This document shows, piece by piece, positions 1 to 64,000 of a DNA stretch of 64,000 nt (positions within the stretch are counted from its first letter, which is position 1; each line of letters starts with the position of its first letter). Origin of the DNA: an uncultured bacterium (GTDB lineage Bacteria; Fidelibacterota; Marinisomatia; SCGC-AAA003-L08; GCA-002704045); NCBI GenBank assembly GCA_964345035.1, contig CAYFPO010000007.1, forward strand, positions 2,444-66,443. The letters run 5' to 3'. The position numbers were made by a program, and so were the translations under genes. Under the pieces are notes generated by a model that was not told the origin of the DNA, searched no databases, and saw only the letters and a list, made by a program, of their open reading frames with translations.

Positions 1-1
1 A

Positions 2-274
2 CTCAACGAATTTGTAACATCAGGAATTGAACCCGGATGCACATTTTATCTGGATATTGATACAGAAGAAACTAACAGAAGGAAAAAGGGTGAAACGGAA
101 GACCGTATGGAGTCTTTAGGCCCCGAATTTATGGATAGAGTACGGAAAGGATATCTCAGTATTGCAGGAAAAAATCCTGAAAGAATTATGGTACTGGACG
201 GATATCAGGATATGGAAATTCTTTCCGATCAGATATGGAAAAAAATGCAGGAAAATTACACGGAATTAAAATGA
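2..274 (+). CDS. tmk: thymidylate kinase, C-terminal fragment (5' end outside window)
   Basis: Frame is open from the window edge to TGA at 272-274. The translation LNEFVTSGIEPGCTFYLDIDTEETNRRKKG..DRMESLGPEFMDRVRKGYLSIAGKNPERIMVLDG fits the C-terminal pattern of dTMP kinases (PDxTxxLD..R..DRxE..F..VR.GY). Confidence 0.7.
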   Translation, partial: LNEFVTSGIEPGCTFYLDIDTEETNRRKKGETEDRMESLGPEFMDRVRKGYLSIAGKNPERIMVLDGYQDMEILSDQIWKKMQENYTELK

Positions 275-1992
275 AAAAAATAAAATTGACTTTAGGATTC
301 CTTTTAGCTTTAAATCTTTTGATTGGTGAGGAATCTCCATCCACAACTGAAGAAATGCTTCAATTACTGAATGATGCTTTTTATAAACTTCGGGAAACCT
401 ATGTTGATTCCATTAATGACGAGGAAATCATAAAGGCAGGAATTAAAGGAATGCTGAAACCATTGGATCCATATACTAAATTTTTGGTTGGCAGCAGTAA
501 AGACCGGCTGGAAATGATGACCAAAGGAAAATATGGAGGAGTAGGCATTCAGATCGGGATGCGCCGGGACACCTTGGTGGTTTTATCACCTATGGAAGCC
601 AGCCCTGCGTATGAAGAAGGCATCATGTCCGGTGATAAAATTATTCAAGTGGATACTACCTCGACAATTGGAATGAGTACTACTGACGCTGCAGGTTTGA
701 TACGTGGAAAAATGGGAACTGAAGTTGTATTGCATATTTTGAGACCTTCCACAAAGCAACACCTGGAATTTTCGTTAACCCGTTCAAATATCAAAGTTGA
801 GGATGTGCCGTACTGGGGTATGGATGAACATGGTATCGGATATATCCGTATAACCAAATTTTCTAAACATACTGCCAGTGATTTTCATAAAGCATTGACA
901 AGTTTGGTTAAAAAAGATGACCTATCAGGAATCGTCATAGATTTGAGAGGGAACTCCGGTGGATTGCTGCAGAATGCCTTAGCAATTCTGGATGAATTTA
1001 CAGAGAGAAAAACTGAACTTTTGAATACAAAGGGACGGACCAAAAAAGCCAATAGATCTATGTATGCAAGAAGAAAAAATTTAGTTTCACCGGATATTCC
1101 TGTTGCTGTATTGATCAACAGGAGTTCTGCTTCAGCAAGTGAAATTGTGTCAGGGGCATTGCAGGATCTGGACAGAGCAGTGATAATCGGTCAAAAATCA
1201 TTCGGCAAGGGACTTGTTCAAAGTATTTATGCTATGAATGATACAGCAACATTAAAGGTGACAACCGCTAAATATTATACACCATCCGGTAGATTGATCC
1301 AAAAACTGGACTATTTGGAAAATGGAGTTCTGACAGATGGATATGATAAAAAAGATACATTGTTTACCACAATCGGCGGTAGAACAGTCCGTGGAGGCGG
1401 AGGGATTACCCCTGAGGTTGAAGTCATTCCTGAGAAACTACCGCCATTTGTTCAGGCATTATGGAGGCAGGGTGTATTCCTTAATTTTGCTGCATTGTAT
1501 GATAAGGCCAAAATAGGATATACCGACAGAATAATGATAACTGACCAAATTTTAAAAGATTTTGAAGAATTCATCAAAGAAGACAGTCTCGATTATAGTG
1601 AATATGGTGAGAAATATCTGGAACGATTAAAAGAAACTCTTACAAAACAGGATGAATTTACAGATTCTACAAAATCATTATTAGAAAAACTGATATTTTG
1701 GAGACCAAAAAAGAAGAGTGTTGATTTTTTAACACAAAGACTTGACAGTTACTATTCCAAAAAGAAAAATAACCCATTTGACGACCCAGATAATGTTAAA
1801 TGGATAATTAACGGACTTCAGAGAGAATTTTCCCGTGTTATGTGCGGAGTGACTACAGAATGCCACGAGAACCTCAATGGTTCCAAAGAAAGAATACGTG
1901 TAGCGCTGTTTGACGATGTAATTTATCAAAAAGCAGTGGAAATTCTATTGGATGCCAATCAATATTATGCACTGTTATCACCTGAGGAATAA
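271..1992 (+). CDS. ctp: carboxy-terminal processing protease (S41 peptidase with PDZ domain)
   Basis: ORF 235..1992. I prefer the ATG at 271, which gives the signal-like N-terminus MKKIKLTLGFLLALNLL. It has a PDZ-like segment GGVGIQIG..SPAYEEGIMSGDKIIQVD and S41 motifs DLRGNSGGLL and SASASEIVSGALQD..IGQKSFGKG. Confidence 0.9.
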   Translation: MKKIKLTLGFLLALNLLIGEESPSTTEEMLQLLNDAFYKLRETYVDSINDEEIIKAGIKGMLKPLDPYTKFLVGSSKDRLEMMTKGKYGGVGIQIGMRRDTLVVLSPMEASPAYEEGIMSGDKIIQVDTTSTIGMSTTDAAGLIRGKMGTEVVLHILRPSTKQHLEFSLTRSNIKVEDVPYWGMDEHGIGYIRITKFSKHTASDFHKALTSLVKKDDLSGIVIDLRGNSGGLLQNALAILDEFTERKTELLNTKGRTKKANRSMYARRKNLVSPDIPVAVLINRSSASASEIVSGALQDLDRAVIIGQKSFGKGLVQSIYAMNDTATLKVTTAKYYTPSGRLIQKLDYLENGVLTDGYDKKDTLFTTIGGRTVRGGGGITPEVEVIPEKLPPFVQALWRQGVFLNFAALYDKAKIGYTDRIMITDQILKDFEEFIKEDSLDYSEYGEKYLERLKETLTKQDEFTDSTKSLLEKLIFWRPKKKSVDFLTQRLDSYYSKKKNNPFDDPDNVKWIINGLQREFSRVMCGVTTECHENLNGSKERIRVALFDDVIYQKAVEILLDANQYYALLSPEE

Positions 1993-2001
1993 TTGAAAAT
2001 G

Positions 2002-2075
2002 GGTCGGTTAGCTCAGTTGGTTAGAGCGCCACGTTGACATCGTGGAGGTCACTGGTTCGACTCCAGTATCGACCA
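2002..2075 (+). tRNA. tRNA-Val (anticodon GAC)
   Basis: Hand-folded cloverleaf. Acceptor GGTCGGT/ATCGACC, D arm GCTC-AGTTGGTTA-GAGC, anticodon arm CCACG-TTGACAT-CGTGG, T arm ACTGG-TTCGACT-CCAGT, discriminator A. CCA is not encoded. Confidence 0.9.
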
Positions 2076-2082
2076 CATCGAT

Positions 2083-4038
2083 ATGAATACTATAGAGATT
2101 ACATTACCGGACGGAACCAAGCAATCCGTTAACCCGGGAACCACTCCCGGTGATATTGCATTGGGGATTGGAGAAGGATTATTCCGTGCATCCATAGCAG
2201 GAAAAGTGGATGGGGCTGAAGTAGATTTGAGTTATCCAATTGTTGCCGATGCACATGTAGAGATAATTACAGAAAAATCACCGGAAGCCCATGAGATCCT
2301 GCTCCACAGCACAGCCCATTTATTAGCTCAGGCGATAAAGGAATTATTTCCCAATGCTAAAATTGCAATCGGTCCTGCTATTGAGAATCGGTTTTATTAT
2401 GATATTGATTTGGATGATCCTGTAAATGATGAGGTTTTGGAAAAGCTGGAACACAAAATGAAAGAATTATCCAAATCCGACTATTCCGTTTCCAGGGTGG
2501 AATTAACCAAAGAAGAAGCCATGCAGAAATTTACCGAATTGAAGGAAGATTATAAGCTGGAGATTCTGGAACAGATTGACGATGGAGATATTATTTCTGC
2601 TTACACACAGGACAGTTTTATTGATCTGTGTCGAGGTCCCCATATTCCCACTACCGGTAAAATAAAATATTTTAAACTATTGTCCTCTGCAGGTGCATAT
2701 TGGCGAGGAGATGAAAACAATAAAATGCTTCAGAGAATATATGGGACTGCCTGGTTTTCAAAAAAAGACTTGAACACATATCTTCATCGTCTTGAGGAAG
2801 CCAAAAAACGGGATCATCGGAAACTTGGGAAAGAACTGGAAATTTATGCATTTGATGAAGAAGTCGGTCCCGGATTACCATTGTGGCTTCCAAACGGAAC
2901 GGTGCTCATCGATGAGCTTGAAAATCTGGCAAAAGAAACGGAAACCCGTGCAGGGTATCAAAGAGTAAAAACTCCCCATCTGACAAAAGGAGATTTATAT
3001 AAAAAATCCGGTCATTTGGAATTATATGAGGAACATATGTATCCTGCCATGAATATTGACGGCATTGATTATTATGTAAAACCAATGAACTGCCCTCATC
3101 ATCATAAAATTTATGCATCCAAACCACGGAGTTATCGGGATTTACCTCTTCGTCTTGCTGAATACGGCACTTGTTACCGATATGAAAAATCAGGTCAATT
3201 ATTTGGGTTGATGCGGGTGAGGAGTATGCAGATGAATGATGCGCATATTTATTGTACTCCTGAACAATTCAGAGAAGAATTCCTGAATGTCTGTAAAATG
3301 TACCTGGAATATTTTGAAATTTTCGGTATTGAAAAGTATCAAATGCGTCTTAGTCTCCATGACAGTGATGGGCTTGGTAACAAATATGTGGATGAACCTG
3401 AATTATGGAAACAAACAGAAGCAATTGTTAGAAACACGCTTGAAGAGGGAAAAATCAATTTTATTGAAGTTCCCGGAGAGGCTGCATTTTATGGACCAAA
3501 AATTGATGTACAGGTTTGGAGTGCTATCGAACGAGAATTCACATTGGCAACCAATCAGGTAGATTTTGCAATTCCTCACCGGTTCGATTTAACGTATACA
3601 GATGTTTCAGGTGATGAAAAAACACCACTATGCATCCACCGAGCGCCATTAAGCACCCATGAAAGGTTCATTGGATTCCTTATTGAACATTTTGGCGGGG
3701 ATTTTCCATTGTGGCTTGCTCCAGTTCAAGCTGTAATAATTCCTATTTCAGATAAATTTATTGATTACGCAGAATATATAAATAATCGTATCTTTAGCGC
3801 CCAAATTCGAACTAAAATTGATAGAAGAAGTGAAAAAGTCGGAGCAAAGATAAGAGATGCGGAATTGAATAAAATTCCGGTGATGGTAATTGTCGGCGAA
3901 AAGGAAGCCGAAGACAAGTTGGTTTCTGTTAGAAGACGGCATTTAGGTGATATGGGATCTATGGATTGTGATACATTTATTACTGATTTGAGAGCTGAAA
4001 TACAGAACAAAGCAAAAGGAGTAGCGAATAGCGGATAA
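2083..4038 (+). CDS. thrS: threonine--tRNA ligase
   Basis: 651 aa. It has an N-terminal TGS-like start MNTIEITLPDGTK, the editing-domain motif HSTAHLLAQA, and class II core motifs (YRYEKSGQL.GLMRVRSMQMNDAHI, FYGPKID). Confidence 0.97.
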   Translation: MNTIEITLPDGTKQSVNPGTTPGDIALGIGEGLFRASIAGKVDGAEVDLSYPIVADAHVEIITEKSPEAHEILLHSTAHLLAQAIKELFPNAKIAIGPAIENRFYYDIDLDDPVNDEVLEKLEHKMKELSKSDYSVSRVELTKEEAMQKFTELKEDYKLEILEQIDDGDIISAYTQDSFIDLCRGPHIPTTGKIKYFKLLSSAGAYWRGDENNKMLQRIYGTAWFSKKDLNTYLHRLEEAKKRDHRKLGKELEIYAFDEEVGPGLPLWLPNGTVLIDELENLAKETETRAGYQRVKTPHLTKGDLYKKSGHLELYEEHMYPAMNIDGIDYYVKPMNCPHHHKIYASKPRSYRDLPLRLAEYGTCYRYEKSGQLFGLMRVRSMQMNDAHIYCTPEQFREEFLNVCKMYLEYFEIFGIEKYQMRLSLHDSDGLGNKYVDEPELWKQTEAIVRNTLEEGKINFIEVPGEAAFYGPKIDVQVWSAIEREFTLATNQVDFAIPHRFDLTYTDVSGDEKTPLCIHRAPLSTHERFIGFLIEHFGGDFPLWLAPVQAVIIPISDKFIDYAEYINNRIFSAQIRTKIDRRSEKVGAKIRDAELNKIPVMVIVGEKEAEDKLVSVRRRHLGDMGSMDCDTFITDLRAEIQNKAKGVANSG

Positions 4039-4543
4039 AGGTACGGAACACCGTGTAAACGGTGAGATCACTGCAGAGTCAGTACGACTCATTGATGCAA
4101 ATGGAAAACAAGCTGGCATTCTCATCATCGAAAAAGCCCTTGAAAAAGCGGATAAAGCAGATTTGGATCTGGTTGAAATTGCACCAAATGCAAATCCACC
4201 GGTTTGTAAGTTGCTGGATTATGGTAAGTTTAAATATGAACAGCAAAGGGAACAGAAGAGAAACCGGAAAAAACAACATACAGTAAGTGTTAAAGAAATA
4301 CGACTAAGACCTAGTATAAGCGATCACGATCTTCTGACTAAATTAACAAAAGCAAAGCAATTCCTTGGAGAAGGCTGTAAATTAAAATTCACAGTCATGT
4401 TCAGAGGTAGAGAACGGGCAAGGATGGAAACCGGTGAAGTGTTATTAAACAGGGTGATTGAAATATTAGAAGATTTAGCTAAGATCGAAAAGGCGGCAGA
4501 TACTGAAGCAAACAGAATGACTTTGATCATGTCGCCAAAGTAA
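4028..4543 (+). CDS. infC: translation initiation factor IF-3, probable non-canonical ATA start
   Basis: The track ORF (4163..4543) lacks the conserved N-domain. The same frame is open back to TAG at 4022-4024 and encodes (I)ADKGTEHRVNGEITAESVRLIDANGKQAGIL..DLDLVEIAPNANPPVCKLLDYGKFKYEQ, a typical IF-3. No ATG, GTG or TTG lies upstream of the conserved RVNGEI. ATA at 4028 is preceded by GGAG at 4017-4020. Confidence 0.8.
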   Translation: MADKGTEHRVNGEITAESVRLIDANGKQAGILIIEKALEKADKADLDLVEIAPNANPPVCKLLDYGKFKYEQQREQKRNRKKQHTVSVKEIRLRPSISDHDLLTKLTKAKQFLGEGCKLKFTVMFRGRERARMETGEVLLNRVIEILEDLAKIEKAADTEANRMTLIMSPK

Positions 4544-4558
4544 GGAGATATATTTAAA

Positions 4559-4753
4559 ATGCCAAAAATGAAAACAAGAAGATGTGCTGCAAAGAGATTC
4601 AGCAAAACCGGATCAGGAAAAATAAAACACAACAGATCAGGTGCAAGGCATCTATTGACGAGAAAAAGTTCCTCGAGAAAAAGAAAATTGAGGAAAAACG
4701 GTACATTATCCGGTGGTGTGTACCGCAGAACAAAAAAAATGATCAACTCATAA
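4559..4753 (+). CDS. rpmI: 50S ribosomal protein L35
   Basis: 64 aa, [24 protein letters not shown].., very basic, in the canonical position after infC. SD AAGGAG lies upstream. Confidence 0.95.
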
Positions 4754-4766
4754 AGGAATATTTACT

Positions 4767-5111
4767 ATGCCAAGAGCAAACAGTTCAGTACCAAGACACA
4801 GAAGACATCGAAAACTTGTTAAACAGGCGAAAGGGTATTTTGGTACAAGAAAATCCAATTACAGAACCGTAAAAGATGCCCTCGCAAAAGCATGGAGTTA
4901 TGCATATCGCGACAGAAGGCAGAAAAAAAGAGACTTCCGCAGATTATGGATTACCCGTATTAACGCTGGTGTCCGCCTGCATAATATGAAATATTCAGCA
5001 TTTATTTCTGGATTGAAATCAAAAAATATTGAATTAAACAGGAAATCTCTCGCCCATATGGCTGTCCACGATCCAGATGGTTTTGCAGAAATTGTAAAAT
5101 CAGTCAGCTGA
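4767..5111 (+). CDS. rplT: 50S ribosomal protein L20
   Basis: 114 aa, MPRANSSVPRHRRHRKLVKQAKGYFG..YAYRDRRQKKRDFRRLWITRINA, the classic L20 sequence. Confidence 0.97.
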   Translation: MPRANSSVPRHRRHRKLVKQAKGYFGTRKSNYRTVKDALAKAWSYAYRDRRQKKRDFRRLWITRINAGVRLHNMKYSAFISGLKSKNIELNRKSLAHMAVHDPDGFAEIVKSVS

Positions 5112-5121
5112 AATAATTCTC

Positions 5122-6141
5122 GTGTCCATTAAGGATAAGATACGGGAAGTAGAGAATCAATTTTTACAGGACACAAAAGAACCCCCACAAACCCCTGAAG
5201 AATTAGAACTGCTGAGGAATCAGTATCTTGGGCGGAAAGGAGTAATCGCTGCATTATTTTCCGAAATGGGCGCATTATCCAAAGAAGAACGCCCAATTGC
5301 AGGTAAATTGCTGAATGATCTGAAGATTCAGACTGCGGCAAATATTGAACAAATATCCAGCAATATAACTGTAGAAAAAACTCAGTCGGATACATTGGAT
5401 TATACTCTACCTGGAGATCCATTACCAGTTGGCTCCAGACATCCATTGACAATTGTAATGGAAGATATTAAATCCATTTTCACCAAATTGGGTTTTTCCA
5501 TTGCATACGGTCCCGAAGTGGACACTGAATTCTACAATTTTGAAGCATTAAATATCCCTGAGCATCATCCTGCCCGGGATATGCAGGACACATTTTATAT
5601 AGAACCCGGTGTTGTGTTGAGAACACACACTTCAAATACCCAGATCCATACTTTATTACAACATGCTGTCCCGGTGAAAATTATTGCTCCGGGAAGAGTA
5701 TATCGTAATGAGGATATCAGTGTTAGGAGTTATTGTCTTTTCCATCAGGTGGAAGGCTTGTATGTAGATAAAAATGTGACTTTTGGTGACCTAAAAGGAG
5801 TGCTGGATTTCTTTGCAAAGGAATTTTTTGGGAATGATGTTAAAACCAGGTTCAGACCAAGTTATTTCCCGTTTACAGAACCCAGTGCTGAAATGGATGT
5901 ATCCTGTATTTTCTGTCAGGGAAAAGGGTGTAAGATCTGCAAACATGCAGGTTGGCTGGAAATACTTGGATGCGGTATGGTTGACCCTGAAGTTTATAAT
6001 TCTGTGGAAATTGATCCGGATGAATGGACAGGATATGCATTTGGAATGGGAATTGAAAGAATGTCAATGCTCAGATATGGAGTAGAAGATATACGTATGT
6101 TCTATGATGGAGATATCCGTTTTTTGAGGCAATTCAGTTGA
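5122..6141 (+). CDS. pheS: phenylalanine--tRNA ligase alpha subunit
   Basis: 339 aa with a GTG start. Motifs HPARDMQDTFY, RTHTS..Q, FRPSYFPFTEPSAE, GMGIERMSMLRYG. Confidence 0.96.
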   Translation: MSIKDKIREVENQFLQDTKEPPQTPEELELLRNQYLGRKGVIAALFSEMGALSKEERPIAGKLLNDLKIQTAANIEQISSNITVEKTQSDTLDYTLPGDPLPVGSRHPLTIVMEDIKSIFTKLGFSIAYGPEVDTEFYNFEALNIPEHHPARDMQDTFYIEPGVVLRTHTSNTQIHTLLQHAVPVKIIAPGRVYRNEDISVRSYCLFHQVEGLYVDKNVTFGDLKGVLDFFAKEFFGNDVKTRFRPSYFPFTEPSAEMDVSCIFCQGKGCKICKHAGWLEILGCGMVDPEVYNSVEIDPDEWTGYAFGMGIERMSMLRYGVEDIRMFYDGDIRFLRQFS

Positions 6142-8519
6142 AAATTTCACTAAACTGGATACAGGATTATTTAAAAACTACCAAACCACCGGATGAACTG
6201 GTTGCGGGGTTGACCGCCCTTGGACTTGAATGCACTGCTGAATCCAGTGAATATACATTCTCTGGTGTGGTAATAGGTGAGGTTGTTGAATGTGAAAAGC
6301 ATCCCAATGCGGATAAATTATCACTGTGCAGAGTAAATGCTGGAGGAAACTCTTTGTTGGATATTATTTGCGGTGCTCCTAATGTCATAGCGGGAATTTC
6401 TGTGCCCGTAGCACCTGTGGGTGCTGTCCTGAAATCGGGCGAATTTAAAATCAAAAAAACTAAAATTCGCGGAGTGGAATCAAATGGTATGATTTGTTCC
6501 GGTGCTGAGTTGGATTTATCTGAGGATCATACCGGTATTCTCGTCCTGGAAACTGATGAGTCGCCTGGAACAAATTTCAAAAATACACTACCACAAAAAC
6601 AGGATACAATTTTTGAAATTGATCTTACTCCAAACAGGGGCGATTGTTTTGGACATTTGGGAGTTGCAAGGGAAATTGGATTGCTTGAAAATACTCCGGT
6701 AATCAGACGTAATAAAGAAATTTTGCCCGGAAACACAAAAATTGAAGATGTTGCATCAGTCAAAATACTGAGCATGGAGGGATGTCCAAGGTATGCTGCC
6801 CGTGTAGTCACCGGAGTGAAAATTGGTCCATCACCGGATTGGCTGGTAGAAAAACTATCTGCAATCGGACAGAAATCCATAAACAATGTGGTAGATGCCG
6901 CAAATTTCGTTTTGATGGATACAGGACATCCCATGCATACTTTCGATTTGAAAAAACTCGCTGGCAATGAAATTCAAGTTAGATTTGCAAAAACAGGTGA
7001 AAAAATTACCTTGCTGGATGAACAGGAATATGATCTAAAGGAATTCCACCTGTTGATTTGTGACAAGGAAAAGCCTGTAGCTTTGGCTGGAATTATGGGA
7101 GATTTGGATTCCGGCATATCAGGTGATACCACTGATATATTGATTGAAAGTGCATATTTTGATCCGACAGTTATCCGGAAAGGAGCTAAACATTTTGACC
7201 TATCAACGGAAGCATCCAAGCGGTTTGAAAGAGATACGGATATTGAAGGATTAATACCTGCATTGAATCAACTCGCTGCATTGATACAGGAGGTTGCCGG
7301 AGGAGAAATTGCAGATGGAATCATAGATGTATATCCTGACAAAAAAAATCCCGGTAAGATCACATATAGTTTGGTTGAATGTAATGCATTCTTAGGAACA
7401 GATATTAGTGAAAAAGAAGTAGAAAAATATTTAACCGGTTTGGAAATTACATGGGAAAAAACCAATCAGGACTATAATTGTGTCGTCCCCACATTTAGGA
7501 ATGATTTGACCCGTACAGTGGATATTTATGAAGAAATTGCCAGAGTGTATGGTTTTAATAATATTCCATATAAACCCGTATTTACAGGAAGTTATACATC
7601 ATTTATTCATGATGACCATAAAAAAACATCCGATATTCAATCCACTTTAGCAAATTTGGGATTTATTGAGCATTATTCCAATAGCCTGATAAATAATCGA
7701 TATGCAAAAGAATTTTCAAATAATGTACCGGTAAAAATATCGAACCCCCTCAGCATGGAAATGGAAGTTTTAAGAACTTCATTACTACCCGGTTTACTCG
7801 AGGCAGTATCTTATAATGAAAAACGAAGCCAGAATAATTTCAAATTGTTTGAAATTGGCGCTGTACATAAATTTATTCCCAAAAAAGAGACAAGATCTTG
7901 TGAGTCATTTTCAGTTGGTATCGTTTGGAATTTTGCTGAAGATCTGCATTGGAGGGAATTAAATCCAGGAGATTTTTACCGTGTAAAAGGAGAATTAACC
8001 ACAATTCTGCGTTTAATCGGATGCACTAACATTCAGTTTTCATTGACTGAGCAATTGGGATATCAAGCAGCTTTTCAGGTAAAATCCGGAAAAATTAAAA
8101 TTGGTGTGGTTGGAACACCTGTGCTGGAAATTTTACAGTCCCGTGATATTAACCATGAAATTTTCGTTTTTGAAGGGAATATTGACAATATCAGAAAATC
8201 CTGTGATAGAAAACAAATAACTATCAGTAAACCAAACCCATTCCCGGCAATCAGTAGAGATATCGCAATTCAGGTGAAACACGAAATTTCTAATAAAAAT
8301 ATTATGGACTTGATACATTCAAACGGGGGTGAATTTCTAACATCCGTACATTTATTTGATTTTTATCAGGATGAAAAATTAGGTGATGATCAAAAAAGTT
8401 TGGCATATTCACTGGTATTTCAATCAGCAGATAAAACACTAACTGATAAAGAAGCAGATAAATGGGTAGGCCAGGTCATTTCTGCATTGAAAACAAATTT
8501 TAATATAATTCAGAGATAA
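6138..8519 (+). CDS. pheT: phenylalanine--tRNA ligase beta subunit
   Basis: 793 aa, overlapping the pheS stop by 4 nt. It starts MKISLNWIQDYL, has a tRNA-binding OB domain (VVECEKHPNADKLSLCRV), B3/4 and B5 regions, and a C-terminal FDX-ACB-like end. Confidence 0.96.
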   Translation: MKISLNWIQDYLKTTKPPDELVAGLTALGLECTAESSEYTFSGVVIGEVVECEKHPNADKLSLCRVNAGGNSLLDIICGAPNVIAGISVPVAPVGAVLKSGEFKIKKTKIRGVESNGMICSGAELDLSEDHTGILVLETDESPGTNFKNTLPQKQDTIFEIDLTPNRGDCFGHLGVAREIGLLENTPVIRRNKEILPGNTKIEDVASVKILSMEGCPRYAARVVTGVKIGPSPDWLVEKLSAIGQKSINNVVDAANFVLMDTGHPMHTFDLKKLAGNEIQVRFAKTGEKITLLDEQEYDLKEFHLLICDKEKPVALAGIMGDLDSGISGDTTDILIESAYFDPTVIRKGAKHFDLSTEASKRFERDTDIEGLIPALNQLAALIQEVAGGEIADGIIDVYPDKKNPGKITYSLVECNAFLGTDISEKEVEKYLTGLEITWEKTNQDYNCVVPTFRNDLTRTVDIYEEIARVYGFNNIPYKPVFTGSYTSFIHDDHKKTSDIQSTLANLGFIEHYSNSLINNRYAKEFSNNVPVKISNPLSMEMEVLRTSLLPGLLEAVSYNEKRSQNNFKLFEIGAVHKFIPKKETRSCESFSVGIVWNFAEDLHWRELNPGDFYRVKGELTTILRLIGCTNIQFSLTEQLGYQAAFQVKSGKIKIGVVGTPVLEILQSRDINHEIFVFEGNIDNIRKSCDRKQITISKPNPFPAISRDIAIQVKHEISNKNIMDLIHSNGGEFLTSVHLFDFYQDEKLGDDQKSLAYSLVFQSADKTLTDKEADKWVGQVISALKTNFNIIQR

Positions 8520-8528
8520 GGGGAAAAA

Positions 8529-8834
8529 ATGAGTGAGCAAAATGTAATAAAAGTGCCGATTATGGGGCAGGAATATGTTGTGAATACAACAGCACCGGCA
8601 AAATATATCAATGATATAGCTTCATATGTGAATGACAAAATGGAAGAGATTCAGGAATCTGGTATTGAGCAGGATTCACAGCTCCGAATTGCAGTGCTTG
8701 CAGCAATGAATATCACTGATGAACTTTTTACCGGAAAGAAGAATCAGGATAAACTCTTCAGTGAACTTGAAAAGAAAACCAACAAAGTAAAAAAACTGGT
8801 AGATAAAGAAATCCAAAACCTGGAAAAACAGTAA
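8529..8834 (+). CDS. zapA: cell division protein ZapA-like
   Basis: 101 aa. V.I.GQEY.V......YI.DIASYV.DKM.EI ... AVLAAMNITDEL followed by a coiled-coil tail fits the ZapA pattern. A position downstream of pheST is seen in other bacteria. Confidence 0.7.
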   Translation: MSEQNVIKVPIMGQEYVVNTTAPAKYINDIASYVNDKMEEIQESGIEQDSQLRIAVLAAMNITDELFTGKKNQDKLFSELEKKTNKVKKLVDKEIQNLEKQ

Positions 8835-8844
8835 TTATTACAAT

Positions 8845-9726
8845 TTGAAAACCACACTACTGGTTGGTAAACCTGTTGCTGACCATCTAAGAAAAAGACT
8901 GAGCAATGTTGTTCAGACTCTCGCAGATGCCAGTATAACACCTGGATTAGCTGCTGTAATAGTTGGTGATGATCCTGCATCGCAAGTTTATGTCAGAAAC
9001 AAGGAAAGAGCATTTGCAAAACTGGGATGCTACAGCAAAACAATTCATCTACCACAAAATACTACTGAAGAGGAAATTCTAAATCTCATAAGAAATCTAA
9101 ACAACGATCCTGCATTTCACGGTATATTAGTACAATTACCACTACCAAAACATTTAAACAGTAGAATAATTCTCCATGCTGTGAATCCCAAAAAAGATGT
9201 AGATGGGTTCCATCCTGAAAATCTGGGATTACTTCTGGAGGGGAATCCTGGTTTTGTTCCCTGTACTCCGAATGGAATTTTAGAAATCTTGAAGTATTAT
9301 CAAATTCCGGTCAATGGGCGGCATGCGGTAATCGTAGGCAGAAGCAATATTGTAGGTAAACCAATGTTTGCGTTATTATGCCAAAAATTTGAAATGGGAA
9401 ATGCCACGGTGTCCATTTGTCATACAGGTACACAGAATATTAACCAATTTACAAAACAGGCAGATATACTCATAGCCGCAGCAGGTTCACCCGGAATGAT
9501 AACAGGAGAAATGCTCAAACAAGGTGTGGATATCATTGATGTTGGGATCAATCGAGTTGAGGATGATTCTGAAAAGGGATACCATTTATGTGGAGATGTG
9601 GATACAGAATCCGTGATGGGTATTGCAAACAGTGTCACTCCCGTACCGGGAGGTGTAGGTCCATTGACCATTACAATGCTGCTCTCCAATACCATAAAAT
9701 CTGCGAAAAGAAATTTATTTAATTGA
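8845..9726 (+). CDS. folD: bifunctional methylenetetrahydrofolate dehydrogenase/cyclohydrolase
   Basis: 293 aa with a TTG start. Motifs PGLAVI.VGDDPASQVYVRNK, GILVQLPLP, VDGFHP.N.G, VIVGRSNIVGKP, TPVPGGVGP.T. Confidence 0.95.
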   Translation: MKTTLLVGKPVADHLRKRLSNVVQTLADASITPGLAAVIVGDDPASQVYVRNKERAFAKLGCYSKTIHLPQNTTEEEILNLIRNLNNDPAFHGILVQLPLPKHLNSRIILHAVNPKKDVDGFHPENLGLLLEGNPGFVPCTPNGILEILKYYQIPVNGRHAVIVGRSNIVGKPMFALLCQKFEMGNATVSICHTGTQNINQFTKQADILIAAAGSPGMITGEMLKQGVDIIDVGINRVEDDSEKGYHLCGDVDTESVMGIANSVTPVPGGVGPLTITMLLSNTIKSAKRNLFN

Positions 9727-9736
9727 TAATTTACTT

Positions 9737-9808
9737 GCCCCTGTAGTTCAATGGATAGAATGAAGGATTCCGGTTCCTTTGATACAGGTTCGACTCCTGT
9801 CGGGGGTA
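9737..9808 (+). tRNA. tRNA-Arg (anticodon CCG)
   Basis: Hand-folded. Acceptor GCCCCTG/CGGGGGT (G-U at pairs 1 and 6), anticodon arm AAGGA-TTCCGGT-TCCTT, T arm ACAGG-TTCGACT-CCTGT, discriminator A. Confidence 0.85.
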
Positions 9809-9898
9809 CAAATCTACATCCGGATAAATCCGGGATTACAATTTACATGCCGGTTTCAATTGTGAATCAAACATCGATAAATATTAGTAAATGGAAAT

Positions 9899-9972
9899 AG
9901 GATTCCGGTTCCTGGGATACAGGTTCCCTGTCCGCCCTACAGTGAAGCCGGCGGGGACTCCTGTCGGGGGTA
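9899..9972 (+). pseudogene. tRNA-Arg 3'-half copy interrupted by a 29-nt GC-rich insertion in the T-loop (unit 1)
   Basis: AGGATTCCGGTTCCTgggATACAGGTTC[cctgtccgccctacagtgaagccggcggg]GACTCCTGTCGGGGGTA compared with the genuine tRNA. There is no acceptor 5' strand and only a degenerate D-arm-like stretch (TAGTAAATGGAAAT). Confidence 0.8.
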
Positions 9973-10062
9973 CAAATCTACATCCGGATAAATCCGGGAT
10001 TACAATTTACATGCCGGTTTCAATTGTGAATCAAACATCGATAAATATTAGTAAATGGAAAT

Positions 10063-10136
10063 AGGATTCCGGTTCCTGGGATACAGGTTCCCTGTCCGCC
10101 CCGCGTGCAAGCCGGCGGGGACTCCTGTCGGGGGTA
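10063..10136 (+). pseudogene. tRNA-Arg 3'-half copy interrupted by a 29-nt GC-rich insertion in the T-loop (unit 2)
   Basis: Same as unit 1, but the insertion reads cctgtccgccccgcgtgcaagccggcggg. Confidence 0.8.
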
Positions 10137-10343
10137 CAAATCTACATCCATGGTAAACCGAAATTATAGATTTACTCAAAAAATACGGTTTTAGATATTT
10201 TAACAAAGTTACAAATAAAAAAAATCTCTATGTAATTGAATGAAATTCTTTTTTAAATTTGTAAATGTTTATCAGGTGAAATTGCATTCGGTTAACTTAC
10301 ATTTTAATTTTATGAAAAATCAAATCAATAAAGAGGATAAAGT

Positions 10344-11147
10344 ATGAATCTTGGTACCTTAGTAGGATTATTATTAGGTTTCGCATTAATAGGTACAGGT
10401 ATGTACCTGTCTGCAAGTGGTGCAGGAAAAACAATGCTTGACTATTATGATACAGTTAGTATGCTTATTGTTTTGGGTGGTTCCTTGTCCGCAACTGCAA
10501 TTGCTTTTAAAATCGGAGATGTACTGTCTATTTTTAAATCCCTGGGCAGATTATTCAAGGATGATAATTTCACATTGGGGGACGTAGTGGATGATTGTGT
10601 AGAACTGGCTGAATCAAACAGAAAAGGACAGTTGGAAGGGCAATTAGATGCAACACCATCCTCCATGCCATTCAGGATGCATCCAATTAAAACTGGCATA
10701 CAAATGATCGTTGATGGTAGTAAACCTGAGGATATTGAGGAAGTATTAGAAAATACAGAGAAATACCGTTCACAAAGGGAAGCTATCAAAGCCAATGTAT
10801 TGAAAAAAATGGGTGAATATTCACCGGCATTTGGGATGGTAGGAACATTAATCGGCCTAGTTATGATGTTGTATGGTATGGGTTCAGGTGAAAGTGAAGA
10901 TATGGCAGCCAAATTAGGTCTTTCAATGGCGGTAGCATTAATAACCACATTATATGGAGCCATATTCGCTAATTTTTTCTTCTTACCATTTTCTGATAAA
11001 CTCAAAGGTAAAAATGAACAAAAAAGTGTTGAAAGTGCTTTATGTAGTGCAGGAGTCATGCTCATAGCAAAAAAGGTGCATCCAATATTAGTTAGAGAAA
11101 AACTCAATGCATATATTCCACGGGTTCAACGAAAAACTGAAGAATAA
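10344..11147 (+). CDS. motA: MotA/PomA-family stator channel protein
   Basis: 267 aa with a 2 TM + ~100-aa cytoplasmic loop + 2 TM layout. It has the conserved TM3 motif YSPAFGMVGTLIGLV and a TM4 proline (FFFLPF). Confidence 0.85.
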   Translation: MNLGTLVGLLLGFALIGTGMYLSASGAGKTMLDYYDTVSMLIVLGGSLSATAIAFKIGDVLSIFKSLGRLFKDDNFTLGDVVDDCVELAESNRKGQLEGQLDATPSSMPFRMHPIKTGIQMIVDGSKPEDIEEVLENTEKYRSQREAIKANVLKKMGEYSPAFGMVGTLIGLVMMLYGMGSGESEDMAAKLGLSMAVALITTLYGAIFANFFFLPFSDKLKGKNEQKSVESALCSAGVMLIAKKVHPILVREKLNAYIPRVQRKTEE

Positions 11148-11899
11148 TGGCAAAACCATTTAGAGAAGAAGATTGTCCTGTATGTCCTGATGAAGGATTG
11201 CCGGGATGGATGGGTACATTTGCAGATATGATGACATTATTGTTTGCATTTTTTGTACTTTTGTTTTCCATGTCAACCTTAGACCCTGTTAAAATGGCTC
11301 AAATGGCAGAAACAATGACTGATTTTACAACAGGTGCTAAGGAGGATACACCAGATAAAGAACCTATGAAAAGTTCTTCTCAAATAAAATCAGATCTAAA
11401 CGAAATTAAGGATAATGTTGATGAAAGTTTAAAAGGTAAAATTACCGTTTCAAGTGATGAACAAGGCGTTGCTGTTGAATTGGATGGTGATATTTGTTTT
11501 GATATGGGAACTGTGATTTTACATGAAAAATTGATGGAAATATTAGATACAGTAGCTCCAAAATTGATGACACATCCTACAGATATGCGACCAATTCAAA
11601 TACAGGGGCATTCGGATAATATCAAGGTTCCTTTTCCATTAAGTGAAAAATTTCCTACGAACTGGGAATTATCATCTGCAAGGGCTGCTGTGGTAGTAAA
11701 TTATTTAATTAAAAATCATGGCATTAATCCGACCAGGCTAAGGGCAATTGGATTTGCAGATAGATGGCCATACGGGATTGATTTTATGGATATGAGAAAA
11801 CACGGGTTTGTTGATGATGCAAAGATTGCAGAATATAATTCTACTCCTGAAAAAATGGCGAAAAATAGAAGAATAAAAATCGTATTCCAACCCAGTTAA
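11147..11899 (+). CDS. motB: MotB/PomB-family stator protein with OmpA-like peptidoglycan-binding domain
   Basis: 250 aa. The ATG overlaps the motA stop (TAATG). N-terminus ..CPVCPDEGLPGWMGTFADMMTLLFAFFVLLF carries the conserved TM aspartate. The C-terminal OmpA-like region is NWELSSARAAVVVNYL...RLRAIGFADRWP. Confidence 0.85.
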   Translation: MAKPFREEDCPVCPDEGLPGWMGTFADMMTLLFAFFVLLFSMSTLDPVKMAQMAETMTDFTTGAKEDTPDKEPMKSSSQIKSDLNEIKDNVDESLKGKITVSSDEQGVAVELDGDICFDMGTVILHEKLMEILDTVAPKLMTHPTDMRPIQIQGHSDNIKVPFPLSEKFPTNWELSSARAAVVVNYLIKNHGINPTRLRAIGFADRWPYGIDFMDMRKHGFVDDAKIAEYNSTPEKMAKNRRIKIVFQPS

Positions 11900-12069
11900 T
11901 AATATTCTTCTTCATCTGATTTTCTATTTATTAACCACCGCTTAATCATTAGTACTATTAGAATTACTCCTGAAATAGTTATTAATTTTGAAAAAATAAG
12001 TAATTTTGTACCAGTACCAAATACAGTAGTGATTTGGACAGTAAACCATTCTAAAAAATTTTCAATCAT
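11896..12069 (-). CDS. possible small membrane protein (57 aa), below the ORF-track cutoff
   Basis: Hand translation: MIENFLEWFTVQITTVFGTGTKLLIFSKLITISGVILIVLMIKRWLINRKSDEEEYY*. It has one hydrophobic helix and a charged tail. There is no clear SD, and it lies in AT-rich DNA where chance ORFs are plausible. Confidence 0.25.
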   Translation of the reverse strand: MIENFLEWFTVQITTVFGTGTKLLIFSKLITISGVILIVLMIKRWLINRKSDEEEYY

Positions 12070-12176
12070 AATACAGGTAATATTTTGCCGGATAAATTAA
12101 AAAATTCTGTACAATTTATCATTTTTATAATCATATTTATTTTGGTATTGATCTTAATCATTGCTGATAAATAAAT

Positions 12177-13784
12177 TCAGCATTTCAATAAATTAATGCT
12201 CACCGTTGTCAATTCACCCCCGGGAAATAGTTTTTGAAATTTTAGATCTTCGATTAAACCTGCTTTTCGGGCACAGTCCAGCATAATATCTAACTCAACA
12301 ATATATTGATCTGTATATCCATGGGTTGCATCATAGGCGGTTGCTAAAGTTCTACCTAAATTATTTGCTGTGAGTTCCGGTGGGATTGTATGCAGTTCCA
12401 GAACGAGGAGTCCGTGTTTCTCTATATATGGTTTCCAATTATTAAAATGATCAATCAGATTCTGCTCTAATTCATAATTTGGAATCCATTTACCTCTAAA
12501 CGCAAATGCTCCGGTTGAGTTGCTTTTATAAGAAGAATCCATTTGGTTAGGGGAGGTATAAATCCGGTTATGATCCAGAAATGACCGTACATTCAACAAG
12601 TTGCTCAAATCTACATTAAATTCGGATTTAATTTTTTCAGCAAATGACTTTGGGTTACCAATATTCCCATGAAGAACGTGGTGGTGAATTCCTGCATCTG
12701 ATAATGTCTTTTCTGTCGCAACTCTTGCTGCAGGGTTAAAGTCACCACCAATAATTACAAGCGGGTAATCATGTATATAAGCACCTCTGCGGGTTGAGGA
12801 TGTCACTACCTCATAAATATGTTTCAGGAATGATCCATCACCACAGCCCATATCTGCAATTCCTATGGGTTGTTGTTCGATGGGTTGATTGAATGTTTCA
12901 ATAATTATTTTATCAATGGTATCAAAATAGGTTTTATGAGCACCACCGCTTCCCCATACATTCATGGGCCGGTTCACGTGGGATTCATCTCCGGATTCTG
13001 TTCTGTGCCATAAAACGGTAGGATTTCCATACAATAATTCCGATAATTGTAGGAAAGTGGATAAATAAGACACTGTAACACCATAGGCAGTTGCAAGGGA
13101 AATAGCATATTCTCCCTCCGGAGTGACAACATAATTATCGTCATTTTTAAGAATCCAGGATTCCAATGAGAAAATTCTACTGATGCTCTGGTAATTATTG
13201 CAGACAAGGTAATCCAGTAATGTATTGGGCTCTTTCAATAATCCTGCTCTGCCGAGTGCTACTATTACAGGTCCGATGAGCCCACCATTCAGTTGATTGA
13301 GGATTTGAAATTCTACAGATGATATATCATCAATATCAGATTGTGTAAATCCCCAGAGATTCTCCGCAGACTGCAATAATTCATAAAAAATACCATCGAT
13401 ATCATGGAGATTATTTTCAGTAATCAATTTCTCCAGATACACTGCTTCAGAATACCATGGGATCAGTTGTGAATATTTATGTGCATATTGAATCATATTT
13501 CGTCCTAAGTCCGTAAGAGAATATTCAATATTTTTACCATCTTTCAACACAGTTCTCATCAACCAACCCTGTGAAGCTAATAATCTCAACGCTATATTAA
13601 TATATCCAATGTTCGCATTAAATTTTCTAATAATGGAACATAAATCCCAGTGTCCTTCTTTTTCCATATAATCAATGATTCCTTTTTTGAACAATGCATC
13701 AATTGTTGGCGCTATGGTAATTCCATCCAAATGGCGAAAAATGGTATTACGTATTTTTAATTTAGATTGTCTCGAAATATTCAA
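12177..13784 (-). CDS. class I SAM-dependent methyltransferase with a ~300-aa N-terminal extension (two winged-helix/lid-like segments)
   Basis: 535 aa. The Rossmann-fold motif I is IGIADMGCGDGSFL, followed by an acidic beta-2 end (VIIGGDFNPAA) and a later GLLVLELH. The N-terminal half holds two similar segments (FRHLDGITIAPTIDALFKKGIIDY.. and LNQLNGGLIGPVIVALGRAGLLKE..). Substrate is unknown. Confidence 0.65.
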   Translation of the reverse strand: MNISRQSKLKIRNTIFRHLDGITIAPTIDALFKKGIIDYMEKEGHWDLCSIIRKFNANIGYINIALRLLASQGWLMRTVLKDGKNIEYSLTDLGRNMIQYAHKYSQLIPWYSEAVYLEKLITENNLHDIDGIFYELLQSAENLWGFTQSDIDDISSVEFQILNQLNGGLIGPVIVALGRAGLLKEPNTLLDYLVCNNYQSISRIFSLESWILKNDDNYVVTPEGEYAISLATAYGVTVSYLSTFLQLSELLYGNPTVLWHRTESGDESHVNRPMNVWGSGGAHKTYFDTIDKIIIETFNQPIEQQPIGIADMGCGDGSFLKHIYEVVTSSTRRGAYIHDYPLVIIGGDFNPAARVATEKTLSDAGIHHHVLHGNIGNPKSFAEKIKSEFNVDLSNLLNVRSFLDHNRIYTSPNQMDSSYKSNSTGAFAFRGKWIPNYELEQNLIDHFNNWKPYIEKHGLLVLELHTIPPELTANNLGRTLATAYDATHGYTDQYIVELDIMLDCARKAGLIEDLKFQKLFPGGELTTVSINLLKC

Positions 13785-13933
13785 AATTTTATGTAATATA
13801 CACTACAAAATAGGGTATCTTTTTCTTTGCTAAGAAAAATGAACCCTATAATTTAAAAAGTTATATCGAGGAAATGAATAATCCTTTATTCAATTTTCAT
13901 ACAAAATTCTCTTTTATAAAATCAGGAGGCAAC

Positions 13934-16792
13934 ATGAAGTCCATAGATGTCAAAAGTGTAATAATCGGAATGCTATCAATGGTAATCATTTTTATGACTG
14001 TTGGTATGCGCCAGACTGTAACCAATATGGGTGATATAGGTGTCACCTCTATTACCGTGATCGGCGAGGATGATGAAAAAGCATTGTTCATCGGCAGCGG
14101 AGGTGGTGGAAACGGTTATTTAAAAACGTATAATAAATATGGTAAAACCAGCGCATATCTGGGAACCGGAGGAGGCGGAACAGGTGGTTTCAAAATCTAT
14201 AACAGAGATGGTAAAACTCTGGCCTTCATTAGTGGATCTAAAGAAGGGAGAGGATTTCTGGAAATTTCAAATTCTAATGGAGATGCTGCAGCAAAATTAC
14301 TCGCAGATGATAATGATAGTGGACAATTGAGATTAAATGATGCGGATGGCAATATGGCATTTGATTCGGATAATGCAATGACTGGAGATGCATCTTTAGG
14401 TGATGTAACTGTTAATTCACTTTCTGTAATTGATGCAGAAGATGCACTGAAAGTGTATCTGGGTGTGGATGATGAGAAAAATGGGTATCTCCGGGTCACT
14501 CATGAAATTGAAGATTATTATTATCCATCAGATGAACCGGAAATTGAATTAGATACTTTTGGTGACATTTCAGTAAAATCCATTACAATTACTGATAGTG
14601 ATAACAATACCAGGGCATTCTTAGGATTGGATGATTCCCAAAATGGTCAATTAAAACTCTCAGATACTGAAACAGAAACTGTATATCCTCTGACTGAAGC
14701 TGAGCCGGAATTAGATTTCGGGGATATTCGTGTATCGTCCCTTACTGTAGTAAACGAAAATCAAAGTGCAATAGGATATTTTGGGCCATCTGATGAGGGA
14801 AAAGGCAATATCCGCACTTTGGATATGGAAGGAAGTGTACTGTTTTCATCAGATGAAACATCCAAAGTTGAAGGAAATCTTGGAAATATCCGTGTTAATT
14901 CCATAACTGTCCAGGATGGTGCAGAAAATGAGGTAATATACCTTGGTACTGATGAAGCTTTAAATGGACTCATCAGTGTTGCAAATGCAGATGGAGATGT
15001 TACATTTACAACTTCAGATCCTGCTAAAGAGAGTAAAGAGAAAAATCTGGGGGACATCACAGTAAATTCTATTACTGTAATGAATGAATATTTCACACCT
15101 ACTACATTTATCGGAAATACACCTGAGGGAAGTGGCCGTTTGGAAGTAAATGATTTTACGGGAAATTCAATTTTTAATTCGGATCAGGCAGTACAGACGG
15201 GTGAAGAATTTGGAGAGATCCAGGTGAGATCACTTGAGATAGTTAATCAAAATCAAGAAACCATGATGACACTTGGCACCGCACAAGGACAATTCGGTGT
15301 AATGAAAGCCAGGGATTCCGCCGGAAATGTGATCTTTTCATCTGATGAGATACCCAAGGGTGGGGATGGTCAAATTACCGGTGACGATATTGTTGTGAAT
15401 TCCATTACACTAAAAAATGAAAATGATGAGATAACCGGATTCCTTGGAAATTCCGAAGATGGAAACAGTGAGTTAAGGATATACGGTACTGATGAATCTG
15501 AAACAGTATTATTAGGGACAAACTTCAGTGGACACGGATTTATGAGGACGTATAATACAGATGGTACTCAGACATTGTATATGGGAACTTCTGAAAGTGG
15601 CGACGGATTATTAAAAACGTATAGTTCAGAGGGAAAAAAGACTACTTATTTGGGTTCTAACAAAAACAATACAGGCATGTTGAACACCTATAATGATTTT
15701 GGAGATATGGCGGCAATGATTGGTACATCATCTAATAACAGCGGCACTACAAAAATGTTTGATTCAAACGGTGGATTGATTTTTTCAGTTAATGATACTT
15801 CTGGCAATACTACAACTAAAAATCTTACAGCAAAAAGTGTAACCGTAGTAGATGGTTCGGGTGCAGGGAAAGGATTTATTGGTGTTAATAATTTCGGTAA
15901 AGGATTTATCAGTACCAATAATGTATATACTGACACAATTAGGTCTGAATATGGCAATACTACTAAAATTCAAGCCAATCAGGTCGCAGTTAAAAATGAC
16001 TACGGTGAGGAAAGAATTTTCTTGGGAGTAAATCAAGAAGATATAGGTTTTATAAAAACCAATTTATCCAATACAGATATTGACTTTCTTTCAACTGAAT
16101 CGGCTAAAAATACAGAAGTCCTGGGAGATATTCAGGTTTCCTCTTTATCCATCACTACCCCGGAGGGAGATACCCGTGTATTTTTGGGGAGAAATAAGGA
16201 AGGAAATGGAATCATTACCACTCATAATGAAATAGGCGCCCAGACTAACTTTCTTGGCTCAGATATTGACGGTAGTGGTAAACTACAGATATCAAATACA
16301 ACTGGACAAAAAATTGCGACAATCGGAACAGGAGTGAATGATGGAGGTTCATTGACTACATACAATCGAATGAATGAGATAACTGCATCATTGGGTGTCA
16401 GTGAAGATGGTGTTACCGGTCACCTCACTGGAATTGATCACGTGGAAACATTTAATCAAATTGGTTTTAAAACCGCTTACTTTGGGAACGGAAGTAGTGA
16501 TGAAGGACTGTTACGTGTATTTAATGCAGAAGGTGTACAATCCATGTTGATGGGGACCTTATCCACAGGTGGTGGAATTATCACATCAAACACTAAAGGA
16601 CTGATTACATCCTTTCTTGGAACCAGCGGTAGTGATGGCGGTCATTTGATCACTTATAATTCTTATGGTAAGAAAACATCCTTTATGGGTACAAATAAGC
16701 ATAATGACGGGATGGTGATCCTACGGGATAAAGGTGGCAATATCGGATGGGGAAAAGATGGGAGAATTCCGGCATACTACGCAAAACAATAA
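13934..16792 (+). CDS. membrane-anchored repeat protein (single N-terminal TM, then ~36 degenerate 22-29-aa Gly/Asn/Thr-rich repeats)
   Basis: ORF 13874..16792. I prefer the ATG at 13934, preceded by AGGAGG. TM helix SVIIGMLSMVIIFMTVG. Repeats are of the form G.G.L.(T/V)YN..GK.T.YLGT.... and of the form (L/F)GDI.V.SITV.D......(Y/F)LG.....G.L.... No enzymatic motif is recognised. Confidence 0.75.
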   Translation: MKSIDVKSVIIGMLSMVIIFMTVGMRQTVTNMGDIGVTSITVIGEDDEKALFIGSGGGGNGYLKTYNKYGKTSAYLGTGGGGTGGFKIYNRDGKTLAFISGSKEGRGFLEISNSNGDAAAKLLADDNDSGQLRLNDADGNMAFDSDNAMTGDASLGDVTVNSLSVIDAEDALKVYLGVDDEKNGYLRVTHEIEDYYYPSDEPEIELDTFGDISVKSITITDSDNNTRAFLGLDDSQNGQLKLSDTETETVYPLTEAEPELDFGDIRVSSLTVVNENQSAIGYFGPSDEGKGNIRTLDMEGSVLFSSDETSKVEGNLGNIRVNSITVQDGAENEVIYLGTDEALNGLISVANADGDVTFTTSDPAKESKEKNLGDITVNSITVMNEYFTPTTFIGNTPEGSGRLEVNDFTGNSIFNSDQAVQTGEEFGEIQVRSLEIVNQNQETMMTLGTAQGQFGVMKARDSAGNVIFSSDEIPKGGDGQITGDDIVVNSITLKNENDEITGFLGNSEDGNSELRIYGTDESETVLLGTNFSGHGFMRTYNTDGTQTLYMGTSESGDGLLKTYSSEGKKTTYLGSNKNNTGMLNTYNDFGDMAAMIGTSSNNSGTTKMFDSNGGLIFSVNDTSGNTTTKNLTAKSVTVVDGSGAGKGFIGVNNFGKGFISTNNVYTDTIRSEYGNTTKIQANQVAVKNDYGEERIFLGVNQEDIGFIKTNLSNTDIDFLSTESAKNTEVLGDIQVSSLSITTPEGDTRVFLGRNKEGNGIITTHNEIGAQTNFLGSDIDGSGKLQISNTTGQKIATIGTGVNDGGSLTTYNRMNEITASLGVSEDGVTGHLTGIDHVETFNQIGFKTAYFGNGSSDEGLLRVFNAEGVQSMLMGTLSTGGGIITSNTKGLITSFLGTSGSDGGHLITYNSYGKKTSFMGTNKHNDGMVILRDKGGNIGWGKDGRIPAYYAKQ

Positions 16793-16811
16793 TGGAACTA
16801 CTTCCTGAATT

Positions 16812-17909
16812 ATGGCATTAGTTCCCAGACACATAAAAAACCTGTCACCATACAAACCCGGGAAACCAATTTCTGAGGTAAAACGTGAACTAGGGTTAGA
16901 GAGGATTATTAAACTCGCCTCCAACGAAAATCCACTGGGTGCTTCACCGGCAGCACTCAGAGCGCTGACCGAGCATTGGAAGGATGTTCACAGATATCCT
17001 GATTCTGCAGCTTTTGAACTCAGATCCAAACTTGCTAAGCGGTTTGAAGTCAAAATTAACAATGTTATCTTAGGCAGCGGTAGTGAAGGTATTATGTCTG
17101 CAATTATGCGGACATTTCTATTCCCGGGAGATGAAATTGTTGCTGTACAAAATTCGTTTATTGGATTCAGAGTTCTTGCCAATGCAAGCGGAATTCATAC
17201 AAATTGGGTACCGATGAAAGATTATCACTATGATCTTGTTGGAATGGCTGAATATATAAACGAATATACAAAATTGATCTATCTTGCAAATCCTGATAAT
17301 CCTACCGGTACATTTTTTACAAAATCTCAATTTGACATATTTATGAGATCTGTATCGGAAAACACATTGGTCATATTGGATGAAGCCTATTTTGAATATA
17401 TTGAAGACAGAGAAGATTTTCCGGATTCAATGCTGTACCGATATGACAATGTTATCACGTTACGGACTTTTTCGAAAGCATATGGTTTGGCAGGGTTGCG
17501 GGTTGGATACGGATTTGCACACGAGGATCTTATTGGAAATTTGATGAAAGTTAAATTACCCTTTGAACCGTCCATACCTGCACAAATTGCAGGATTAGCA
17601 GCATTGGATGATGAAGAATTCCTGAAAAGAACATTGGAAACAAATAAAAAAAATAAAGAAGTGTTAGAATCAGTTTTGATGGAAATGGAATTGCAATTTA
17701 TCCCGTCATCAACCAATTTTATTACAATTTGCTTTTCTACAATCAAAAAAGCAGAAATATTCACACAAAAAATGCTGCAAAAAGGTATAATTTTACGCTA
17801 CCTGAAAGGGTTTGGATTACCTGAATGTGTTAGAATAACAGTGGGTAATCAATCTGAAACTGAGTTTTTGATTAGAATTTTGAAAGAAGTAAATCCTACT
17901 GACAAATAA
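16812..17909 (+). CDS. hisC: histidinol-phosphate aminotransferase
   Basis: 365 aa. Motifs L.PY.PGKP, KLASNENPLG.SP, ANPDNPTG, and TFSKAYGLAGLRVGY (PLP lysine). Confidence 0.92.
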   Translation: MALVPRHIKNLSPYKPGKPISEVKRELGLERIIKLASNENPLGASPAALRALTEHWKDVHRYPDSAAFELRSKLAKRFEVKINNVILGSGSEGIMSAIMRTFLFPGDEIVAVQNSFIGFRVLANASGIHTNWVPMKDYHYDLVGMAEYINEYTKLIYLANPDNPTGTFFTKSQFDIFMRSVSENTLVILDEAYFEYIEDREDFPDSMLYRYDNVITLRTFSKAYGLAGLRVGYGFAHEDLIGNLMKVKLPFEPSIPAQIAGLAALDDEEFLKRTLETNKKNKEVLESVLMEMELQFIPSSTNFITICFSTIKKAEIFTQKMLQKGIILRYLKGFGLPECVRITVGNQSETEFLIRILKEVNPTDK

Positions 17910-18069
17910 TTCTATATGGATCTGTTACCTGCCGCACAATATTAAAATTGTATTCTGAGTAGATTTTACCTATAAAATCGAATTGGCAATCATATTAAAA
18001 CATTTCCAACTTGTTACATCCCGAAATGAATAAAAAGATAATAAACACAATAAATTACAAACTATAGAA

Positions 18070-20133
18070 ATGGGTAATATTAAAATTATATTATTAGTAT
18101 TTTGCGCTTCAATAACGCACATCTATGGACAATCGTATAATATGGAGTTGTTAGGGCATCTGCCTTTTGACCAGGAATGTTCAGATATCACCGGTTTTTA
18201 TCAGGATGGTAGAGAGTTTGCAGTCGTTGGTTTATATAACGGTTCTGTATTTGTGGATGTTACAGATCCAGGTGAACCATTTGAAGTTGGCAGGATAACA
18301 GGAAGTAACAGCATTTGGAGGGATTTAAAATACTGGAATCGCCATGTTTATATCGGAACAGAAGCAAATGATGGAGTCCAGGTGGTAAGTGTTGATGATC
18401 CAGACACTCCGATACTGGTAAATTTAATTAATGATTTTACCAGCAGTCATAATATCCACGTAGCAGATGGATTTTTATATGTCGTGGGTGCAGGTGATCA
18501 TCATATCTGGATTTATGATCTATCAAATCCAGAGAATCCGACACTAGCCGGCACCTGGGATGAGGAATATATCCATGATCTCCATGTGTATAACAATAAA
18601 GCGTATTGTGCGGCGATTTATTCCAGTACGGTCTATATATTGGATGTATCTGACAAAAATTCTATAAATACACTTACCAGTTGGTCTTATGAAGGGAAAG
18701 CCCACGACTGTGCTGTTACCAGCGATGAGACCATTCTGATCACCGGAGATGAAATGACAGGAGGAAATATAAAAATTTGGGATATATCTGATTATGACAA
18801 TATTCAATTATTGAGTGAATATATGGTTGACCCTGCACATTCAGTACATAATGTATATAATATAGATAATCTGGTTTATTGTTCATATTATGCTGACGGG
18901 ACCAGAGTTTTGGATATCTCTGATCCTGAATATCCGATTGAAGTTGGGTATTATGATACAAGTGAATTGGAATCATTATATGTGGGGAATTGGGGGGTTT
19001 ATCCATTTTTACCCAGTGGAAATATTATTTCAAGTGATATAGAAACCGGATTATATATTACCCGATTAACAGGGCTGTCAATTATCCACGACCCGATAGA
19101 AGATGTATCTCACGAAGCAGCCAACTATCCGATAGAATCAATAATCAGATCATTTTCCGGCGAAGTTGCAGCTGCTTTTGTTTTTTACCGGTTATTAGGT
19201 ATCGGTAATGAATCCTGGACCTCTATTAGTTTATCTGATGATGGAGATGGAAACTATTCAGGTGAAATTCCACAACAGATATTAGGTACGGTTATTCAGT
19301 ATTATATTTATGCCACTAATGAATTTTATGAAGAGTCTACATTTCCACCTGAAGGAATTATAGATCCTCTGCTATTTACAGTTGGTCAACTACCCGAAAT
19401 ATATACAGAAAATTTTGAAGTTGACTCCGGTTGGTCAACTGATCCATCCGATGATGCATCCTCAGGTATCTGGGTTAGAGATGAGCCCATTCCAACTTAT
19501 TTGGGTGACATTAATGTCCAGCCGGGCACTGACCACACACCTGACGGCACAAATTGTTTTATCACAGGAAATACAGATAATCCATATGAACCCGGTTTAG
19601 ATGACGTAGATTCAGGAACAACCACATTGATAAGTCCGGTTTTTGATTGTTCATCCTATGATCATGCTATGTTAACCTATTGGCGGTGGTACACAAATAA
19701 TACGGGTGATAATCCCAATGAAGATTACTGGCAGGTTGAGATTTCCAATGATTTCGGGTCAACTTGGAGCACTCTTGAAATGACAAATCAATCAAATGCA
19801 GATTGGACATTTCACAGGGTGATTTTGTCTGACTATGTAGAAATTACAGAAGGAATACAGCTAAGATTTAAAGCATCAGATTACTTCAACCCATCTTTGG
19901 TTGAAGCAGCAGTAGATGATATTGCAATAGCTGTGTTCGGTCAGCCTGTCATACTTGGTGATGTAAATTTTGACATCTCAGTTGATATTTTGGATGTTGT
20001 ATCCATTGTTCAATTCATTCATGGTAATATTGAATTTAATGCTTTTGAAATACAGGCAGCAGATTTTGATATGGATGGAATTGTAAATGTCCTGGATATT
20101 GTTGCTATTATTGATTTTATTTTGGATAATTGA
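18070..20133 (+). CDS. secreted LVIVD-repeat (choice-of-anchor-B-like) beta-propeller protein with a MAM/anchor-J-like domain and a C-terminal dockerin module
   Basis: 687 aa with a signal-like N-terminus. It has repeated LVIVD-type strands (VFVDVTDP, VQVVSVDDP, IWIYDLSNP, VYILDVSD, IKIWDISD, TRVLDISDP). The C-terminus is GDVNFDISVDILDVVSIV....AADFDMDGIVNVLDIVAIIDFIL, two dockerin-like Ca-loop/helix repeats. Confidence 0.75.
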   Translation: MGNIKIILLVFCASITHIYGQSYNMELLGHLPFDQECSDITGFYQDGREFAVVGLYNGSVFVDVTDPGEPFEVGRITGSNSIWRDLKYWNRHVYIGTEANDGVQVVSVDDPDTPILVNLINDFTSSHNIHVADGFLYVVGAGDHHIWIYDLSNPENPTLAGTWDEEYIHDLHVYNNKAYCAAIYSSTVYILDVSDKNSINTLTSWSYEGKAHDCAVTSDETILITGDEMTGGNIKIWDISDYDNIQLLSEYMVDPAHSVHNVYNIDNLVYCSYYADGTRVLDISDPEYPIEVGYYDTSELESLYVGNWGVYPFLPSGNIISSDIETGLYITRLTGLSIIHDPIEDVSHEAANYPIESIIRSFSGEVAAAFVFYRLLGIGNESWTSISLSDDGDGNYSGEIPQQILGTVIQYYIYATNEFYEESTFPPEGIIDPLLFTVGQLPEIYTENFEVDSGWSTDPSDDASSGIWVRDEPIPTYLGDINVQPGTDHTPDGTNCFITGNTDNPYEPGLDDVDSGTTTLISPVFDCSSYDHAMLTYWRWYTNNTGDNPNEDYWQVEISNDFGSTWSTLEMTNQSNADWTFHRVILSDYVEITEGIQLRFKASDYFNPSLVEAAVDDIAIAVFGQPVILGDVNFDISVDILDVVSIVQFIHGNIEFNAFEIQAADFDMDGIVNVLDIVAIIDFILDN

Positions 20134-20242
20134 TGAACTTTTGGCAATTTAGTATGTTTCATTTATTCAAAAAAATCATCTAAACAGGGTAATCAATCCC
20201 TAATTAAATTATACAGTAAGATAGTAAAAAATTTCAGACACT

Positions 20243-21316
20243 ATGAATATACATCTTTCATACATGGAACGTGCAATACAATTAGCACGACAGGGATTAG
20301 GAAAAACATCACCAAACCCACTGGTTGGCTGTGTACTGGTAAAAGAAGGGCAAATAATAGGGGAAGGGTATCATGAATTTTATGGTGGTCCACATGCAGA
20401 AAAAATTGCACTGGATAATTCATTTTTACCACCTGAAGGATCCACTGCCTACATAACCTTGGAACCATGCAGTATAGCAGCAAAAACTCCTCCGTGTACA
20501 AAATTATTAATCGAAAATGGAATTCGGGAAGTTTTTGTAGCTATGCCGGATCCAAACCCTAAAATATCCAACAGTGGAATTAAAGAATTAGAAGACCATG
20601 GAATCACAGTACATGTTGGTCTTTGCAAAGATGAAGCTGAAGAAATGAATAAAGGGTTTAATAAATGGATAACATCAGGCCGGCCGTGGGTTATTGGAAA
20701 AGCAGCACAATCCATAAATGGTTTCATGGGAATAGACCAGGGCAGTCAGGTATGTATTACCGGAGCTGAAGTACGTAAAGACTCTCATCGCTTAAGGGCT
20801 TCAGTGGATGCAATTATGGTGGGTAGGCAAACAGCACTTATTGATGATCCAAAACTCACTGTTAGGGATGTGAATGGTAAAAATCCGGTTCGGGTAATAG
20901 TTGATACAAATAGAAAATTACCATTGACATTGAATATATTTAGAGACGAAGCCGCAGAAACAATTGTTTTGTGTTCACAGAATAACTTTTCCAGAAGCCG
21001 AACTTCATTCTGCACCTATATTCCAGTAAAAGAAGAAAATGACAAATTATCCGCAGACCATATTTTACTGACTCTCGGACAGGAAGGGATTACAACTGTA
21101 CTTATTGAAGGAGGATCTAAATTACTCTCTACCTTTAATGAGGAAAAACTCATTGATGAAATTTATATTTACACATCTCCTGATAAAATGGAAAATGCAC
21201 AATTAATAAATCCACTCAGATTGGATGAATCCTGGGAAATCCGTGAAGAAAAAACCCTGGGCAAAGATTCTTTAGTAACAGCTATACGAAAGGAAAAATG
21301 TTTACAGGAATCGTAG
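20243..21316 (+). CDS. ribD: bifunctional riboflavin biosynthesis protein RibD (pyrimidine deaminase/reductase)
   Basis: 357 aa. Deaminase zinc motifs HAE...(TLEPC..AAKTPPC), followed by the reductase domain. Confidence 0.93.
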   Translation: MNIHLSYMERAIQLARQGLGKTSPNPLVGCVLVKEGQIIGEGYHEFYGGPHAEKIALDNSFLPPEGSTAYITLEPCSIAAKTPPCTKLLIENGIREVFVAMPDPNPKISNSGIKELEDHGITVHVGLCKDEAEEMNKGFNKWITSGRPWVIGKAAQSINGFMGIDQGSQVCITGAEVRKDSHRLRASVDAIMVGRQTALIDDPKLTVRDVNGKNPVRVIVDTNRKLPLTLNIFRDEAAETIVLCSQNNFSRSRTSFCTYIPVKEENDKLSADHILLTLGQEGITTVLIEGGSKLLSTFNEEKLIDEIYIYTSPDKMENAQLINPLRLDESWEIREEKTLGKDSLVTAIRKEKCLQES

Positions 21317-21954
21317 AAGAACTTGGTACGTTAACAGGAATTCAGGATACAAAAGCCGGTAAAAAATTCACAATCCGGGTAAATGTAATAAATGAAGATA
21401 TTCAGATAGGTGACAGTGTTTCTGTAAATGGTGTGTGTCTGACTATAGTGGATTTTACGAAAAATACACTCCAGGTGGATCTTGTAGAGGAGACGTTAAA
21501 TAGGTCTAATCTGGGCGAATTAGAAATTAATACGCAGGTGAATCTTGAACGAGCGTTGACATTATCCACTCGTATTGGCGGGCATATTCTCCAGGGGCAT
21601 GTAGAAACAACTGCTGTAATAATTGATAAACAAGAGTTGGGAGAATCATCCGTCATGGTTATCAGCATCAGTCCTGAATGGCGCAGGTATTGCATTGAAA
21701 AGGGATCCATTGCATTAGATGGAATTTCACTCACTATTGCAGACATTGAGGAAAATTTTATCTCAATTGCATTAATTCCACAGACATTAAAAATGACTAC
21801 TTTAGGATACAAGGATATTGGTGATACTTTGAATGTAGAAACAGACATAATTGCCAAATATGTTGAAAACCTTCTATATTGTGATGAAGAAGAACAGACA
21901 AAGAAAACCGAGCTGGTGAATAAACTTGTTAATTGGGGGTTTGGTGAGAGTTAA
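21298..21954 (+). CDS. ribE: riboflavin synthase
   Basis: 218 aa, MFTGIVEELG.., with internally duplicated lumazine-binding halves (SV.VNGVCLT / SIALDGISLT). Confidence 0.93.
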   Translation: MFTGIVEELGTLTGIQDTKAGKKFTIRVNVINEDIQIGDSVSVNGVCLTIVDFTKNTLQVDLVEETLNRSNLGELEINTQVNLERALTLSTRIGGHILQGHVETTAVIIDKQELGESSVMVISISPEWRRYCIEKGSIALDGISLTIADIEENFISIALIPQTLKMTTLGYKDIGDTLNVETDIIAKYVENLLYCDEEEQTKKTELVNKLVNWGFGES

Positions 21955-23177
21955 TGTCCGAATTTGAATCCATAATATCAGCCATCGAGGCCTTTAAAAA
22001 TGGTTCTATGATAATTGTGGTGGATGATGAAAAACGCGAGAATGAAGGTGATTTTATAATAGCCGCGGATAAGATCACGCCCGAAGACATTAACTTTATG
22101 ATCAAGGAAGGGAAGGGTCTTCTCTGCATGCCTATCACTTTGAAGAATGCCCAGAGACTACAATTAAATCCCATGGTAGGAGATAATACATCTCTCCATG
22201 AAACTGCATTCACTGTTAGTGTGGATGCCAGAGACAACACATCCACAGGAATTTCTGCAAGAGACAGATGGGAAACCATACAGGTGATCATTGATGAAAA
22301 CTCCAAACCATCTGACTTGGCACGTCCCGGTCATATGTTCCCCCTGATTGCAAAAGAAGGTGGTGTTTTACAGCGGGCAGGTCATACAGAAGCTGCCGTT
22401 GATTTAGCAACAATTGCAGGATGCAGCCCTGCAGCAGTATTAGTTGAAATTGTGGATGATGATGGCACTATGGCACGTCTCGACAGACTTCAGGAGATCT
22501 CAGAAAAATTTAATCTGCCTCTGGTGTCTATTGCTGATCTCATAAACTATCGAAGGCACCAAGTGCGGTTAATAGATAAATTAACCACGATCCCATTTCC
22601 CACAAGGTATGGTGACTTTACTCTGAACTTATTCGAAGATAAAATACATGGTGATCATCACGTAGCACTGGTTAAAGGAACGATCGACCCTGACAGGGAA
22701 ACTCTGGTTCGGGTACATTCCCAATGTCTGACCGGTGATCTATTCGGTTCGCTCCGTTGTGATTGTGGTGAACAGTTAAATGCCACCTTAGAACAGATTG
22801 AGAATGAAGGCAGTGGTGTGTTGGTTTATCTCCGGCAAGAGGGGAGGGGTATTGGACTCAAAAATAAGATTCTTGCCTATGAGCTTCAGGATACCGGAAT
22901 GGATACTGTGGAAGCCAATCAGGAATTGGGATTTCCTCCGGACTTGAGAGAATATGGGATTGGAGCTCAAATACTGAAGGACTGCGGAGTGAAGAAAATG
23001 CGTATTTTGACAAACAATCCCAGAAAAATTATAGGACTTGAAGGATTCGGATTAGAAGTTGTTGGCAGGGAACCTATTGAAATGGATACCAATGAAATGA
23101 ACCATAAATATCTCCAGACAAAACGTGATAAACTCGGACATCTTATTTTAAATCATCATTTATTCGAAAATGAGTAA
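21954..23177 (+). CDS. ribBA: bifunctional 3,4-dihydroxy-2-butanone-4-phosphate synthase / GTP cyclohydrolase II
   Basis: 407 aa. DHBP synthase motifs (VVDDE.RENEGD, RAGHTEA..DLA) and GCH II motifs (VRVHS.CLTGD.FGS.RCDCG.QL). Confidence 0.95.
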   Translation: MSEFESIISAIEAFKNGSMIIVVDDEKRENEGDFIIAADKITPEDINFMIKEGKGLLCMPITLKNAQRLQLNPMVGDNTSLHETAFTVSVDARDNTSTGISARDRWETIQVIIDENSKPSDLARPGHMFPLIAKEGGVLQRAGHTEAAVDLATIAGCSPAAVLVEIVDDDGTMARLDRLQEISEKFNLPLVSIADLINYRRHQVRLIDKLTTIPFPTRYGDFTLNLFEDKIHGDHHVALVKGTIDPDRETLVRVHSQCLTGDLFGSLRCDCGEQLNATLEQIENEGSGVLVYLRQEGRGIGLKNKILAYELQDTGMDTVEANQELGFPPDLREYGIGAQILKDCGVKKMRILTNNPRKIIGLEGFGLEVVGREPIEMDTNEMNHKYLQTKRDKLGHLILNHHLFENE

Positions 23178-23643
23178 AATTACCGGTGATACCTCTGCGG
23201 AGGGTAAAAAAATTACAATTGTCGCTGGTGAATTCAACCAACCCATAGTAGATCAATTAATTGATGGTGCTTCAGATGCATTCGTTCATTTTGGTGGTGA
23301 ATCCAAAAATTTGAAAATAATAACCGTGCCCGGTGCATTTGAGATTCCGGGAACAGTTAATCAGGTACTGAAAAACTCCAGTCCAGATGCCATAGTCACA
23401 CTGGGTGCTGTCATTCGGGGCGGTACAGCTCATTTTGATTTCATTGCAGGGGAGGCTGCCCGCGGTATAGGAGAATTTTCCAGAACCAGCGACATTCCGG
23501 TGATTTTTGGTGTGTTAACTACATACGATCTTCAACAAGCACAGGAAAGAGCAGGTACAAAAGCAGGAAATAAAGGCTGGGAAGTAATGGAAGCGGCACT
23601 CCAGACAATCTCAGTGTATAAGCAGATTAAACACTCCGCTTAA
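23170..23643 (+). CDS. ribH: 6,7-dimethyl-8-ribityllumazine synthase
   Basis: 157 aa. Motifs VPGAFEIP, GAVIRGGTAHFD, FGVLT, and RAG.KAGNKG.E.A. Confidence 0.95.
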   Translation: MSKITGDTSAEGKKITIVAGEFNQPIVDQLIDGASDAFVHFGGESKNLKIITVPGAFEIPGTVNQVLKNSSPDAIVTLGAVIRGGTAHFDFIAGEAARGIGEFSRTSDIPVIFGVLTTYDLQQAQERAGTKAGNKGWEVMEAALQTISVYKQIKHSA

Positions 23644-23644
23644 T

Positions 23645-26128
23645 TTGCTAAAAGCTGCTTTATTCAGTTTTATTTCCGTATTGTATTCCGGCGGAATTTT
23701 TGGTGAATGGAACCATTATACATCATTACTCACACCAACCGATGTGGTCATTCAGGATGATGATAGAATTTATGCAGCCACCATTGGCGGGTTACTTGAA
23801 CTTAATACTGAAACAAATAAGTTTAATTTTATAACAAGTAATTACCTCGAATACCTTGATTTATCGTCAATGATTAACGATTCCTTCCAAAACCTCATTC
23901 TTGGCGGTAATCCACCTGATAGAACAATCCAGATTTTTCACAATGAATTTGGATTACGAAATACCATTAATAATCTAGGTGAAGTTGATAAAATCCTGAA
24001 ATTTGAGTTGAATGAACCATATCTATTCGCAGCATATAAATCTGATGCATCCTATGGTATATTGAAGTTCTTGTATAATGAATTTGGAGTTCCGGAATAT
24101 CAGGACTTCTACAATAATTTTCCTGAGCAATTTACCAATATATCCGATATTGATTTGATGAATGATACCGTGTTTGTTACAACCCCGGAAGGAATCTTTT
24201 ACGGCAATTATATTACGGAAAACCTGAAATCAAGTGACAATTGGAAAAGTATGTCAATTCCCATAGAATTACCTATGGTATTTTATCCGGATTCATCAGG
24301 ATATTTCATCGGGGGATATAATGAGTTATGGAGGAAAATAAACGAGAATTGGGAAGTATTGGAGTTGGAAATTGATACTGAATTATCTACGGATTTTCAA
24401 GCACTAGATATTGCTGGTATTGGAAATAATTCTGTGGGGATTCTGACCAAAAAACAATACTTCCAATTAGAAAACTCTGAAACAGTGACTACTGAGTTTG
24501 AATTTTCTATACCGGTTAACACTGATTTTACTGCATTTGATTATTTAGAAAATACCGCAGCATTTGGTATGAAGCATCATGGCATATTGATGTTGGATGT
24601 GGATTCCAACAGTTATGAAATTTACGTACCGGATACTCCAATTCATAATCAGTATGATGCTATTGAAGTTTTGGGTAATGGAAGTCTGGTCGGAGTATGT
24701 AATAGAAACGAGGTAGATGAATATAATATTTCTGATGAAATCGGTGGTGTTACAATCTTTGAAAATGAGGGATTCATCAATTATATTTCCTCTATGTCTA
24801 ATTCTTATTGGGAATACCCTGTTAATGTATCTGAATTCAATTATTTTACAGGGATTGAGATTGATTATCGCCCTGGTGCCAATGATACTTGGAGTATTAT
24901 TGAATCCGAATCAGGTAATTTATTGGTTTCCAATAGTGGAAACCGCCCTAATTTGGATCAGGGAAAGGGAGGTGTTATCGAATTAAATTTAAATACAAAT
25001 GAAGCCATAATTTATGATACAACCAATAATGTGCTCGACGGTTTGGATGGAATTTACCGGAATATCTGGACTACCAGATATTTAACCATTAACCAATTGA
25101 ATAAAGATCCGGAAGGTAATATTTGGGTTATGAATCCCTACTCAGAAGTGTATAATCTGCCTGCTGCCATCCAATTATCAGACGGTCAGACCTGGAGTCA
25201 TATTTCAGCACAAGATGAATTATCCTATATGCCCCAGGAAATTGCATTTGACCAGACTGAGCTTGCATGGTTTGGTTTTCAATATGTGTTAAATTGGGCA
25301 GGTACTGCAGTTTATTCAGATGGAGGACTAAAAGTGCTTGATACAAAGGGTACCTATGGTAATCCAACAGATGACACGTGGTTGAATTTAACAAATCCAG
25401 AAATTTTACCAAATGGAAAAAATACTTCTATCTGGTCATTAACATCAGATAATCTGAATCGAATCTGGGTACTGACATCTTTTGGAGTCCAGGGATATAT
25501 ATTTTCCAGATATGGAAATTCCATTTCTTTAATGCCATTGTATACGGATATTGAAGGTGAACTATTTAACTATCTCTCATTTTTAAATCTGAATCAAGGA
25601 GATCGTATTCGCGTGGACAGTCAAAATAATATCTGGATTTCTACGCGGAATTCAGGAGTTTGGTTCATCCCGGAAGACACTCCTCCGTGGGAAGATCTCA
25701 CACAATATTCAACAGAAACATCTCCAATATTATCGAATATAGTATATGATATGGCATTTGATCATACAGACGGAACTGTGTATTTCGCTACTGAAAAGGG
25801 AATTTCATACTTGACGCTTCCCATCAATTCAGTAAAAAAAAACGCAGATAATCAGATTAGAATAAGCCCTAATCCATTACGGTTACCGGATGATAGTTAT
25901 GCAGAAATTTATGATATCTACCCCGGTTCCACAGTCAAAATAATGCAATTATCCGGTGAAGTCGTCCGAAGTTTAAACAGTAATGTGATCAGTCAAAATG
26001 ACACAGCAGTACAATGGGATGGACGTAATTCATCCGGCGAGTATGTGGGGTCCGGTGTGTATCTGGTTGCCGTATCTCATCCGGAAGGTGGAAATGCAGT
26101 GTCCAAGATCGCAGTGATCAGACAATAA
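23645..26128 (+). CDS. secreted beta-propeller-like repeat protein with T9SS-type C-terminal sorting domain
   Basis: 827 aa, TTG start, signal-like N-terminus. Recurrent W/Y-rich propeller-like segments. The C-terminal ~90 aa (ISPNPLRL...VQWDGRNSSGEYVGSGVYLVAV....SKIAVIR) is a FlgD-Ig/T9SS-tail-like domain. Confidence 0.6.
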   Translation: MLKAALFSFISVLYSGGIFGEWNHYTSLLTPTDVVIQDDDRIYAATIGGLLELNTETNKFNFITSNYLEYLDLSSMINDSFQNLILGGNPPDRTIQIFHNEFGLRNTINNLGEVDKILKFELNEPYLFAAYKSDASYGILKFLYNEFGVPEYQDFYNNFPEQFTNISDIDLMNDTVFVTTPEGIFYGNYITENLKSSDNWKSMSIPIELPMVFYPDSSGYFIGGYNELWRKINENWEVLELEIDTELSTDFQALDIAGIGNNSVGILTKKQYFQLENSETVTTEFEFSIPVNTDFTAFDYLENTAAFGMKHHGILMLDVDSNSYEIYVPDTPIHNQYDAIEVLGNGSLVGVCNRNEVDEYNISDEIGGVTIFENEGFINYISSMSNSYWEYPVNVSEFNYFTGIEIDYRPGANDTWSIIESESGNLLVSNSGNRPNLDQGKGGVIELNLNTNEAIIYDTTNNVLDGLDGIYRNIWTTRYLTINQLNKDPEGNIWVMNPYSEVYNLPAAIQLSDGQTWSHISAQDELSYMPQEIAFDQTELAWFGFQYVLNWAGTAVYSDGGLKVLDTKGTYGNPTDDTWLNLTNPEILPNGKNTSIWSLTSDNLNRIWVLTSFGVQGYIFSRYGNSISLMPLYTDIEGELFNYLSFLNLNQGDRIRVDSQNNIWISTRNSGVWFIPEDTPPWEDLTQYSTETSPILSNIVYDMAFDHTDGTVYFATEKGISYLTLPINSVKKNADNQIRISPNPLRLPDDSYAEIYDIYPGSTVKIMQLSGEVVRSLNSNVISQNDTAVQWDGRNSSGEYVGSGVYLVAVSHPEGGNAVSKIAVIRQ

Positions 26129-27173
26129 CTTTTTCTTCAAACCGGAATTCAACCTCCAGTTCATTCACCACCTGTTTGATTAAATCCCTTCTTTTATTGT
26201 GTGCTAAAAATGCGCTTTTAAAGCCATTCATGATAATCCGACGGATATCGTTTGCATTCAGGTCAAATTCCTCCACAGCTCTACAATATTCCTCCGTTAA
26301 AGTAGTACTTGAAATTAACCGGTTATCTGTATTCAGTGTAACGCGTAAATTATTATTTAGATAATATTTAAACGGATGCTTTTTCAGGCTCGGTATGGAC
26401 TTTGTATGTATATTGCTGATGAGACAGATTTCTAATGCTATCCGGTGATCATTGATATAGTTCATCAAATCGGGATTTTCTCTCAAACGGGTACCATGAC
26501 CAATTCTGTGAGCACCGCAGGCGTGGATTGCCTGATGGATACTTTCAGGTCCGTACGCTTCTCCGGCATGTAAAGTGGTATTAATATTATTTTTTAAAAT
26601 GAGTTCAAATGCATCCTGATGGTGTTTTGCCGGAAAATTTTCTTCAGCACCGGCAAGATCAAATCCGACTACTCCTCTGTTTTTATACTGTACCGTCAAA
26701 TCTGCAAGTTTCAGGGAAATATCCGGTGAAATATTCCGAATCCCGCAAATGATAATCCCTGTTATTATTCCAAAATCACTTTCCGCTTTATCCAAACCCT
26801 TTTTTACAGCATCCACAGATTCTGCAAGGGTCATTCCATTATCAGTATGGAGTATAGGCGAGTACCGGATTTCAACATATCGGACTCCGTCATTCCAACA
26901 ATCTTCTGCTAATTCGTATGCTGTGCGGGTTAGGGAATCCGGGGTCTGCATAACACTCAAAGTGAGCTTAAATCTGGACAGATATTCTTCCAATGATCCC
27001 GTATTATTGCCAATTTCCAAAATTTGTTTTAATTCCTTTGGATGTTTAGAAGGCAGTTCCACTTTCTGCTGTTCAGCCAACTCCAGAATAGTGTCAATAC
27101 GAAGAGATCCATCCAGATGACAGTGGAGCTCTGCCTTTGGCAGCTTCTGCAGTATTGATTTAGATAATCTCAA
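26118..27173 (-). CDS. add: adenosine deaminase
   Basis: 351 aa. Motifs LPKAELHCHLDGSLR, VRYVEIRYSP, GFDLAGAE, HAGE, and TLNTDN. Confidence 0.93.
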   Translation of the reverse strand: MRLSKSILQKLPKAELHCHLDGSLRIDTILELAEQQKVELPSKHPKELKQILEIGNNTGSLEEYLSRFKLTLSVMQTPDSLTRTAYELAEDCWNDGVRYVEIRYSPILHTDNGMTLAESVDAVKKGLDKAESDFGIITGIIICGIRNISPDISLKLADLTVQYKNRGVVGFDLAGAEENFPAKHHQDAFELILKNNINTTLHAGEAYGPESIHQAIHACGAHRIGHGTRLRENPDLMNYINDHRIALEICLISNIHTKSIPSLKKHPFKYYLNNNLRVTLNTDNRLISSTTLTEEYCRAVEEFDLNANDIRRIIMNGFKSAFLAHNKRRDLIKQVVNELEVEFRFEEKVIV

Positions 27174-27176
27174 ATT

Positions 27177-29060
27177 CTATTTATTTTTACTTACATTGAA
27201 AAACCAGAATATGATTCCAATAAATGGTAAAGTTCCTAACCAGTCTGGACCGTTAATCTGAGGCCACCAATCCTTGTTGCCAGTAATAAAAATTGGTAAT
27301 GCAACCAGAATTCCCATTAATGCTTCACCTGTTATAAGACCTGATGCGAACAGTAATCCTTTGTTATTGGAATCATTTAAAGTTGAATTCGTAAAATGAG
27401 CGATCATTCCACCAATAAAAATCGGTGTGGATAATTCAATTGGGAGGTAGATCCCCACAGCCACTGCAAGCACCGGCAGACGGAAAGTTGAACCTCGTTT
27501 TTCCTGAATAATATCCAGAATAATGATTCCCAATCCGATTACAGCTCCAAACTGTACCATTTCCCAGGGAAGACCGCCGGTGAACACCCCTTCTGCCACA
27601 GATTTCATTAATGTTGCTTGTGGTGCGGGAAAATCCGCTGATCCAATTGTATAAGCAGTATGCAGGATGTCAAGTACCAGTCCTAATACTCCTGCCGCGG
27701 CCAGGGTACCGATTATTTGCATTATCTGCTGTTTCCAGGGAGTTGCCCCTACGATATGACCGGTTTTCAAATCCTGGAGATTATCTCCTCCAATAGCCGC
27801 AGCGCAACATACCACAGCACCGATTAAAATGGCTCCAGCAGCACCGGTTGGTGATCCAGTGCCAAGCAATAATAGTAATAACAGTGAAGAGAAGAGGATT
27901 GTTGCAATAGTAACCCCGGAAATTGGATTATTGGACGAGCCAACAATACCCGCCATATAAGATGCAACAGCAGAAAACAGAAATCCAAAAATTAACATTA
28001 CAATGGATAACAAAATTGCAAGATTGACGGATTGAATTACATCCTGGTATAATAAGAATATTGGAACGAGGAGTGCAATTAATGCCAGAAATACAAATTT
28101 AACAGGAAAATCCCGTTCTTCTCTGGGGATGACTACATCGTCTCCTATTTTGGAATATGTTTTAAAACTGGATCGAATTCCATCTACCAGCGGTTTGGTA
28201 AGTTTGATAAGGGACCAAATTCCACCCACAACCATTGCGCCAACACCCAGATATCTAATTTTGGTGTTCCAAATATTCCAGGCGGTTGAGCTTACATCAC
28301 CTTCCCATCCATGATAAGCTGAATATAGAGGAATTGCAATGAACCAGGAGATCAATCCACCGGCAAACACCAAAATGGAGATATTCCTTCCGACAATATA
28401 ACCAACTGACAACAGAGCAGGAGACAGGTCACAACCTATCCCAAAGATTGAGCCACCAAATGACCGGATACTTTCAATTGAAGCATGCCATATACCAAAA
28501 CCCTGCTGTGCAAGTTTCATCAATGCTCCGGTAATTCCTGCAATACTCAATATTTTTAATCCGCCACTGCTGCCCTCACCGGTTCTGGATCGTTCGCCGG
28601 TTTTTAAAACTTCTGCAGTGGCAATTCCTTCGGGAAATAATAGTTTTGCTTCCAGAATCAATGCACGTCGAAGAGGAACAGTAAATAACACACCTACAAC
28701 ACCGCCGATTGCAGCGATTTTTGCAACTTCCAGATAATTGAAATTTTCCCAATATCCGATCAGTAGTAGTGCAGGGACTGTAAAAATAACTCCTGCAGCC
28801 AGAGATTCACCTGCAGAGGCAGCAGTCTGCACGATGTTATTTTCCAGAATATTGGAATGTTTGAACATCCCTAATATCCCCATAGAAATGACAGCTGCAG
28901 GGATTGATGCTGATACAGTCATCCCGGCAAACAGCCCCAGATATGCATTTGCTCCGGCAAGTACCATGGAGAGGGCAATTCCCAGTAATATTGATTTAAT
29001 GGTAATTTCTTGTAGTGGTTTCACATTCACCGCCTTGTAATTATGATTATTTCGAATCAA
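27177..29060 (-). CDS. OPT-family oligopeptide transporter
   Basis: 627 aa and polytopic. N-terminus ..LQEITIKSILLGIALSMVLAGANAYLGLFAGMTVSASIPAAVISM, and the length is typical of bacterial OPT proteins. It sits 3 nt upstream of add in the same operon. Confidence 0.8.
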   Translation of the reverse strand: MIRNNHNYKAVNVKPLQEITIKSILLGIALSMVLAGANAYLGLFAGMTVSASIPAAVISMGILGMFKHSNILENNIVQTAASAGESLAAGVIFTVPALLLIGYWENFNYLEVAKIAAIGGVVGVLFTVPLRRALILEAKLLFPEGIATAEVLKTGERSRTGEGSSGGLKILSIAGITGALMKLAQQGFGIWHASIESIRSFGGSIFGIGCDLSPALLSVGYIVGRNISILVFAGGLISWFIAIPLYSAYHGWEGDVSSTAWNIWNTKIRYLGVGAMVVGGIWSLIKLTKPLVDGIRSSFKTYSKIGDDVVIPREERDFPVKFVFLALIALLVPIFLLYQDVIQSVNLAILLSIVMLIFGFLFSAVASYMAGIVGSSNNPISGVTIATILFSSLLLLLLLGTGSPTGAAGAILIGAVVCCAAAIGGDNLQDLKTGHIVGATPWKQQIMQIIGTLAAAGVLGLVLDILHTAYTIGSADFPAPQATLMKSVAEGVFTGGLPWEMVQFGAVIGLGIIILDIIQEKRGSTFRLPVLAVAVGIYLPIELSTPIFIGGMIAHFTNSTLNDSNNKGLLFASGLITGEALMGILVALPIFITGNKDWWPQINGPDWLGTLPFIGIIFWFFNVSKNK

Positions 29061-29185
29061 AAAAATAAGGGATATTTAGGATTGATTAAAAGATTTAGTT
29101 TTCAACATTTAATTTTATGATATTTTAGATATTATTAGGGTGGGGTTAACCTTTTAAATTTCCTATTGTCCTAAGTGACAAATGT

Positions 29186-29704
29186 ATGAAAACAGACAAA
29201 GAACTGATCCAAGAATTTCAACAGGGAAGCGAGAAGTCCTTCAATGAGCTGGTACTCAGACATCAGGAATGGGTACGGGGATTCATCCAGAAATCTGTCA
29301 GAAATCAGGAAGATTCTGAAGATCTTGCCCAGGAAGTGTTCGTTAAAGCGTATTTCGGACTTGAATCTTTCCGGTTTGAAGCAGAATTCACAACCTGGCT
29401 GTATCGCGTGGTCATTAATCAGATCAATAATTTTTATCGAAAACAAAAATTATTTTCCTGGTTTCACAGAGATATCCAAGAAGCCCACACACAAACCACG
29501 AATGAACCTGATGATGACAGGAGCTATAAGCTGATGATGTCAGTGAAAAAGTTACCCAAAATGCAGCGGAATGTGATGATTCTGCGGACTTTCCAGGATT
29601 TACCTTTCAGGGATATTGGAAACGTCCTTTCCATTACAGAAAACTCCGCAAAGGTTAATTATCACAAAGCCAAGAAAAACCTGAGGAAATATCTCGATGA
29701 CTGA
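29186..29704 (+). CDS. ECF-type RNA polymerase sigma factor
   Basis: 172 aa. Region 2 (F.ELV.RH...V..F......EDSEDLAQEVFVKAY......F..EAEFTTWLYRVVIN) and region 4 (LP...R.V..LR.FQDL.F.DI......TE.S.K...HKAK..LR). Confidence 0.9.
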   Translation: MKTDKELIQEFQQGSEKSFNELVLRHQEWVRGFIQKSVRNQEDSEDLAQEVFVKAYFGLESFRFEAEFTTWLYRVVINQINNFYRKQKLFSWFHRDIQEAHTQTTNEPDDDRSYKLMMSVKKLPKMQRNVMILRTFQDLPFRDIGNVLSITENSAKVNYHKAKKNLRKYLDD

Positions 29705-30050
29705 TCCAGTAAATATAGAATTTCTTGAACAGGTAAGAAAGCGCATTCAAACCAAAAAAAAACACAATGCAATACTCCATACCATTCCACTCGCAATGGT
29801 CATGGTTTTCACCGTGATCCAATCAACACTACTGATCCGGCACGAATTACAAATCAATTATATGAATGAATTCTGGTACAGTCAGGCTGAAGAAGAAATC
29901 ATTGATTATGAATATGAAGATGAATTTGAAATTAGTGATGATGTGGCAATTGAATATTTAATCAACACAATGGATATAGAAGAATTTATTCAATTTGTGG
30001 AATTAGTTGAAGACATTGATTGGATACAAAATTTAAAGATGAAAGGATAA
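29697..30050 (+). CDS. putative anti-sigma factor (single TM)
   Basis: 117 aa, overlapping the sigma gene stop by 8 nt. It has one TM (ILHTIPLAMVMVFTVIQSTLLI) and an acidic C-terminal part. The call rests on position only. Confidence 0.45.
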   Translation: MTDPVNIEFLEQVRKRIQTKKKHNAILHTIPLAMVMVFTVIQSTLLIRHELQINYMNEFWYSQAEEEIIDYEYEDEFEISDDVAIEYLINTMDIEEFIQFVELVEDIDWIQNLKMKG

Positions 30051-30054
30051 TAAG

Positions 30055-30537
30055 ATGAAATACACAATCACATGCATAATAATGATTTCAACATTACTAA
30101 CGGGGCAATTTAGACCGGAAGAGAGGGAACCAAATCCCGGGATGGTGATCAAATGGAAGCTAACTGAATTTCTGGATATTACAGAAGAACAGGCTGAAAC
30201 ATTCTTCCCCAGAGTAAATACCTTGGAAAATGACTTAAAATCATTAAGAGAAAAAGACAAAGAACTGTTCAAAGAACTAAACGAAATGATAGATGAAGAG
30301 AAGGTCAGCAGTAAGAAAGTTGATAAGATCTTGGATGAACTCTATACCAATGAAGAAAAACGGTTACAATTAAAAAGAGACCACATCAAAAATATGGATG
30401 ATATTTTATCACCGGAACAGATGGCAAAATATGTGGCATTCGAAAGAAGTTTTAAACACAGGTTAAAAGATAGATTCCGGGAAAAAAAACATAAACGTGG
30501 TGGATTTCGTAAAAAATTACATAGAGATTGGGATTAG
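30055..30537 (+). CDS. periplasmic Spy/CpxP-like (LTxxQ-motif) protein
   Basis: 160 aa, signal-like N-terminus, helical and charged. Two LTxxQ-type motifs (LDITEEQAETF, LSPEQMAKY) and a basic tail. Confidence 0.6.
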   Translation: MKYTITCIIMISTLLTGQFRPEEREPNPGMVIKWKLTEFLDITEEQAETFFPRVNTLENDLKSLREKDKELFKELNEMIDEEKVSSKKVDKILDELYTNEEKRLQLKRDHIKNMDDILSPEQMAKYVAFERSFKHRLKDRFREKKHKRGGFRKKLHRDWD

Positions 30538-30640
30538 CATACATTATTACAGTTAAATTAGTATTATTTCCCAAATGTTTAAAATGCTCACCTGAACAAC
30601 CGTAGAGTGATGAATGAAGTCACTCCTCCAATAATCCATG

Positions 30641-30680
30641 CTCCTCCGGCGTCCCTATGCCGGAGGAGTATGATATTTAT
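30641..30680 (+). terminator. rho-independent terminator candidate after the Spy-like gene
   Basis: A perfect 10-bp stem CTCCTCCGGC (30641-30650) / GCCGGAGGAG (30659-30668) with an 8-nt loop, followed by TATGATATTTAT. Confidence 0.6.
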
Positions 30681-30774
30681 GGAAAAATTATCTCCCTAAT
30701 ATATGGATTTCACGATGTAAATTACTCCCCTTAAAACTTCTGGCGAAACGTATGTTGAGCCGTTATACTACTCG

Positions 30775-31131
30775 ATGGATAAAATTAGATTGAATAATAT
30801 TGAATTGTATGCGTATCACGGCGTAGCACCTGAAGAAAATCGGCTTGGCCAGAAATTTCAGATTGATGTAGTACTTTCTACAGACTTGACACCCGGAATT
30901 GATTCGGATGATATACAAAAATCCACAGATTATCAAAAAATATTTAATACGGTATCGGACGTATTTGTAAAGCCGACTAATAAATTGATTGAAACTGCAG
31001 CAAATAGAGTTGCCGGTGAACTACTGAAAATGGAAAATGTATCAGAGGTAATGGTAAAAATCAGAAAACCGTCGGCACCGTTAAAAGGAATTTGCAGGTC
31101 TGTTGAAGTAGAAATTATTCGGAGTAAATAA
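30775..31131 (+). CDS. folB: dihydroneopterin aldolase
   Basis: 118 aa. I.L.N.E.YAYHGV..EE..LGQKF.IDV.L..D, the classic FolB start. Confidence 0.9.
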   Translation: MDKIRLNNIELYAYHGVAPEENRLGQKFQIDVVLSTDLTPGIDSDDIQKSTDYQKIFNTVSDVFVKPTNKLIETAANRVAGELLKMENVSEVMVKIRKPSAPLKGICRSVEVEIIRSK

Positions 31132-31133
31132 TT

Positions 31134-31646
31134 ATGAAACACAAAGTATTTCTATCTCTTGGTTCAAACGTTGGTGACAGAATGAAAAACCTTGAACAGG
31201 GGATCAACTTTCTCACAGAAAATAACAATGTTGAATTGGTCCTTACTTCCAACATATATGAAACTGAACCGATGTATAATAAAGATCAAGATGATTATTA
31301 CAATCTAATTATTGAAGTTAGAACTGTTCTGTCACCTGCAGAATTACTTGGATTCATTAAATTAATTGAATTAAAATCAGGTAGGCGAATCTCACAGAAG
31401 AGAAATTTGCCACGGGTATTAGATATTGATATCCTCACAATTGATGATATTGTAATGGAATCCCCCGGTTTGGTGCTGCCCCATCCCAATATACAGGAAC
31501 GAAGATTCGTTTTGGAACCCTGGGCTGAAATAGCCCCGGAATTTGTAGTTCCGGCTGCAAACAAGACAGTAAAGGAATTAATGATTATAACCAATGACAA
31601 TTCAAAAGTAACTATGCTTGAGGAGGAATCTGCACCAGCTGTATGA
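31134..31646 (+). CDS. folK: 2-amino-4-hydroxy-6-hydroxymethyldihydropteridine diphosphokinase
   Basis: 170 aa. Motifs LSLGSN.GDR, S.IYETEP, PR.LDIDIL, LPHP....R.FVL.P. Confidence 0.9.
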   Translation: MKHKVFLSLGSNVGDRMKNLEQGINFLTENNNVELVLTSNIYETEPMYNKDQDDYYNLIIEVRTVLSPAELLGFIKLIELKSGRRISQKRNLPRVLDIDILTIDDIVMESPGLVLPHPNIQERRFVLEPWAEIAPEFVVPAANKTVKELMIITNDNSKVTMLEEESAPAV

Positions 31647-32284
31647 AATCAGCCTATCACGTAGCAATTGAAGGTAGTATCGGTGTAGGAAAAACCAGCC
31701 TGGCAAAACTCTTGGCAGAACGCCTTTGTGCACAATTGATCTTGGAAAAATTTGAGGAAAATCCATTTCTCCCTGATTTTTACCAAGACCCGGAAAGATA
31801 TTCCTTTCAGACTCAGTTGTTCTTTCTGTTATCCCGTTACAGACAGCAGATCGATCTTCAACAAACCGATCTGTTTTATAATTGTATCATAACCGATTAT
31901 ATGTTTGCCAAAGACCGATTGTTCGCATCATTAAATTTGAATGAAAAGGAAATTACATTGTATGATAAAGTGGCCAGTTTACTTGAGAAAAGTATTTCAA
32001 ATCCAAATCTGGTGATTTTCCTGCAATCTGATACCGAACGGCTTATGGCGAATATACGTAAGCGGGGAAGAGAATATGAGAAGCAAATGGACTGGAAATA
32101 TATTGACGCTTTAAATCAGGTGTATAATGAATATTTTTTCAGATATGATGGCAGTCCGCTGATGATTATCAATACCAATGACATAGATTTTGTCAATAAT
32201 GAAGATGACCTCGAAGAAGTTTTAAACTTTATCCGTACACCGGTTCACGGAGTGAAATATTATAATCCGGTAAAAAGCCTTTAA
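31643..32284 (+). CDS. deoxynucleoside kinase
   Basis: 213 aa. P-loop IEGSIGVGKTSLAKLL, then E.F..NPFL..FY.D..RY.F..Q..FL..R and a RGR.YE lid. Confidence 0.85.
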   Translation: MKSAYHVAIEGSIGVGKTSLAKLLAERLCAQLILEKFEENPFLPDFYQDPERYSFQTQLFFLLSRYRQQIDLQQTDLFYNCIITDYMFAKDRLFASLNLNEKEITLYDKVASLLEKSISNPNLVIFLQSDTERLMANIRKRGREYEKQMDWKYIDALNQVYNEYFFRYDGSPLMIINTNDIDFVNNEDDLEEVLNFIRTPVHGVKYYNPVKSL

Positions 32285-32460
32285 TGTTTCTCATCAGGCT
32301 GGTGTATCTTGTACTGGTCTGGATGGGCATTGTATATCTTATAAAATTGTGGAAAAAATATCGCCTCACCAGAAGTTCACATTACCACACAAATCCATCA
32401 AGCAAAAGAAGAAATATAAAATCTGAAATTCACGATGCAGAATTTGAGGAAATAGATTGA
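32284..32460 (+). CDS. small membrane protein (58 aa), below the ORF-track cutoff
   Basis: Hand translation: MFLIRLVYLVLVWMGIVYLIKLWKKYRLTRSSHYHTNPSSKRRNIKSEIHDAEFEEID*. Its ATG overlaps the dNK stop (TAATG), and its TGA overlaps the TTG start of the next gene. That gives translational coupling on both sides. Confidence 0.55.
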   Translation: MFLIRLVYLVLVWMGIVYLIKLWKKYRLTRSSHYHTNPSSKRRNIKSEIHDAEFEEID

Positions 32461-33485
32461 GAGCAGCGAGAATTCACAATCATGGTGGACCTGAAGTACT
32501 GCAGATTGATGATATACCAGAGCCCATTTGCCCATCAGATGGAGTAAAAGTGAAAATCCATGCAGCCTCTCTAAATCACCTGGATATATGGATTCGGGAG
32601 GGAATTCCGGGATTGCCAATTGAATTACCATTAATCCCAGGTTCAGACGGTTCCGGTGAGATCGTTGAAGTTGGAGCTGAAATTTCGGGTTGGAAAGTCG
32701 GTGATGCAGTGGTCATTCAGCCGGGTACATTCTGCGGTAACTGTGATTTTTGCAGGAAAGGTCAGGAAAATTACTGCATACATTATGGAATTATTGGTGA
32801 GACAGTAAATGGAACTGACTGTGATTATTTTATTACAAAACCAGAAAATCTTCACAAAAAAGCTCACCATTTAAGCTGGGAGGAGGCTGCATCTCTCCAG
32901 CTTGTGAGTATGACGGCGTATCAAATGCTCATACCCAGGGCTAATCTGCAAAAGGGTGAAACTGTATTGATCTACGGGGCAACTTCCGGAATTGGCTCTG
33001 CAGCTATACAAATTGCAAAACATATTGGTGCCTCAGTAATTACAACCGTTGGATCAGAAGAGAAACAAGCGCACGCAGAAAAAATGGGAGCCGATTTCGT
33101 AATACTGCATTCTCAGGATAATTGGATAAAAGAAGTAAAAAAAATAACAGGCAGACAAGGGATTCAGGTCATATTTGAACATATTGGACAGGCAACCTGG
33201 CAGAATTCTATGCGTCTGCTTGGCAAAGGTGGGAGAGTGGTAACTTGCGGTGCAACTACCGGACCAAAGGTAGATTTTGATCTTAGACATCTATTTATGA
33301 AACAGCAGACAATATTGGGTTCAACTATGAGTGATATGAAAAGTTTTAAAGCAGTACAGGAATTGATTCATCAAAAAATAATAACTCCATTTGTGGATAA
33401 AATATTTCCATTGGAAGAAATTTCAGATGCGCATCGTTATCTGGAGAACCGGAAGCAGTTTGGGAAGGTATGTATTTCAATCTGA
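32457..33485 (+). CDS. zinc-type alcohol dehydrogenase / quinone oxidoreductase family protein (MDR superfamily)
   Basis: 342 aa. Includes GSDGSGEIVEVG, a Cys cluster (C..C..C......C) and the Rossmann motif YGATSGIGSAAIQIAK. Confidence 0.85.
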   Translation: MRAARIHNHGGPEVLQIDDIPEPICPSDGVKVKIHAASLNHLDIWIREGIPGLPIELPLIPGSDGSGEIVEVGAEISGWKVGDAVVIQPGTFCGNCDFCRKGQENYCIHYGIIGETVNGTDCDYFITKPENLHKKAHHLSWEEAASLQLVSMTAYQMLIPRANLQKGETVLIYGATSGIGSAAIQIAKHIGASVITTVGSEEKQAHAEKMGADFVILHSQDNWIKEVKKITGRQGIQVIFEHIGQATWQNSMRLLGKGGRVVTCGATTGPKVDFDLRHLFMKQQTILGSTMSDMKSFKAVQELIHQKIITPFVDKIFPLEEISDAHRYLENRKQFGKVCISI

Positions 33486-33516
33486 ATGTGAATATCCATT
33501 GGCTGATTACGGTAAA

Positions 33517-34074
33517 ATGTTATTATTTTTCGGGGAGGATATCAGATTGAAAACAGCAAAAATATACCCCATATTTATTGGATTTATTATTCAAACCCTG
33601 TTTGCAATCCCAAATTTACATCATGGTGCTGGATTCAGATTAACTAATGGTGGTCAAGGGATGTATTATGAATTGGCAGGGAATATAAACCGACTGAATC
33701 AAGCCTATTTCAATTCGGGTTTTCATATTGAAAAATCCCAGTACACAGTAAGCTATTATGGTGAATTCACCGGAAATTCAATGAACTCTGATGTTTTGAT
33801 ACCTGCAGTATTTGGTTACCGAAAGATATTATTTGACTCAAAGCTTGCCGGGACGATGCGTCCCTATTGGTTTGGTGAGCTTGGGCAAGTGGGACAGCTA
33901 ACCGGAAATAAACTCAAGAATCTCAGATTAAACGGTTGGTCCAGTGAGTGGTCAACGGGAATCGGCCTACAGTTTCGGGCAGGAAGACTCATTCACCGCA
34001 TCCATGCTGGATATACATCAAATACTTTTATTGACGGCAATGCGGTTTTGGGTATAACATTTTTCTGGAAGTAA
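33517..34074 (+). CDS. hypothetical protein, possibly a small outer-membrane beta-barrel
   Basis: ORF 33391..34074 overlaps the upstream gene, so I prefer the ATG at 33517. It has a hydrophobic N-terminus, alternating aromatic/Gly-rich strands, and the C-terminus ..LGITFFWK. Confidence 0.4.
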   Translation: MLLFFGEDIRLKTAKIYPIFIGFIIQTLFAIPNLHHGAGFRLTNGGQGMYYELAGNINRLNQAYFNSGFHIEKSQYTVSYYGEFTGNSMNSDVLIPAVFGYRKILFDSKLAGTMRPYWFGELGQVGQLTGNKLKNLRLNGWSSEWSTGIGLQFRAGRLIHRIHAGYTSNTFIDGNAVLGITFFWK

Positions 34075-34086
34075 CACTATGAGTGA

Positions 34087-34407
34087 TTGATGATTGATAA
34101 AAAAATAGTCAGCCTATTATTACCTTACTGTAACAATCCTGAATCCCTTTACTGTCCAGCCGGGCAACTTCCTTGTGAGAATCAAACAACTTGCTGTGAT
34201 GTGATCTGTGAGGATGGGTATCATCTTGGAGGGGAGGATTCTACTGATTGTTTGCTGGATACGACAAATCACGATATTTATTGGGAAATTGATACAATTA
34301 CTTTCGGTGATATTTGGGATGCTACCGAAATTTCCACAGGAGTATATTATATTCGATTAGAAACTAATCATTTCACACAAACTCAGGAAGTAACACTATT
34401 GAAATAA
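34087..34407 (+). CDS. Cys-rich hypothetical protein ending in a short T9SS-tail-like segment (possibly a gene remnant)
   Basis: 106 aa. There is no obvious signal peptide. It has 8 Cys in the first 55 aa. The end ISTGVYYIRLETNHFTQTQEVTLLK resembles only the last strands of the sorting domains seen elsewhere in the window. Confidence 0.35.
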   Translation: MMIDKKIVSLLLPYCNNPESLYCPAGQLPCENQTTCCDVICEDGYHLGGEDSTDCLLDTTNHDIYWEIDTITFGDIWDATEISTGVYYIRLETNHFTQTQEVTLLK

Positions 34408-34417
34408 TGTGTAATTT

Positions 34418-34768
34418 ATGACTATGGTGGATTGTTTATTTTGTAAAATTTCTGCAGGCGATATTCCTTCGGAGGTGGTAAAAGAGAATGAAACAGTATT
34501 GGCATTCCGGGATATCAATCCCCAGGCACCTACCCATATTCTGGTGATTCCAAGAGAACATATTGCTTCTACACTGGACTTGAATAAGGACAATGCTAAT
34601 GTGCTTGCAGATATGGCACTTCTGGCTCAGGAAATTGCGATTGATGAGCGAATTGACGACTCCGGTTACCGCTGGGTGATTAATACAGGTGCAGCGGCAG
34701 GACAGACCGTATTTCACATTCACCTCCATCTTTTAGGAGGAAGACCGATGACCTGGCCTCCCGGATAA
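34418..34768 (+). CDS. HIT-family (histidine triad) nucleotide hydrolase
   Basis: 116 aa. CLFCKI..G.IP, F.DI.PQAP.HILVIP, and the triad HIHLHLLGG. Confidence 0.92.
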   Translation: MTMVDCLFCKISAGDIPSEVVKENETVLAFRDINPQAPTHILVIPREHIASTLDLNKDNANVLADMALLAQEIAIDERIDDSGYRWVINTGAAAGQTVFHIHLHLLGGRPMTWPPG

Positions 34769-34771
34769 ACT

Positions 34772-37700
34772 GTGTATATCTCCAATCTCAATATTCAGGG
34801 ATTCAAATCCTTTCTACCTAAAACCAAACTTACATTTGGAGATGGTATCACCTGCATTGTAGGTCCCAATGGATGCGGTAAAACCAATATTGTGGATGCT
34901 ATCCGCTGGATCCTTGGTGAACAAAAGACATCTGTCCTCCGATCTGATAAAATGGATGGAATTATTTTTAATGGAACCAAAACAAGAAAACCCATCGGAT
35001 TTTGTGAAGTTTCATTAACCATTCATAATGATAAGGGCCGTCTCCCTGTGGAATATACTGATGTTGAGATAACCCGTCGATTTTATCGTAATGGGGAAAG
35101 TGAATATTTTATCAATAAGGTACCGTGCAGATTAAAAGATATCAAAGGATTGTTCGTTGATACCGGTATGGGTGCCAATGCATATTCAGTTATTGAACTG
35201 AAAATGATTGAAACAATTTTGTCACAAAACGCTGCAGACAGGAGAAGACTCATTGAAGAAGCTGCAGGTATCAGCCAGTATAAACATCAAAAAAACGCAA
35301 CTCTCCGCAAACTGGAAGCTACAAAATCAGATCTCGAACGTGTAAAAGATATAATCGCTGAAGTAGAATCCACTGTTAAAAATCTCAATCTTCAAATGAA
35401 ACGGTTTGAGCGTCATAAAATTCTGGTGGAAAAAGTCAAAAATACTGAATTGACGTTGGCACAAGCTCAAATTCAACTGTTAAATGAAAAAGAACAACCA
35501 CTCAGGGAAAAATTAAACAAGGAACAGACTGATACTTCTGCAATGACGGGACAAGTTAGTCTGGATGAATCTTTATTAACAGAGATGGAAACTCAATTTG
35601 CAACAGCTAAGGATGATCTCAATAATTGTCAGATTGAATTAACGAAAGTTGTAGATAAATTACGAACCACAAATAACAATATTCTGGTGTGGACTGAACA
35701 GAAAAAATCCAATGAATTAAGGATTCAGCAATATACAGATGAAAAAAACCAATCCGAAGGAAGGATAAAAACCCTGGAGTCACAAATTAAAGAAATCCGG
35801 GAAAAAATTAAGACCTTTCAACCTGATATTAAAAACAGAAAAGAGGATTATGACAGGGTTAAGGCAGAATTCGACACATTGCAATCAGAAACTGAAACCC
35901 ATCAAAAACAATGGAAAACATTGAGAAATGAATACGATGTGCACATGGATTATATACACCAACTCAGAGCAAAGGCTGAGCGTGCGCGGGCAGGGCTGGA
36001 AGAAAAAGAATCCGGAATAATTAGGCTTCAGGAGGAAATTGTTGACCTTGAAAAGCAGGGTAAAATATTACTGGAAAGTGAAAAAGATTTTAAAACTCAG
36101 GTTAAAAACCAGGAACATTTAAACAGCAAACTATCTCTTAAATTGGAAAAATTGCAGGAAAATCATTCTCAACTAGAAAATTCCGTTCTCAATAAAAAGG
36201 AAGAAATTGTCAAGGAAGAATCAAAATTGGAGAATATGTGTTCCAGACTGCAGTTCTATACAGATTTAGTTGAAAATCAGGGAGGTCGATCTTCCGGTAT
36301 ACAGTATGTCATGGAGAACAAAGCTCAGCTTCCTGGAATTTGCGGTGTGGTATCAGATCTTTTAGATGTGGAGGAATCTCATGCTCTTGCTATTGAGGTA
36401 GGGCTTGGAGAAGCAGCGAATTATCTTGTTGTGGATACCAGAAAAAATGCAATGAATATTTTAAATTGGTTGAAAGAATCTAAAACGGATAGCCAGGTCA
36501 GTATCATCCCGCTCGATGTTCTGCCCTCCATAAGTTTGAATAATAATGGCAGTAAAGAATATGTTTCTGCAGTTCAGTGTGTTAAGTCAAAATCCCGATT
36601 TAAGGCGTTGTTTAATCTATTGTTGCATGATGTAAGGGTGATTACCAATGGAATGGATATCAATACTATTCCTGTAGATAATCCGGAGTTTAATTGGGTG
36701 ACTCTGGACGGTCAATTCATTGGGAGAAAATATGTAATGAAATCATCCCGCGGTACAAAGCACGCAGTTTCTGTAGGCAGGGAGAAAATGATCAAAAACC
36801 TGAAAAAGGAAATATTTTCAATAGAAAAACATCTTTCTGACCTCAGAGGAAACTTGGATTCAACTATAAAGAAAGCTGACAAAAGTCGAAATTATGTTGA
36901 AATTGAAGAAGTAAGTTTAGAGTCTGGTATTAAAAGCTTGTCAACACTGGATAAAGAATTGTCTAAAATTGAATTTATCAATTCTCAAAACATTGATAAA
37001 TTGAAAAAATCCAGGGAATTTCTCTCAAATTCGAAAATTTCAATCCGGAATATTGAAATTGAAAAACAAAAAATGAATACTCAGCTGGAAGAATTACAAC
37101 TAAAAAATGATGCATATAAATCAGAAATTGCAGAAATTCAAGCCATCCTGGATGATCTACAGTCAAAACGTGTGCAGGTTCAACAAACAGTTCAGGATGC
37201 CCGTGTGGCTCTGGTCGAAATAGAAAAAGAAGCAGATGGATGTGAATACCGCCTGAATACTAATAAAAAATTGAAAACCGACCTTGAAAACAGAATCATG
37301 GAATATGATACAAAATCTAAACAACTCAATACTGAAATAACTGATTTGGTCAAGAAAACTGAATCTGCTGAAATGGATAAGCTAACCGTTGTCAAAAAAA
37401 GGGAAAATCTTCAAAAAACCAAAGTTCAATTTGAAAAAGTGTATAATGAAAAATACGAAGAAGTACAAAATTTACAGAGAGAAATCCGGGAACAGCAAAA
37501 AAAGAAGGAAGAGAGTTTGTTAGAACTTCGGGATATGGAATTGAAAATTGCCGGAATAGAAAAGGAAAAAGAACTCATCATCAGCAGAATTCGGGAGTTA
37601 TATCATATATCTGTTCCAAAGGAAGCAATTGATTTAGAGACTGTAAATCTTGAAGAATTAAAACAGACTGTTCAAACCATGCAAAGATCCATTGAAAGGA

Positions 37701-38323
37701 TTGGTCCCATCAATATGGCAGTACAGGAAGAATTTGAAGAAGAATCTGATCGGCTGCAGCATCTTCAGGAGCAATATGATGATATTATTGAATCAGAAAC
37801 GAATCTGGAGGAGACTATCCAAAAGATTGATGTAGAAGCCCGCAATAAGCTCTTAACTACATTTGATAAGATTGCTGATAATTTCAAAAAAACCTATACA
37901 ATGTTTTTTGATGGCGGACAAGCACATCTTCGGCTAATTGGTGAAGATGCAGACCCAATGGATTGTGATATTGAAATTATTGCCCAACCACCGGGTAAAC
38001 GGACACAGACCTTGAGAATGCTCTCTGCGGGTGAAAAGGCACTCACCGCTATCTCTCTGCTGTTCGCTATTTATCTCGTCAAGCCATCTCCCTTCTGCAT
38101 TTTGGATGAAGTAGATGCTCCGCTGGACGATCGAAATATCAGCAAGTTCACAAATGCCCTCCGTGAATTTGCAAAGGAAACCCAGTTTATTGTAGTAACC
38201 CATAACAAACTGACTATGGAAAAATCTGACTATCTATATGGAGTAACTCAAGAGGAAGAGGGAGTATCCAAAATTGTATCTGTGAAATTTAATGGAAATA
38301 CGGTGGAAGTCCCCTCCGCCTGA
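34772..38323 (+). CDS. smc: chromosome segregation protein SMC
   Basis: 1183 aa, GTG start. Walker A GPNGCGKTNIVDAIRW, long coiled coils with a central hinge (GICGVVSDLL...), signature LSAGEKALTA, and Walker B FCILDEVDAPLD. Confidence 0.96.
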   Translation: MYISNLNIQGFKSFLPKTKLTFGDGITCIVGPNGCGKTNIVDAIRWILGEQKTSVLRSDKMDGIIFNGTKTRKPIGFCEVSLTIHNDKGRLPVEYTDVEITRRFYRNGESEYFINKVPCRLKDIKGLFVDTGMGANAYSVIELKMIETILSQNAADRRRLIEEAAGISQYKHQKNATLRKLEATKSDLERVKDIIAEVESTVKNLNLQMKRFERHKILVEKVKNTELTLAQAQIQLLNEKEQPLREKLNKEQTDTSAMTGQVSLDESLLTEMETQFATAKDDLNNCQIELTKVVDKLRTTNNNILVWTEQKKSNELRIQQYTDEKNQSEGRIKTLESQIKEIREKIKTFQPDIKNRKEDYDRVKAEFDTLQSETETHQKQWKTLRNEYDVHMDYIHQLRAKAERARAGLEEKESGIIRLQEEIVDLEKQGKILLESEKDFKTQVKNQEHLNSKLSLKLEKLQENHSQLENSVLNKKEEIVKEESKLENMCSRLQFYTDLVENQGGRSSGIQYVMENKAQLPGICGVVSDLLDVEESHALAIEVGLGEAANYLVVDTRKNAMNILNWLKESKTDSQVSIIPLDVLPSISLNNNGSKEYVSAVQCVKSKSRFKALFNLLLHDVRVITNGMDINTIPVDNPEFNWVTLDGQFIGRKYVMKSSRGTKHAVSVGREKMIKNLKKEIFSIEKHLSDLRGNLDSTIKKADKSRNYVEIEEVSLESGIKSLSTLDKELSKIEFINSQNIDKLKKSREFLSNSKISIRNIEIEKQKMNTQLEELQLKNDAYKSEIAEIQAILDDLQSKRVQVQQTVQDARVALVEIEKEADGCEYRLNTNKKLKTDLENRIMEYDTKSKQLNTEITDLVKKTESAEMDKLTVVKKRENLQKTKVQFEKVYNEKYEEVQNLQREIREQQKKKEESLLELRDMELKIAGIEKEKELIISRIRELYHISVPKEAIDLETVNLEELKQTVQTMQRSIERIGPINMAVQEEFEEESDRLQHLQEQYDDIIESETNLEETIQKIDVEARNKLLTTFDKIADNFKKTYTMFFDGGQAHLRLIGEDADPMDCDIEIIAQPPGKRTQTLRMLSAGEKALTAISLLFAIYLVKPSPFCILDEVDAPLDDRNISKFTNALREFAKETQFIVVTHNKLTMEKSDYLYGVTQEEEGVSKIVSVKFNGNTVEVPSA

Positions 38324-38331
38324 TAACGCCA

Positions 38332-39018
38332 TTGTATTCAACGTCCTTCACCAGTTCCGCGAAAATACTTGAACAATTTATTTATCCCCAATCCTGTTGT
38401 TCATGCGATGTAAAATTGAATTCAATTGAGATATTGTATTGTAATAATTGTTTACAAAATCTACAATCAAGTAGATTAGATAATTGGGTGGAAAACCTTA
38501 CGATAGGAGATGAACTTAACGCTGCATATTCATTGTTCTGGTTCGATGATTTATTACAGGATGTAATTCATCAAGTAAAATATAACGGTTATAAACGTTT
38601 TGCAAATTACCTGATAAATTCTTTTGCAGACGAAATTCAGAAATTATTAATTGGCTGTAATATTTGTGCAATGTTACCAGTGCCACTCCACAAGGTTAAA
38701 AAACGGGAACGAGGATATAATCAGGCAGAAGTGATAGCAAAGTCAATTGGAAGGATCATTCACTTACCTGTCGAAAACAATCTATTGAAACGAACTCGAT
38801 GGACACAAACACAAACCAAACTTGATATAGAAGATAGAAAGAAAAATACTTATAATGCATTTGCTGTTGTAAAAAATATTACCTACAAAAGAATTTTATT
38901 GGTTGATGATGTACTAACTACCGGTGCAACAGCAAATGCCTGCGCAACTGTAATGAAAAATGCAGGTACAGATTGGGTGGGAGTGTTTACACTAGGAACA
39001 CCTCTGGTGGAAAATTAG
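38332..39018 (+). CDS. comF: ComF-family phosphoribosyltransferase-like protein
   Basis: 228 aa. N-terminal Cys pairs (CCSC...CNNC), then RGYNQAE and the PRTase loop ILLVDDVLTTGAT. Confidence 0.8.
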   Translation: MYSTSFTSSAKILEQFIYPQSCCSCDVKLNSIEILYCNNCLQNLQSSRLDNWVENLTIGDELNAAYSLFWFDDLLQDVIHQVKYNGYKRFANYLINSFADEIQKLLIGCNICAMLPVPLHKVKKRERGYNQAEVIAKSIGRIIHLPVENNLLKRTRWTQTQTKLDIEDRKKNTYNAFAVVKNITYKRILLVDDVLTTGATANACATVMKNAGTDWVGVFTLGTPLVEN

Positions 39019-39142
39019 AATTTTTATTTACGAAAATTTAAACGATTTAACCCAACCACTCTCTTAATTATTTTTCATCAATAAACCTGTTTGAAATAAT
39101 CAAGCAAAAAGTGGAAATTTTGGGCGCTGAAAATCAAGAAAT

Positions 39143-40339
39143 ATGAAAACTTTAAACGATATAAATCTGAATGGAAAACGGGTGCTTATTCGCGTAGATT
39201 TCAATGTACCTGTAAAAGGCTCTGTAGTTACGGACAACTTTCGAATAAGAGCAGCTCTACCGACAATCCAACATTGTCTGAAAAATGGTGCAGCGGTTGT
39301 GTTAATGTCTCATATGGGAAGGCCGAAAAGTAACTCAGACAACCAATATTCTTTGGAGCCTGTGTTTTTTGAGTTAGAAGAGCTCCTTGGTGTGGATGTC
39401 TATTTTTCTGACGATTGTGTATCAAACCACGCATTGAAATTTTCACAGGAATTGATGCCTGGAGAAATTCACCTTTTAGAAAATCTCAGATTTCATTCTG
39501 GGGAAATAGAAAATAACGAGGAATTTGCAGGCAAATTAGCCGGGCACAGTGAAATATTTATTAACGATGCTTTTGGAACTGCACACAGATCTCATGCATC
39601 AAACGTTGGTATAGTAGACTATATGTTGGATGCTGTTCCGGGATTTCTTATGGAAAAAGAGTTAAAATATCTTTCAGATGCAATGGCACATCCAGAAAAA
39701 CCATTTATAGTTGTGCTGGGCGGTGCAAAGGTAGAAGGAAAAATAGAACTTATTCAGCATTTACTTGACTCGGCAGATGATATCCTTATTGGGGGAAAAA
39801 TGGCATTCAGCTTCCTCTCTGCTTTAGGAAAAAACTGCGGAGGTGTATCTATAGAAAAAAGAACAATCAATATTGCAGATCAGTTATTAAAAACCGCAAA
39901 TGATAAAGGTGTGGGTATAGTTTTACCGTCAGATTTTGTAACCGTAAAAGATATAGAAAAAGATTATGAATGGGATATGACACCCCTGGATAATTTTACA
40001 AACAATGACCTTGGTCTGGATATCGGGCCAGAATCTTGTTCTATTTTTGAAGAAAAAATATTAAAGGCTAAAACAATTCTGTGGAACGGTCCAATGGGAG
40101 TATTTGAAAATTTCAATTTTTCAACCGGTACAAATGCCATTGCATCTGCAATCCTGCATCAGACAGATAATGGAGCAATATCCATTGTTGGCGGAGGTGA
40201 TACAGCGTCGGCAGTTAGGGTTCTCGGGTTAAAGAATAACTTTAGCCATATTTCTACTGGTGGAGGTGCATCATTAGAACTTCTTTCAGGAAGAAAACTG
40301 CCAGCAGTTGAAGCATTGAAAAATTTGGAATATGCGTAA
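39143..40339 (+). CDS. pgk: phosphoglycerate kinase
   Basis: 398 aa. Motifs RVDFNVP, SH.GRP, NDAFGTAHR, and GGGDT.... Confidence 0.96.
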   Translation: MKTLNDINLNGKRVLIRVDFNVPVKGSVVTDNFRIRAALPTIQHCLKNGAAVVLMSHMGRPKSNSDNQYSLEPVFFELEELLGVDVYFSDDCVSNHALKFSQELMPGEIHLLENLRFHSGEIENNEEFAGKLAGHSEIFINDAFGTAHRSHASNVGIVDYMLDAVPGFLMEKELKYLSDAMAHPEKPFIVVLGGAKVEGKIELIQHLLDSADDILIGGKMAFSFLSALGKNCGGVSIEKRTINIADQLLKTANDKGVGIVLPSDFVTVKDIEKDYEWDMTPLDNFTNNDLGLDIGPESCSIFEEKILKAKTILWNGPMGVFENFNFSTGTNAIASAILHQTDNGAISIVGGGDTASAVRVLGLKNNFSHISTGGGASLELLSGRKLPAVEALKNLEYA

Positions 40340-41081
40340 AAAATACTGCGTCGCAAATTGGAAAATGAATAATTCTCTTGACGAGAGCTCAACTTTTTTT
40401 AAAAAATTTTTAAAAAAACCTTTGACAATACCTCAAACTCAAATTATCTTGTGTCCCCCATTTACAGGGCTCTTTTACATAAGTGAAATTTTAAACGGTT
40501 CAGAGATAGAATTAGGTGCTCAAAACGTATATTTCGAGGAAAATGGGGCGTTTACGGGCGAAATCTCAACCAAAATGTTGCGTGATTGTGGATGTGTGTG
40601 GGTGATTTTGGGCCATTCAGAGCGCAGGCACATATTTCTTGAGGAGGAGGACCTGATCAGGAGGAAGGTCAGAAATGTGCTTCAGGATGGCCTGTCACCC
40701 ATACTTTGTATAGGGGAGACATTGCAAGAACGCGAAAATGACCTCACTCACCAGGTGCTGGAACGTCAGCTCAAATCTTCAATAGCTAATCTAAATCAAA
40801 ATGAAATCCAAAATTTAATAATTGCATATGAACCCGTATGGGCAATAGGTACCGGAAAATATGCCACACCTGATATTATTCAGGATACCCATCAAACAAT
40901 CAGATATATTTTGGAACAATTACAATTTAAAAGTGATTCAATGTCTATTCTATATGGCGGCAGTGTAAACCCTGAAAACGCAGAAGAATTGATTACAGTA
41001 GATGGGGTAGATGGATTCCTTATCGGCAGCGCTTCTCTTACACCCGAAAGTTTTTACAGTATTTACCAAGCATTTGCATAA
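40332..41081 (+). CDS. tpiA: triose-phosphate isomerase
   Basis: 249 aa. Motifs ANWKMN, ILGHSERR, AYEPVWAIGTG, and YGGSV. Confidence 0.96.
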   Translation: MRKKYCVANWKMNNSLDESSTFFKKFLKKPLTIPQTQIILCPPFTGLFYISEILNGSEIELGAQNVYFEENGAFTGEISTKMLRDCGCVWVILGHSERRHIFLEEEDLIRRKVRNVLQDGLSPILCIGETLQERENDLTHQVLERQLKSSIANLNQNEIQNLIIAYEPVWAIGTGKYATPDIIQDTHQTIRYILEQLQFKSDSMSILYGGSVNPENAEELITVDGVDGFLIGSASLTPESFYSIYQAFA

Positions 41082-41093
41082 ACAGGAGAAATA

Positions 41094-41441
41094 ATGATAT
41101 ACGGAATATCTTTAATAATTTTTGTTCTTATCTGTACTTGCCTGATTGGAATTATTTTACTTCAATCAAGCAAAACTGGGGGAATGGGGACAGCAATGGG
41201 TCAGCAGGCAATGGGCGCTGCTTTCGGTGGAGAGAGCGGCGACAAGTTGCTTGTAAAGATTACAAGCGGACTTGCAGGTGGTTATATGCTGCTGGCAATT
41301 ATTATTAATTTGATACTTAGTCCAGGAACTGCAGTACCATCAGATGAAAGTATAATCCGTCAAAGGGCACAAACTACTGAAAGTATTTTAAATCCAGTAG
41401 AATTTGCCCCAGTAGCGCCGGAATCGGATACTGCACAGTAA
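41094..41441 (+). CDS. secG: preprotein translocase subunit SecG
   Basis: 115 aa, two TM helices, LLQSSKTGGMG motif, in the conserved position after tpiA. Confidence 0.85.
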   Translation: MIYGISLIIFVLICTCLIGIILLQSSKTGGMGTAMGQQAMGAAFGGESGDKLLVKITSGLAGGYMLLAIIINLILSPGTAVPSDESIIRQRAQTTESILNPVEFAPVAPESDTAQ

Positions 41442-41448
41442 TCAGTCT

Positions 41449-41533
41449 GCTGAAGTGGTGGAACTGGTAGACACGCTGTCTTGAGGGGGCAGTGTCCGAG
41501 ACGGATGTGCGGGTTCGAGTCCCGCCTTCAGCA
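41449..41533 (+). tRNA. tRNA-Leu (anticodon GAG), class II with long variable arm
   Basis: Hand-folded. Acceptor GCTGAAG/CTTCAGC, anticodon arm CTGTC-TTGAGGG-GGCAG, long variable arm, T arm GCGGG-TTCGAGT-CCCGC, discriminator A. Confidence 0.88.
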
Positions 41534-41557
41534 CAGTTTAATGATGGAGATTATTCA

Positions 41558-42835
41558 ATGAGAATATTAACTGTAATTATTTTAATTTCAACCGGATTCA
41601 GTCAAACTGGTTCGAACATATCTGCCAGTTCATTGTTCGCTGCCGGGGAATTTATACAAGCACGAGAAACTATTTTACAAACCATAGAATCAGGAAGTGA
41701 AAATCATGAATATTTCAAGTTAGCTGCTGAAATATTTATTCGGCTTGATGATCTGGAAAATGCAAATTCATATCTAACAAAAGCCATAGAGCTTGCCCCC
41801 AAAAATACAGAATATCGCGAAAGATGGGAATCTCTGAATGATATGAGATCCCGGTTAAATGAATCCAAGAAATCTTTTGATAACGGCTTTACTGATGAAT
41901 CTATTATGAATTATGAAAAAACCATTCAAGCTTATCCAGAGTTTGCATTAGCCTTTTATAATTTTGGATTAACCTATTTTAAGTTGAATGAATTTGATTT
42001 GGCTGTGGAAAATTTCCGAAAAGCATCTGAACTGAATCCTTTTGAAATTAAATATACGTCATCAATTTCAAATATTGGTGCAAAGTTGACTCAGCAAGGG
42101 AACGAAGAATATAGACGGAGGGATTATGATCTTGCACTGGATTATTATCAACAAGCTGTGAGATATGTCCCGGAATTTTCAGAAGCACGATTTAAATCAG
42201 CACTAATTATGAACAAATTGGGTGATTACGAAAATGCAAAATCTACACTACACAAAAATCTGGAGATAGACCCACAACATCTGCAGTCTTATAAACTCCT
42301 GGGGGATGTATATTCAAGATTGGGCGACTTAGAGAATGCTTTGGTTTGGTATGGTAATGCGGTAAAAATAAATTCAAAATATGATAAGGCGTACTATGCT
42401 CTTGGAAAAACTTATATTAATCTGGGAAAATTTGCAGAAGCAGAATCCGAATTAAAAAATGCAATTAATGTAAATCCAGAATACTCAAAAGCTTATGAAT
42501 CATTGGGATTTATTTATTCATCAAGGGAAGAATATAAATCAGCAGCAGATCAATATCTATTGGCAGTGAAATTTAATCCGAAATCTTTTGATGCATATTC
42601 CAGGCTGGCTTCTGCATATAATGCACAGGGAATGTTTAGCCAAGCGAGGGATGCAGCAAAAACGTCATTGGATTTAAAGAAGAAAAATGCCGGTGCATCA
42701 TATGAATTAGGGGTAGCTGAAAAAGCGCTTGGCAATATTGCCGCAGCCAAATCTGCATTTGAAAGTGCCACAAGAGATAAAAAATGGAGAAAGATTGCAA
42801 AATACGAACTCACAATGATTGAAAAAGGATTATAG
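41558..42835 (+). CDS. TPR-repeat protein (secreted or lipoprotein-like)
   Basis: The track ORF starts at 41492, inside tRNA-Leu. I trimmed it to the ATG at 41558 (GGAG 8 nt upstream), giving MRILTVIILISTGFSQ. It has many 34-aa TPR units (A..Y..A....P....A...LG..Y). Confidence 0.8.
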   Translation: MRILTVIILISTGFSQTGSNISASSLFAAGEFIQARETILQTIESGSENHEYFKLAAEIFIRLDDLENANSYLTKAIELAPKNTEYRERWESLNDMRSRLNESKKSFDNGFTDESIMNYEKTIQAYPEFALAFYNFGLTYFKLNEFDLAVENFRKASELNPFEIKYTSSISNIGAKLTQQGNEEYRRRDYDLALDYYQQAVRYVPEFSEARFKSALIMNKLGDYENAKSTLHKNLEIDPQHLQSYKLLGDVYSRLGDLENALVWYGNAVKINSKYDKAYYALGKTYINLGKFAEAESELKNAINVNPEYSKAYESLGFIYSSREEYKSAADQYLLAVKFNPKSFDAYSRLASAYNAQGMFSQARDAAKTSLDLKKKNAGASYELGVAEKALGNIAAAKSAFESATRDKKWRKIAKYELTMIEKGL

Positions 42836-42858
42836 AATTAACTATCAAATCAACTTAG

Positions 42859-42893
42859 AAAAAGGGCAATAATTATTGCCCTTTTTCTTTATT
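42859..42893 (+). terminator. rho-independent terminator
   Basis: AAAAAGGGCAATAATTATTGCCCTTTTTCTTT: a GGGCAAT/ATTGCCC stem, a 4-nt loop, and a T-run. Its symmetry means it could work in both directions. Confidence 0.75.
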
Positions 42894-42900
42894 TTATAAT

Positions 42901-43584
42901 ATGATCAAAGCAGTTGTATTTGATTTGGATAACACACTCCTGGATTTTATGGCAATGAAATCCTATGCGGTCAAGGCAGGAATCAATGGAATGATTGAAG
43001 CGGGATTGAGCATAAATTCTGAAAAAGCCATAAAGATAATTATGAATATTTATGATGAAAAAGGGTATGAATATCAGGAAGTATTTGATGACTTGCTCCA
43101 AAAGGAATTAGGTCAAATGAATTATAAGTTTCTTGCTGCCGGTATTGTTGCGTATAGAAAAGCCAGAGAAGCCTCACTGATTCTATATCCAAACGTTAAC
43201 TCAACGCTCATAAAGTTATCAAAATTGGGATTAAAATTAGGAGTGGTTTCCGATGCTCCCAGCAGAGAAGCCTGGATGAGAATCTGTTACCTGAATCTAC
43301 ATCATATTTTTGATGCGGTAGTTACATTTGATGATACTGGATTAACAAAACCAGCTCCCGAGCCCTTCCATAAAATTTGTAGATTATTGAATGTGCAGCC
43401 TGAAAATTCCATTATGGTCGGTGATTGGCCGGAAAGGGATGTAATTGGAGCTAAAGAGGTGGGTATGCTGACAGCATTCGCGAAATATGGAGATACATTT
43501 GAAACTGTGAAATCCAATGCAGATTACGATATTAATGACATCAATGAGCTTGTTGAAATAATAGATCAGGAAAACCAATCGTGA
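42901..43584 (+). CDS. HAD-superfamily hydrolase
   Basis: 227 aa. Motif I VVFDLDNTLLDF, motif II VVSDA, and motif IV MVGDWPERDV.GA. Confidence 0.85.
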   Translation: MIKAVVFDLDNTLLDFMAMKSYAVKAGINGMIEAGLSINSEKAIKIIMNIYDEKGYEYQEVFDDLLQKELGQMNYKFLAAGIVAYRKAREASLILYPNVNSTLIKLSKLGLKLGVVSDAPSREAWMRICYLNLHHIFDAVVTFDDTGLTKPAPEPFHKICRLLNVQPENSIMVGDWPERDVIGAKEVGMLTAFAKYGDTFETVKSNADYDINDINELVEIIDQENQS

Positions 43585-43946
43585 TTTATATCGGCAATGA
43601 TATTGTTGAGGTGGGGAGGATACGAAAATCCATCCAAACTCACGGTAAAAAATTCATAAACAAAATCTTTTCACAGGAAGAAATTGATTTCTGTGAAAGA
43701 AGATCACTTCCGGAAATCCACTATGCGGGGCGATTTGCTGCCAAGGAAGCAGTCAAAAAAGCCTTACTTTCTCTGGATCCCAATCAAATAATCCCATTGA
43801 ATAAAATCCAAATATCCCGGAAAGACAATGAATCGCCAAAGGTAGAATATCTACAAACATCACCCCTTCAAAAATTGGAAATTCAATTATCTATATCACA
43901 TACAGAAAAATATGCAAGTGCTGTAGCTTTAGTGAGTAATCAATAA
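43581..43946 (+). CDS. acpS: holo-[acyl-carrier-protein] synthase
   Basis: 121 aa, GTG start. IGNDIVEV.RI, FS..E, RFAAKEA..KA, and SISHT..YA.A. Confidence 0.9.
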   Translation: MIYIGNDIVEVGRIRKSIQTHGKKFINKIFSQEEIDFCERRSLPEIHYAGRFAAKEAVKKALLSLDPNQIIPLNKIQISRKDNESPKVEYLQTSPLQKLEIQLSISHTEKYASAVALVSNQ

Positions 43947-45463
43947 TGATTACAATTCTCAGTGAAAACCAGGCAAGGCAATTGGATGAGCAAACAATCC
44001 AGTCTGGATTATCAGAATCAAAGTTAATGAAAAACGCGGGAATGGTAATCTCCAGATTTTTTCTGGATGAAGTAATTGATCCATTTTCTCAATCTGTGCT
44101 GGTTGTAGCGGGTAAGGGAAATAATGGAGGAGATGCAATAATTGCCCACCATTTTTTATTGAAGTTTGGCATAAATTCACAGTTAATGGTGATACAGGAG
44201 TCTCAGTTACATTCACCACTGCTTACTGAATATCCATTGAGATCCGAAGAAATCCTGATATACGAAAAAGAAAAAATTCTACCTGAAACAGATTGGATTA
44301 TTGAAGGAATTTTTGGTATTGGATTAAAGCGTGATATCACAGGCATATATGCAGAACTGATAAATGAAATAAATCAACAAGAAAATGTAATATCGGTAGA
44401 TATCCCATCAGGAATACAGTGTGATACAGGAATGTCAGCAAATATTAATATTCAAGCGGATAAGACATTAACAATGGGCTACCCAAAAATTGGAAATTTA
44501 ATAAATGATGGATTGAATGCTGCCGGAGAACTTCATATCATGGATATTGGTTTTACTGAATTGCGAAAAGAAGCTGAGAAAATACAATTACTTACAATAC
44601 CGGATGGGGCTCAATATATTCAGCCATATCCAAGAGATTCACATAAATATTCCCGTGGAAAAGTAGGTGTTCTCGCCGGTTCTATAGGGATGACAGGTGC
44701 TGGGATATTAACTGCTAATAGCACATTAAAAGCTGGTGCAGGAATTACCCGAATTGCAGTACCCGAAAGTCTAAATACAGTATTTGAAACAAATCTCATT
44801 GAAGTTATCACCATCCCAATGGCGGACAATAACTCTGGAATATTGACGATGGAAAATAAAAATAAGATTAAAGAATTATCCAAATGGTGTGATTGTTTAG
44901 TATGTGGACCAGGATTATCCTCTGAAGATAAAACAACAGAATTAACACGATATTTACTTACGGAAACACAAAAATCTATTATTTTGGATGGATCAGGATT
45001 TAATCCAATCATCAATGGCTCAATGAAAATATCTGAATTAAGTCAAAATACAATTCTGACGCCACATCTTTCTGAATTTTCTGCAATATTCTCCTTGGAT
45101 ATTGAACGTGTAAGAAATGATCCAATTACAGCACTTCAGTCTGTGACAGAAAATTTATATGGAAGGGTCCTAATACTGAAAGGATCTCCGACTTTTATTG
45201 TAACTTCATCAGAAAGTATAGAAATTTGCAACATGGGCTCACCTGTTTTAGCAACTGCCGGAACCGGAGATGTTTTAGCAGGATTATTGGGTGGCCTGGT
45301 TGCTCAGGGTTATGCAGTGGATATTGCAGCAAGAATTGGTGTAACTCTTCATGCAATTGCAGGTGAATTATATTTGAAGTCCATATCAGAACGAGGTATG
45401 TGTGCAGGAGATTTGATCAATTTGATTCCATCAGCCTGGGATGTGTTATTAAATGAAAATTAA
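43946..45463 (+). CDS. nnr: bifunctional NAD(P)H-hydrate repair enzyme (epimerase / ADP-dependent dehydratase)
   Basis: 505 aa. The N-terminal YjeF_N part has GKGNNGGD. The C-terminal carbohydrate-kinase part has HKY.RG.V.V.AGS..MTGA and ATAGTGDVLAG. Confidence 0.92.
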   Translation: MITILSENQARQLDEQTIQSGLSESKLMKNAGMVISRFFLDEVIDPFSQSVLVVAGKGNNGGDAIIAHHFLLKFGINSQLMVIQESQLHSPLLTEYPLRSEEILIYEKEKILPETDWIIEGIFGIGLKRDITGIYAELINEINQQENVISVDIPSGIQCDTGMSANINIQADKTLTMGYPKIGNLINDGLNAAGELHIMDIGFTELRKEAEKIQLLTIPDGAQYIQPYPRDSHKYSRGKVGVLAGSIGMTGAGILTANSTLKAGAGITRIAVPESLNTVFETNLIEVITIPMADNNSGILTMENKNKIKELSKWCDCLVCGPGLSSEDKTTELTRYLLTETQKSIILDGSGFNPIINGSMKISELSQNTILTPHLSEFSAIFSLDIERVRNDPITALQSVTENLYGRVLILKGSPTFIVTSSESIEICNMGSPVLATAGTGDVLAGLLGGLVAQGYAVDIAARIGVTLHAIAGELYLKSISERGMCAGDLINLIPSAWDVLLNEN

Positions 45464-45806
45464 TTCTTTTAATACTTGGATTCTTGCTGGATATTCCTGT
45501 GCCATATTAGTATTTACATGGTATTCCCCAAAAGAAATTACAACTCTAACATTTATAGGTGAATATGATAAATTTATTCACTTTATTGAATATTCCATTT
45601 TAGGTTATTTAATCATCAATGCACTGAACACTTCCATTTTTAAATCGAATACACTCATATTTGCAATGGTGTATGTGATATTTATTGCGGGATGTGACGA
45701 AATATTGCAACACTTTATTCCGGGAAGAATACCTGATATTTGGGATGGTATAGCAGATTTGGCGGGTGGACTTACAGGAGCAGTAATTAAATATAAAATA
45801 GGTTGA
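45453..45806 (+). CDS. VanZ-family membrane protein
   Basis: 117 aa with 4 predicted TM segments. It has DK..HF..Y..LG and DE..Q.F.PGR......D...D..G motifs. Confidence 0.75.
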   Translation: MKINSFNTWILAGYSCAILVFTWYSPKEITTLTFIGEYDKFIHFIEYSILGYLIINALNTSIFKSNTLIFAMVYVIFIAGCDEILQHFIPGRIPDIWDGIADLAGGLTGAVIKYKIG

Positions 45807-47428
45807 TGTTACATTCACTGTATATTAAAAATTTTGCAATAATCCAGGAAATTACCATTGAATTTAATAGAGGCTTAAACATTTTAACAGGTGAAACAGG
45901 TGCAGGAAAATCCATCATCATTAATGCGGTTGATCTCCTGATGGGGTCAAGATTCAGCAAGAGCATGATCAGAACCGGAGAGGACCGATGTGTAATTGAA
46001 GGTGTATTTAAATCAAAACTTAGATCACATACAATCAGGAGAGTATTCTCGAAATCAGGGAACTCGAAAACCTACATAAATGATGAGCCGGCAACATTAG
46101 ACGAACTAAAATCCAGGTCTGAATTTCTTGTAGATATGCATGGTCAGCACGAACACCAAAGATTACTAAATTCGGATTTTCATTTAGAATACCTGGATGC
46201 TTTTGGAGATTATGAAACTGATCTATTAACATTAATGAATACCTTTAAGTCAATAATGGATGTTAATAATAAATATAATGAAATTAAAAGAATCGAAAAG
46301 GATTATCGAGAAAAACGAGAGCTCTATGAATTTCAATTGAATGAATTAAAAGTACTGAAACTATACACGGGAATTGACGAAAAAGTAGATTCAGAATACC
46401 GGAAATTGATAAATACTCAGGAAATAATCGATACATTGAAAACACTCAGCGAGTATTTAGATGGAAGTCAAAATGCAGTTGCCGGTGAGATGAATAAGCA
46501 TATTAGAGAATTAAAAAATCACGGTGGACTTGATGATGATCTGGATTCTCTGATACACAGAGTAAACTCAACACAGGTTGAATTACAGGATTTAGCACAA
46601 GAGTTAACTCATTATTCATCCCAAATGACTGTAGATGCTGATCAGATTTCTATGATTGGTGAAAAATTGGAACATATCGAAATGTTGAAACGGAAATATG
46701 GTGGGAGTATTGATGGAGTTATATCCTATCAGGAGGAGATAGAAAAATATTTGCAAGGTGCTCACAACCAAGTATCAGATCTTAAGGAGTTAGAGGAAAA
46801 ATTAACAAAATTAAAGGACAATTATTTTAGTCTTTCAAGTAAATTGACAATAACAAGATTGAAGACTGCAGATGAATTAGAAAAAAAAATTATTTCAACT
46901 TTAAATCAATTGGACATGTCAAATACTAAAATTAAAATATCATTACATACAAATAGTGAAGAAATTGGCACTGGGAAAGGGCAGGATAACTGTGAAATAC
47001 TGATATCTCCCAATATGGGAGAAGAACTGCGTCCACTGCATAAAATAGCTTCCGGCGGGGAACTGTCCCGGTTCATGCTTGCAATTAAATTTGCTTTGCA
47101 AGAAAAAGACCCTGTAGATACAATTATATTTGATGAAGTGGATTCCGGAATATCCGGAAAAACTGCTGAAAAAGCTGGGAACCTGATTGAACAATTAGGT
47201 GATAGCAGACAAGTAATCTGTATAACACATTTAAGCCAGATTGCAAGCAAGGGATGTAATCATTTGAATGTATATAAGGTCACCGATGGATCAAGGACAA
47301 AAGTTGCTGTTAAACAATTATCCAAGGATGAAAGAATTCAGGAAATTGCAGGATTGATCAGTGGTAGGGTTATTACAAAATCCGGTAAACTGCAGGCAGA
47401 AGAATTATTGGAGGGATACCATGGATAA
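45803..47428 (+). CDS. recN: DNA repair protein RecN
   Basis: 541 aa. L.I.NFAII......F..GLN.LTGETGAGKSII, a coiled-coil middle, signature ASGGELSR, and Walker B IIFDEVDSGISG. Confidence 0.94.
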   Translation: MMLHSLYIKNFAIIQEITIEFNRGLNILTGETGAGKSIIINAVDLLMGSRFSKSMIRTGEDRCVIEGVFKSKLRSHTIRRVFSKSGNSKTYINDEPATLDELKSRSEFLVDMHGQHEHQRLLNSDFHLEYLDAFGDYETDLLTLMNTFKSIMDVNNKYNEIKRIEKDYREKRELYEFQLNELKVLKLYTGIDEKVDSEYRKLINTQEIIDTLKTLSEYLDGSQNAVAGEMNKHIRELKNHGGLDDDLDSLIHRVNSTQVELQDLAQELTHYSSQMTVDADQISMIGEKLEHIEMLKRKYGGSIDGVISYQEEIEKYLQGAHNQVSDLKELEEKLTKLKDNYFSLSSKLTITRLKTADELEKKIISTLNQLDMSNTKIKISLHTNSEEIGTGKGQDNCEILISPNMGEELRPLHKIASGGELSRFMLAIKFALQEKDPVDTIIFDEVDSGISGKTAEKAGNLIEQLGDSRQVICITHLSQIASKGCNHLNVYKVTDGSRTKVAVKQLSKDERIQEIAGLISGRVITKSGKLQAEELLEGYHG

Positions 47429-48674
47429 ACTAATCATCCGTGGGGGAAATCAATTAAATGGCAATGTGTCGATCAGCGGCGCAAAAAATGCTGTTTTACC
47501 TATAATGGCATCCACATTATTGACATCAGGAAAATTTATAATTAATAATGTTCCGGATCTACGGGACACACGAACCATGTCTCAATTGCTGCGGGAAATT
47601 GGTGCAACTGTGATTTATTCTGATAATACATTAGAAATTGATACAACAACATGTACAAACCCGGTTGCTCCTTATGATCTGGTGAAGACAATGAGAGCAT
47701 CTTTTTATGTATTGGGACCGCTTATGGGAAGGTTTAATCACGCTGAAGTATCCCTGCCGGGAGGTTGCGCATGGGGACCAAGACCGGTTGATATTCATTT
47801 AAAAGCTCTTGCAGAATTAGGTGCAGATGTACAATTAAATAAAGGGAATATAGTAGCGACCGGTAACCTTACCGGTGGAGAGATTCATTTAAGGTTTCCC
47901 AGTGTTGGTGCAACCGGTAATATCTTAATGGCAGCTGTGAAGGCAAATGGAAAGACAAAAATCACTAATGCTGCCTTAGAGCCAGAAATAACATCTTTGG
48001 GAGAATTCTTAATTGAGTTAGGCGCAAATATATCTGGGCTTGGCACAAATGAAATCACCGTTTGCGGAGTCGGAAAACTTAAGGGTAAACTCGAATATTC
48101 AGTGATACCTGACAGAATTGAAGCTGGAACATTTCTTATTGGAGGAGCTCTCTGCGGTGGAAAAATTACATTGACTGAGTGTAATCCGGAACATCTTGAA
48201 TCAGTGATATTGAAATTGAGGGAATCTGGTTCAGAAATAGGCACAACAATGAATTCAATAACAATTATAGGTAATGATTCAATAAAACCGGTCAATATCA
48301 ATACTGAACCATATCCAGGTTTTCCGACTGATCTTCAGGCACAATGGATCGCATTTATGTGTCGCTCTAATGGCACCGCTGATGTTACAGAAGGAATTTA
48401 TCATGACAGATTTACCCATATATCAGAACTGAATCGATTTGGTGCAGATATTACATTGAACAATAACACAGCGATTGTTCATGGTGTATCGGAACTCCAT
48501 GGTGCACCGGTAATGTCAACAGACATTCGGGCGAGTGCTTCATTAATCCTTGCTGCTTTAGCAGCAACAGGTAAAAGTGATATTTCTAGAATTTACCATA
48601 TTGACCGTGGTTACGAAAATATTGAAGAAAAATTTAATAAATTAGGTGGTAATATAATTCGTACAAATGAATAA
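47421..48674 (+). CDS. murA: UDP-N-acetylglucosamine 1-carboxyvinyltransferase
   Basis: The track ORF starts at 47361. The conserved N-terminus MDKLIIRGGNQLNGNVSISGAKNA starts at the ATG at 47421 (ATGGATAA overlaps the recN stop). It has the active-site loop LPGGCAWGPRPVD. Confidence 0.95.
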   Translation: MDKLIIRGGNQLNGNVSISGAKNAVLPIMASTLLTSGKFIINNVPDLRDTRTMSQLLREIGATVIYSDNTLEIDTTTCTNPVAPYDLVKTMRASFYVLGPLMGRFNHAEVSLPGGCAWGPRPVDIHLKALAELGADVQLNKGNIVATGNLTGGEIHLRFPSVGATGNILMAAVKANGKTKITNAALEPEITSLGEFLIELGANISGLGTNEITVCGVGKLKGKLEYSVIPDRIEAGTFLIGGALCGGKITLTECNPEHLESVILKLRESGSEIGTTMNSITIIGNDSIKPVNINTEPYPGFPTDLQAQWIAFMCRSNGTADVTEGIYHDRFTHISELNRFGADITLNNNTAIVHGVSELHGAPVMSTDIRASASLILAALAATGKSDISRIYHIDRGYENIEEKFNKLGGNIIRTNE

Positions 48675-48782
48675 TGTGACAAAAGTCAATTGCAATATAT
48701 TGTTACATTTTAAAATTAAAATTGGTTTGCATGATGTTAAATAAGTAATATAACTTTGAGGCGTAAATTAAAGGAGAATGTC

Positions 48783-49523
48783 ATGAAAAAAATTAACATC
48801 TTACTAAGTACCTCCGTAGCTCTTTCTTTGGTAATGGGAGCAGCTACTGTAGGTATCAACAAAGCTCTAACAGAATCTGTCGGGTCGAAAGTAAATCTTT
48901 CAGTGGACTCACAAGAAGATGTTTACGGCTTACAATTTGAAATCAAATACAACACCGATGAATTAAATTTGAATTCAGTTTCCTCAAAATTAGAGGGATT
49001 CACATTTGAATATAGAGAAAAAGAAAACGGTATTGTAAAAGGTCTGATGTTCAGTCTGGAAGGCGTTGCTCTTTCTACTGCAAATTCTGTATCAGATCTA
49101 TTGGAATTTGATTTCACTTCAAAAAATGGTTTTGATGGATCAAGCACAGTAAATTTCAATGAAGTTATTCTAGCTGGCGAACATGGTACTTCAATAGAAG
49201 TCAGTACAAACTCATTTGAAGTAAACGCAGGTGCTGCAATTCCTGATAAAACCAATTTAAATAAAAACTATCCAAACCCATTTAATCCTACAACTCAGAT
49301 AGAATACTCTCTTGCTGACGCAGGAATGGTTTCGCTGATTGTTTATGATTTGAATGGCGCTGAGGTAAATACTCTGGTGTCTGAATCAAGAGATGCCGGT
49401 CATTACACAGCAGTTTGGACTGGAATAAATAACCAAGGTAATCCGGTTGCAAGTGGTCGTTATATTCTGAAAATGACTGCACCGAATTATACCGAAACAA
49501 TTACCATGACTCTCCTTAAGTAA
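48783..49523 (+). CDS. cohesin-domain protein with T9SS-type C-terminal sorting domain
   Basis: ATG at 48783 (AAAGGAG upstream) gives the signal peptide MKKINILLSTSVALSLVMGAA. The cohesin-like core is KVNLSVDSQEDVYGLQFEIKYNTDELNLNSV...GIVKGLMFS...LLEFDFTSK..FDGSSTVNF. The tail is KNYPNPFNPTTQIEYSL......VYDLNG.......GRYILKM. Confidence 0.7.
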   Translation: MKKINILLSTSVALSLVMGAATVGINKALTESVGSKVNLSVDSQEDVYGLQFEIKYNTDELNLNSVSSKLEGFTFEYREKENGIVKGLMFSLEGVALSTANSVSDLLEFDFTSKNGFDGSSTVNFNEVILAGEHGTSIEVSTNSFEVNAGAAIPDKTNLNKNYPNPFNPTTQIEYSLADAGMVSLIVYDLNGAEVNTLVSESRDAGHYTAVWTGINNQGNPVASGRYILKMTAPNYTETITMTLLK

Positions 49524-49546
49524 TTAAAACACAGTAGAGTTGTTGA

Positions 49547-49578
49547 AAAGCCCTGTTCGGCCGGACAGGGCTTTTTTC
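49547..49578 (+). terminator. rho-independent terminator
   Basis: AAAAGCCCTGT-TCGGCCGG-ACAGGGCTTTTTTC: a GC-rich stem (GCCCTGT/ACAGGGC) followed by T6. Confidence 0.85.
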
Positions 49579-49661
49579 ATGGATAATACTTGGTTTTAAT
49601 TCCCTACCAAAAGTAATATAGACGAATCTGAATTTATAACTATTCATCTATTGTTGATAAA

Positions 49662-51008
49662 ATGGGACTAAATATTGTCATAATTGGTGTGGGGGAAGTA
49701 GGGTATAACCTTGCCCGATCTCTGAGTAAAAGTGATTATGAAATTACAATTATCGATATTGACCCTGCAAAATGCAGTAGGGTTACTGATAATATTGATG
49801 CACAGGTCTATGAAGGTGACGGAGCATCACAAAGATTGTTGGAGAAAATAAATATGCAGAATGTTGATTTTCTGCTTGCCTTAACCAGGATCGATGAAGT
49901 CAATCTCGTAGCCTCGAGGATTGCAAGAAAAATGGGAGCAAAGAAAATAATCTGCAGGTTACGGAATACAGAATATCAACACCGAGACGCTGTAATTACT
50001 CCTGAACAATTCGGCATAGATTATGTCACCTATCCTGAAAAGGCAGCAAAGGATGAAATAGAAATGCTGATTCGTCAATCTTCCACTGCAGAAATTCAAA
50101 AATTTAAAAATGGTGAACTTACTTTGGTGGGAATTCAGCTGGAACCTTCATCACCACTTATCGGCAGGTCAGTAATGAGTGTTGAATTGGCAAATCCATT
50201 TGTTCCACATAAATTAGTGGTGGTAAATAGAGAAGAAAAAACATTTGTTCCACACCAAAACACAAAATATAAAAAAGGTGATATTGCATATTTCATTGGG
50301 AAATCTCGTGATATTGATAAAATCCAAAAAATTGCTGGTAAGCCTGCCATAAAAGTAAATAACATTATGATTTTGGGTGCAGGTAAAATTGGTCGACTGC
50401 TTGCTAAATCTCTCCAATCTGATTACAATGTCCGCTTGATTGAAAAAAATAAAGAAAAAGCTGAATGGGTAAGTAATAATTATCCTGATACATTATTGTT
50501 AACCGGCAGCGGAACAGATATTGAATTTCTCGAGGAGGAACATATTTCTGAAGTGGACTGTTTTATTGCTGTAACTGAAAGTGAACAAACCAATATACTT
50601 TCCGGCATTCTTGCAAAAGATCTTGGAGCAAAGCAGGTTATAGTACACATAATCACTACTTCATATCTTCCGGCTGTCCGACGTGTGGGTGTAGAAGCTA
50701 TTGTTAGTAAAAATATTTCAGCAGTGAATGAGGTGATCAAATATATCAAAAGTGATGTATCTGTGTCCATTTCTCGATTTGAGGATATAGATATTGAAGT
50801 CCTCGAATTAGCTGTGAATACAGATTCAAAATTTGCCCGAAAAAACTATTCCATTGACAAAATTCCAGAAGATATTGCTCTTGGTGCAATTGTCAGAAAC
50901 GGAAAATCAATCATTCCCGATTTAAACACTCATATCCAACCACATGATGAATTAGTTGTGTTCACTAAAGAAGAAAACATAATCAAAGCCGAAAACCTCT
51001 TTCAATAG
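49662..51008 (+). CDS. trkA: Trk potassium uptake system NAD-binding protein TrkA
   Basis: 448 aa. Two RCK/NAD-binding halves, each opening with a Rossmann motif (IIGVGEVG, ILGAGKIG). Confidence 0.9.
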   Translation: MGLNIVIIGVGEVGYNLARSLSKSDYEITIIDIDPAKCSRVTDNIDAQVYEGDGASQRLLEKINMQNVDFLLALTRIDEVNLVASRIARKMGAKKIICRLRNTEYQHRDAVITPEQFGIDYVTYPEKAAKDEIEMLIRQSSTAEIQKFKNGELTLVGIQLEPSSPLIGRSVMSVELANPFVPHKLVVVNREEKTFVPHQNTKYKKGDIAYFIGKSRDIDKIQKIAGKPAIKVNNIMILGAGKIGRLLAKSLQSDYNVRLIEKNKEKAEWVSNNYPDTLLLTGSGTDIEFLEEEHISEVDCFIAVTESEQTNILSGILAKDLGAKQVIVHIITTSYLPAVRRVGVEAIVSKNISAVNEVIKYIKSDVSVSISRFEDIDIEVLELAVNTDSKFARKNYSIDKIPEDIALGAIVRNGKSIIPDLNTHIQPHDELVVFTKEENIIKAENLFQ

Positions 51009-51014
51009 CATGGA

Positions 51015-52493
51015 ATGATTAGAAAACAAGTATTTCATATTGTTGGACTGATATTGATCTTTTTGGGACTTTCAATGCTTTTCAGTGCAGCATGGAGTTT
51101 CTATTATGATTATATTCTAGGTCAGGAAGATGATCTCTACCCATTTATAAAGTCAATTTTAATTACCATTTCAGTTGGTTCAGCATTATCTCTTTTAACC
51201 CGTCCAAAACACAAAATTGAACTCAGTAACAGAGATGGATTTGCTATTGTTACAATTGGATGGATTGCAATGGCAACCTTTAGTGCATTTCCATTATTTT
51301 TCTATGGACATGGATTTACATATGTAAATGCATTTTTTGAAGTAATGTCTGGTTTAACAACAACCGGTGCAAGTGTATTGGGGCATTCTTCAACAATGGA
51401 AATTGAATCACTTCCCCATGGGATTCTATTCTGGAGGAGCTTCACACATTTTATTGGTGGAATGGGGATAATTGTATTCAGTATTGCAATTTTACCACTG
51501 TTAGGGATGGGAGGAGTCCAGCTTTTCAGAGCAGAAGTTGCGGGTCCAGTCGCCGATAAACTAACTCCCCGGGTTAAGCAGACAGCTAAAATGCTTTGGA
51601 GTATATACGTGGGATTTGTATTGTTAGAAACTCTTATTCTGTGGATTGAAGGCATGGATATACACGCAGCATTTTGTCATTCTTTCGGTACCATGGCAAC
51701 TGGTGGATTTTCAACGAAAAATGCAAGTGTGGGCGCATACAATCCGCTGATACAATGGACTATTATATTTTTTATGTTTTGTGCAGCTACAAATTTTTCA
51801 CTCCATTTTTTGTTCTTATCAAAAAAATCACCGGAATATACCAAAGATACTGAATTCAAATTTTATCTTGCAATGATTGGGATTTTCAGTCTCTTATTTC
51901 TTATTAATATTGTTCAATCCAATCTTTATGAATTTAACCTAAACTCTATTCGGCATTCCGTTTTTACATCAGTTTCTCTTTTAACCACAACCGGATTTGG
52001 AACAGAAAATTTTGAAAATTGGCCTGCCTTATCCAAAACATTGATATTCTTTCTGTTTTTCATCGGTGGATGTGCAGGATCTACTACAGGCGCAATGAAA
52101 ATAATCAGAACAATTCTTGTCGGAAAATATCTCATGTCCGAGATCCGAAAAATGCTTCACCCGAAAGGTGTATTCCCCCTAAGGATCAGCGGAAATGTTG
52201 TACCGGATGAAATTGTTAATACAACATTGGGATTTTACCTGTTTTATATTTTTATTTTTGTGACAACAGCATTGGTATTTTCAATGTTGGGACTGGATAT
52301 TGAGACTTCATTAACTGCCTCAGCTTCGGCAATTGGAAATATTGGTCCGGGTCTTGGTACAATCGGACCCTGGGAAAATTGGGGGCATTTTCCAGATTTA
52401 GCAAAATGGCTGGCTAGCTTCTGCATGCTCCTTGGAAGATTAGAAATATTTACTGTGATGGTTTTATTCAGTCGGGGATTCTGGAAAAAATAA
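51015..52493 (+). CDS. trkH: TrkH/KtrB-family potassium transporter
   Basis: 492 aa and polytopic. It has repeated pore-loop motifs (TTTGAS, ATGGFS, TTTGFG) and follows trkA. Confidence 0.9.
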   Translation: MIRKQVFHIVGLILIFLGLSMLFSAAWSFYYDYILGQEDDLYPFIKSILITISVGSALSLLTRPKHKIELSNRDGFAIVTIGWIAMATFSAFPLFFYGHGFTYVNAFFEVMSGLTTTGASVLGHSSTMEIESLPHGILFWRSFTHFIGGMGIIVFSIAILPLLGMGGVQLFRAEVAGPVADKLTPRVKQTAKMLWSIYVGFVLLETLILWIEGMDIHAAFCHSFGTMATGGFSTKNASVGAYNPLIQWTIIFFMFCAATNFSLHFLFLSKKSPEYTKDTEFKFYLAMIGIFSLLFLINIVQSNLYEFNLNSIRHSVFTSVSLLTTTGFGTENFENWPALSKTLIFFLFFIGGCAGSTTGAMKIIRTILVGKYLMSEIRKMLHPKGVFPLRISGNVVPDEIVNTTLGFYLFYIFIFVTTALVFSMLGLDIETSLTASASAIGNIGPGLGTIGPWENWGHFPDLAKWLASFCMLLGRLEIFTVMVLFSRGFWKK

Positions 52494-52494
52494 A

Positions 52495-53445
52495 ATGAAA
52501 TTGTGTCAGATAGATGAATTTAAAGTAGGGAAATCTGTTCAGGGGTTTTATTTATGCAAAGAAAAACAAGTAAGAAACACGCGGAATGGTGATTTATACC
52601 TTGATTTATTACTGGTGGATGGTTCGGGAAGTGTTCACGCAAAATTATGGGATCATGTTGATACGTTCATGAACAGATTTATAAAGGGGGATGCAGTTGC
52701 AGTGAAGGGAATACCTACAGAATATCACAATGAAATTCAGTTAACTATTACCCAAATTAATAAAGCCACAAATGAAAAATATAACAAGTATGGATTTAAC
52801 CCTTTACTGCTGATTCCGTCTTCAGAAATTCCACCTGAAAAATTATGGAAAGAACTCCAATCTATAATTAAAAAGATTACTGACTCAAATGTGCAGAATC
52901 TGTTAAAAATAATCTTTGACAAGCATAGAGAAATAATTTCCATATTACCTGCGTCGGTACACCATCACCATCCGGTACGTGGTGGATTTCTGGAACATAT
53001 TGTATCTACAGGAAGCATTGCAGTTAAGTTAAAAAACCAATATAAAGATGTGAATAATGATTTAGTAATTGCAGGTGTGTTGTTACATGATATTGGAAAA
53101 ATTAATGGTATGACCGGTGAACTTGAATCTGATTATACTTTAGATGGTCATCTCATCGGTCACACAGTGCTCGGTTGGGAAATTGTGAAAAATGCAATTT
53201 CTGAAATTAAAGAGTTTGATGATGTTTTGGCTAAAAAGCTGGAACATATCATAATTGCCCATCAGGGAAAGCAAACAGACGGGGCTCCTCGGATTCCTAA
53301 ATTTCCTGAAGCATTATTGGTTCATTATATTGACGAGATCGATGGTAAAATTGACCTAATGATACGAACTATTAAAGAGGACAATAATTTAGAGGAATGG
53401 ACGGACAAAAGAAATATATTTCGTACTCAAATCTGGAAAAAATAG
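52495..53445 (+). CDS. yhaM: 3'-5' exoribonuclease YhaM-like (OB fold + HD domain)
   Basis: 316 aa. N-terminal OB-fold segment (NG..YL.L.L.D.SG...AKLWD), then an HD domain (HHHHP..GG.LEH, LLHDIGK). Confidence 0.8.
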   Translation: MKLCQIDEFKVGKSVQGFYLCKEKQVRNTRNGDLYLDLLLVDGSGSVHAKLWDHVDTFMNRFIKGDAVAVKGIPTEYHNEIQLTITQINKATNEKYNKYGFNPLLLIPSSEIPPEKLWKELQSIIKKITDSNVQNLLKIIFDKHREIISILPASVHHHHPVRGGFLEHIVSTGSIAVKLKNQYKDVNNDLVIAGVLLHDIGKINGMTGELESDYTLDGHLIGHTVLGWEIVKNAISEIKEFDDVLAKKLEHIIIAHQGKQTDGAPRIPKFPEALLVHYIDEIDGKIDLMIRTIKEDNNLEEWTDKRNIFRTQIWKK

Positions 53446-53500
53446 TTCAAATATTTAACAGCAGATTGGTTAAATTTCATTTAAAATAACGAAGGGAAAA

Positions 53501-54025
53501 ATGAAAAATATCAAAAATATTACAATTACCGGCATCATACTGGTTGCGGTAGTTTCAAGATTTATACCACATCCGCCGAATTTTACGCCTATTCTTGCAA
53601 TTTGCATGTTCAGTGGGATCATGTTTCAGGATAAAAAATTAAGTTTCCTGATTCCAATTATTATGATGGTAATTAGTGATGCATTTCTTGGATTTCACAA
53701 TAATTTGTTTTGGGTGTATGGAACATTACTTCTCATAGTTGGTATGGGCATATATATGCAAGATAAAGTTAAATTACCCACTGTAATTTTAGGTGTAACA
53801 TCAAGTTCGATAGGCTTTTTTCTAATCACTAATTTTGGTGTGTGGCTGGGGAGTATTTCATATCCCCAAACATTGTCAGGATTAGCATTATGTTATACTG
53901 CTGGGATTCCTTTCCTGAAAAATACAATCCTAAGTAATTTCCTGTTTTCCGGGATATTTTTTGCCGTATATAGTATAGTAAGTAGAATCATCCCGGAATT
54001 GAAATTCAATCCTCAACAACATTAA
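53501..54025 (+). CDS. integral membrane protein of unknown function (5-6 TM)
   Basis: 174 aa and strongly hydrophobic. The N-terminus ..VSRFIPHPPNFTPILAICMFSG recalls a conserved uncharacterised transporter-like family (possibly DUF6580, from memory and unverified). Confidence 0.5.
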   Translation: MKNIKNITITGIILVAVVSRFIPHPPNFTPILAICMFSGIMFQDKKLSFLIPIIMMVISDAFLGFHNNLFWVYGTLLLIVGMGIYMQDKVKLPTVILGVTSSSIGFFLITNFGVWLGSISYPQTLSGLALCYTAGIPFLKNTILSNFLFSGIFFAVYSIVSRIIPELKFNPQQH

Positions 54026-54026
54026 T

Positions 54027-55571
54027 TTGAAAAAATATAATCATTTCTATTTCAAAAACCGCTCTTATCCGGAGCGGTTTTTACTTTTAGTACTATTCAT
54101 CATCTCTTCATTACTAATCGGAAATGAATCTCAATTTATATCTATTCAAACAGATCAGACAGGACAATCACAGTTTTTGATTGATATAAATTCACCGGGG
54201 TATTTCCCCGATATTAAAATTGGATCTATTCGATATGATGGTACCTTAAATCTACCTATAGGAATCTACAAAATTACTGAATTTCCTCACTCATCAAATT
54301 CAGATACAAACGAAGTAAGAAATTTTTTCAACTGGAAACAAGGCGATTTTGAGTATAGAGAAATCAGCATTGGAGCAAAGTCTGCAAGTATTGATAGCGG
54401 CAGGATTCGCTTTTCCGGATTTGGCAGGTCGTTTCCCGGGAATGACGGCAGATTGGGACCACCCGGCTCTGATTATAAAGGAAATGTACTACAGAATTAT
54501 TTATTAGAATATGAAAAGGAATATAGAAATGGTGAATTTACTTCCGGATTCGCCTACCATAAGGAAAATGTGGGTTTACCGACAGTTGGTTCTTCAAACG
54601 GATTTAGAAACACTGAGTCTTTCCATCTAAGTACCGATTACAATGTTAAATTGAAAAAAATGAACATCGTCTCCTCATCAGCTTTCCAAATTGGAACTTT
54701 TGACAGGGAGGGGCATACTGCAGAATATTTGGTTAAATGGCTGGATGTTTCAGGAGATTATGAACTGAATGATAATAATTGGTTCATCATTCAATATTCT
54801 GGTAAAAAACTATCGGTTGAATCAAAGGAATTACTCCAGGATATTTCAAGTATTGCAATTAATCATACAAAACTAAATTATTTTTATCATAAACCAACTT
54901 TTGGAATTTCAGTAAGCATTGATGCTCTTGGGTCAACAGTTTTTCCGGGAATTGAGATTAGTAAAAACCTGTTTGATTTTCAATTTTCCATAAAACGCAG
55001 TATTGCCAATGAAATGAATACTACGGATTCTTTAAAATTCACCAATGTGTCTGTAATAAATAATAATGTTTCAGTAAAATATAATTCAGATCGCTTCTTG
55101 CATTTTAATACAAAAATTACCGGGATGTATTTAGAATGGGATAAATATCAATTCCCCGGAATTTCAGGTCAATTCCAAATTTCTCAACCATGGATATCTT
55201 TATCGGGAGAAGGTGTCTATTATAATTCTCAGGATATATTGGTAAGTCGATATGGACATTTATCTGCTAATCTGCATCCGGTTTTATGGTGGACTGACAG
55301 ATACAGATTTTCTGCAGGGATAGAAGGCATTTATTATCATTTGCCAGGTACATTTACTCTTGATCTAAATTCCATTACCGGTGTTACAAATGAAATAGCA
55401 AACCCTGCAAATGTTGGATTTATTAATTGGAAATTTGGATTGAAGGTAAAAAATTTCAGTCTGACATATTATACAAGTTTCCTGTCAAATCAGGAAATAA
55501 ATATATCACCAGCCATTATCCCGATAGAGCCTTTCTCATATTTGGCAGTTGATTGGCGATTTATAAATTAA
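54027..55571 (+). CDS. hypothetical protein, probable outer-membrane beta-barrel
   Basis: 514 aa, TTG start directly after the previous stop, hydrophobic N-terminal segment. The C-terminal two thirds show alternating aromatic/polar strand patterns (..YLAVDWRFIN at the end). No family is recognised. Confidence 0.4.
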   Translation: MKKYNHFYFKNRSYPERFLLLVLFIISSLLIGNESQFISIQTDQTGQSQFLIDINSPGYFPDIKIGSIRYDGTLNLPIGIYKITEFPHSSNSDTNEVRNFFNWKQGDFEYREISIGAKSASIDSGRIRFSGFGRSFPGNDGRLGPPGSDYKGNVLQNYLLEYEKEYRNGEFTSGFAYHKENVGLPTVGSSNGFRNTESFHLSTDYNVKLKKMNIVSSSAFQIGTFDREGHTAEYLVKWLDVSGDYELNDNNWFIIQYSGKKLSVESKELLQDISSIAINHTKLNYFYHKPTFGISVSIDALGSTVFPGIEISKNLFDFQFSIKRSIANEMNTTDSLKFTNVSVINNNVSVKYNSDRFLHFNTKITGMYLEWDKYQFPGISGQFQISQPWISLSGEGVYYNSQDILVSRYGHLSANLHPVLWWTDRYRFSAGIEGIYYHLPGTFTLDLNSITGVTNEIANPANVGFINWKFGLKVKNFSLTYYTSFLSNQEINISPAIIPIEPFSYLAVDWRFIN

Positions 55572-55573
55572 AT

Positions 55574-56860
55574 TTATTTCATTAACAGCATTTTACCGGT
55601 TTTAGTGCCACTTGAAGTAGATAATCTGTAAAAATAGGGTCCTGATACTTCATTTTTAAAACTAACTTTCACCGAATTCATCCCAGGTGAAAATATAGAT
55701 TGTTTCTCTGCAAAAATTTGTGTACCAAGTGCATTATATACAGATAATGTCACATTATCTGGTGTATCCAGAAAAAATGAAATTGTAGTTTCCGGATTGA
55801 ATGGATTTGGATAATTTCCAAATAGTTTAAATTCATCCGGAGAGATTATTTGTTCGGTAATGGATAATGGAGAATTCCAAAATGCAAAGGAACCGGGTAT
55901 GCCTCCAACTGAATGCCTTACCACTTCATTGCTGTTAGAATCCAGAACCACCACTTCATCCGGTGCAATAAAATCATCTGAAAGTCCCAGATAAACATAT
56001 TCACCGTTTGCAGCCATTGAATATACATACTCAAAATCTTCAGTACCTATTCTGGTTTCTGGAATAATTTCCAGATTTTCATCCAGCTTAGCAATACCAC
56101 CATTCCAGGTTCTATACACCGAACCCTGATAGGTAGTTATATCACCGCCACATAAAGCCAAACTATTCACACCATAATTCTGGATTGTAATTTCTCCTGT
56201 GGATAGATTAATGGATGATGTGCCGGTAAATTGTGTCCAGGACTCGTCATAAAATATGCGTGCGATATAAAGTACGCCATCGTGCAGCACCATTTGGCCG
56301 GGTCCCGTACCTACATCATAAGTAGTCACAACCGTGTTGGATTCCGGGTCAATTGCAGCCACCAGGTTCCCATCACTCCAATCGGAATGTAGTACGATGG
56401 ATACATAAATCAGATTACCGTCTGTTACCATCATCTCAGGTAATCCGTCAACCGGAATGGAAGTGATGAAATTATAAGTTGTCATATCAATTATAGAAAT
56501 TGATTGTGTATCCCATTCGGTTAAATATCCGTAATTGCCTAAAACAAGCAATTCTCTTGGCACTGAATTATTAGTGTCTATTGTTTGGGAATAGGTAATG
56601 CTTCCGTCATCTTCCTCAATATCATACACACGAATCTGACTTGAGCCATTCAGGATAACGTAGAGTGTATTGTCAACAACGGTCATAGATTGCCCGACAT
56701 TCCCGATGGGATTGTCTATTGCTTCTGTGATTTCAAAATTTCCATTTTCAACCCACAGAGAAGCATCATTTGAGTAGAAGTCCCCTTCACACAGAATAAA
56801 TGCAGATTCAGCTGAAATTGCAATGGAAATCATAAAGATTAATTGGATCAGTATTTTCAT
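55574..56860 (-). CDS. secreted YncE/YVTN-like beta-propeller protein with T9SS-type C-terminal sorting domain, controlled by a cobalamin riboswitch
   Basis: The track ORF extends to 56887, inside the riboswitch terminator. The ATG at 56860 has AAAGGAG upstream and gives the signal peptide MKILIQLIFMISIAISAES. Propeller-like strands include FILCEGDFYSNDASLW, LYVILNGSSQIRVYD and GVLYIARIF. The tail is GNYPNPFNPETTISFFL...LSVYNALG...GPYFYRL.... Confidence 0.75.
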   Translation of the reverse strand: MKILIQLIFMISIAISAESAFILCEGDFYSNDASLWVENGNFEITEAIDNPIGNVGQSMTVVDNTLYVILNGSSQIRVYDIEEDDGSITYSQTIDTNNSVPRELLVLGNYGYLTEWDTQSISIIDMTTYNFITSIPVDGLPEMMVTDGNLIYVSIVLHSDWSDGNLVAAIDPESNTVVTTYDVGTGPGQMVLHDGVLYIARIFYDESWTQFTGTSSINLSTGEITIQNYGVNSLALCGGDITTYQGSVYRTWNGGIAKLDENLEIIPETRIGTEDFEYVYSMAANGEYVYLGLSDDFIAPDEVVVLDSNSNEVVRHSVGGIPGSFAFWNSPLSITEQIISPDEFKLFGNYPNPFNPETTISFFLDTPDNVTLSVYNALGTQIFAEKQSIFSPGMNSVKVSFKNEVSGPYFYRLSTSSGTKTGKMLLMK

Positions 56861-56873
56861 TTTTACTCCTTTA

Positions 56874-57045
56874 AACAAAAAACCCACAATCGTGAATCAA
56901 GTGGGTAATTTAAATTTCCTGACCTTAATCCACGAAGGTAATATAGAAAGTGAAAGTATCTGGCTTGTCCCATGCAGGGGCTTCACAGTTGCGGGTCAGC
57001 TTCGGATTTCAACCGAATTCCTTCCAGTTAGTATGATTGAATTTA
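56874..57045 (-). promoter_or_regulatory. cobalamin (B12) riboswitch with candidate terminator
   Basis: The minus strand reads ..TAACTGGAAGGAATTCGGTTGAAATCCGAAGCTGACCCGCAACTGTGAAGCCCCTGCATGGGACAAGCCAGATACTTTC.. This matches the conserved core (GGGAA..GGTGaaAatCC....C.G..CCCGC.ACTGT) and a B12-box-like AAGCCAGATAC. It is followed by ACCCAC-N13-GTGGGTTTTTTG and AAAGGAGTAAAAATG. Boundaries are approximate. Confidence 0.75.
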
Positions 57046-57175
57046 CAGGCTAAGTTACTACCTCAGAAACAATTATTTTTTCAATTTATTATGAAATTAC
57101 CCAATGATTTATACCTGTTTATCCAAGTAACTTATAAGCTGATTTTAAACTAATATTTTACTAAAGGAGGCTAAA

Positions 57176-57505
57176 ATGAGTGAATTTATAAGTGAATTTA
57201 CAGATGAAAATTTCACTGAAGAAGTGCTTCAATCCCCAGTTCCTGTATTGGTTGATTTCTGGGCTGAATGGTGTGGACCTTGTAGAGCACTGAATCCGGT
57301 TATTGAAGAAATTTCAAAAGAATATAACAGCAAAATAAAATGTGGAAAGGTGAATGTGGACCATAGTCCAAACACTGCATCAAGTTACGGGATAAGAAGT
57401 ATTCCCAGTTTATTATTTTTTAATGATGGAAAAGTCAGTGAACAATTGGTTGGTGCTGTGCCAAAAAATCAAATTACTAATATTTTGGACGGGTTAACAA
57501 AATAG
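57176..57505 (+). CDS. trxA: thioredoxin
   Basis: 109 aa with the active site FWAEWCGPCR. A strong SD (AAAGGAGG) lies upstream. Confidence 0.96.
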   Translation: MSEFISEFTDENFTEEVLQSPVPVLVDFWAEWCGPCRALNPVIEEISKEYNSKIKCGKVNVDHSPNTASSYGIRSIPSLLFFNDGKVSEQLVGAVPKNQITNILDGLTK

Positions 57506-57512
57506 GACATTA

Positions 57513-58448
57513 ATGGTTGAAAATGTAACAATTATTGGATCAGGACCGGCAGGGTTGACTGCTGCATTGTATACAGCCCGAGCCGGATTAAACCCCATTG
57601 TTTTTGAGGGGCAGCAGCCGGGAGGACAGTTGACTATTACAACAGATGTAGAAAATTATCCTGGATTTCCGGAAGGTATTATGGGACCAGATCTTATGGA
57701 TATTTTTCGAAAACAGGCACAGCGATTTGGTGCAAGAACAGTTTTTGAACATATTACAAAGGTAGATTTTTCTACGCAGCCATTTAAAGTATGGTCTGGT
57801 GGAAAATTAGTAGAATCGAAAACTATCATTCTCAGTACCGGAGCTACGGCACGGTTGTTAGGATTGGAATCCGAATCTAAACTGATGGGGCATGGTGTTT
57901 CCGCCTGTGCAACATGTGATGGATATTTCTTTAAGGGAAAAAAGATATTGGTTGTCGGCGGGGGAGACTCTGCAGCAGAAGAGGCGCTATTCCTGACAAA
58001 ATTTGCATCCACTGTAACTCTAGTACACAGACGGGATGAATTGAGAGCATCAAAAATAATGCAGACGAGAGTCTTGGAACATCCAAAGATTGAAATAGCA
58101 TGGAATTCTGTCATCACTGAATTCCATGGTGATCCTTCTGAAGGTGGATTGAACAGTGTTTCCATCCAGGATACTGTGTCTGGTGATTCAAGAATAGACA
58201 AGTGTGATGGAGTATTTCTTGCGATTGGTCATGTGCCGAATTCTCAGGTATTTAGTGATCAGATCGAAGTTGATAAAAATGGATACGTCATTACAAAAAA
58301 TAATTCTACTGCAACATCAATACCCGGAGTATTTGCTGCAGGTGACCTGCAGGACCATAAATACCGACAGGCAGTGACGGCTGCAGGAACCGGATGTATG
58401 GCTGCGATAGATGCAGAAAAATATCTTGAATCACTGAATCACTCCTGA
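57513..58448 (+). CDS. trxB: thioredoxin-disulfide reductase
   Basis: 311 aa. FAD motif IIGSGPAG, redox-active CATCDG, NADPH motif VVGGGDSA.EEA, and GVFAAGD. Confidence 0.96.
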   Translation: MVENVTIIGSGPAGLTAALYTARAGLNPIVFEGQQPGGQLTITTDVENYPGFPEGIMGPDLMDIFRKQAQRFGARTVFEHITKVDFSTQPFKVWSGGKLVESKTIILSTGATARLLGLESESKLMGHGVSACATCDGYFFKGKKILVVGGGDSAAEEALFLTKFASTVTLVHRRDELRASKIMQTRVLEHPKIEIAWNSVITEFHGDPSEGGLNSVSIQDTVSGDSRIDKCDGVFLAIGHVPNSQVFSDQIEVDKNGYVITKNNSTATSIPGVFAAGDLQDHKYRQAVTAAGTGCMAAIDAEKYLESLNHS

Positions 58449-58533
58449 ATTATCCAATAATCAAACTGTTACATATCAACTTATTCAACTATTATCAATA
58501 ATATTTATTGAAAATTAATTCCTGATATTTAAC

Positions 58534-59259
58534 ATGAAAAAAGTAATCCTAATTGTAACAGGTCCAACACAGAAATCAATTGCAAAAAGAGTTGGAGACA
58601 AATTAGACTGGTATTCTCGATTAATCTCCAGTGAAGGAGTGCAAATTGATGTACGGGAAGTATATTTGAATGATGTCATTCATCCGGATGAAGGAGATGG
58701 GTGGATCATTACCGGTAGTGAATATTCGGTTGTCGATGATGACTATCCCTGGCTTGAATCCCTTGAAAAGGCAGTTAGGGAAGCTATTAAACAAAAAAAA
58801 CCCATGTTGGGAATCTGTTTTGGACATCAACTCATAGCCAAAGCATTGAATGGAAAAGTATGGCAGAATCCTCACGGTTGGGAAGTGGGAGGCTGCACAG
58901 TACAATTAACAGAAGCCGGTAGATTGTCACCAGTTTTTGAGGGTTTACCAAAAAAATTCCCTTGTGCTGAAACCCACAGGGATGCGGTGCTGGAGCTATC
59001 TGATGGATGTATCGAGCTGGCATCCAATTCCATGGGGATACAGGCGTTCCAATATGGCAATTCAGTGTTCTGTGTTCAATTCCATCCTGAATTTACTCAG
59101 GAAATAATGCAGGAGTATGTTCAATTTAGATTACAAGCAGGAATACCTGTAATATCACCGGATATACCTGATCTTTCTCACACAGAGAAAATATTTACTA
59201 ATTTTTTACAACATACAATTTTAGGAGAGAAAAATGCAAATTCCATTATATACGATTAA
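58534..59259 (+). CDS. class I glutamine amidotransferase-like protein
   Basis: 241 aa. Nucleophile elbow LGICFGHQLIA and a later FQFHPEF, the GATase1 Cys/His/Glu pattern. No synthase domain is attached. Confidence 0.8.
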   Translation: MKKVILIVTGPTQKSIAKRVGDKLDWYSRLISSEGVQIDVREVYLNDVIHPDEGDGWIITGSEYSVVDDDYPWLESLEKAVREAIKQKKPMLGICFGHQLIAKALNGKVWQNPHGWEVGGCTVQLTEAGRLSPVFEGLPKKFPCAETHRDAVLELSDGCIELASNSMGIQAFQYGNSVFCVQFHPEFTQEIMQEYVQFRLQAGIPVISPDIPDLSHTEKIFTNFLQHTILGEKNANSIIYD

Positions 59260-59929
59260 AAATTTACTGATTCAAAAAGGTGAACTCAGAAGATTATCTG
59301 TAAAATCATTTGATCTGCATAGAGGAGCAGTTTATGTAATTTCAGGCAAGCCGGGTTCAGGAAAAACCACATTTATTCAATCGCTGCTAAAGGATGTTAA
59401 ATTGAACGAAGGCGAAATCCTATTCGAGGGGAAAGATATAAAATCTATTAGTAAATCAACTTTCCAATCTGAATTAATGTATGTTCCACAAACCTGCAGC
59501 AGGAATTGGGGTACTGTAGAGAACTATATGCTGAAAATAATTGGCAGAAGTCCTCACCGCAAGGATAATGCAAAGAAACATATGGAAAAAATAGCCAGGC
59601 AATTGAACTGTACACATTTGGTTGGCAGGAAGATGCGTGACCTCACTCCGGGTCAGTTAAGATGGGTGATGATTGCTGCTGCAATTGCATCCGACACAAA
59701 GGTGATGATCATTGATGAGGTAGAACAGCATCTTACAAAAGATATGCTGAAAACATTGAATAAGATACTATACAGAAAATGCAATCACGATGGTGTGAGT
59801 ATTATTTTAAGTACATTGAATCCAGACTTGTTGTCTAATATTACATCAGTTTCCATTACACTATCCGATGGTAGAATCACCAGCGTGAGAAGTTCCGGTA
59901 AAAAGAATTCTAAATTCAAAAGGAACTAA
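59234..59929 (+). CDS. ABC-type ATPase, stand-alone (degenerate signature motif)
   Basis: 231 aa. Walker A GKPGSGKTT, signature position LTPGQ (not LSGGQ), and Walker B MIIDEVEQHL. It overlaps the GATase gene by 26 nt. No permease gene is adjacent. Confidence 0.75.
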   Translation: MQIPLYTIKNLLIQKGELRRLSVKSFDLHRGAVYVISGKPGSGKTTFIQSLLKDVKLNEGEILFEGKDIKSISKSTFQSELMYVPQTCSRNWGTVENYMLKIIGRSPHRKDNAKKHMEKIARQLNCTHLVGRKMRDLTPGQLRWVMIAAAIASDTKVMIIDEVEQHLTKDMLKTLNKILYRKCNHDGVSIILSTLNPDLLSNITSVSITLSDGRITSVRSSGKKNSKFKRN

Positions 59930-59931
59930 CC

Positions 59932-61518
59932 TCAATTAGGAATGGGGAAGAGTTCATCGCCGGATATGATGGACCCTCTTGCATCCTTGTAAACAATATG
60001 GTTACGCTGAAATTGGGTAGGAGATGTTAATCCTGCTGCAGCTGCCAAAGAATTAAGCCCATTACGGAGTGTGATGATATAGTTCATAACTCTGTATTTT
60101 TTCTCATCAACGACCAATGCTTTCTGTAATTCTTTGTCTGTTGTAGCAACTCCAACCGGGCAATCATTTGTATGGCATTTAAGTGCCTGAATACAACCTA
60201 CGGAAATCATCATACCTCTTGCAATATTAATGCAGTCAGCACCAAGGCTTAGTGCAATGGCAATCCGGTCAGGTGAAAATAATTTTCCGGATGCAAAAAT
60301 CTTGATTTTGTCCCGCAATCCAAATTTTCTGAGTGCATCATCCAACACAACAATCCCTGATTTCACTGGTAAACCCATTGTATCCGCCATTTCCTGATAT
60401 GTTGCACCGGAACCTCCTTCTCCGCCATCAACAGTGATCCAATCCGGTCCTTTACCTGAATCTGCGATATACTTCAGCAATTCTTCCGGTGAACTGGAAG
60501 AACCCATGACCAGCTTTAATCCCACAGGTTTGCCTCCTTCTGATTTCATTCTGTCAACCCAATCAATTAATCCCGGAATGTCATCAAAAACCGTGAATCT
60601 GTTAGGACTATCTATATTCTGTCCAACTGTAACACCCCGAATGGCAGCGATAGATTCTGAAACTTTAGACCCTTCAACATGACCGCCGCGGATTTTTGCA
60701 CCCTGATGAAGTTTAAGTTCAAATCCTTTAACGAGTGGATTTTCTGCTTTATCACTGAATTTATCCCAGCACCATTCACCTTCCGGATTTCGTACACCGA
60801 ACATACCAGGCCCGATCTGCATCATGATATCCGTATTACTCTGTTGATGACATTCTGCAAGTCCGCCTTCTCCAGTGTGCACCCAGGAACCGGTTGCCAG
60901 TCCGATCCCCTCAGATATTGCAGATATTGCATTTTCACCCAACGCACCATAACTCATTGCGCTCATGCCTACCAGACCTTTAATTTCCCAAGGATTAGAG
61001 ACAGCGCCATGGCCGAGTTTGATTGTATTATTATCTGTTAAGAGCCATGGACATACATCTACTTTTTCAATGGACTCTTTTCGGCGAAAAATTCCTTCTT
61101 GTTCTATTTTATACCGTTTGGTGTTAATCTTTGGTTTCAGTACCACTTCCATATCCTCAGTAAGTGTGGTCATTAGTGCATTTCTGAGATACCAGCCCGG
61201 TTCTTCAAAATTGCGTTTAGATCCATAGGATATCAATGTTTTCAGATATTTCCCTGAAATGACAATATTGGTGTAATCATTACGTGAAAATGGTTTTCCT
61301 GCATGATCAGGATTAAACATATACTGGCGGAGTTCTGGTCCGATATGTTCAAAAATATACCGAAGCCGACCCAATATGGGGTAGTTTCTAAGGACCGAAT
61401 GTTGTTTTTGCTGCCGGTCATAAAAGTATAAGTAGAAAGCAATGACCAATGGTGTCAATATCATTATTGTAGTAACAACAAAAATGAAAATGATTAATAA
61501 TGTAGTTATTGTATTCAA
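59932..61518 (-). CDS. membrane-anchored FMN-binding glutamate-synthase-domain (GltB-like) family protein
   Basis: 528 aa, TTG start 4 nt after the glpK stop. N-terminal TM (TLLIIFIFVVTTIMILTPLVIAFYLY), then HSVLRNYPILGRLRY. The FMN-domain motifs are VDGGEGGSGAT and GCIQALKCHTNDCPVGVATTD. Confidence 0.8.
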   Translation of the reverse strand: MNTITTLLIIFIFVVTTIMILTPLVIAFYLYFYDRQQKQHSVLRNYPILGRLRYIFEHIGPELRQYMFNPDHAGKPFSRNDYTNIVISGKYLKTLISYGSKRNFEEPGWYLRNALMTTLTEDMEVVLKPKINTKRYKIEQEGIFRRKESIEKVDVCPWLLTDNNTIKLGHGAVSNPWEIKGLVGMSAMSYGALGENAISAISEGIGLATGSWVHTGEGGLAECHQQSNTDIMMQIGPGMFGVRNPEGEWCWDKFSDKAENPLVKGFELKLHQGAKIRGGHVEGSKVSESIAAIRGVTVGQNIDSPNRFTVFDDIPGLIDWVDRMKSEGGKPVGLKLVMGSSSSPEELLKYIADSGKGPDWITVDGGEGGSGATYQEMADTMGLPVKSGIVVLDDALRKFGLRDKIKIFASGKLFSPDRIAIALSLGADCINIARGMMISVGCIQALKCHTNDCPVGVATTDKELQKALVVDEKKYRVMNYIITLRNGLNSLAAAAGLTSPTQFQRNHIVYKDARGSIISGDELFPIPN

Positions 61519-61522
61519 ATGA

Positions 61523-63004
61523 TTAATTCCTGATTAAAGTTTTATTTACGGCTTTTTCCCACCCGGTTAAAATTGTTTTTCTATGATAATCCTCAATTTG
61601 AGGCGAAAAGGTTTTATCAATCCTTTGGCATTTGTGTAACTCTTCAGAAGATTTCCACACTCCGGATTGCAATCCTGCAAGCATTCCGGCACCCAATGCA
61701 GTGGTTTCGATGTTTTGGGGGCGTATTACCGTAATATTCAATACATCTGATTGAAACTGCATGAGGAAATTATTTTTCACGGCACCTCCGTCAACTTTCA
61801 TTTCATGAATTGAAATATTCAGGTCATTGGTAATGGAAGAAAACAGGTCATTCACCTGATAAGCAATACTCTCCAGTGCAGCCCGAATGATCTGGGATCT
61901 GCCTGATCCTCGGGTTAGTCCGGTAATAGTTCCTCTTGCATCCATATCCCAGTAGGGAGCACCCAACCCAGCAAATGCCGGCACCACATACACACCGCCT
62001 GTGTCTGTTAATGATTCAGCGATTGCTTCTGTTTCTGATGCCTTTGTAATAAATTTCAGTTCATCCCGAAGCCATTGAATAACTGCGCCTCCGATAAACA
62101 CGGATCCTTCCAATGCAAATACCGGTTCACCTTTTTCATTACACGCCAGTGTTGTGAGGCATCCTGATGAAGAGTTAATTCGGTCCTCACCGGTATTTAC
62201 CATCATGAAACAACCCGTTCCATATGTGGTTTTTACCTCACCGGAAAGAAATCCACATTGTCCGAATAATGCTGCTTGTTGATCTCCTGCAATCCCTGTA
62301 ACAGGGACTGGTGAACTGAATAAATCTGATCTGGTAGTTCCAAAATCACTCATAGAATTACATACTTCCGGAAGAATATTGTAAGGGATATTCAAATATT
62401 GCAACAGTTCTTCGTCCCAGCATTTTTCAGTGATATTGAATATTAATGTGCGGGAGGCATTCGTGAAATCAGTTTTGTGGGATTTCCCTGCTGTTAAATT
62501 CCATAAGAGCCAGGTATCAATTGTGCCGAACAGTAAATCTCCGCTTTCTGCTGATTCCCTTGCATCCGGAATATTATCCAATATCCACTTGATCTTTGTT
62601 CCGGAAAAATAGCTATCAAGAACAAGGCCGGTTTTTTTCTTAAAAATATTTTCCAAACCATTCTCTTTGAGGAAATCACAGGCGGGTTTAGTCCGTCTGT
62701 CCTGCCAGACAATTGCATTGTTGATTGGTTTCCCTGTATTTCGATTCCATAAGACAGTGGTTTCTCTCTGATTTGTGATACCGATACTGATTATCTCTTC
62801 AGAGTTATTTTTTGCTGTTATTTGTTTTATCAGAGTTTCTGTTAACTTCCAGATTTCAACAGGATTATGTTCTACCCAACCCGGTTGAGGATAGATTTGT
62901 TCAAATTCAGAATATGCTCTATCCACAATGTACAGATCTGGACTCAGCAGCAAAACCGTGATCCCTGTAGTTCCCGCATCTATGGATAGTATGTATTTAG
63001 ACAA
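61523..63004 (-). CDS. glpK: glycerol kinase
   Basis: 493 aa. Y.LSIDAGTTG, WVEH.P.EIW, ITNQRETT..W, GD.QAALFGQ, and VDGG...N..LMQFQ.D. Confidence 0.96.
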   Translation of the reverse strand: MSKYILSIDAGTTGITVLLLSPDLYIVDRAYSEFEQIYPQPGWVEHNPVEIWKLTETLIKQITAKNNSEEIISIGITNQRETTVLWNRNTGKPINNAIVWQDRRTKPACDFLKENGLENIFKKKTGLVLDSYFSGTKIKWILDNIPDARESAESGDLLFGTIDTWLLWNLTAGKSHKTDFTNASRTLIFNITEKCWDEELLQYLNIPYNILPEVCNSMSDFGTTRSDLFSSPVPVTGIAGDQQAALFGQCGFLSGEVKTTYGTGCFMMVNTGEDRINSSSGCLTTLACNEKGEPVFALEGSVFIGGAVIQWLRDELKFITKASETEAIAESLTDTGGVYVVPAFAGLGAPYWDMDARGTITGLTRGSGRSQIIRAALESIAYQVNDLFSSITNDLNISIHEMKVDGGAVKNNFLMQFQSDVLNITVIRPQNIETTALGAGMLAGLQSGVWKSSEELHKCQRIDKTFSPQIEDYHRKTILTGWEKAVNKTLIRN

Positions 63005-63175
63005 GAATTTCCTCCGATTTTCAAGGTTATTAAATTCGCAACGTTAAGAAATTTACTATAAAGAGAATGAATCAAACCCTGTATATTTTATGTAAAATAA
63101 TAAATCCTGTTTTTAGGTGCAAATAGTTTAAAAACCATAATCCAATTGAAAATTAGATAACATATTAAGATTTTA

Positions 63176-64000
63176 ATGAGAAACCGTATATTCAGATTTC
63201 TGGCTAAATCAACAGTCAGCCATACCTGGGCAGCATTCACATTCATCCTTATTATTTCGGTGGCTGCAGGGGTGCTTGCAGGCAGACTTGAAATTTCAAC
63301 GGGATATACTGATTTAATGCCTGAAGGAAATCCCAAAGCAGAAGCATTTGAATTCATCCTTAAGGAATTCAACAATTCTGCAAATATCATCATTGTAGCT
63401 GAGGGGGATGAGAAAAATCTCAAGAGATTCAGTGAGTATGTAAAACCACGACTTTTGGAATTTGAAACCTGGGTGGATCGTGTTGATGATCAAATTCCTG
63501 TTGATTTTTTACGGCGTCATGGACTCAAACTCCTATCGGCATCACAACTTGATTATTTCAAAAATCTCTTTGCAGATCCGAATTTAATTCCTGTACTGAA
63601 ACATTTGAATGACAGTTTTGAAGCTGAAATTGTAAGTACGCCTGAAATTTCCACAGAATACAGCGAAAATTTAGCAGTTCAGTTTCTGGATGGTATTGAA
63701 CAATTTATTGAAATTCAGAAAAATGTGATCTCAGATGGATACCGGAAGGAATATGCTCAAACTGCTGTGGATGCACTGACATTTGGTGAGCCCTATATGC
63801 TGAATATAGATAGAACCATGATGCTTATCATCGTGGAACCAAAATTTAATATGATAGATGATTTTATGATTGTTGTGGATGCAGTGAATGGAATCGAAGC
63901 CCTTGTAAAGGATGCGGCTGAATTATTTGAAGTTCAGGCAGGTCTGACCGGTTCACTGGTGTTGGGGCGTGATGAAATGAAAGCAATGGAAGAAGATTCT
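63176..64000 (+). CDS. RND/MMPL-family transporter, N-terminal fragment (runs off the window)
   Basis: Absent from the ORF track because there is no stop. ATG at 63176 gives MRNRIFRFLAKSTVSHTWAAFTFILIISVAAGVLAGRLEISTGYTDLMPEGNPKAEAF..., an N-terminal TM followed by a large periplasmic loop as in MMPL/HpnN-type exporters. The frame stays open for 275 codons to the edge. Confidence 0.6.
   Translation, partial: MRNRIFRFLAKSTVSHTWAAFTFILIISVAAGVLAGRLEISTGYTDLMPEGNPKAEAFEFILKEFNNSANIIIVAEGDEKNLKRFSEYVKPRLLEFETWVDRVDDQIPVDFLRRHGLKLLSASQLDYFKNLFADPNLIPVLKHLNDSFEAEIVSTPEISTEYSENLAVQFLDGIEQFIEIQKNVISDGYRKEYAQTAVDALTFGEPYMLNIDRTMMLIIVEPKFNMIDDFMIVVDAVNGIEALVKDAAELFEVQAGLTGSLVLGRDEMKAMEEDS

Follow-up and report, generated by a model that had tools for sequence, protein, structure and literature searches.

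The question raised by this locus is how a tandem repeat that begins inside the 3' end of a tRNA gene, and carries further pieces of that tRNA in each of its units, came to lie where it does. The window, by which we mean the whole 64-kb stretch of DNA analysed (64,000 nucleotides), derives from an uncultured Marinimicrobia-related bacterium and contains a tRNA-Arg(CCG) gene that ARAGORN reports as intact at 9737-9809. Rfam agrees, with a full-length alignment at 9737-9808 scoring 62.2 bits, and the first-pass annotation of this DNA was thus right to treat it as the genuine tRNA. The acceptor stem contains two wobble pairs, G1-U72 and U6-G67. The gene starts 10 nt past the stop codon of folD (8845-9726) and lies 535 nt upstream of a motA-like gene (10344-11147), and a promoter and terminator scan finds no terminator-like sites between the tRNA and motA.

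Directly 3' of the tRNA, Tandem Repeats Finder delimits a repeat at 9792-10149 with a period of 164, 2.2 copies, 97% matches and a score of 686, in agreement with the 164-bp unit recognised at first pass. The two units had been described as perfect, but only 158 of the 164 positions are identical; the six differences (9938-9944 versus 10102-10108) all fall inside one 8-nt patch, which reads TACAGTGA in unit 1 and CGCGTGCA in unit 2. As reported earlier, the 13 nt CAAATCTACATCC reappear after the last unit and unique DNA (ATGG...) follows. Each unit is composed, in order, of a 77-nt spacer, a 28-nt tRNA copy, a 29-nt insert and a 30-nt core (GACTCCTGTCGGGGGTACAAATCTACATCC), the core comprising the last 17 nt of the tRNA together with 13 nt downstream. 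The features are as follows.

9737..9809, + strand: tRNA-Arg(CCG); discriminator A at 9808, CCA not encoded
9792..9821, + strand: core copy 1 (30 nt), exact; 3' part of the T-loop, 3' strands of the T-stem and acceptor stem, discriminator, 13 nt downstream
9822..9898, + strand: unit 1 spacer, 77 nt, 31% GC
9899..9926, + strand: unit 1 copy of tRNA positions 28-56, 28 nt, 26/28 identical, TT changed to GG
9927..9955, + strand: unit 1 T-loop insert, 29 nt, 72% GC, CCTGTCCGCCC-TACAGTGA-AGCCGGCGGG
9956..9985, + strand: core copy 2 (30 nt), exact
9986..10062, + strand: unit 2 spacer, identical to the unit 1 spacer
10063..10090, + strand: unit 2 copy of tRNA positions 28-56
10091..10119, + strand: unit 2 T-loop insert, with the patch CGCGTGCA at 10102-10109
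10120..10149, + strand: core copy 3 (30 nt), exact; distal, attR-like end of the array, followed by unique ATGGTAAACC...

The 28-nt tRNA-derived block runs from the anticodon stem-loop through the variable region and the T-stem 5' strand, and stops 3 nt into the T-loop. Each unit therefore does end in tRNA-derived blocks, as was proposed, but these are split by the 29-nt insert in the T-loop, so that the tRNA 3' half is not continuous. Three copies of the core, starting at 9792, 9956 and 10120, agree with 0 mismatches, where shuffled sequence leads one to expect 0 copies, and the unit junction around the core reads GGCGGG, core, GGATAAATCC. The insert has a GC content of 72% versus 37% for the genome, and insert and tRNA-like part together reach 58-59%. 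Its arms (CCGCC/GGCGG) are able to pair, and between them lies the patch (9938-9945 in unit 1) that is the sole difference between the units.

Several smaller motifs lie in and around the core. The core holds an imperfect inverted repeat, GGGGGTA / TACATCC, with 5/7 complementary positions around the spacer CAAATC, read directly from the sequence. An ATCC|GGAT palindrome spans the right border of the core, with the border at its centre, and the CCGGAT-AA-ATCCGG hairpin noted at first pass is present (9820-9833 in unit 1). CCGG-centred motifs number five per 164-nt period, one of them across the core border, where about 0.75 would be expected; unit 1 itself contains four of them (P ~0.007), and the motifs could be arm sites for a DNA-binding protein. 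The core inverted repeat, the border palindrome and the CCGG motifs are compatible with sites for a recombinase or accessory proteins, and as none is significant alone we treat them as weaker evidence. We also note a resemblance between AATTTACATGCC in the unit 1 spacer (9840-9851) and the 12 nt, AATTTACTTGCC, that border the tRNA on its 5' side.

Other classes of repeat were considered and set aside. Neither the core nor the spacer, the hairpin or the patches recur elsewhere in the 64-kb window, and the earlier failure to find a distal att copy thus extends to the whole of it. A dispersed REP-like hairpin does not account for the insert, since CCGCC-N6-20-GGCGG and the other insert motifs are confined to the two units. 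No sequence that could have served as donor for the variable patches is present in the window. DGR-type diversification would have changed adenines specifically, which is not the pattern of the patch differences, and a simple reading of the sequence dismisses loop inversion, since the reverse complement of the unit 1 loop is not what unit 2 carries in that place. An integron attC site or CALIN, defined by an inverse core RYYYAAC and a core GTTRRRY at the cassette borders, is also rejected, for the GTT sites in the unit (GTTTCAA, GTTCCTG and GTTCCCT) include none (0) that fits GTTRRRY.

A tandem repeat in a short-read assembly could be an artefact, with the second unit or the entire array arising from misjoined reads of strain variants. 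Two facts speak for this: the units share a 157-nt identical run, which exceeds common assembly k-mers, and two assemblies of the locus differ, with one unit in the one and two in the other. Several public runs contain contigs that encode exactly the FolD or MotA protein of the window. Among Logan contigs (k=31), one from SRR22722176 (L007) ends on position 9821, where the first core finishes, and three from SRR22722179, ERR2281803 and ERR2281799 (L003, L004 and L005) begin on position 10120, where the last core starts. Given the behaviour of de Bruijn graphs, these breaks at the core borders indicate that in each of the four runs the core is joined to two different sequences on its left and two on its right, as is expected only with a true repeat having different flanks. 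Moreover, the independent k=127 assembly ERZ930061 (L002/L006) spans the locus and also has the order tRNA, core, one unit, core, and the window itself has two distinct unit haplotypes that are tied to different right-hand contexts. The suspicion of an artefact, raised with the repeat itself, is thus answered by the four Logan runs and the k=127 assembly: the array is not an artefact in kind, and we regard misassembly as its source as very improbable.

The same comparison locates the variation. The flanks of the ERZ930061 locus match the window with 0 mismatches in 3,947 + 4,005 nt, whereas the array differs, and the array is therefore the sole variable place in ~8 kb. The single ERZ930061 unit has the unit 2 patch, but TTTGTT replaces the window's TGGGAT in the variable-loop region, so that at least three unit haplotypes are known, counting the window's two. 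The count of one unit in ERZ930061 versus two in the window, with identical flanks, is taken from short-read assemblies in which collapse is possible, and because of the shared 157-nt run such assemblies allow copy numbers of one, two or more. By the graph argument, ERZ930061 would have a true single unit and the source of the window two or more. No empty site, with tRNA and core and no unit, was seen in the contigs of the four runs.

Direct repeats of a tRNA 3' end are the standard footprint of tRNA-targeted integration, and at such sites newer insertions push older ones outward and partial-tRNA remnants are common (bioRxiv 10.1101/2020.12.28.424599). In the present locus the 30-nt direct repeat equals the tRNA 3' end and its proximal copy completes the tRNA, as for attL and attR. 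The 134-bp segment between cores is free of genes and thus of any foreign cargo, and none of the 57 ORFs of at least 90 aa in the 64 kb places a recombinase gene in or beside the repeat-bounded segment. Cores flank each unit and the unit has no genes, which is the arrangement of a CIME, with attL and attR and no genes between them. The att-footprint interpretation given at first pass accordingly stands as regards the exact 30-nt repeat that restores the tRNA and the distal copy that abuts unique DNA, and falls short in that the units are neither perfect nor plain 3' halves. We propose, with a probability that we put at roughly 0.45, that what remains here is a scar left by site-specific integration at the tRNA-Arg(CCG) 3' end, bounded by att sites, devoid of cargo and similar in kind to a CIME. 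Of the three readings put forward earlier (mini-elements mobilised in cis, the residue of a decayed island, and an array of expressed tRNA-like RNAs), that of a decayed island fits best, with the added requirement that the 164-bp unit was itself copied.

The steps may have been as follows. An element bearing a copy of the tRNA 3' end would have recombined with the tRNA gene, rebuilding the tRNA and displacing the old 3' end downstream. The element would then have been lost except for ~134 bp of att arms, leaving core, 134 bp and core, that is, the CIME state shrunk to att arms. The 164-bp unit could then have been copied, either through unequal recombination in which the 30-bp cores paired or through the action in trans of an integrase, and the unit copies would later have gained changes that cluster in two places, the hairpin loop and the variable-loop region. 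Two features of the repeat bear on this history. The first core-134 bp-core structure did not come from a plain tandem duplication, because the distal partial copy abuts unique DNA. The units are also not two independent decay products, because the internal junctions are common to both; the shared architecture implies that the 164-bp unit was copied as such. The array is probably simply carried along in the 3' trailer of the tRNA, and no function is needed to explain it.

Similarity to the tRNA locus is distributed as a mosaic, with the core 100% identical and the adjoining bases ~70-75% similar with gaps. This mosaic bears on a second explanation, in which a duplication took in the tRNA gene together with ~15 nt upstream and ~40 nt downstream, and the copies decayed to pseudogenes. 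Unequal crossing-over at short AT-rich repeats (ATAATTTACT / ATAGATTTACT) would have produced the duplication, followed by an expansion of ~22 nt in the D-arm region and the 29-nt T-loop insertion, and the resulting pseudo-unit would have been duplicated again later. Bacteria commonly have tandem arrays of identical tRNA genes, and a motif AATTTAC(T/A)TGCC marks the 5' border of the tRNA and recurs in each unit at the corresponding position. The spacer is collinear with the upstream flank and the tRNA 5' half at a level marginally above shuffles (p 0.026-0.078), and the first ~25 nt after the unit cores resemble the ~25 nt after the last core (anchored p ~0.06). Each of these signals is, however, individually marginal and lies in AT-rich DNA; the 3' blocks of the units match the tRNA, and the match to its 5' half has p 0.03-0.08 only. 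Divergence that proceeds by decay should not leave 30/30 core positions and 26/28 of the anticodon block unchanged beside neighbours that barely align. By our own arithmetic, 30/30 identity by descent has P ~2e-4 at ~25% flank divergence, and gene conversion or selection would therefore also be needed. ARAGORN (default) and Rfam find no tRNA in the units; relaxed-threshold and intron-mode ARAGORN, applied in search of a hidden pseudo-tRNA, yielded nothing beyond inconsistent calls with low scores. The composition of the 72%-GC insert is foreign, and relatives have a single tRNA at the site. We consider duplication and decay unlikely as the origin of the array.

The integration scar is the reading best supported by the exact threefold core, the mosaic similarity, the 72%-GC insert, the CCGG motifs, the apparent occurrence of one versus two units in the assemblies, and the array-free relatives. 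Some observations do not sit well with it. The 28-nt tRNA-like block to the left of the 29-nt insert is not what a simple attP model would lead one to expect, and the similarities of the spacer and the post-core bases to the tRNA flanks, marginal as they are, favour an origin by duplication. The core inverted repeat is complementary at 5/7 positions and could be due to chance. A hybrid history is conceivable, in which an attP region was itself once captured from a tRNA locus. Finally, the 57 ORFs of at least 90 aa in the 64 kb include no integrase, excisionase or transposase, and no element with this att sequence was found in IMG/VR, phages, plasmids or JGI metagenomes.

The gene content of the window was determined by a Pfam scan of all 57 non-overlapping ORFs of at least 90 aa in the 64 kb. 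The 57 ORFs are housekeeping or unassigned, with a few proteins that belong to no family. They include ThrRS, L20, PheST, ZapA, FolD, a MotA/MotB-like stator pair and an AprA-like methyltransferase, as well as riboflavin and folate enzymes, SMC, PGK, TIM, SecG, RecN, TrkAH and thioredoxin reductase, and Por_Secre_tail and FlgD_ig domains are found among the proteins. None of the 57 (0/57) matches a recombinase, integrase, excisionase or transposase family, in keeping with the earlier statement that there is no integrase in the 64 kb. The accessory character that had been attributed to the genes downstream of the array is not borne out, for motAB is an ordinary PomA/MotB-like stator pair. PADLOC finds no systems, and a defence island was rejected on this and on the identity of motAB.

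The nearest FolD among GTDB species genomes is 66% identical, after which come Marinimicrobia at ~55%, and in a large protein collection the next relatives are ~74% identical; relatives above 80% FolD identity are absent from the databases. Related genomes have pheST-zapA-folD followed by a single tRNA-Arg(CCG), sometimes with a tRNA-Sec, after which gene content varies. The array is absent from the folD loci of these relatives, both in GTDB genomes and in the contigs at 73-74% FolD identity, and among ~100 loci there are no partial tRNA repeats beyond this organism's own contigs.

Searches of wider collections returned no relatives of the unit. Pattern scans of IMG/VR, with exact patterns that miss diverged relatives, gave solely chance coding matches or complete tRNAs, and an exact-pattern scan of JGI metagenomes gave three chance matches, all in GC-rich genes. 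A blastn search of phages and plasmids gave no relevant match, a comparison of the six-frame translation of the array with 5.8 billion proteins gave no match at all, and a 57-aa ORF, the only one spanning a unit, is not on record. Thus no second site or copy of the unit was found in the viral, phage, plasmid and JGI metagenome collections, and no element with this att sequence in IMG/VR, phages, plasmids or JGI metagenomes, by exact patterns or BLAST. The absence of relatives is weak evidence because the collection scans need exact matches.

A third explanation is that the array is a working non-coding device, and this could take either of two forms. In the first, a 164-bp attP-only element would excise as a minicircle and re-enter the tRNA gene through an integrase encoded elsewhere. 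In the second, tRNA-mimic RNAs would be expressed in the 3' trailer of the tRNA, with the insert supplying a surrogate acceptor strand (GCCC/GCCCC) and T-stem strand (CCGGCGGG). The unit would then end in a predicted minihelix of ~12 bp with a discriminator A, which RNase P, RNase Z and the CCA-adding enzyme could read, and the 8-nt variable patch would lie where the tRNA body would branch off. Folding predictions for both window units do contain such a structure, as GCCC(C) and CCGGCGGG of the insert pair with the 3' strands CCUGUCGG and GGGGU to give a helix of 12 bp, divided 4+8 or 5+7, which terminates at the discriminator A and has the variable patch at its junction. This predicted helix resembles an acceptor/T-arm minihelix of a tRNA, a resemblance that neither statistics nor comparison supports.

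A device of either form is in keeping with the single architecture of both units, the 164-bp unit being what propagates, and with the status of the array as the only variable spot in ~8 kb with at least three unit haplotypes. The 58-59% GC of insert and tRNA-like part in a 37%-GC genome is typical of structured RNAs in AT-rich genomes, and read-through from the tRNA is plausible as there is no terminator-like site before motA. Trailers of tRNAs can act as small RNAs, as in the 3'ETS-leuZ of E. coli. These points are set against several others. With Rfam 15 (E <= 10, both strands) the tRNA alone passes; the other matches score 21 bits or less, far below threshold, and no family is assigned to the units. 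Folding of the unit, the array, the tRNA-like part and the spacer is no better than that of dinucleotide shuffles: z is -0.85 for the unit and -0.32 to -0.67 for the tRNA-like part, and -0.15 to -1.5 over the unit, the whole array, the spacer and the tRNA-like 79-mers of the three haplotypes. The TGGGAT to TTTGTT variant loses a predicted pair with no compensating change, in a comparison of three near-identical sequences. Promoter-like sites are at chance level (4 found versus 3.4 expected from shuffles); the TTGTGA-N16-TATTAG pair noted at first pass is present at 9860-9887 and fails the criteria of the promoter scan. There is also no other copy of the unit in the window or the searched collections.

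The suggestion of an expressed array of tRNA-like RNAs thus finds no support in the Rfam scan, in the z values of -0.3 to -0.85, in the promoter count, which shows no excess, or in the uncompensated variant, and a device in either form appears to us quite improbable. One version of it is slightly less probable again, namely that the 164-bp unit is a self-contained, non-coding attP-only mini-element cycling in and out of tRNA-Arg through a recombinase encoded elsewhere, possibly expressed from the trailer as a mimic of the top half of a tRNA with a hypervariable 8-nt loop. Such an element would be the counterpart, in the world of integrases, of a MITE (miniature non-autonomous transposon).

Returning to the integration scar, it is informative to place the array beside known systems. 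Like the att duplications of prophages, islands and tycheposons, it has an intact tRNA proximally and partial tRNA copies distally. Unlike these, it has only 134 bp between repeats, with no gene there and no integrase fragment in the 64 kb, and its partial tRNA is split by a 29-nt GC-rich insert. CIMEs, and the accretion in which they take part, have been defined (PMC5704250). Compared with those of the Streptococcus ICESt1 family and others, the unit described here is 164 bp and non-coding, and no parent ICE or IME was found in the searched collections. We know of no CIME as small as 164 bp.

The ssrA islands of Dehalococcoides, which use the serine recombinase DsiB, offer a close parallel. 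[quoted passage not shown] The tandem arrangement and a motif to the left of the repeat that is not derived from the gene are shared with our array. The islands differ in having a six-gene integration module and rdhA clusters, many with dsiB, and in targeting tmRNA with a 20-bp repeat, in contrast to the tRNA and 30-bp repeat here. Tandem tRNA arrays with pseudo-tRNAs are likewise head-to-tail repeats derived from tRNA, with a possible shared upstream motif, but the units here are unrecognised as tRNAs and their conservation is a mosaic and not graded. Overall, the array is most likely an unusually small and locally variable example of a common kind of footprint.

If it is a scar, then tRNA-Arg(CCG) is a past or present site of integration in an uncultured Marinimicrobia-related bacterium with signature domains of the type IX secretion system, and even an integrated element reduced to nothing more than its att arms can undergo copying. 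This is useful for the mapping of islands through partial-tRNA repeats, where micro-scars of this type could be taken for pseudo-tRNAs or small-RNA genes. Should the unit be mobile, it would constitute a minimal integrase substrate, and should it be expressed, a tRNA-mimic RNA with a variable loop.

The array contains five CCGG motifs per 164-nt period against about 0.75 expected (window 9820-9951 and 9984-10115), and these occur as ATCCGGAT, ATCCGGGA, TGCCGGTT, TTCCGGTT and AGCCGGCG. Four of them lie in the interior of unit 1, the first of the successive copies (P about 0.007), and the motifs could be protein-binding or methylation sites. The array is separated from the motA-like gene by 194 nt (10150-10343) with a GC content of only about 21%, and two features are present in this stretch:

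10209-10224 and 10249-10264, the arms of an AT-only inverted repeat
10240-10347, a 35-aa ORF that is annotated by gene callers in other assemblies

Immediately after the motAB-like pair there are two genes arranged back to back:

12177-13784, reverse strand, a methyltransferase of three domains that resembles AprA (Methyltransf_36, E 1.5e-101)
13874-16792, forward strand, a 972-aa protein with no match in Pfam, NCBIfam or PADLOC

Elsewhere in the window, the tRNA-Leu(GAG) gene (41449-41534) is overlapped by the longest mechanical ORF of the downstream TPR protein (41492-42835), the real start of which is probably further downstream.

Relatives with about 73% FolD identity have a tRNA-Sec gene immediately 3' of the folD-linked tRNA-Arg, and this is absent from the corresponding site in the window. 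Its positions in two of the compared loci, L096 and L095 (JGI 3300007514, Ga0105020_1000490), are as follows:

L096, 3990-4084, tRNA-Sec region
L095, about 4090-4190, tRNA-Sec region, set apart from the tRNA at the tRNA-Arg position by about 110 nt of additional DNA

The L095 tRNA following folD (3906-3980) is called by ARAGORN as Gln(CTG), in the position where relatives carry tRNA-Arg(CCG). Several transitions, predominantly C to T, separate it from its L096 counterpart (3906-3982); among them is the change of the anticodon from CCG to CTG, and in the acceptor and D stems every transition makes a G-C pair G-U. It could be a pseudo-tRNA, or reflect an anticodon shift or damage-like errors. 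In the closest GTDB relative (L008, CAZSJY010000034.1; 66% FolD identity) the tRNA-Arg(TCG) after folD (4934-4994) is broken off within the T-stem by the contig end (…GGTTACAGG), which might mark a repeated tRNA 3' end there too, or may simply reflect low coverage (6.8x). A further record, ERZ23486381 scaffold_24835 (L097, 626-1942), encodes a 438-aa 'FolD' in which both FolD domains are present twice, probably a scaffolding or assembly duplication within that scaffold.

In the tRNA-Arg(CCG) of the window (9737-9808), two of the acceptor-stem pairs are wobble pairs, G1-U72 and U6-G67, and CCA is not encoded. The tRNA 3' end was read through in three relatives, two of which (L096 and L011) have a perfect acceptor stem and an encoded CCA; the third, L018, is without an encoded CCA. 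One possible cause of the wobble pairs and missing CCA in the window tRNA is an integrating element that supplied the 3' strand.

Follow-up and report, generated by a model that had tools for sequence, protein, structure and literature searches.

Immediately downstream of an intact tRNA-Arg(CCG) gene, between folD and a motA/exbB-type gene, we find a short tandem repeat built from displaced pieces of that tRNA, in which almost all differences between copies and between assemblies fall within two short patches. This clustering is real and is not drift. Tentatively, and with something short of even confidence, we read the structure as a young, species-specific DNA repeat that arose from a displaced fragment of tRNA-Arg(CCG) and resembles an att scar, rather than as a conserved RNA gene. 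The anatomy of the locus, the clustering, the difference in copy number, the confinement to a single lineage and the lack of partner genes in the window (by which we mean the whole 64-kb stretch of DNA that was analyzed) are established.

The folD-motA locus and its repeat

The folD gene ends at 9726 and the motA/exbB-type gene begins at 10344, with tRNA-Arg(CCG) and the repeat in between. TRF describes the repeat as having a period of 164 bp and 2.2 copies, from 9792 to 10149. With X for the portion of the intact tRNA that precedes repeat A, X' for its copies, i for the insert, and S and D for spacers, the order at the locus is X-A-S-X'i-A-S-X'i-A-D. The features are as follows.

9737-9809, + strand: intact tRNA-Arg(CCG), parent of the copies (ARAGORN; Rfam RF00005, 62 bits)
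9792-9821, + strand: direct repeat A, 30 nt, copy 1
9822-9899, + strand: spacer S, copy 1, 78 nt, AT-rich
9900-9926, + strand: tRNA copy X', 27 nt, unit 1
9914-9917 (unit 2: 10078-10081), + strand: variable patch 1, in the tRNA variable-loop region
9919-9964, + strand: predicted extended T-arm hairpin of unit 1 (unit 2 at 10083-10128)
9927-9955, + strand: GC-rich insert i, 29 nt, in the T loop, unit 1
9938-9944, + strand: variable patch 2 of unit 1, TACAGTG, at the hairpin apex
9956-9985, + strand: direct repeat A, copy 2, identical to copy 1
9986-10063, + strand: spacer S, copy 2, with 100% identity to the first copy
10064-10090, + strand: tRNA copy X', unit 2
10091-10119, + strand: GC-rich insert i, 29 nt, in the T loop, unit 2
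10102-10108, + strand: variable patch 2 of unit 2, CGCGTGC
10120-10149, + strand: direct repeat A, copy 3, identical, with the unique spacer D towards motA coming next

Repeat A contains the 3' half of the T loop, the 3' strands of the T stem and acceptor stem, and 12 nt of trailer. All three copies of this 30-nt block are identical, and it is the adjacent parts that hold the insertion and the patch changes. The X' copies span the anticodon stem-loop, the variable region and the 5' strand of the T stem as far as the TTC of the T loop. Each starts with GGATTCC of the anticodon stem, matches the tRNA up to GGTTC, and has the same base at 25 of 27 positions, with the anticodon stem-loop perfectly retained. 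The left edge of X' is sharp and lies at the base of the anticodon stem; similarity extended 5' into the D arm is not significant. The downstream copies are not functional tRNA genes: they have neither the acceptor 5' strand nor the D arm, their T loop is split by 29 nt, and ARAGORN and Rfam call only 9737-9809. Spacer S, for which no other match turned up, contains two hairpins, a small one at 9820-9833 and one of 10 bp formed by 9834-9843 with 9858-9868.

The insert splits the T loop between TTC and GACT, and the match to the tRNA resumes at GACTCCTGTCGGGGGTAC. The sequence-only reading of this DNA had described it as far more GC-rich than its surroundings, and it is: with 21 and 24 G+C of 29, the two inserts are the most GC-rich 29-mers in the window, where G+C is 34-41% (the genome figure is 37% GC). 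The insert has no copy elsewhere in the window, even with 3 mismatches allowed. The same reading suggested that its 5' part, CCTGTCCGCCCTA, is a second, diverged tRNA 3' end, which it may be. The coordinates and sequences given there, covering the 29-nt insert, the stem positions and the identity of the two units, are all correct by alignment, TRF and ARAGORN.

The fold of the insert can be drawn in more than one way. The CCGCC/GGCGG stem that had been proposed does exist, at 9932-9936 with 9950-9954 and at 10096-10100 with 10114-10118, but it is only one of several possible pairings, and ViennaRNA prefers a longer, irregular hairpin that prolongs the T stem: ACAGG/CCUGU, then UCCCUGUC/GGCGGGGA, then GC/GC. 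The loop of this predicted hairpin is 11 nt, CC-N7-AA, with the variable 7-mer placed symmetrically at the apex. Folded as RNA, the 47-nt piece gives -20.9 and -21.6 kcal/mol for units 1 and 2 (z -2.4 and -2.1). The favorable score holds for the T-arm hairpin only; the whole 164-nt unit has a z of -0.3 to -0.85 on either strand, no better than shuffled sequence, and units 1 and 2 give different minimum-energy whole-unit folds. Folds with DNA parameters are ambiguous and also differ between units 1 and 2. Separately, the loop of the longer spacer hairpin, GCCGGTTTCA (9849-9858; 10013-10022), has its complement in the invariant 3' half of the insert, TGAAGCCGGC (9943-9952; 10107-10116); the predicted helix between spacer and insert would have about 15 bp in unit 1, across the whole 7-mer, and 8 bp in unit 2.

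Roughly 40 ORFs examined across the window encode housekeeping functions (aminoacyl-tRNA synthetases, riboflavin synthesis, SMC, glycolysis and Trk among them), and no integrase, excisionase, transposase, reverse transcriptase, nuclease system or cargo is found among them. No promoter or terminator signal stands out at the locus, and no terminator is predicted between the units and the tRNA. A search of 9000-11000 against Rfam 15 at E up to 10 returned the tRNA alone and chance-level matches (YrlA at 15.8 bits, against a cut-off of 69). A 57-codon ORF at 9891-10064 (+) spans one unit, and in its frame each patch opens on the third base of a codon (PTVK versus PACK, LGY versus LCY). Of the 5.8 billion proteins searched, none shares even three 5-residue words with it, and a coding peptide was set aside, the ORF being treated as chance.

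Some features elsewhere in the window deserve mention in their own right. An AprA-like protein at 12177-13784 (-), with N-terminal, winged-helix and MT2-like methyltransferase domains, is encoded beside motA-motB in relatives as well, and a 972-aa ORF at 13874-16792 (+), which adjoins the AprA-like gene, has no Pfam match. At 23-33 (-), GGTTCAATTCC resembles a tRNA T arm cut by the start of the window. The ORF of a TPR-repeat protein (41492-42835) overlaps tRNA-Leu(GAG) at 41449-41534 by about 40 nt, and its true start is probably further downstream.

Two variable patches

Within the window, units 1 and 2 differ solely in patch 2, at six of its seven bases, and the other 157 nt are identical. 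The sequence-only reading had noted that the differences were packed into 7 nt; the probability that 6 differences in 164 positions would all fall within 7 nt is 3.9e-8. The two 7-mers share one base of seven, which is the random expectation, and they have the same length and sharp borders. Sequences as unlike as random ones, of equal length and sharply bounded, point to a single replacement event rather than to accumulated point mutation.

Exact-sequence look-up of the neighboring proteins recovered five other assemblies that run through the locus, four from ENA (separate runs, PRJEB17505) and one NCBI MAG contig (GCA_973355675.1). Each of them carries just one unit, whose loop allele is CGCGTGC, and the window alone has two. 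The two copies reported before are thus present in the window but not in the other assemblies. Once unit 1 is taken out, the window differs from these assemblies by 2-10 scattered SNPs per 12 kb and by a second clustered patch, patch 1 (9914-9917), which is visible only from this comparison. The sequence of bases 9914-9918 is GGGAT in the window, as against TTGTT in the five others and TTGAT in the intact tRNA; all five differ from the window at 10078, 10079 and 10081 (unit-1 equivalents 9914, 9915 and 9917), and for 3 differences in 6,804 nt to lie within 4 nt has a probability of 3.9e-7. Compared with the tRNA, patch 1 seems rather to have arisen by two small mutations that are independent of each other, a SNP and a change of one dinucleotide.

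Three alleles can therefore be written for the pair of patches, (TTGTT, CGCGTGC), (GGGAT, CGCGTGC) and (GGGAT, TACAGTG), and they are related stepwise, one patch per step. Stem positions are unchanged across the three. The earlier argument against random drift gains from this, since the further allele differs in one short patch only, with the stems as before; neither an even spread of substitutions nor loss of the stem is seen in the five other assemblies.

In k=31 Logan contigs, which cover eight runs of two projects, the breaks fall precisely on the edges of the 30-mer A, and because they do so in every sample, the repeat of A is real throughout. Upstream of the repeat, Logan contigs of SRR22722177 and ERR2281801 match the window at 100% identity; set beside the 2-10 SNPs per 12 kb in the assemblies over 1-12202 of the window, this implies that at least two near-clonal populations are represented.

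Neither 7-mer, nor the variable sequences more generally, has a match elsewhere in the window, and no template for a new patch sequence was found there. Gene conversion or template switching from a local donor was rejected on this basis, as the window holds no donor and the best candidates match at 11/14 at unrelated sites. Flip-flop inversion of the hairpin loop was likewise rejected, given that, whichever way the stem is defined, reverse-complementing one loop does not yield the other. The variable region of a diversity-generating retroelement (DGR) has a reverse transcriptase and a template repeat nearby, and its variation is confined to positions of template adenines, all of which are re-randomized together. 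The window contains no reverse transcriptase and no template repeat or third copy of the unit, adenines that stay constant, at 9919, 9921, 9945 and 9946, lie in among variable positions, and the three alleles show independent assortment of the two patches; a DGR was rejected on these three counts.

Origin of the repeat

The unit appears to be confined to a single lineage. The best genome match for FolD has 66% identity, and several of the next matches, at 50-55%, are Neomarinimicrobiota. In relatives, the orthologous position is occupied by tRNA-Arg(TCG) or tRNA-Arg(CCG). In the nearest syntenic relatives, whose MotA is 73-76% identical and whose gene order is pheT, zapA, folD, tRNA-Arg, motA, motB, small ORF and AprA-like gene, tRNA-Arg(TCG) is followed by an AT-rich spacer of about 97 nt, with no unit and no hairpin, and the unit is likewise absent from more distant Marinimicrobia in which folD is followed by tRNA-Arg(CCG). 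The metagenomic homologues that the sequence-only reading hoped to collect did not turn up: a pattern for any insert of 15-45 nt in the T loop of this tRNA found none in 185,579 species genomes or in JGI metagenomes. Being absent from syntenic relatives, the structure is recent and dispensable, an innovation of one species-level lineage.

Two further observations concern the tRNA itself. It is Arg(CCG) in the window and Arg(TCG) in the syntenic relatives, with covarying changes in the acceptor stem, so that anticodon identity has switched at this locus in the lineage of the window. In the closest species-level genome (FolD 66%), a contig ends within the T stem of tRNA-Arg(TCG) (...ACAGG, 3445-3494); this could be a break induced by a repeat or merely low coverage.

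We imagine that the att-like scar arose in four steps. In the first, a 3' segment of the tRNA gene that starts where the anticodon stem begins and takes in 12 nt beyond the 3' end would have been duplicated downstream, 78 nt apart, a layout such as might be left by a tyrosine-integrase element at an anticodon-centered site that was later cut down to its ends, as a gene-less remnant. In the second, the displaced copy, free of tRNA function, would have gained the 29-nt GC-rich palindromic insertion in its T loop, so that the T arm would have become a hairpin with some 15 bp. In the third, unequal recombination between direct repeats (30 nt, then 157 nt) would shift the copy number between one and two. 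In the fourth, single multi-nucleotide replacements would occur, limited to two segments that stay unpaired when this strand folds, the hairpin apex and the variable-loop junction. Because the 7-mers are random-like, of the same length and sharp at their ends, the favored route would be a heterology-tolerant tyrosine recombinase that exchanged a heterologous overlap (coupling) sequence, with break-and-repair at the hairpin tip as a fallback. We infer both the integrase origin and the mechanism of patch replacement from this layout.

An att-type scar had been raised in the sequence-only reading as an alternative, and it is the suggestion that fits the anatomy best. In its favor, the copy number is two in the window and one in the five assemblies, against a background of 2-10 SNPs per 12 kb. 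Against it, the window has no integrase, excisionase or cargo, none of the viral, phage and plasmid sequences searched bears the unit, the spacer or the hairpin, the supposed remnant of an element is only 78 nt, just three alleles are known, and patch 2 is flanked by imperfect inverted repeats that are separated by 11-13 nt. In core sites of tyrosine recombinases, such repeats are typically 6-8 nt apart. Overlap exchange also does not explain patch 1. A purely local duplication is less likely than an att-type remnant; spacer S weakly resembles the native DNA downstream (P about 0.01 in an anchored comparison, not significant globally), and this resemblance, if real, would favor such a duplication.

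The account that survives next best, though we hold it to be doubtful, is that the tandem is an artefact of assembly, a single unit with two loop alleles in which the cycle through the 30-nt repeat was threaded twice. Hypervariability would still be real, and the two copies would be alleles rather than paralogues. That every one of the five other assemblies has exactly one unit is consistent with this, as is the stretch of 157 identical nt between the loops, which is hard for short reads; the breakage of k=31 contigs at the 30-mer in every sample fits one unit or two equally. However, the two-unit path needs a junction of the insert/GCCGGCGGG, repeat A and spacer S/GGATAAATCC that is absent from a single-unit genome, standard multi-k assemblers do not normally invent such junctions, and a change in unit number is biologically expected for 157-nt direct repeats.

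It is unlikely, in our estimate, that the locus encodes a tRNA-derived structured RNA, cotranscribed with tRNA-Arg, whose two unpaired patches serve as recognition or guide segments that set specificity for each unit or allele. Several features are what such an RNA would show: the varying bases are all in segments with no predicted pairing and the stems are the same in the three alleles, the anticodon stem-loop is intact, the units are co-oriented with the tRNA without a predicted terminator between, the T-arm hairpin beats shuffled sequence (z -2.1 to -2.4), and 9849-9858 of the spacer can base-pair with the insert's constant 3' half, a pairing that in unit 1 enters the patch. The folding test proposed earlier thus favors the T-arm hairpin, but it does not extend to the unit as a whole (z -0.3 to -0.85), for which the two units differ in minimum-energy fold. 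Identical stems provide no covariation in support of any structure. There is no Rfam family, no associated protein gene in the window, and no unit in the syntenic relatives (MotA 73-76%) or in the searches of collections; the variable sequences match nothing else in the window, and 7 nt offers little specificity. Moreover, no known mechanism reprograms a loop so quickly against a near-zero background. On the same points (no partner gene and no match to the 7-mers in the window, no Rfam family, an ordinary whole-unit fold, and absence from relatives and searched collections), the specificity segment or programmable guide loop proposed by the sequence-only reading gains no positive support, and the reading of the patches as specificity determinants is unproven. 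Nor can the loops have been kept different to block recombination, as was also proposed, because 7 nt of heterology cannot stop it across 157 identical bases, and copy number does vary.

We give little credence to the idea that the insert is a small mobile GC-rich palindrome with a preference for GGTTC^GACTCC, of which the units independently received different family members. Loops would then differ through long divergence within the family, and real tRNAs would be kept uninterrupted by selection. The extreme GC content of the insert in a 37% GC genome and the identical, precise insertion point in both units agree with this, and conserved stems around an unrelated loop would make fast local mutation unnecessary. 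The target is not unique, as the 11-mer GGTTCGACTCC of the T loop is also present in tRNA-Val at 2054. On the other side, no other copy with 3 or fewer mismatches exists in the 64 kb. A pattern for the hairpin alone, with exact stems, found eight matches in JGI metagenomes, all in unrelated contexts on contigs of 53-71% GC, and none in viral contigs. Two independent hits in identical orientation would be needed, and patch 1 would be left unexplained. Regarding a phage or plasmid attP as the source, the unit, the spacer, the insert and the tRNA half have no matches in IMG/VR, INPHARED or PLSDB, and this origin was rejected; the 24-mer of T arm and acceptor has three viral matches, each an unrelated tRNA gene.

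Similarly improbable is a tRNA-derived recombination site or RNA whose patches are actively rewritten by an unrecognized mechanism other than a DGR, making it a minimal programmable element beside a tRNA gene, with its enzyme encoded elsewhere in the genome and a distinct short recognition sequence in every unit or strain.

Comparison with known elements

What defines tRNA-targeted islands is an intact tRNA directly followed by co-oriented 3' fragments, and the classes of crossover sublocation within tRNA genes include anticodon-centered and T-stem sites (PMC4383910). As in the scars left by tyrosine-integrase islands (PMC4383910), the locus has an intact tRNA followed by co-oriented 3' copies that run from the base of the anticodon stem to just past the end, and, as in island attL/attR arrays, a perfectly conserved identity block in tandem arrangement. 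Unlike islands, it has no integrase or island, only 78 nt between repeats, a 29-nt insertion in the T loop, and variation in two patches. By the rules of Islander, the intact tRNA with its co-oriented downstream fragment and a boundary at a known crossover sublocation (the anticodon) are both present; between the tRNA and the fragment lies only the 78-nt spacer, with no integrase or island DNA.

The closest analogy for a remnant without genes is with CIMEs. These att-flanked remnants of integrative elements have lost their recombination genes, are kilobases long, and have a demonstrable helper element (Streptococcus thermophilus). Like them, the repeat consists of noncoding DNA between direct att-like repeats at a conserved chromosomal site, with a copy number that can be changed by accretion or recombination; unlike them, it has a unit of 164 bp and no known helper.

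For the patches, precedents come from conjugative elements. Tn916 Int and IntDOT recombine across nonhomologous coupling (overlap) sequences, leaving heteroduplexes (PMC5812530). As with the coupling sequences of Tn916 and CTnDOT (PMC5812530), a patch of 6-7 bp has been swapped wholesale with its length kept and its flanks identical. The locus has a same-length, unrelated patch, but the window has no such element, ends or target consensus, the target is a GC-rich hairpin, and patch 1 does not look swap-like. Targets of Tn916 and CTnDOT are AT-rich or of the GTANNTTTGC type.

An integron attC site is a folded hairpin with a variable terminal structure and R''/R' core sites, RYYYAAC/GTTRRRY. The unit resembles attC in its constrained stems and bulges and in an apical loop that is free to vary. 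It differs in that GGTTCCCTG (GTTCCCT) on the + strand and AGGGAAC on the - strand give no R''/R' fit, and both an integron integrase and cassettes are missing. Inspection of the sequence revealed no attC, dif or REP (GTAG) motif, and these candidates were rejected. Yeast mitochondrial GC clusters and REP elements are mobile GC-rich palindromes that form highly repeated families; they share with the insert a short GC-rich hairpin within AT-rich, nonessential sequence, whereas the insert has no copy outside the units in 64 kb. An archaeal-type tRNA intron interrupts an otherwise complete tRNA, in an organism with the splicing endonuclease. Such an intron at 56/57 was rejected here, as the insert is found only in truncated copies and the genome is bacterial, Marinimicrobia-like.

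Taken together, the most economical account is a young scar of att or duplication type with recombination-driven instability. If the patches are footprints of recombinase overlap, the locus would preserve in nature the traces of an integrative element that came back several times to a tRNA site in an uncultured marine lineage, and would show that such scars can pass for designed variable loops. If the patches are actively rewritten or selected, it would be a very small, tRNA-derived programmable recognition module, and a new one. Either way, the locus offers a clean case of multi-nucleotide replacement on a near-clonal background.

What the first reader, a model, noticed from the sequence alone, without database searches (positions are those of the whole stretch)
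13934..16792. ~950-aa membrane-anchored protein built from about three dozen degenerate beta-hairpin-like repeats of an uncharacterised type
After a single TM helix, the protein is almost entirely repeats. I hand-parsed roughly 36 units of 22-29 aa, of two interleaved kinds:
- Short units: G-x-G-x-L-x-T-Y-N-x-x-G-K-x-T-x-Y-L-G-T (for example GYLKTYNKYGKTSAYLGTGGGGT, GLLKTYSSEGKKTTYLGSNKNNT, GHLITYNSYGKKTSFMGTNKHND).
- Longer units opening with (L/F)GDIxVxSITVxD...(Y/F)LG...G.L (for example LGDITVNSITVMNEYFTPTTFIGNTPEGSGRLEVNDFTGNSIF).

The repeats are diverged at the DNA level, so they are old and not an assembly artefact. The motif recalls YD/RHS-type or 'xLxDxxGKxRAxL' hairpin repeats found in uncharacterised envelope proteins. 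It contains no toxin, enzyme or sorting domain that I can recognise. It is a candidate for a periplasm-spanning or surface fibre of unknown function.
Basis: seen in the sequence. Interest (0 to 1): 0.6.

Follow-up and report, generated by a model that had tools for sequence, protein, structure and literature searches.

The report
Giant membrane-anchored beta-hairpin repeat protein
This is a real, conserved 952-residue protein of an uncultured marine bacterium (Marinimicrobia/SAR406), made of about 36 MORN-like 23-residue beta-hairpins behind one membrane anchor; it is the giant form of a large unnamed family of small marine envelope proteins, and its function is still unknown.

Summary
The gene at 13934-16792 (+) encodes 952 aa: one N-terminal hydrophobic helix, then only beta-hairpin repeats. 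There are 71 predicted strands. Left-out repeat units score 30-54 bits against shuffle maxima below 15. The DNA carries no repeats.

The organisation is modular, not interleaved. Eleven arrays each open with an LGDIxVxSITV strand, carry 1-8 hairpins of 23 aa (GxLxTYNxxGKxTxYLGT), and one conserved cap with the only Trp closes the protein.

An exhaustive profile search found 545 cluster representatives. Most are 110-300 aa marine "hypothetical proteins" with the same anchor, opening strand and cap. Their core lengths step in 23-aa quanta.

A pLDDT-92 model of the last array is a regular meander. Its best structural matches are engineered OspA single-layer sheets and MORN repeat proteins. RHS/YD and MORN Pfam models do not match, and Bflower matches only weakly.

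Orthologs occur only in Marinimicrobia, in fixed synteny, under purifying selection (dN/dS about 0.05). The ends are conserved and whole modules are gained or lost in the middle.

Best reading: an acidic, elongated envelope tether or scaffold exported by Sec. It is a new variant of a known kind. Function is inferred, not shown.

The parts
13924..13929 (+). Ribosome-binding site AGGAGG, 4 nt before the ATG at 13934
   Evidence: Read directly from the sequence. It supports 13934 over the public gene call at 13874.
13934..16792 (+). Coding sequence of the 952-aa hairpin-repeat protein, stop codon included
   Evidence: ORF list. Orthologs at 28-80% identity. dN/dS 0.05 against L022.
13934..14023 (+). 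N-terminal region, residues 1-30: conserved MKxIDxKS motif plus an 18-residue hydrophobic helix (8-25). It is a Sec signal-anchor, or less likely a long cleaved signal peptide.
   Evidence: Kyte-Doolittle maximum 2.11, and no other hydrophobic window in the protein. Helix 6-20 in the model. M1, K2, D5, S8, I11 and G12 are invariant among the giant homologs. Most small family members share the same N-terminus.
14024..14395 (+). Module 1, residues 31-154: opening strand MGDIGVTSITV plus 4 hairpins. It is the best-conserved module.
   Evidence: 50% identity to the far orthologs. It matches the N-terminal half of the small family.
14396..15382 (+). Modules 2-7, residues 155-483: six units of 53-58 aa, each an opening hairpin (L/F)GDIxVxSITVxD..fLG plus one hairpin ending F-S-S-D and an acidic linker.
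   Evidence: Leave-one-out scores 33-54 bits. An opening-strand HMM built only from small proteins finds every start in this block. Whole-module gains and losses among orthologs.
15383..15820 (+). Module 8, residues 484-629: opening hairpin plus 5 short hairpins (512, 535, 558, 581, 604).
   Evidence: This is the highest-pLDDT region of the full-length model.
15821..16120 (+). Modules 9 and 10, residues 630-729: two degenerate two-hairpin modules.
   Evidence: Leave-one-out scores 32 and 37 bits. This is the least conserved part among orthologs.
16121..16789 (+). Module 11, residues 730-952: opening hairpin, about 8 hairpins and the terminal cap. It is equivalent to the whole ectodomain of a small family member.
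   Evidence: AlphaFold2 with a 113-sequence alignment gives mean pLDDT 92 and pTM 0.70, with 19 strands of 4-8 residues (mostly 6-7) joined by mostly 5-residue loops.
16703..16762 (+). C-terminal cap, residues 924-943: NDGMVILRDKGGNIGWGKDG. This is the family signature DG.a.L.DRYGD.GW and holds the only Trp (W939).
   Evidence: A cap HMM built only from small proteins scores 23.8 bits here and nowhere else; the shuffle maximum is 0.3. G926 and W939 are invariant across the 113 aligned sequences.

Best explanation
What it is. The gene encodes an envelope protein of a Marinimicrobia (SAR406) bacterium that leaves the cytoplasm through Sec. An N-terminal signal-anchor most likely holds it in the cytoplasmic membrane, with a 7-residue cytoplasmic tail. 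The remaining 920 or so residues lie outside the membrane, which in a diderm means the periplasm.

How it is built. That part consists of about 36 beta-hairpins of 23 aa: two strands of 6-7 residues and two loops of 5. Their geometry is that of MORN repeats and of the OspA single-layer sheet. The hairpins are grouped into 11 arrays, each opened by a conserved LGDIxVxSITV strand. A single conserved cap carrying the only tryptophan closes the protein.

How it most likely works. The arrays are open-ended antiparallel meanders. Joined end to end they would make a thin, very acidic ribbon, or a string of short ribbons, up to about 30 nm long. The conserved parts are the anchor with module 1 and the C-terminal array with its cap. 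The middle gains and loses whole modules. I therefore read it as a passive structural element: a tether, spacer or scaffold. Its two ends would make the specific contacts (membrane at one end, an unknown partner at the cap) and its middle would set the length. It is not an enzyme or a toxin.

Origin. It arose by tandem amplification of the ectodomain of a widespread family of small (110-300 aa) marine proteins that have the same anchor, opening strand, hairpins and cap.

Shown versus inferred. Shown: gene reality, repeat architecture, family membership, secondary structure, purifying selection, and the conserved-ends, variable-middle pattern. Inferred: retention of the anchor, periplasmic location, extended shape, and the tether or scaffold role.
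For: Gene reality:
- Orthologs in Marinimicrobia MAGs sit in identical synteny.
- dN/dS is 0.05 against the 80%-identical ortholog, comparable to hisC at 0.075.

Repeats:
- Leave-one-out HMM tests against shuffles.
- An opening-strand HMM trained only on small proteins finds 10 of the 11 module starts, scoring 3.9-25 bits against a shuffle maximum of 2.1. A cap HMM finds only the true C-terminus.

Family:
- The exhaustive profile search gave 545 hits at E<=1e-3. Most are 110-300 aa and match both the N-terminal and the C-terminal parts of the query.
- 437 further hits came from the word-indexed search. All are unnamed or 'hypothetical protein' and come from metagenome sources (ENA, JGI, Tara).

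Open-ended arrays:
- Family core lengths fall on two ladders with 23-aa steps: 76/99/122/145/168 and 108/131/154/177/200.

Fold:
- The model of residues 726-952 has pLDDT 92 and a regular meander.
- Foldseek PDB: engineered OspA single-layer sheets rank first (E 2e-9, TM 0.44).
- Foldseek BFVD: MORN repeat proteins rank first (E 2e-8, TM up to 0.46).
- MORN geometry is 23 aa with 6-residue strands, 5- and 6-residue loops and an elongated twisted sheet; 9 repeats span about 80 A (PMC7725318).

Topology and composition:
- A single hydrophobic segment of 18 residues, no Cys, no lipobox, pI 4.4.
- The n-region motif is conserved.

Ends versus middle:
- Identity to the far orthologs is 0.48-0.50 for the anchor, M1 and the last 95 residues. 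Most of the middle is at 0.12-0.40 (M6 is an exception at 0.49), with whole-module gaps.

No catalytic or toxin domain.
Against: - No experiment or expression data of any kind is available.
- The full-length model is poor (pLDDT 47), so how the 11 arrays pack against each other is unknown.
- Many small relatives have a plausible signal-peptidase site (V/I-S/G-A before K/T). The anchor may therefore be cleaved.
- The weak but recurrent Bflower hits (7 of 113 relatives, best E 2.6e-7) point to a family that forms closed barrels.
- Small family members sit in mobile or accessory DNA. That hints at a role in conflict rather than architecture.
- Synteny with motAB and hisC is whole-block synteny and says nothing about function.
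Confidence: 0.5

Rival explanations
1. Same fold, but the N-terminal segment is a cleaved signal peptide. The mature protein would then be a soluble periplasmic or shed acidic beta-ribbon, for example a binding or coating protein, and not a membrane tether.
For: Many relatives carry V/I-S/G-A followed by K/T/Q at the end of the hydrophobic stretch, which fits signal peptidase I. The window protein has T-V-G before M-R.
Against: The hydrophobic stretch is 17-19 residues, which is long for a signal peptide. The n-region motif MKxIDxKS, including an acidic residue, is conserved between giant and small members; that is unusual for a segment that is discarded. No signal-peptide predictor was available.
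Confidence: 0.2
2. The hairpins close into a series of beta-flower (Tubby-clan) barrels. Each would enclose a hydrophobic channel, so the protein would bind lipids or other hydrophobic ligands instead of acting as a ribbon.
For: Bflower (PF21784) is the only Pfam family hit repeatedly: E 0.15 for the window protein, 0.014 for P0020, and 7 of 113 relatives with a best E of 2.6e-7. The hairpin tips carry the [DNEQ]xxG motif named for beta-flowers (PMC10584680; 42 occurrences). Module 1 has exactly 10 strands, as a five-fold flower would.
Against: Family core lengths vary continuously in 23-aa steps, from about 2 to more than 8 hairpins. That does not fit barrels of fixed 4-, 5- or 6-fold symmetry. 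The confident model of 19 strands matches open sheets best (OspA, MORN). In beta-flowers one loop is about 9 residues and the other 4; here both are about 5.
Confidence: 0.1
3. A conflict-related surface protein. The family would be cargo of mobile elements that masks or alters the envelope (superinfection exclusion or phage-receptor shielding), and the giant gene would be a domesticated chromosomal copy.
For: Small members lie next to a primase-helicase, a TerS-like and an HNH-like gene (L013). Others lie next to an integrase with tandem paralogs (L019), next to ParA and an HTH_17 domain (excisionase-type, from general knowledge) (L018), and next to RelB-like antitoxins (L015). The giant gene is the fastest-diverging gene of its syntenic block: 28% identity against 42-77% for its neighbours.
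Against: The giant gene sits in a housekeeping block in every ortholog-bearing contig and is under purifying selection like hisC. The family was not found in IMG/VR viral contigs, and the window protein and one small member gave no PHROGs hit. PADLOC was not searched.
Confidence: 0.1
4. An RHS/YD-type shell or polymorphic toxin, as the first reader suggested by analogy.
For: Rhs and teneurin shells appear among the Foldseek hits (E about 1e-6 to 1e-4). One of 113 relatives hits RHS_repeat at E 0.0043.
Against: The window protein gives no RHS_repeat or YD_repeat match even at E<=10. TM-scores to Rhs shells are 0.16-0.22. There is no DPxGL cleavage motif and no C-terminal toxin or N-terminal plug domain. 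The period is a strict 23 aa.
Confidence: 0.01
5. A partner of the neighbouring MotA/MotB-type stator: a periplasmic element driven or positioned by a proton or sodium channel complex in a lineage where no flagellar genes are seen nearby.
For: A motA/motB-like pair lies upstream of the gene in every ortholog contig that extends that far (L001-L004). The window holds no flagellar genes among the ORFs scanned.
Against: The whole block pheST-zapA-folD-motAB-X-hisC-rib is syntenic, so the adjacency carries no specific signal. A methyltransferase on the opposite strand usually separates the genes. X abuts or overlaps hisC, not motB. Small family members never sit next to motAB.
Confidence: 0.04

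Closest known systems
MORN repeat arrays (Pfam PF02493; structures of TbMORN1, TgMORN1 and PfMORN1, PMC7725318)
   Same: The period is 23 aa. Each hairpin has two strands of about 6 residues, a 5-residue tip loop and a 5-6-residue connecting loop. A GxG motif precedes strand 1, there is a Gly in the tip, and conserved aromatic or Leu positions lie on both strands. Copy number is variable and open-ended. MORN repeat proteins are the top Foldseek hits in BFVD.
   Different: No MORN or MORN_2 Pfam hit for the window protein or for 113 relatives. There is no YxGxW signature. The consensus here is GxLxTYNxxGKxTxYLGT. This protein is exported and membrane-anchored, whereas characterised MORN proteins are cytoplasmic. 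It also has dedicated opening-strand and cap motifs, and 11 arrays are concatenated in one chain.
OspA single-layer beta-sheet and its engineered extensions (e.g. PDB 2fkj, 3eex)
   Same: These are the best PDB structural matches (E 2e-9, TM 0.44). The family profile even finds the engineered OspA hairpin STFELFNEKGELSFKLITRADKS by sequence (E 0.0027), which shares the h-x-h-F-N-x-x-G tip pattern. Both are envelope proteins of diderm bacteria.
   Different: OspA is a lipoprotein in which globular domains flank a short sheet. Here there is no Cys and no lipobox, there are no globular domains, and the arrays are natural and far longer. The rmsd of 12-16 A shows that the overall shape differs.
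Beta-flower proteins (Pfam Bflower PF21784, clan CL0395; Durairaj et al. 2023, PMC10584680)
   Same: This is the only Pfam family with recurrent, weak sequence hits. Both have hairpin 'petals' with a [DNEQ]xxG tip, are bacterial and are often envelope-associated.
   Different: The window protein scores 12.9 bits against a 25-bit cut-off. Beta-flowers are closed barrels of 8-12 short strands with fixed symmetry and unequal loops. This family varies freely in hairpin number and has equal loops.
RHS/YD repeats (PF05593, TIGR01643) and teneurin shells
   Same: Both are degenerate beta-hairpin repeats of about 20 aa with an aromatic-(D/N)-x-x-G tip, in large bacterial proteins.
   Different: No model match, TM at most 0.22, no shell-closing plug, no DPxGL autoproteolysis motif and no toxin domain.
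Long hairpin-array proteins from metagenomes (P0024, P0056, P0095, P0048)
   Same: They carry dozens of similar 23-aa hairpins (GGGYLxLxNxxGxxvaxL) and are detected by the family profile at E 1e-13 to 1e-23.
   Different: They have a signal peptide, a distinct conserved N-terminal domain and a distinct C-terminal domain of about 170 aa. They lack the LGDIxVxSITV opening strand and the DRYGDxGW cap. They too are uncharacterised.

Membership tests
RHS/YD repeat proteins | Significant match to RHS_repeat (PF05593) or YD_repeat (TIGR01643) models | tested here: not met
   No hit at E<=10 for the window protein. One of 113 relatives hits at E 0.0043.
RHS/YD repeat proteins | Closed shell with DPxGL-type autoproteolysis motif and C-terminal toxin | tested here: not met
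   No DPxG[LIVW] motif, no extra domain, and Foldseek TM 0.16-0.22 to Rhs shells.
MORN repeat (PF02493 / PF07661) | 23-residue beta-hairpin unit with 6-residue strands and 5/6-residue loops, forming an elongated sheet | tested here: met
   The period is 23 aa. Most model strands are 6-7 residues and most loops 5. The geometry definition comes from PMC7725318. MORN proteins are the top BFVD matches. The elongated shape itself is inferred, because the coordinates could not be inspected.
MORN repeat (PF02493 / PF07661) | Sequence match to the Pfam models, or the YxGxW...GxG signature | tested here: not met
   No MORN or MORN_2 hit. There is no Y.G.W in the protein. Only the GxG and the tip Gly are shared.
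Bflower / beta-flower (PF21784, CL0395) | Score at or above the Pfam gathering threshold (25 bits) | tested here: not met
   12.9 bits, E 0.15. Among relatives, 7 of 113 hit with a best E of 2.6e-7, and P0172 carries a precomputed PF21784 hit.
Bflower / beta-flower (PF21784, CL0395) | Closed shallow barrel of 8, 10 or 12 strands with 4-, 5- or 6-fold symmetry | tested here: inconclusive
   The coordinates could not be inspected. Quantised but freely variable hairpin numbers, and best matches to open sheets, argue against closure.
Bflower / beta-flower (PF21784, CL0395) | [DNEQ]xxG motif at the hairpin tip | tested here: met
   NxxG or DxxG sits at most tips; 42 occurrences in 952 aa.
OspA-type surface lipoprotein | Lipobox Cys and globular end domains flanking the single-layer sheet | tested here: not met
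   No Cys at all, no lipobox, and no Pfam lipoprotein hit. The similarity is structural only.
Unnamed marine 'anchor - LGDIxVNSITV - hairpins - DRYGDxGW' family (defined here) | N-terminal MKxIDxKS motif plus hydrophobic helix, opening strand, 23-aa hairpins, and C-terminal cap with invariant Gly and Trp | tested here: met
   Profile of the small proteins against the window ORF: E 1.8e-116. HMMs trained only on small proteins score the opening strand 10 times and the cap once. The reciprocal exhaustive search is.

The most novel reading that the evidence does not exclude
The family would be a previously unrecognised class of envelope 'measuring tapes'. These would be membrane-anchored, capped single-layer beta-sheet arrays whose length is set in 23-aa (about 0.9 nm) quanta. 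The 952-aa Marinimicrobia protein would be a periplasm-spanning version of about 30 nm, whose conserved Trp cap docks on the wall or outer membrane and helps set or sense envelope spacing in an abundant uncultured ocean phylum. The short versions would be spread by mobile elements to remodel or shield the envelope.
Probability: 0.12. Interest if true: 0.65.

Novelty: new variant of a known kind. Interest (0 to 1): 0.4.

Why it matters
The result defines a sizeable protein family that no Pfam or NCBIfam model covers: 545 cluster representatives at 50% identity. It appears centred on Marinimicrobia (SAR406), one of the most abundant uncultured bacterial groups of the dark ocean.

For repeat-protein and protein-design researchers, it offers natural, capped, length-quantised hairpin arrays of the OspA/MORN type. 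Such arrays have so far been studied mostly in engineered OspA. One chain here concatenates eleven of them.

For envelope biology, it is a candidate structural component of a cell envelope that nobody has been able to study in culture.

The practical outcome is modest. The work corrects the gene start, gives a testable fold and topology, and provides a seed alignment for a new family. It gives no function.

Tried and rejected
Searches that found nothing useful:
- Pfam, NCBIfam, PHROGs and PDB sequence searches with the whole protein gave nothing above noise.
- The first genome-contig scan, using window-specific peptides, found no relative. The alignment-based scan found three Marinimicrobia MAG loci.
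- The IMG/VR scan for the cap motif found no relative, so I dropped the idea that the family is encoded by known phages.

Structure work with limits:
- Full-length AlphaFold2 with 7 sequences gave only pLDDT 47. I used it for secondary structure only.

Ideas tested and rejected:
- Tandem-repeat or assembly artefact. There is no DNA repeat and selection is purifying.
- RHS/YD membership.
- A functional link to motAB or the AprA-like methyltransferase from adjacency alone. The whole block is syntenic, and the methyltransferase is missing in L002.
- A C-terminal cap at the end of every internal module. The resemblance seen by eye (LxDxxGxhxF-S-D) was not recovered by the cap HMM.

Other:
- A literature search on Marinimicrobia flagella gave nothing usable.
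Full report

The window has an ORF at 13874..16792 on the + strand. AGGAGG sits at 13924-13929, four bases before that ATG, and all homologs start MKS(I/L)D. The public gene call of 972 aa (P0001) is probably 20 codons too long.

The product is 952 aa, 101 kDa and pI 4.4, with 130 acidic against 68 basic residues, no cysteine and a single tryptophan, W939. Only residues 1-27 give a Kyte-Doolittle 19-residue mean above 1.6, and AlphaFold2 places a helix at 6-20.

I tested the repeats by leave-one-out. An HMM built from the other units scored each left-out long unit at 30-54 bits, against shuffle maxima of 4.8-14.3 bits. Most 23-aa short units scored 9-32 bits against shuffle maxima of about 10 or less (12.4 at most); five degenerate ones could not be told from shuffles. 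Tandem Repeats Finder finds nothing in the DNA, and a self-blastn gives one 51-nt match at 76% identity. The repeats are therefore old and are not an assembly artefact.

**2. Anatomy**

The two unit types are not simply interleaved. The conserved strand (L/F)GDIxVxSITVxD opens a module at residues 31, 155, 209, 262, 316, 372, 426, 484, 630, 678 and 730. Each opening hairpin is followed by short hairpins of consensus GxLxTYNxxGKxTxYLGT plus a Gly-rich loop. The counts per module are:

| Module | Short hairpins after the opening hairpin |
|---|---|
| 1 | 4 |
| 2-7 | 1 each |
| 8 | 5 |
| 9-10 | 1 each |
| 11 | about 8 |

Modules 2-7 are 53-58 aa each and end in F-S-S-D plus an acidic linker. The protein ends with NDGMVILRDKGGNIGWGKDG. 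The full-length model predicts 71 strands, about 36 hairpins.

**3. Relatives**

Close homologs are few. Seven were found in 5.8 billion sequences. The two full-length loci recovered from species-representative genomes are Candidatus Neomarinimicrobiota MAGs; a third, partial match lies on an unclassified 'uncultured bacterium' MAG. NCBI members of the P0007 cluster are 'hypothetical protein' of Marinimicrobia.

The gene always sits in the block pheS-pheT-zapA-folD-motA-motB-(AprA-like methyltransferase, opposite strand)-X-hisC-LVIVD protein-ribD. The methyltransferase is absent in L002. X abuts hisC with a 20-nt gap in the window and an 8-nt overlap in L004.

Against the 80%-identical ortholog in L022, dN/dS is 0.05. 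dS is saturated, and pN/pS is 0.16. This is similar to hisC at 0.075, so the reading frame is under purifying selection. The two proteins differ by one clean 53-aa module.

Against the more distant L004 genome, X is the most diverged gene of the block: 28% identity against 42-77% for its neighbours. Divergence is uneven. Identity to the far orthologs is:
- 0.48-0.50 for the anchor, module 1 and the last 95 residues;
- 0.12-0.40 for most of the middle (module 6 is an exception at 0.49), with modules 4, half of 8 and part of 9 missing.

**4.

An exhaustive profile search of 1.84 billion representatives gave 545 hits at E<=1e-3. Most are proteins of 110-300 aa that match both the first 125 or so and the last 100 or so profile positions.

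Their sequences show one plan:
- MKKIDIKSVIIGVLGT..GA, a hydrophobic helix;
- NLGDITVNSITV, the opening strand;
- a variable number of 23-aa hairpins;
- the cap DG.a.L.DRYGD.GW..SGKK.

A second search found 437 more. None carries any name other than 'hypothetical protein'; they come from metagenome sources (ENA, JGI, Tara) and one is assigned to Marinimicrobia. No Pfam or NCBIfam model covers them.

HMMs built only from these small proteins recognise 10 of the 11 module starts in the window protein, at 3.9-25 bits against a shuffle maximum of 2.1. They recognise the cap once, at the true C-terminus, at 23.8 bits against a shuffle maximum of 0.3. In the 113-sequence alignment the cap Gly and Trp are the only invariant columns.

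The distance from opening strand to cap Trp in 115 complete small proteins falls on two ladders with 23-aa steps: 76/99/122/145/168 and 108/131/154/177/200. Hairpins are therefore added and removed one at a time.

The window protein is thus a giant derivative, with eleven opening-strand arrays fused in one chain. This architecture is confined to a few clusters. Only six representatives reach E<=1e-30, and several of those are fragments. The window holds no other family member.

**5. Fold**

With the 113-sequence alignment, AlphaFold2 models residues 726-952 at mean pLDDT 92 and pTM 0.70. The model has 19 strands of 4-8 residues (mostly 6-7) joined by mostly 5-residue loops in a strict meander.

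Structural and sequence comparisons gave the following:
- Foldseek against the PDB puts engineered OspA proteins with extended single-layer sheets first (2fkj, E 2.4e-9, TM 0.44). Rhs and teneurin shells follow at TM of at most 0.24.
- Foldseek against BFVD lists mostly MORN repeat proteins of giant viruses among its best hits (E 2e-8 to 1e-6, TM 0.27-0.46).
- By sequence, the family profile finds the engineered OspA hairpin at E 0.0027 and NHL propellers at about 0.005.
- Bflower is the only Pfam family hit repeatedly: E 0.15 for the window protein, and 7 of 113 relatives with a best E of 2.6e-7. Tcp10_C (known from general knowledge as the CPAP G-box single-layer sheet) and RHS_repeat are hit by 2 and 1 relatives.

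The published structure-based definition of MORN is 23 aa: two 6-residue strands, a 5-residue and a 6-residue loop, and a GxG at the start. It forms an elongated twisted sheet in which 9 repeats span about 80 A (PMC7725318). That is the same geometry, but the MORN signature YxGxW is absent and no MORN model matches.

Beta-flowers share the [DNEQ]xxG tip (PMC10584680). They are closed barrels of fixed symmetry with unequal loops, which is hard to reconcile with the length ladders.

**6. Mechanism**

The following is shown:
- a real, constrained gene;
- one N-terminal hydrophobic helix;
- about 36 hairpins in 11 arrays;
- one conserved cap;
- conserved ends and a variable-length middle;
- no catalytic, toxin, lipoprotein or sorting domain.

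The rest is inferred. An 18-residue hydrophobic stretch flanked by K7 and R26, together with a conserved n-region, fits a Sec signal-anchor. That would place the ectodomain in the periplasm of this FCB-group diderm. At about 0.9 nm per hairpin (from the MORN structures), 36 collinear hairpins would reach about 30 nm.

Conserved termini around a module-indel-prone middle are what one expects of a tether, spacer or scaffold whose ends make the specific contacts. I put 0.5 on this combined statement. The structural description is considerably more secure than the functional one.

**7. Rivals**

- Cleaved signal peptide and a soluble protein (0.2). Many relatives have a plausible peptidase site.
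- Closed beta-flower barrels that bind hydrophobic ligands (0.1).
- A conflict-related envelope protein (0.1). Small members lie beside a primase-helicase, a TerS-like and an HNH-like gene (L013). Others lie beside an integrase with tandem paralogs (L019), beside ParA and an excisionase-type HTH_17 domain (L018), and beside RelB-like antitoxins (L015). Against this, the family is absent from IMG/VR.
- A partner of the neighbouring MotAB-type stator (0.04). The adjacency is whole-block synteny.
- An RHS/YD shell (0.01). This is refuted.

**8. Novelty and verdict**

The kind of object, an array of 23-residue beta-hairpins forming a MORN/OspA-like sheet, is known. Three things are new:
- the sequence family, which has no model in Pfam or NCBIfam;
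- its export signal, opening strand and cap;
- the eleven-fold concatenation in Marinimicrobia.

I rate it a new variant of a known kind with interest 0.4. It is a solid lead for repeat-protein structure and for SAR406 envelope biology, but it has no functional handle yet.

Noticed in passing
window 13874-13933: The public gene call (P0001, 972 aa) starts 60 nt upstream of the start supported by the ribosome-binding site and by all homologs. It is probably a mis-annotated start.
   Followed up: yes
window 10344-11899 (+): A MotA/MotB-type stator pair (MotB plug plus OmpA domain). The MotA is closest to PomA/MotP models but far below their cut-offs. No flagellar genes were seen among the window ORFs scanned. 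The pair is conserved upstream of the repeat gene in the orthologous loci that extend that far (L001-L004).
   Followed up: partly
window 12177-13784 (-): A stand-alone 535-aa protein with AprA N-terminal, winged-helix and MT2-like methyltransferase domains, transcribed divergently from the repeat gene. It is missing from the otherwise syntenic locus L002.
   Followed up: partly
window 18070-20133 (+) and 23645-26128 (+): Two large probable surface proteins. One is a 'choice-of-anchor B'/LVIVD protein with a dockerin-like tail. The other is an 827-aa protein with a FlgD_ig-type C-terminal domain.
   Followed up: no
window 56934-57083 (-): A cobalamin riboswitch (39.8 bits, above the gathering score) upstream of the 437-aa ORF at 55574-56887 (-).
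   Followed up: no
window 54027-55571 (+): A 514-aa ORF with no Pfam match at E<=1e-5.
   Followed up: no
L013 1281-6836; also L009-L012 and L014: A conserved cassette of a TerS-like HTH protein (173 aa), an HNH-like endonuclease (132 aa) and a small hairpin-family member. In L013 it lies downstream of an AAA_25 primase-helicase and next to a protein whose C-terminus looks like a T9SS sorting tail (by eye, not tested). It looks like a phage-satellite or island-like element.
   Followed up: partly
L019 451-5575; L018; L015: Other small family members lie beside a tyrosine integrase, a 764-aa Big_7 protein and a tandem paralog (L019). Others lie beside ParA and HTH_17 (L018), or beside RelB-like antitoxins, DUF5677 and pEK499_p136 (L015). 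These are accessory or mobile contexts.
   Followed up: partly
proteins P0024, P0056, P0095, P0048: Very long (700-1800 aa) metagenomic proteins with dozens of similar 23-aa hairpins. The hairpins lie between a conserved N-terminal domain and a conserved C-terminal domain of about 170 aa. Neither domain is in Pfam. They may be fibre-like surface proteins.
   Followed up: partly

Follow-up and report, generated by a model that had tools for sequence, protein, structure and literature searches.

The window, that is, the whole 64-kb stretch of DNA analysed here, carries a cobalamin riboswitch that leads a single btuG-like gene on the minus strand (55574-56860, 428 aa). The next gene (54027-55571, plus strand) is convergent, with 2 nt between the two stop codons, which leaves a single gene under the riboswitch, as the initial annotation had proposed. 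This neighbour encodes a 514-aa protein, here called barrel514, predicted to form an outer-membrane barrel. One nucleotide upstream of it lies the gene of a DUF6580 protein of 174 aa with about 6 TM segments (53501-54025, plus strand). A gene for a YhaM-like 3'-5' exoribonuclease (52495-53445, plus strand; NF010007, E 6e-55, HD domain) is included as context only; it is the first gene of a conserved triad consisting of yhaM, the small TM protein and barrel514. On the other side, a thioredoxin gene (57176-57505, plus strand) is divergent from the riboswitch.

Riboswitch, leader and exported protein

The aptamer (56934-57083, minus strand) matched the Rfam covariance model RF00174 (Cobalamin) with 39.8 bits, above the gathering score of 31.5 (E = 1.4e-6 for the whole window and 1.3e-8 locally). 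It is a short-form aptamer that lacks the long P6 extension, and the score of 39.8 bits is modest. Relatives carry homologous riboswitches at the same syntenic position, which together with the score bears out the riboswitch call of the initial annotation. The aptamer core, CTGACCCGCAACTG and AGCCAGATAC, is kept in these syntenic relatives, and among the 129 loci scanned the core motif was confined to riboswitch positions. The riboswitch of the closest homologue scored 22.8 bits, under the gathering score, and a core motif search at L129, a relative with a solo btuG, retrieved no riboswitch core.

Downstream of the aptamer, an intrinsic-terminator hairpin followed by a U6 tract (56877-56905, minus strand) was read from the sequence as the probable expression platform. 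The hairpin pairs CCCAC (56905-56901) with GTGGG (56887-56883) across a 13-nt loop, and the U6 tract occupies 56882-56877. It was overlooked by the terminator pattern scanner because the loop limit of the scanner was 8 nt. A competing hairpin (about 56889-56939), which overlaps the 3' end of the aptamer, is the minimum-free-energy fold. The leader of L036, whose btuG homologue is 71% identical, contains the same hairpin and U tract, and terminators were also found downstream of the aptamer in L013 and L017. Judging from these pairings, the leader would switch between terminator and competing hairpin: sufficient intracellular B12 would bind the riboswitch, the downstream terminator would form and the gene would be turned off. 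A Shine-Dalgarno sequence, AAAGGAG (56866-56872, minus strand), precedes the ATG at 56860 by 5 nt. Upstream of the aptamer, a weak promoter-like site (57155-57184, minus strand; TTCACT, an 18-nt spacer and TAAAAT, with 9 of 12 matches in a consensus scan) may be placed tentatively, such consensus sites showing no enrichment over shuffles.

The reading frame stands as the initial annotation gave it. Of the alternative starts, a GTG at 56887 falls within the terminator stem, and the 419-aa start picked by public gene callers cuts into the signal peptide. The signal peptide itself (aa 1-17, 56810-56860) was read from the sequence. It is followed on the minus strand by a seven-bladed propeller (aa 18-330, 55871-56809), a disordered linker (aa 333-348) and a T9SS type A C-terminal domain (aa 350-428, 55577-55813). 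Over aa 350-424, this last domain exceeded the cut-offs of both PF18962 (31.4 bits, cut-off 27) and TIGR04183 (38.1 bits, cut-off 23). The protein also matched the sorting domain of PDB 8GLJ, and the AF2 model places a beta-sandwich at aa 357-426, after the disordered linker. The N-terminus, MKILIQLIFMISIAISA/ESAF, has no Cys and hence no lipobox, so a T9SS domain in place of a lipid anchor, as first proposed, was borne out.

The combination of a type I signal peptide and a T9SS C-terminal domain sets the protein apart from BtuG of Bacteroides and from relatives with dockerin or lipobox anchors, the lipobox forms being found at L026, L029-L032, L061, L067 and L098. The T9SS tail is nevertheless common across the phylum, usually alongside btuB. 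No T9SS machinery genes were detected within the 64-kb window; two other proteins encoded there (23645-26128 and 48756-49523) have sorting-domain-like tails. The Sec signal peptide would direct the newly synthesized protein to export, and a type IX secretion system would move it over the outer membrane by means of the C-terminal domain. The protein would be displayed on the cell surface, where it is probably anchored, or released from it.

Relationship to BtuG

With phmmer, the protein matched BtuG2 structures at E 5e-6 over aa 12-193. A 39-sequence family profile matched BtuG2 (E 8e-37), BtuG3 (1.5e-36) and BtuG1 (2.6e-30) over aa 14-326, the matches to structures of the three spanning 8e-37 to 7e-29. 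BtuG2 matches Pfam DUF5074 (PF16819) at 1.2e-20, as do 24 out of the 39 homologues (best 1.6e-22); the window protein alone did not reach E 0.01 against this profile. When the AF2 model (pLDDT 88.7) was compared with the PDB using Foldseek, ranks 1-16 were all BtuG1, BtuG2 or BtuG3 (E 3e-17 to 1e-13). TM on target ranged from 0.72 to 0.82 for BtuG-only chains (rmsd 2.6-5.1 A) and was 0.42 for the BtuG1-BtuH fusion chain 8blw_B. The modelled seven-bladed propeller thus resembles BtuG1/2/3 of Bacteroides thetaiotaomicron (DUF5074; PDB 3DSM, 8BMX, 8BAI, 8OKV and 8PTD, identifiers verified against the papers), with a TM of about 0.8.

The corrinoid contacts of BtuG2 named in the papers served as reference for mapping the binding site. 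Nine contact positions are identical in BtuG2 and the window protein, respectively E55/E25, G56/G26, F58/F28, Q93/Q57, N107/N71, R133/R102, W194/W161, S195/S162 and I359/I321, and they are invariant or nearly so in 35 homologues. They include the corrin-amide contacts (E, G, Q, N, R, W and S). W149 of BtuG2 aligns with W116 once a shift of one column is allowed for, and F297 stands at the position of Y335. Polar contacts of BtuG2 have been lost at S131 (V100) and Q219 (G186), and the position of W272 is occupied by C237, which is non-aromatic. The family of the window protein further differs from BtuG2 in a nearly invariant Cys before the contact Glu-Gly, where BtuG2 has Asn. The retained contacts and the predicted fold point to B12 binding by this protein, and corrinoids would be caught in the central cavity of the propeller.

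The initial annotation had described the propeller as YncE-like and as a candidate surface B12-capture protein of a general type similar to BtuG. Escherichia coli YncE (PF21783, NF052280) shares the general seven-bladed YVTN-type propeller, but the window protein scored 18.9 bits with PF21783 (cut-off 27.1) and 20.5 bits with NF052280 (cut-off 400). YncE membership was rejected on these scores, BtuG being far closer. Sequence and model together show that the protein is a real BtuG homologue. The candidate role in B12 capture is therefore kept, and "similar general type" understates a relationship that extends to the contact residues. Nothing supports the alternative first offered, an entirely new B12-regulated surface function. 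BtuG has been reported as exclusive to Bacteroidetes, whereas the window protein comes from Marinimicrobia. Literature searches on BtuG with T9SS and on BtuG in marine metagenomes found nothing relevant.

Loss of btuB and the neighbouring genes

Related loci were found with a 13-sequence alignment. The synteny of riboswitch and propeller is present in relatives, usually with btuB between the two: 31 Marinimicrobia relatives have a TonB-dependent receptor gene of the btuB type in this position. The ten best PDB matches of one such receptor were all BtuB (BtuB3, BtuB2, BtuB1 and E. coli BtuB). The window gene thus resembles BtuG genes in its cobalamin riboswitch, as do its relatives in their btuG directly downstream of btuB, and its operon departs from BtuG operons in having no btuB. 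As the initial annotation had noted, no canonical receptor lies beside the gene. None was detected in the 64 kb either, where tblastn with the receptor of a relative gave nothing below E 2 and Pfam searches of the other large ORFs were negative; a receptor hidden elsewhere in the window was rejected on these grounds.

Six receptor-bearing loci (L003, L004, L012, L013, L014 and L017) have flanks of identical gene content, with Trx-TrxB in the same position on one side and barrel514-DUF6580-YhaM on the other, and there a receptor gene of about 2.1 kb parts the riboswitch from btuG. The thioredoxin gene of the window delimits, on the upstream side, the site that has lost btuB. Since relatives with btuB share the exact neighbours of the window gene, btuB has been cleanly deleted here from an ancestral riboswitch-btuB-btuG locus. 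This arrangement, which is the rule in the phylum, would be the operon from which the locus arose. The window locus clusters with L036 and L043 in a group that falls within the receptor-bearing loci. An assembly artefact was rejected as the cause, because the same btuB-less junction recurs in six or more independent assemblies, which stem from two projects, and also in the contig of the 71%-identical homologue. The state of the locus is therefore secondary, and the idea of an independently wired B12-scavenging device does not hold.

Further solo riboswitch-btuG loci were found (L009, L098, L044 and L046), and solo btuG loci have persisted in lineages that share only about 47% identity. The window gene is under strong purifying selection, with a dN/dS of 0.07 against L036 and 0.17 against L043. 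Despite being orphaned, btuG has retained the riboswitch and the binding residues and is strongly constrained, and therefore probably still serves B12 acquisition. We consider it likely (probability of about 0.7) that the gene encodes a riboswitch-regulated, corrinoid-binding propeller of the BtuG family in Marinimicrobia (Fidelibacterota), derived through btuB deletion.

The convergent neighbour, barrel514, had no match in Pfam, NCBIfam or the PDB by sequence, and its family likewise had none in Pfam or the PDB. However, its AF2 model (pLDDT 88.6, pTM 0.85) contains 22 strands between aa 98 and 513, and its 50 best PDB matches with Foldseek were all TonB-dependent transporters, BtuB1 and BtuB3 leading. 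The claim that btuG is uncoupled from any TonB-dependent receptor gene thus stands at the level of sequence, while the structural model gives the adjacent protein a transporter fold without a Plug. Unlike TonB-dependent transporters (Plug PF07715 with barrel PF00593), the 514-aa protein has very short loops and no recognisable TonB box, none being apparent by eye. About 60 aa, predicted to form an N-terminal domain, precede the barrel, and Pfam retrieved no Plug domain (PF07715) in barrel514 or in seven homologues. With hhalign, aa 98-377 aligned weakly, and only barrel to barrel, to the receptor region that follows the Plug; the probability against BtuB-type receptors was 27%, and homology is not proven by sequence. 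A word-indexed search retrieved barrel514 itself alone; an exhaustive HMMER search found 71 relatives among 1.84 billion representatives. The family of Plug-less barrels, with about 70 known members, has no annotation. In more than 20 loci spanning deep divergence, barrel514 is encoded tail-to-tail with btuG, and with few exceptions its gene is accompanied by one for DUF6580 or for a CbrT-like S-component. The modelled fold makes it a candidate partner of BtuG.

The DUF6580 protein matched PF20221 with E 6e-51 (173.4 bits, cut-off 27). Elsewhere, in unrelated bacteria, DUF6580 is found in cobalamin-riboswitch operons with genes for TonB-dependent receptors, BtuG, BtuF-like proteins and adenosyltransferases, including seven of 16 loci chosen by length only. 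The initial annotation held that nothing in the sequence tied the neighbours to B12, which is no longer true for this small membrane protein. With its approximately 175 aa, approximately 6 TM segments and frequent position beside btuB under a cobalamin riboswitch, DUF6580 resembles small B12 transporters such as BtuM and the CbrT subunit of ECF-CbrT (PDB 6FNP). Moreover, in sister lineages the DUF6580 slot is occupied by a CbrT-like S-component whose sole PDB match is the 182-aa membrane subunit of ECF-CbrT. DUF6580 differs from these transporters in sequence, with no similarity detected either to CbrT-like proteins or to solved structures: homology to the CbrT-like S-component was rejected (hhalign probability 0.7%), and searches for BtuM, CbrT or solved-structure relatives gave no match at E 10. 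It also differs in its regulation in Marinimicrobia, no riboswitch being detected upstream of DUF6580-barrel514 in the window or in 12 relatives. DUF6580 is widespread in soil and sediment metagenomes, and a literature search on it found nothing relevant. We regard it as a candidate inner-membrane corrinoid transporter whose transport activity is putative. Neither neighbour is an established partner of BtuG; both are candidates.

Onward route of captured B12

For BtuG to act as a lid in Bacteroides, it must be tightly bound to its cognate BtuB, and these complexes are paralogue-specific. The ancestral operon of this locus encoded the same pair as the "pedal-bin" BtuB-BtuG complexes (PDB 8BLW, 8BM0 and 8P97). 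However, the BtuB gene has been deleted here, so that a lid complex with a co-encoded BtuB is impossible at this locus. The hinge of Bacteroides consists of an N-terminal lipid anchor and a linker; a hinge of this type would need the C-terminal tether as replacement in the window protein. Captured B12 could continue either through the product of a btuB at another genomic location or through the adjacent pair of Plug-less barrel and DUF6580.

The first of these routes, in which a canonical BtuB or some other TonB-dependent receptor takes over B12 from solo BtuG and only the linkage has been lost, is plausible, though we put it somewhat below even odds. TonB-dependent receptors are abundant in the phylum, and riboswitch-btuB-btuG loci occur in varied neighbourhoods (L001, L008, L010, L015 and others), so the genome could hold a second locus, much as three btuBG loci coexist side by side in B. 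thetaiotaomicron. Furthermore, the dockerin-type solo btuG loci L044 and L046 have no barrel of any kind nearby and so must depend on unlinked partners. On the other hand, no receptor gene lies within 64 kb, and the tightness and paralogue specificity of the Bacteroides complexes count against this route.

That the adjacent genes provide the route, with the propeller docking on barrel514 and DUF6580 carrying B12 over the inner membrane, is rather doubtful. The barrel514 fold matches BtuB best, with short loops and no Plug, and both the recurrent tail-to-tail position beside btuG and the pairing with DUF6580 or a CbrT-like S-component are consistent with a partnership, as is the presence of DUF6580 in B12 riboswitch operons elsewhere. 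However, the pair is without a riboswitch in every Marinimicrobia locus scanned, occurs alongside canonical btuB in most relatives and remains where btuBG is absent (L127 and L128), while roughly one btuBG locus in two lacks barrel514 in its neighbourhood. As the flanking yhaM and trx genes are conserved equally, the adjacency of btuG and barrel514 may be inherited synteny. Entry of B12 without a canonical TonB-gated BtuB, from T9SS-tethered BtuG through Plug-less barrel514 to co-transcribed DUF6580 at the inner membrane, is unlikely.

Proteins exported by T9SS may stay anchored or be released. The propeller might therefore be a released or surface-held sequestering agent that hoards B12 or denies it to competitors, with no dedicated import partner. 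BtuG2 alone has been reported to strip B12 from intrinsic factor and to suppress competitors, and a 2026 review lists a BtuB-independent role as an open question. We find such an agent improbable: control of the OFF type in response to intracellular B12 is what one would expect of an acquisition gene supplying the cell itself, and sequestration at femtomolar to picomolar affinity without a release mechanism would leave the cell's own need unmet. A decaying remnant left by the loss of its operon partner, or a propeller unrelated to B12 such as a YncE-like protein, for which YncE models gave sub-threshold matches only, is very improbable given the intact ORF, a dN/dS of 0.07-0.17, invariant binding residues, the retained riboswitch, the persistence of solo loci across lineages about 47% identical and the best match to BtuG by both sequence and structure.

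With the homology shown here, the BtuG family, described before as a lipoprotein lid found in Bacteroidetes alone, reaches into a marine phylum that is abundant and uncultured, in which T9SS tails, dockerins and lipoboxes serve as three interchangeable surface anchors. In several lineages, a riboswitch-controlled single-gene BtuG has outlived the deletion of btuB, which provides a natural test of BtuG without BtuB. The window protein, of 428 aa and with a soluble propeller domain at aa 18-330, offers a concrete case for asking whether BtuG can act independently of BtuB. Two leads also emerge, namely DUF6580, a candidate inner-membrane corrinoid transporter from an uncharacterised family found in cobalamin-riboswitch regulons of several phyla, and a family of Plug-less barrels with a predicted transporter fold. 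If true, the route from T9SS-BtuG through barrel514 to DUF6580 would be a way of taking up B12 across two membranes that has not been described before. B12 is limiting and traded in the ocean, and its acquisition by dominant deep-water heterotrophs is therefore ecologically relevant.

Identity and regulation of the BtuG-like gene

The minus-strand ORF at 55574-56860 (428 aa) was described in the initial annotation as a riboswitch-controlled, T9SS-exported, YncE-like propeller without an adjacent btuB, the gene for a BtuB-type TonB-dependent receptor. The same bounds were obtained here, and in the AlphaFold2 model (pLDDT 88.7) a propeller with seven blades is joined through a disordered linker (aa 333-348) to a beta-sandwich tail. 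The propeller thus stands, but membership of YncE does not, as YncE models matched below threshold only; by profile and structure, the match is to BtuG. A phmmer search of PDB sequences retrieved 8BMX, 8BMY, 8BN0, 8BAI, 8BAZ and 3DSM (E 5e-6 to 3e-4), which two structure papers assign to BtuG2 of B. thetaiotaomicron. A profile built from 39 homologues matched BtuG2, BtuG3 and BtuG1 (E 8e-37 to 7e-29) over residues 14-326, and the best 16 Foldseek matches of the model in the PDB were all BtuG1/2/3 (TM on target about 0.8), in line with the comparison to BtuG proposed earlier. Pfam places BtuG2 in DUF5074 (E 1.2e-20); this model is also matched by 24 of the 39 homologues, but not by the window protein on its own.

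The corrinoid contacts of BtuG2 named in the structure papers were mapped onto the window protein. Identical residues are found at E25, G26, F28, Q57, N71, R102, W161, S162 and I321 (BtuG2 E55, G56, F58, Q93, N107, the Arg of the S-P-R motif, W194, S195 and I359; the Arg is R133 in chain numbering and Arg135 in the preprint), and these positions are invariant or nearly so across 35 Marinimicrobia homologues. W149 matches W116 with a one-column shift, and Y335 is replaced by F297, still aromatic. S131, Q219 and W272 are lost (V100, G186 and the non-aromatic C237). We conclude that this is a BtuG-family protein and infer that it binds corrinoids. A nearly invariant Cys (aa 24, codon 56789-56791, motif LCEGN), where B. 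thetaiotaomicron BtuG2 has Asn, immediately precedes the corrin-contacting Glu-Gly. A conserved disulfide is unlikely, since C237 is the only other Cys in the protein; participation of C24 in cobalt ligation or decyanation is purely speculative.

The last 75 residues form a T9SS type A sorting domain, scoring above cut-off with both PF18962 (31.4 bits, cut-off 27) and TIGR04183 (38.1 bits, cut-off 23), as annotated initially. The riboswitch call was likewise upheld: the sole cis-regulatory RNA detected by Rfam in the 64 kb is a Cobalamin riboswitch (RF00174) on the minus strand at 56934-57083, with 39.8 bits against a gathering score of 31.5. Its long peripheral P6 extension is missing, 11 nt standing in place of 64 model positions. 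Downstream of the aptamer lies a terminator hairpin (CCCAC 56905-56901, 13-nt loop, GTGGG 56887-56883), which was overlooked by a consensus terminator scanner permitting loops of up to 8 nt, followed by a U6 tract, the Shine-Dalgarno sequence AAAGGAG and the ATG at 56860; a longer GTG start falls within the terminator stem. In the minimum-free-energy fold, the aptamer 3' end and the terminator 5' arm and loop form a competing hairpin. This layout is the one usual for a transcriptional OFF switch, and switching would be expected. The riboswitch-led unit contains one gene, as first annotated, because the next gene (54027-55571, encoding the 514-aa protein barrel514) is convergent. The two stop codons are 2 nt apart with no terminator detected between them (55560-55590), and the convergent transcripts should therefore overlap. 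Given this expected overlap, the riboswitch state could alter barrel514-DUF6580 expression through antisense transcription.

Loss of btuB and the variety of surface anchors

The homologues came from Marinimicrobia/Neomarinimicrobiota/Fidelibacterota MAGs, in which synteny of riboswitch, receptor and btuG is the usual arrangement, as in L001 (riboswitch 49.8 bits, TonB-dependent receptor, BtuG-like gene). Of 33 genome loci, 31 have adequate upstream sequence, and in all of these but L009 a receptor gene lies directly upstream of the BtuG-like gene; a Cobalamin riboswitch precedes the receptor in 17/17 receptor-bearing loci scanned with enough upstream sequence. For the L013 receptor, each of the ten best PDB matches is a BtuB, either from B. 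thetaiotaomicron (BtuB3, BtuB2 and BtuB1) or from E. coli. Six loci (L003, L004, L012, L013, L014 and L017) share the divergent Trx-TrxB upstream flank of the window, and five of them also have barrel514-DUF6580-YhaM convergent downstream; the exception, L003, is on a contig that stops shortly after btuG. All six carry a btuB of about 2.1 kb between riboswitch and btuG, and their leaders can be aligned with that of the window through the aptamer core. The window thus represents this locus after a clean deletion of btuB. The lack of an adjacent btuB was annotated correctly, but the differently wired device proposed alongside it derives from a locus that has btuB in relatives.

An assembly artefact is ruled out by an identical btuB-less junction in six assemblies of two separate projects (four from ENA, two from Logan), and by the L036 contig (71%-identical homologue), where Trx is followed by a 310-nt leader and then the gene. 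In this leader the aptamer is weaker (22.8 bits); the terminator and Shine-Dalgarno sequence are those of the window. Upstream of the L043 gene (55%-identical homologue), AT-rich non-coding DNA extends for at least 63 nt. Neighbour-joining trees group the window gene with L036 and L043, in a clade that lies within the btuB-linked genes. The orphan btuG is under purifying selection, with dN/dS of 0.07 against L036 (dS saturated) and 0.17 against L043.

Solo btuG, with no intervening btuB, is a recurrent state, and a second group of such genes comprises L009, L098, L044, L046 and L129. L009 and L098 share the syntenic site of the window, their riboswitches (34.3 and 43.0 bits) lying immediately upstream; L044 and L046 are dockerin-type genes in a different neighbourhood. 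The leaders of the latter (L044 7847-7971, 60.8 bits; L046 5745-5866, 55.4 bits) are of the AdoCbl class RF01482, unlike the short form of the window. In L129 (TARA Oceans), a solo lipoprotein-type BtuG (4397-5663) adjoins DUF6580-barrel514; the riboswitch core motif is absent from its extremely AT-rich 229-nt upstream region, suggesting that the riboswitch was lost here.

Three anchors occur in the family. The window protein and most relatives combine a type I signal peptide with a T9SS tail, others combine it with a dockerin, and a third form has a lipobox Cys and lacks a C-terminal domain, as is the case in Bacteroides. Because most relatives have it too, the T9SS tail is not confined to the solo state. 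The window also encodes a cohesin-like protein (48756-49523, E 3e-4) with a T9SS-type tail and a protein with LVIVD repeats and a dockerin (18070-20133). Together with the dockerin-tailed BtuG of relatives, these suggest cohesin-dockerin surface display in the phylum.

Neighbouring membrane proteins and possible onward routes of B12

Even in profile form, barrel514 matched nothing in Pfam, NCBIfam or PDB sequences, and a search of 1.84 billion representative proteins yielded only 71 relatives. Its model, built with 38 of these (pLDDT 88.6, pTM 0.85), has a signal helix, an N-domain of about 60 aa and exactly 22 strands with very short loops. The best 50 PDB matches are all TonB-dependent transporters, with BtuB1 and BtuB3 of B. 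thetaiotaomicron at the top and E. coli BtuB among them; unlike these, barrel514 has its N-domain in place of a Plug domain. Profile-profile comparison with the BtuB of relatives gave a weak barrel-to-barrel alignment (27% probability). More than 20 loci have a gene of this family tail-to-tail with btuG, and the triad of yhaM, a small TM protein and barrel514 (52495-55571) is kept in Marinimicrobia even without btuBG. YhaM is a 3'-5' exoribonuclease, and a Fur-family gene precedes the triad in L127 and L129.

The small TM protein of the window (53501-54025, 174 aa, about six TM segments) belongs to DUF6580 (PF20221), of which no mention was found in the literature searched. We surveyed 80 metagenome loci fetched by family. 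Outside Marinimicrobia, cobalamin-riboswitch operons were noted at L054, L057, L061, L064, L067, L079, L080, L097, L105 and L109. The order is riboswitch, receptor, BtuG/DUF5074 and DUF6580 in L061 and L067, and riboswitch, receptor and DUF6580 in L105, L064, L079, L057 and L080; in L109 the riboswitch is immediately upstream of DUF6580. A Cobalamin-clan riboswitch lies beside the DUF6580 gene in 7/16 loci chosen for length only, and further operon partners encode a BtuF-like binding protein, a PduO-type adenosyltransferase and DUF4430. DUF6580 is a candidate new family of inner-membrane corrinoid transporters.

ECF-CbrT is a B12 ECF transporter. In the sister lineages L020 (13109-13699), L026 (12586-13110) and L029-L032, the slot between yhaM and the barrel gene is held by another protein of about 174 aa, also found in L128 (4251-4826). 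It is unrelated to DUF6580 (hhalign probability 0.7%) and weakly matches Pfam ECF_trnsprt; its sole PDB match (E 9.5e-4) is the 182-aa membrane subunit of ECF-CbrT, which, judging by size, must be the S-component CbrT. Apparently one of two non-homologous membrane proteins, DUF6580 and a CbrT-like ECF S-component, has replaced the other in place at this slot.

Elsewhere in the window, a 972-aa ORF (13874-16792) has no Pfam match at E 1e-5, and a MotA/ExbB-family gene paired with a MotB-plug/OmpA gene (10344-11899) may act as an energising module resembling a stator or Tol/Exb.

The evidence best supports a T9SS-exported, riboswitch-repressed BtuG-family catcher left by deletion of btuB. The protein would be exported via the T9SS to catch corrinoids, intracellular B12 would repress its gene through the terminator-type riboswitch, and the single-gene unit left by the deletion would still be functional. 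Captured B12 might, as a tentative proposal, pass to a btuB elsewhere in the genome. Transfer to the adjacent Plug-less barrel and DUF6580 is rather doubtful: although these genes adjoin btuG, a dedicated partnership is opposed by the lack of a riboswitch at the DUF6580-barrel514 pair in the Marinimicrobia loci scanned, by coexistence of the small-TM/barrel514 pair with btuB in most relatives, by its retention without btuBG in L127 and L128 and by its absence from about half of btuBG loci. Sequestration with no dedicated import is improbable.

BtuG homologues were described as lipoproteins exclusive to Bacteroidetes (Wexler et al.), and a 2026 review lists a BtuB-independent role of BtuG as unresolved; the literature searched contained no link between BtuG and T9SS or dockerins. 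The protein encoded here shares protein family and regulatory logic with known BtuG and differs in phylum, in anchoring and in the loss of an obligate-looking partner, and its gene adjoins two uncharacterised candidate B12-uptake components, DUF6580 and barrel514.
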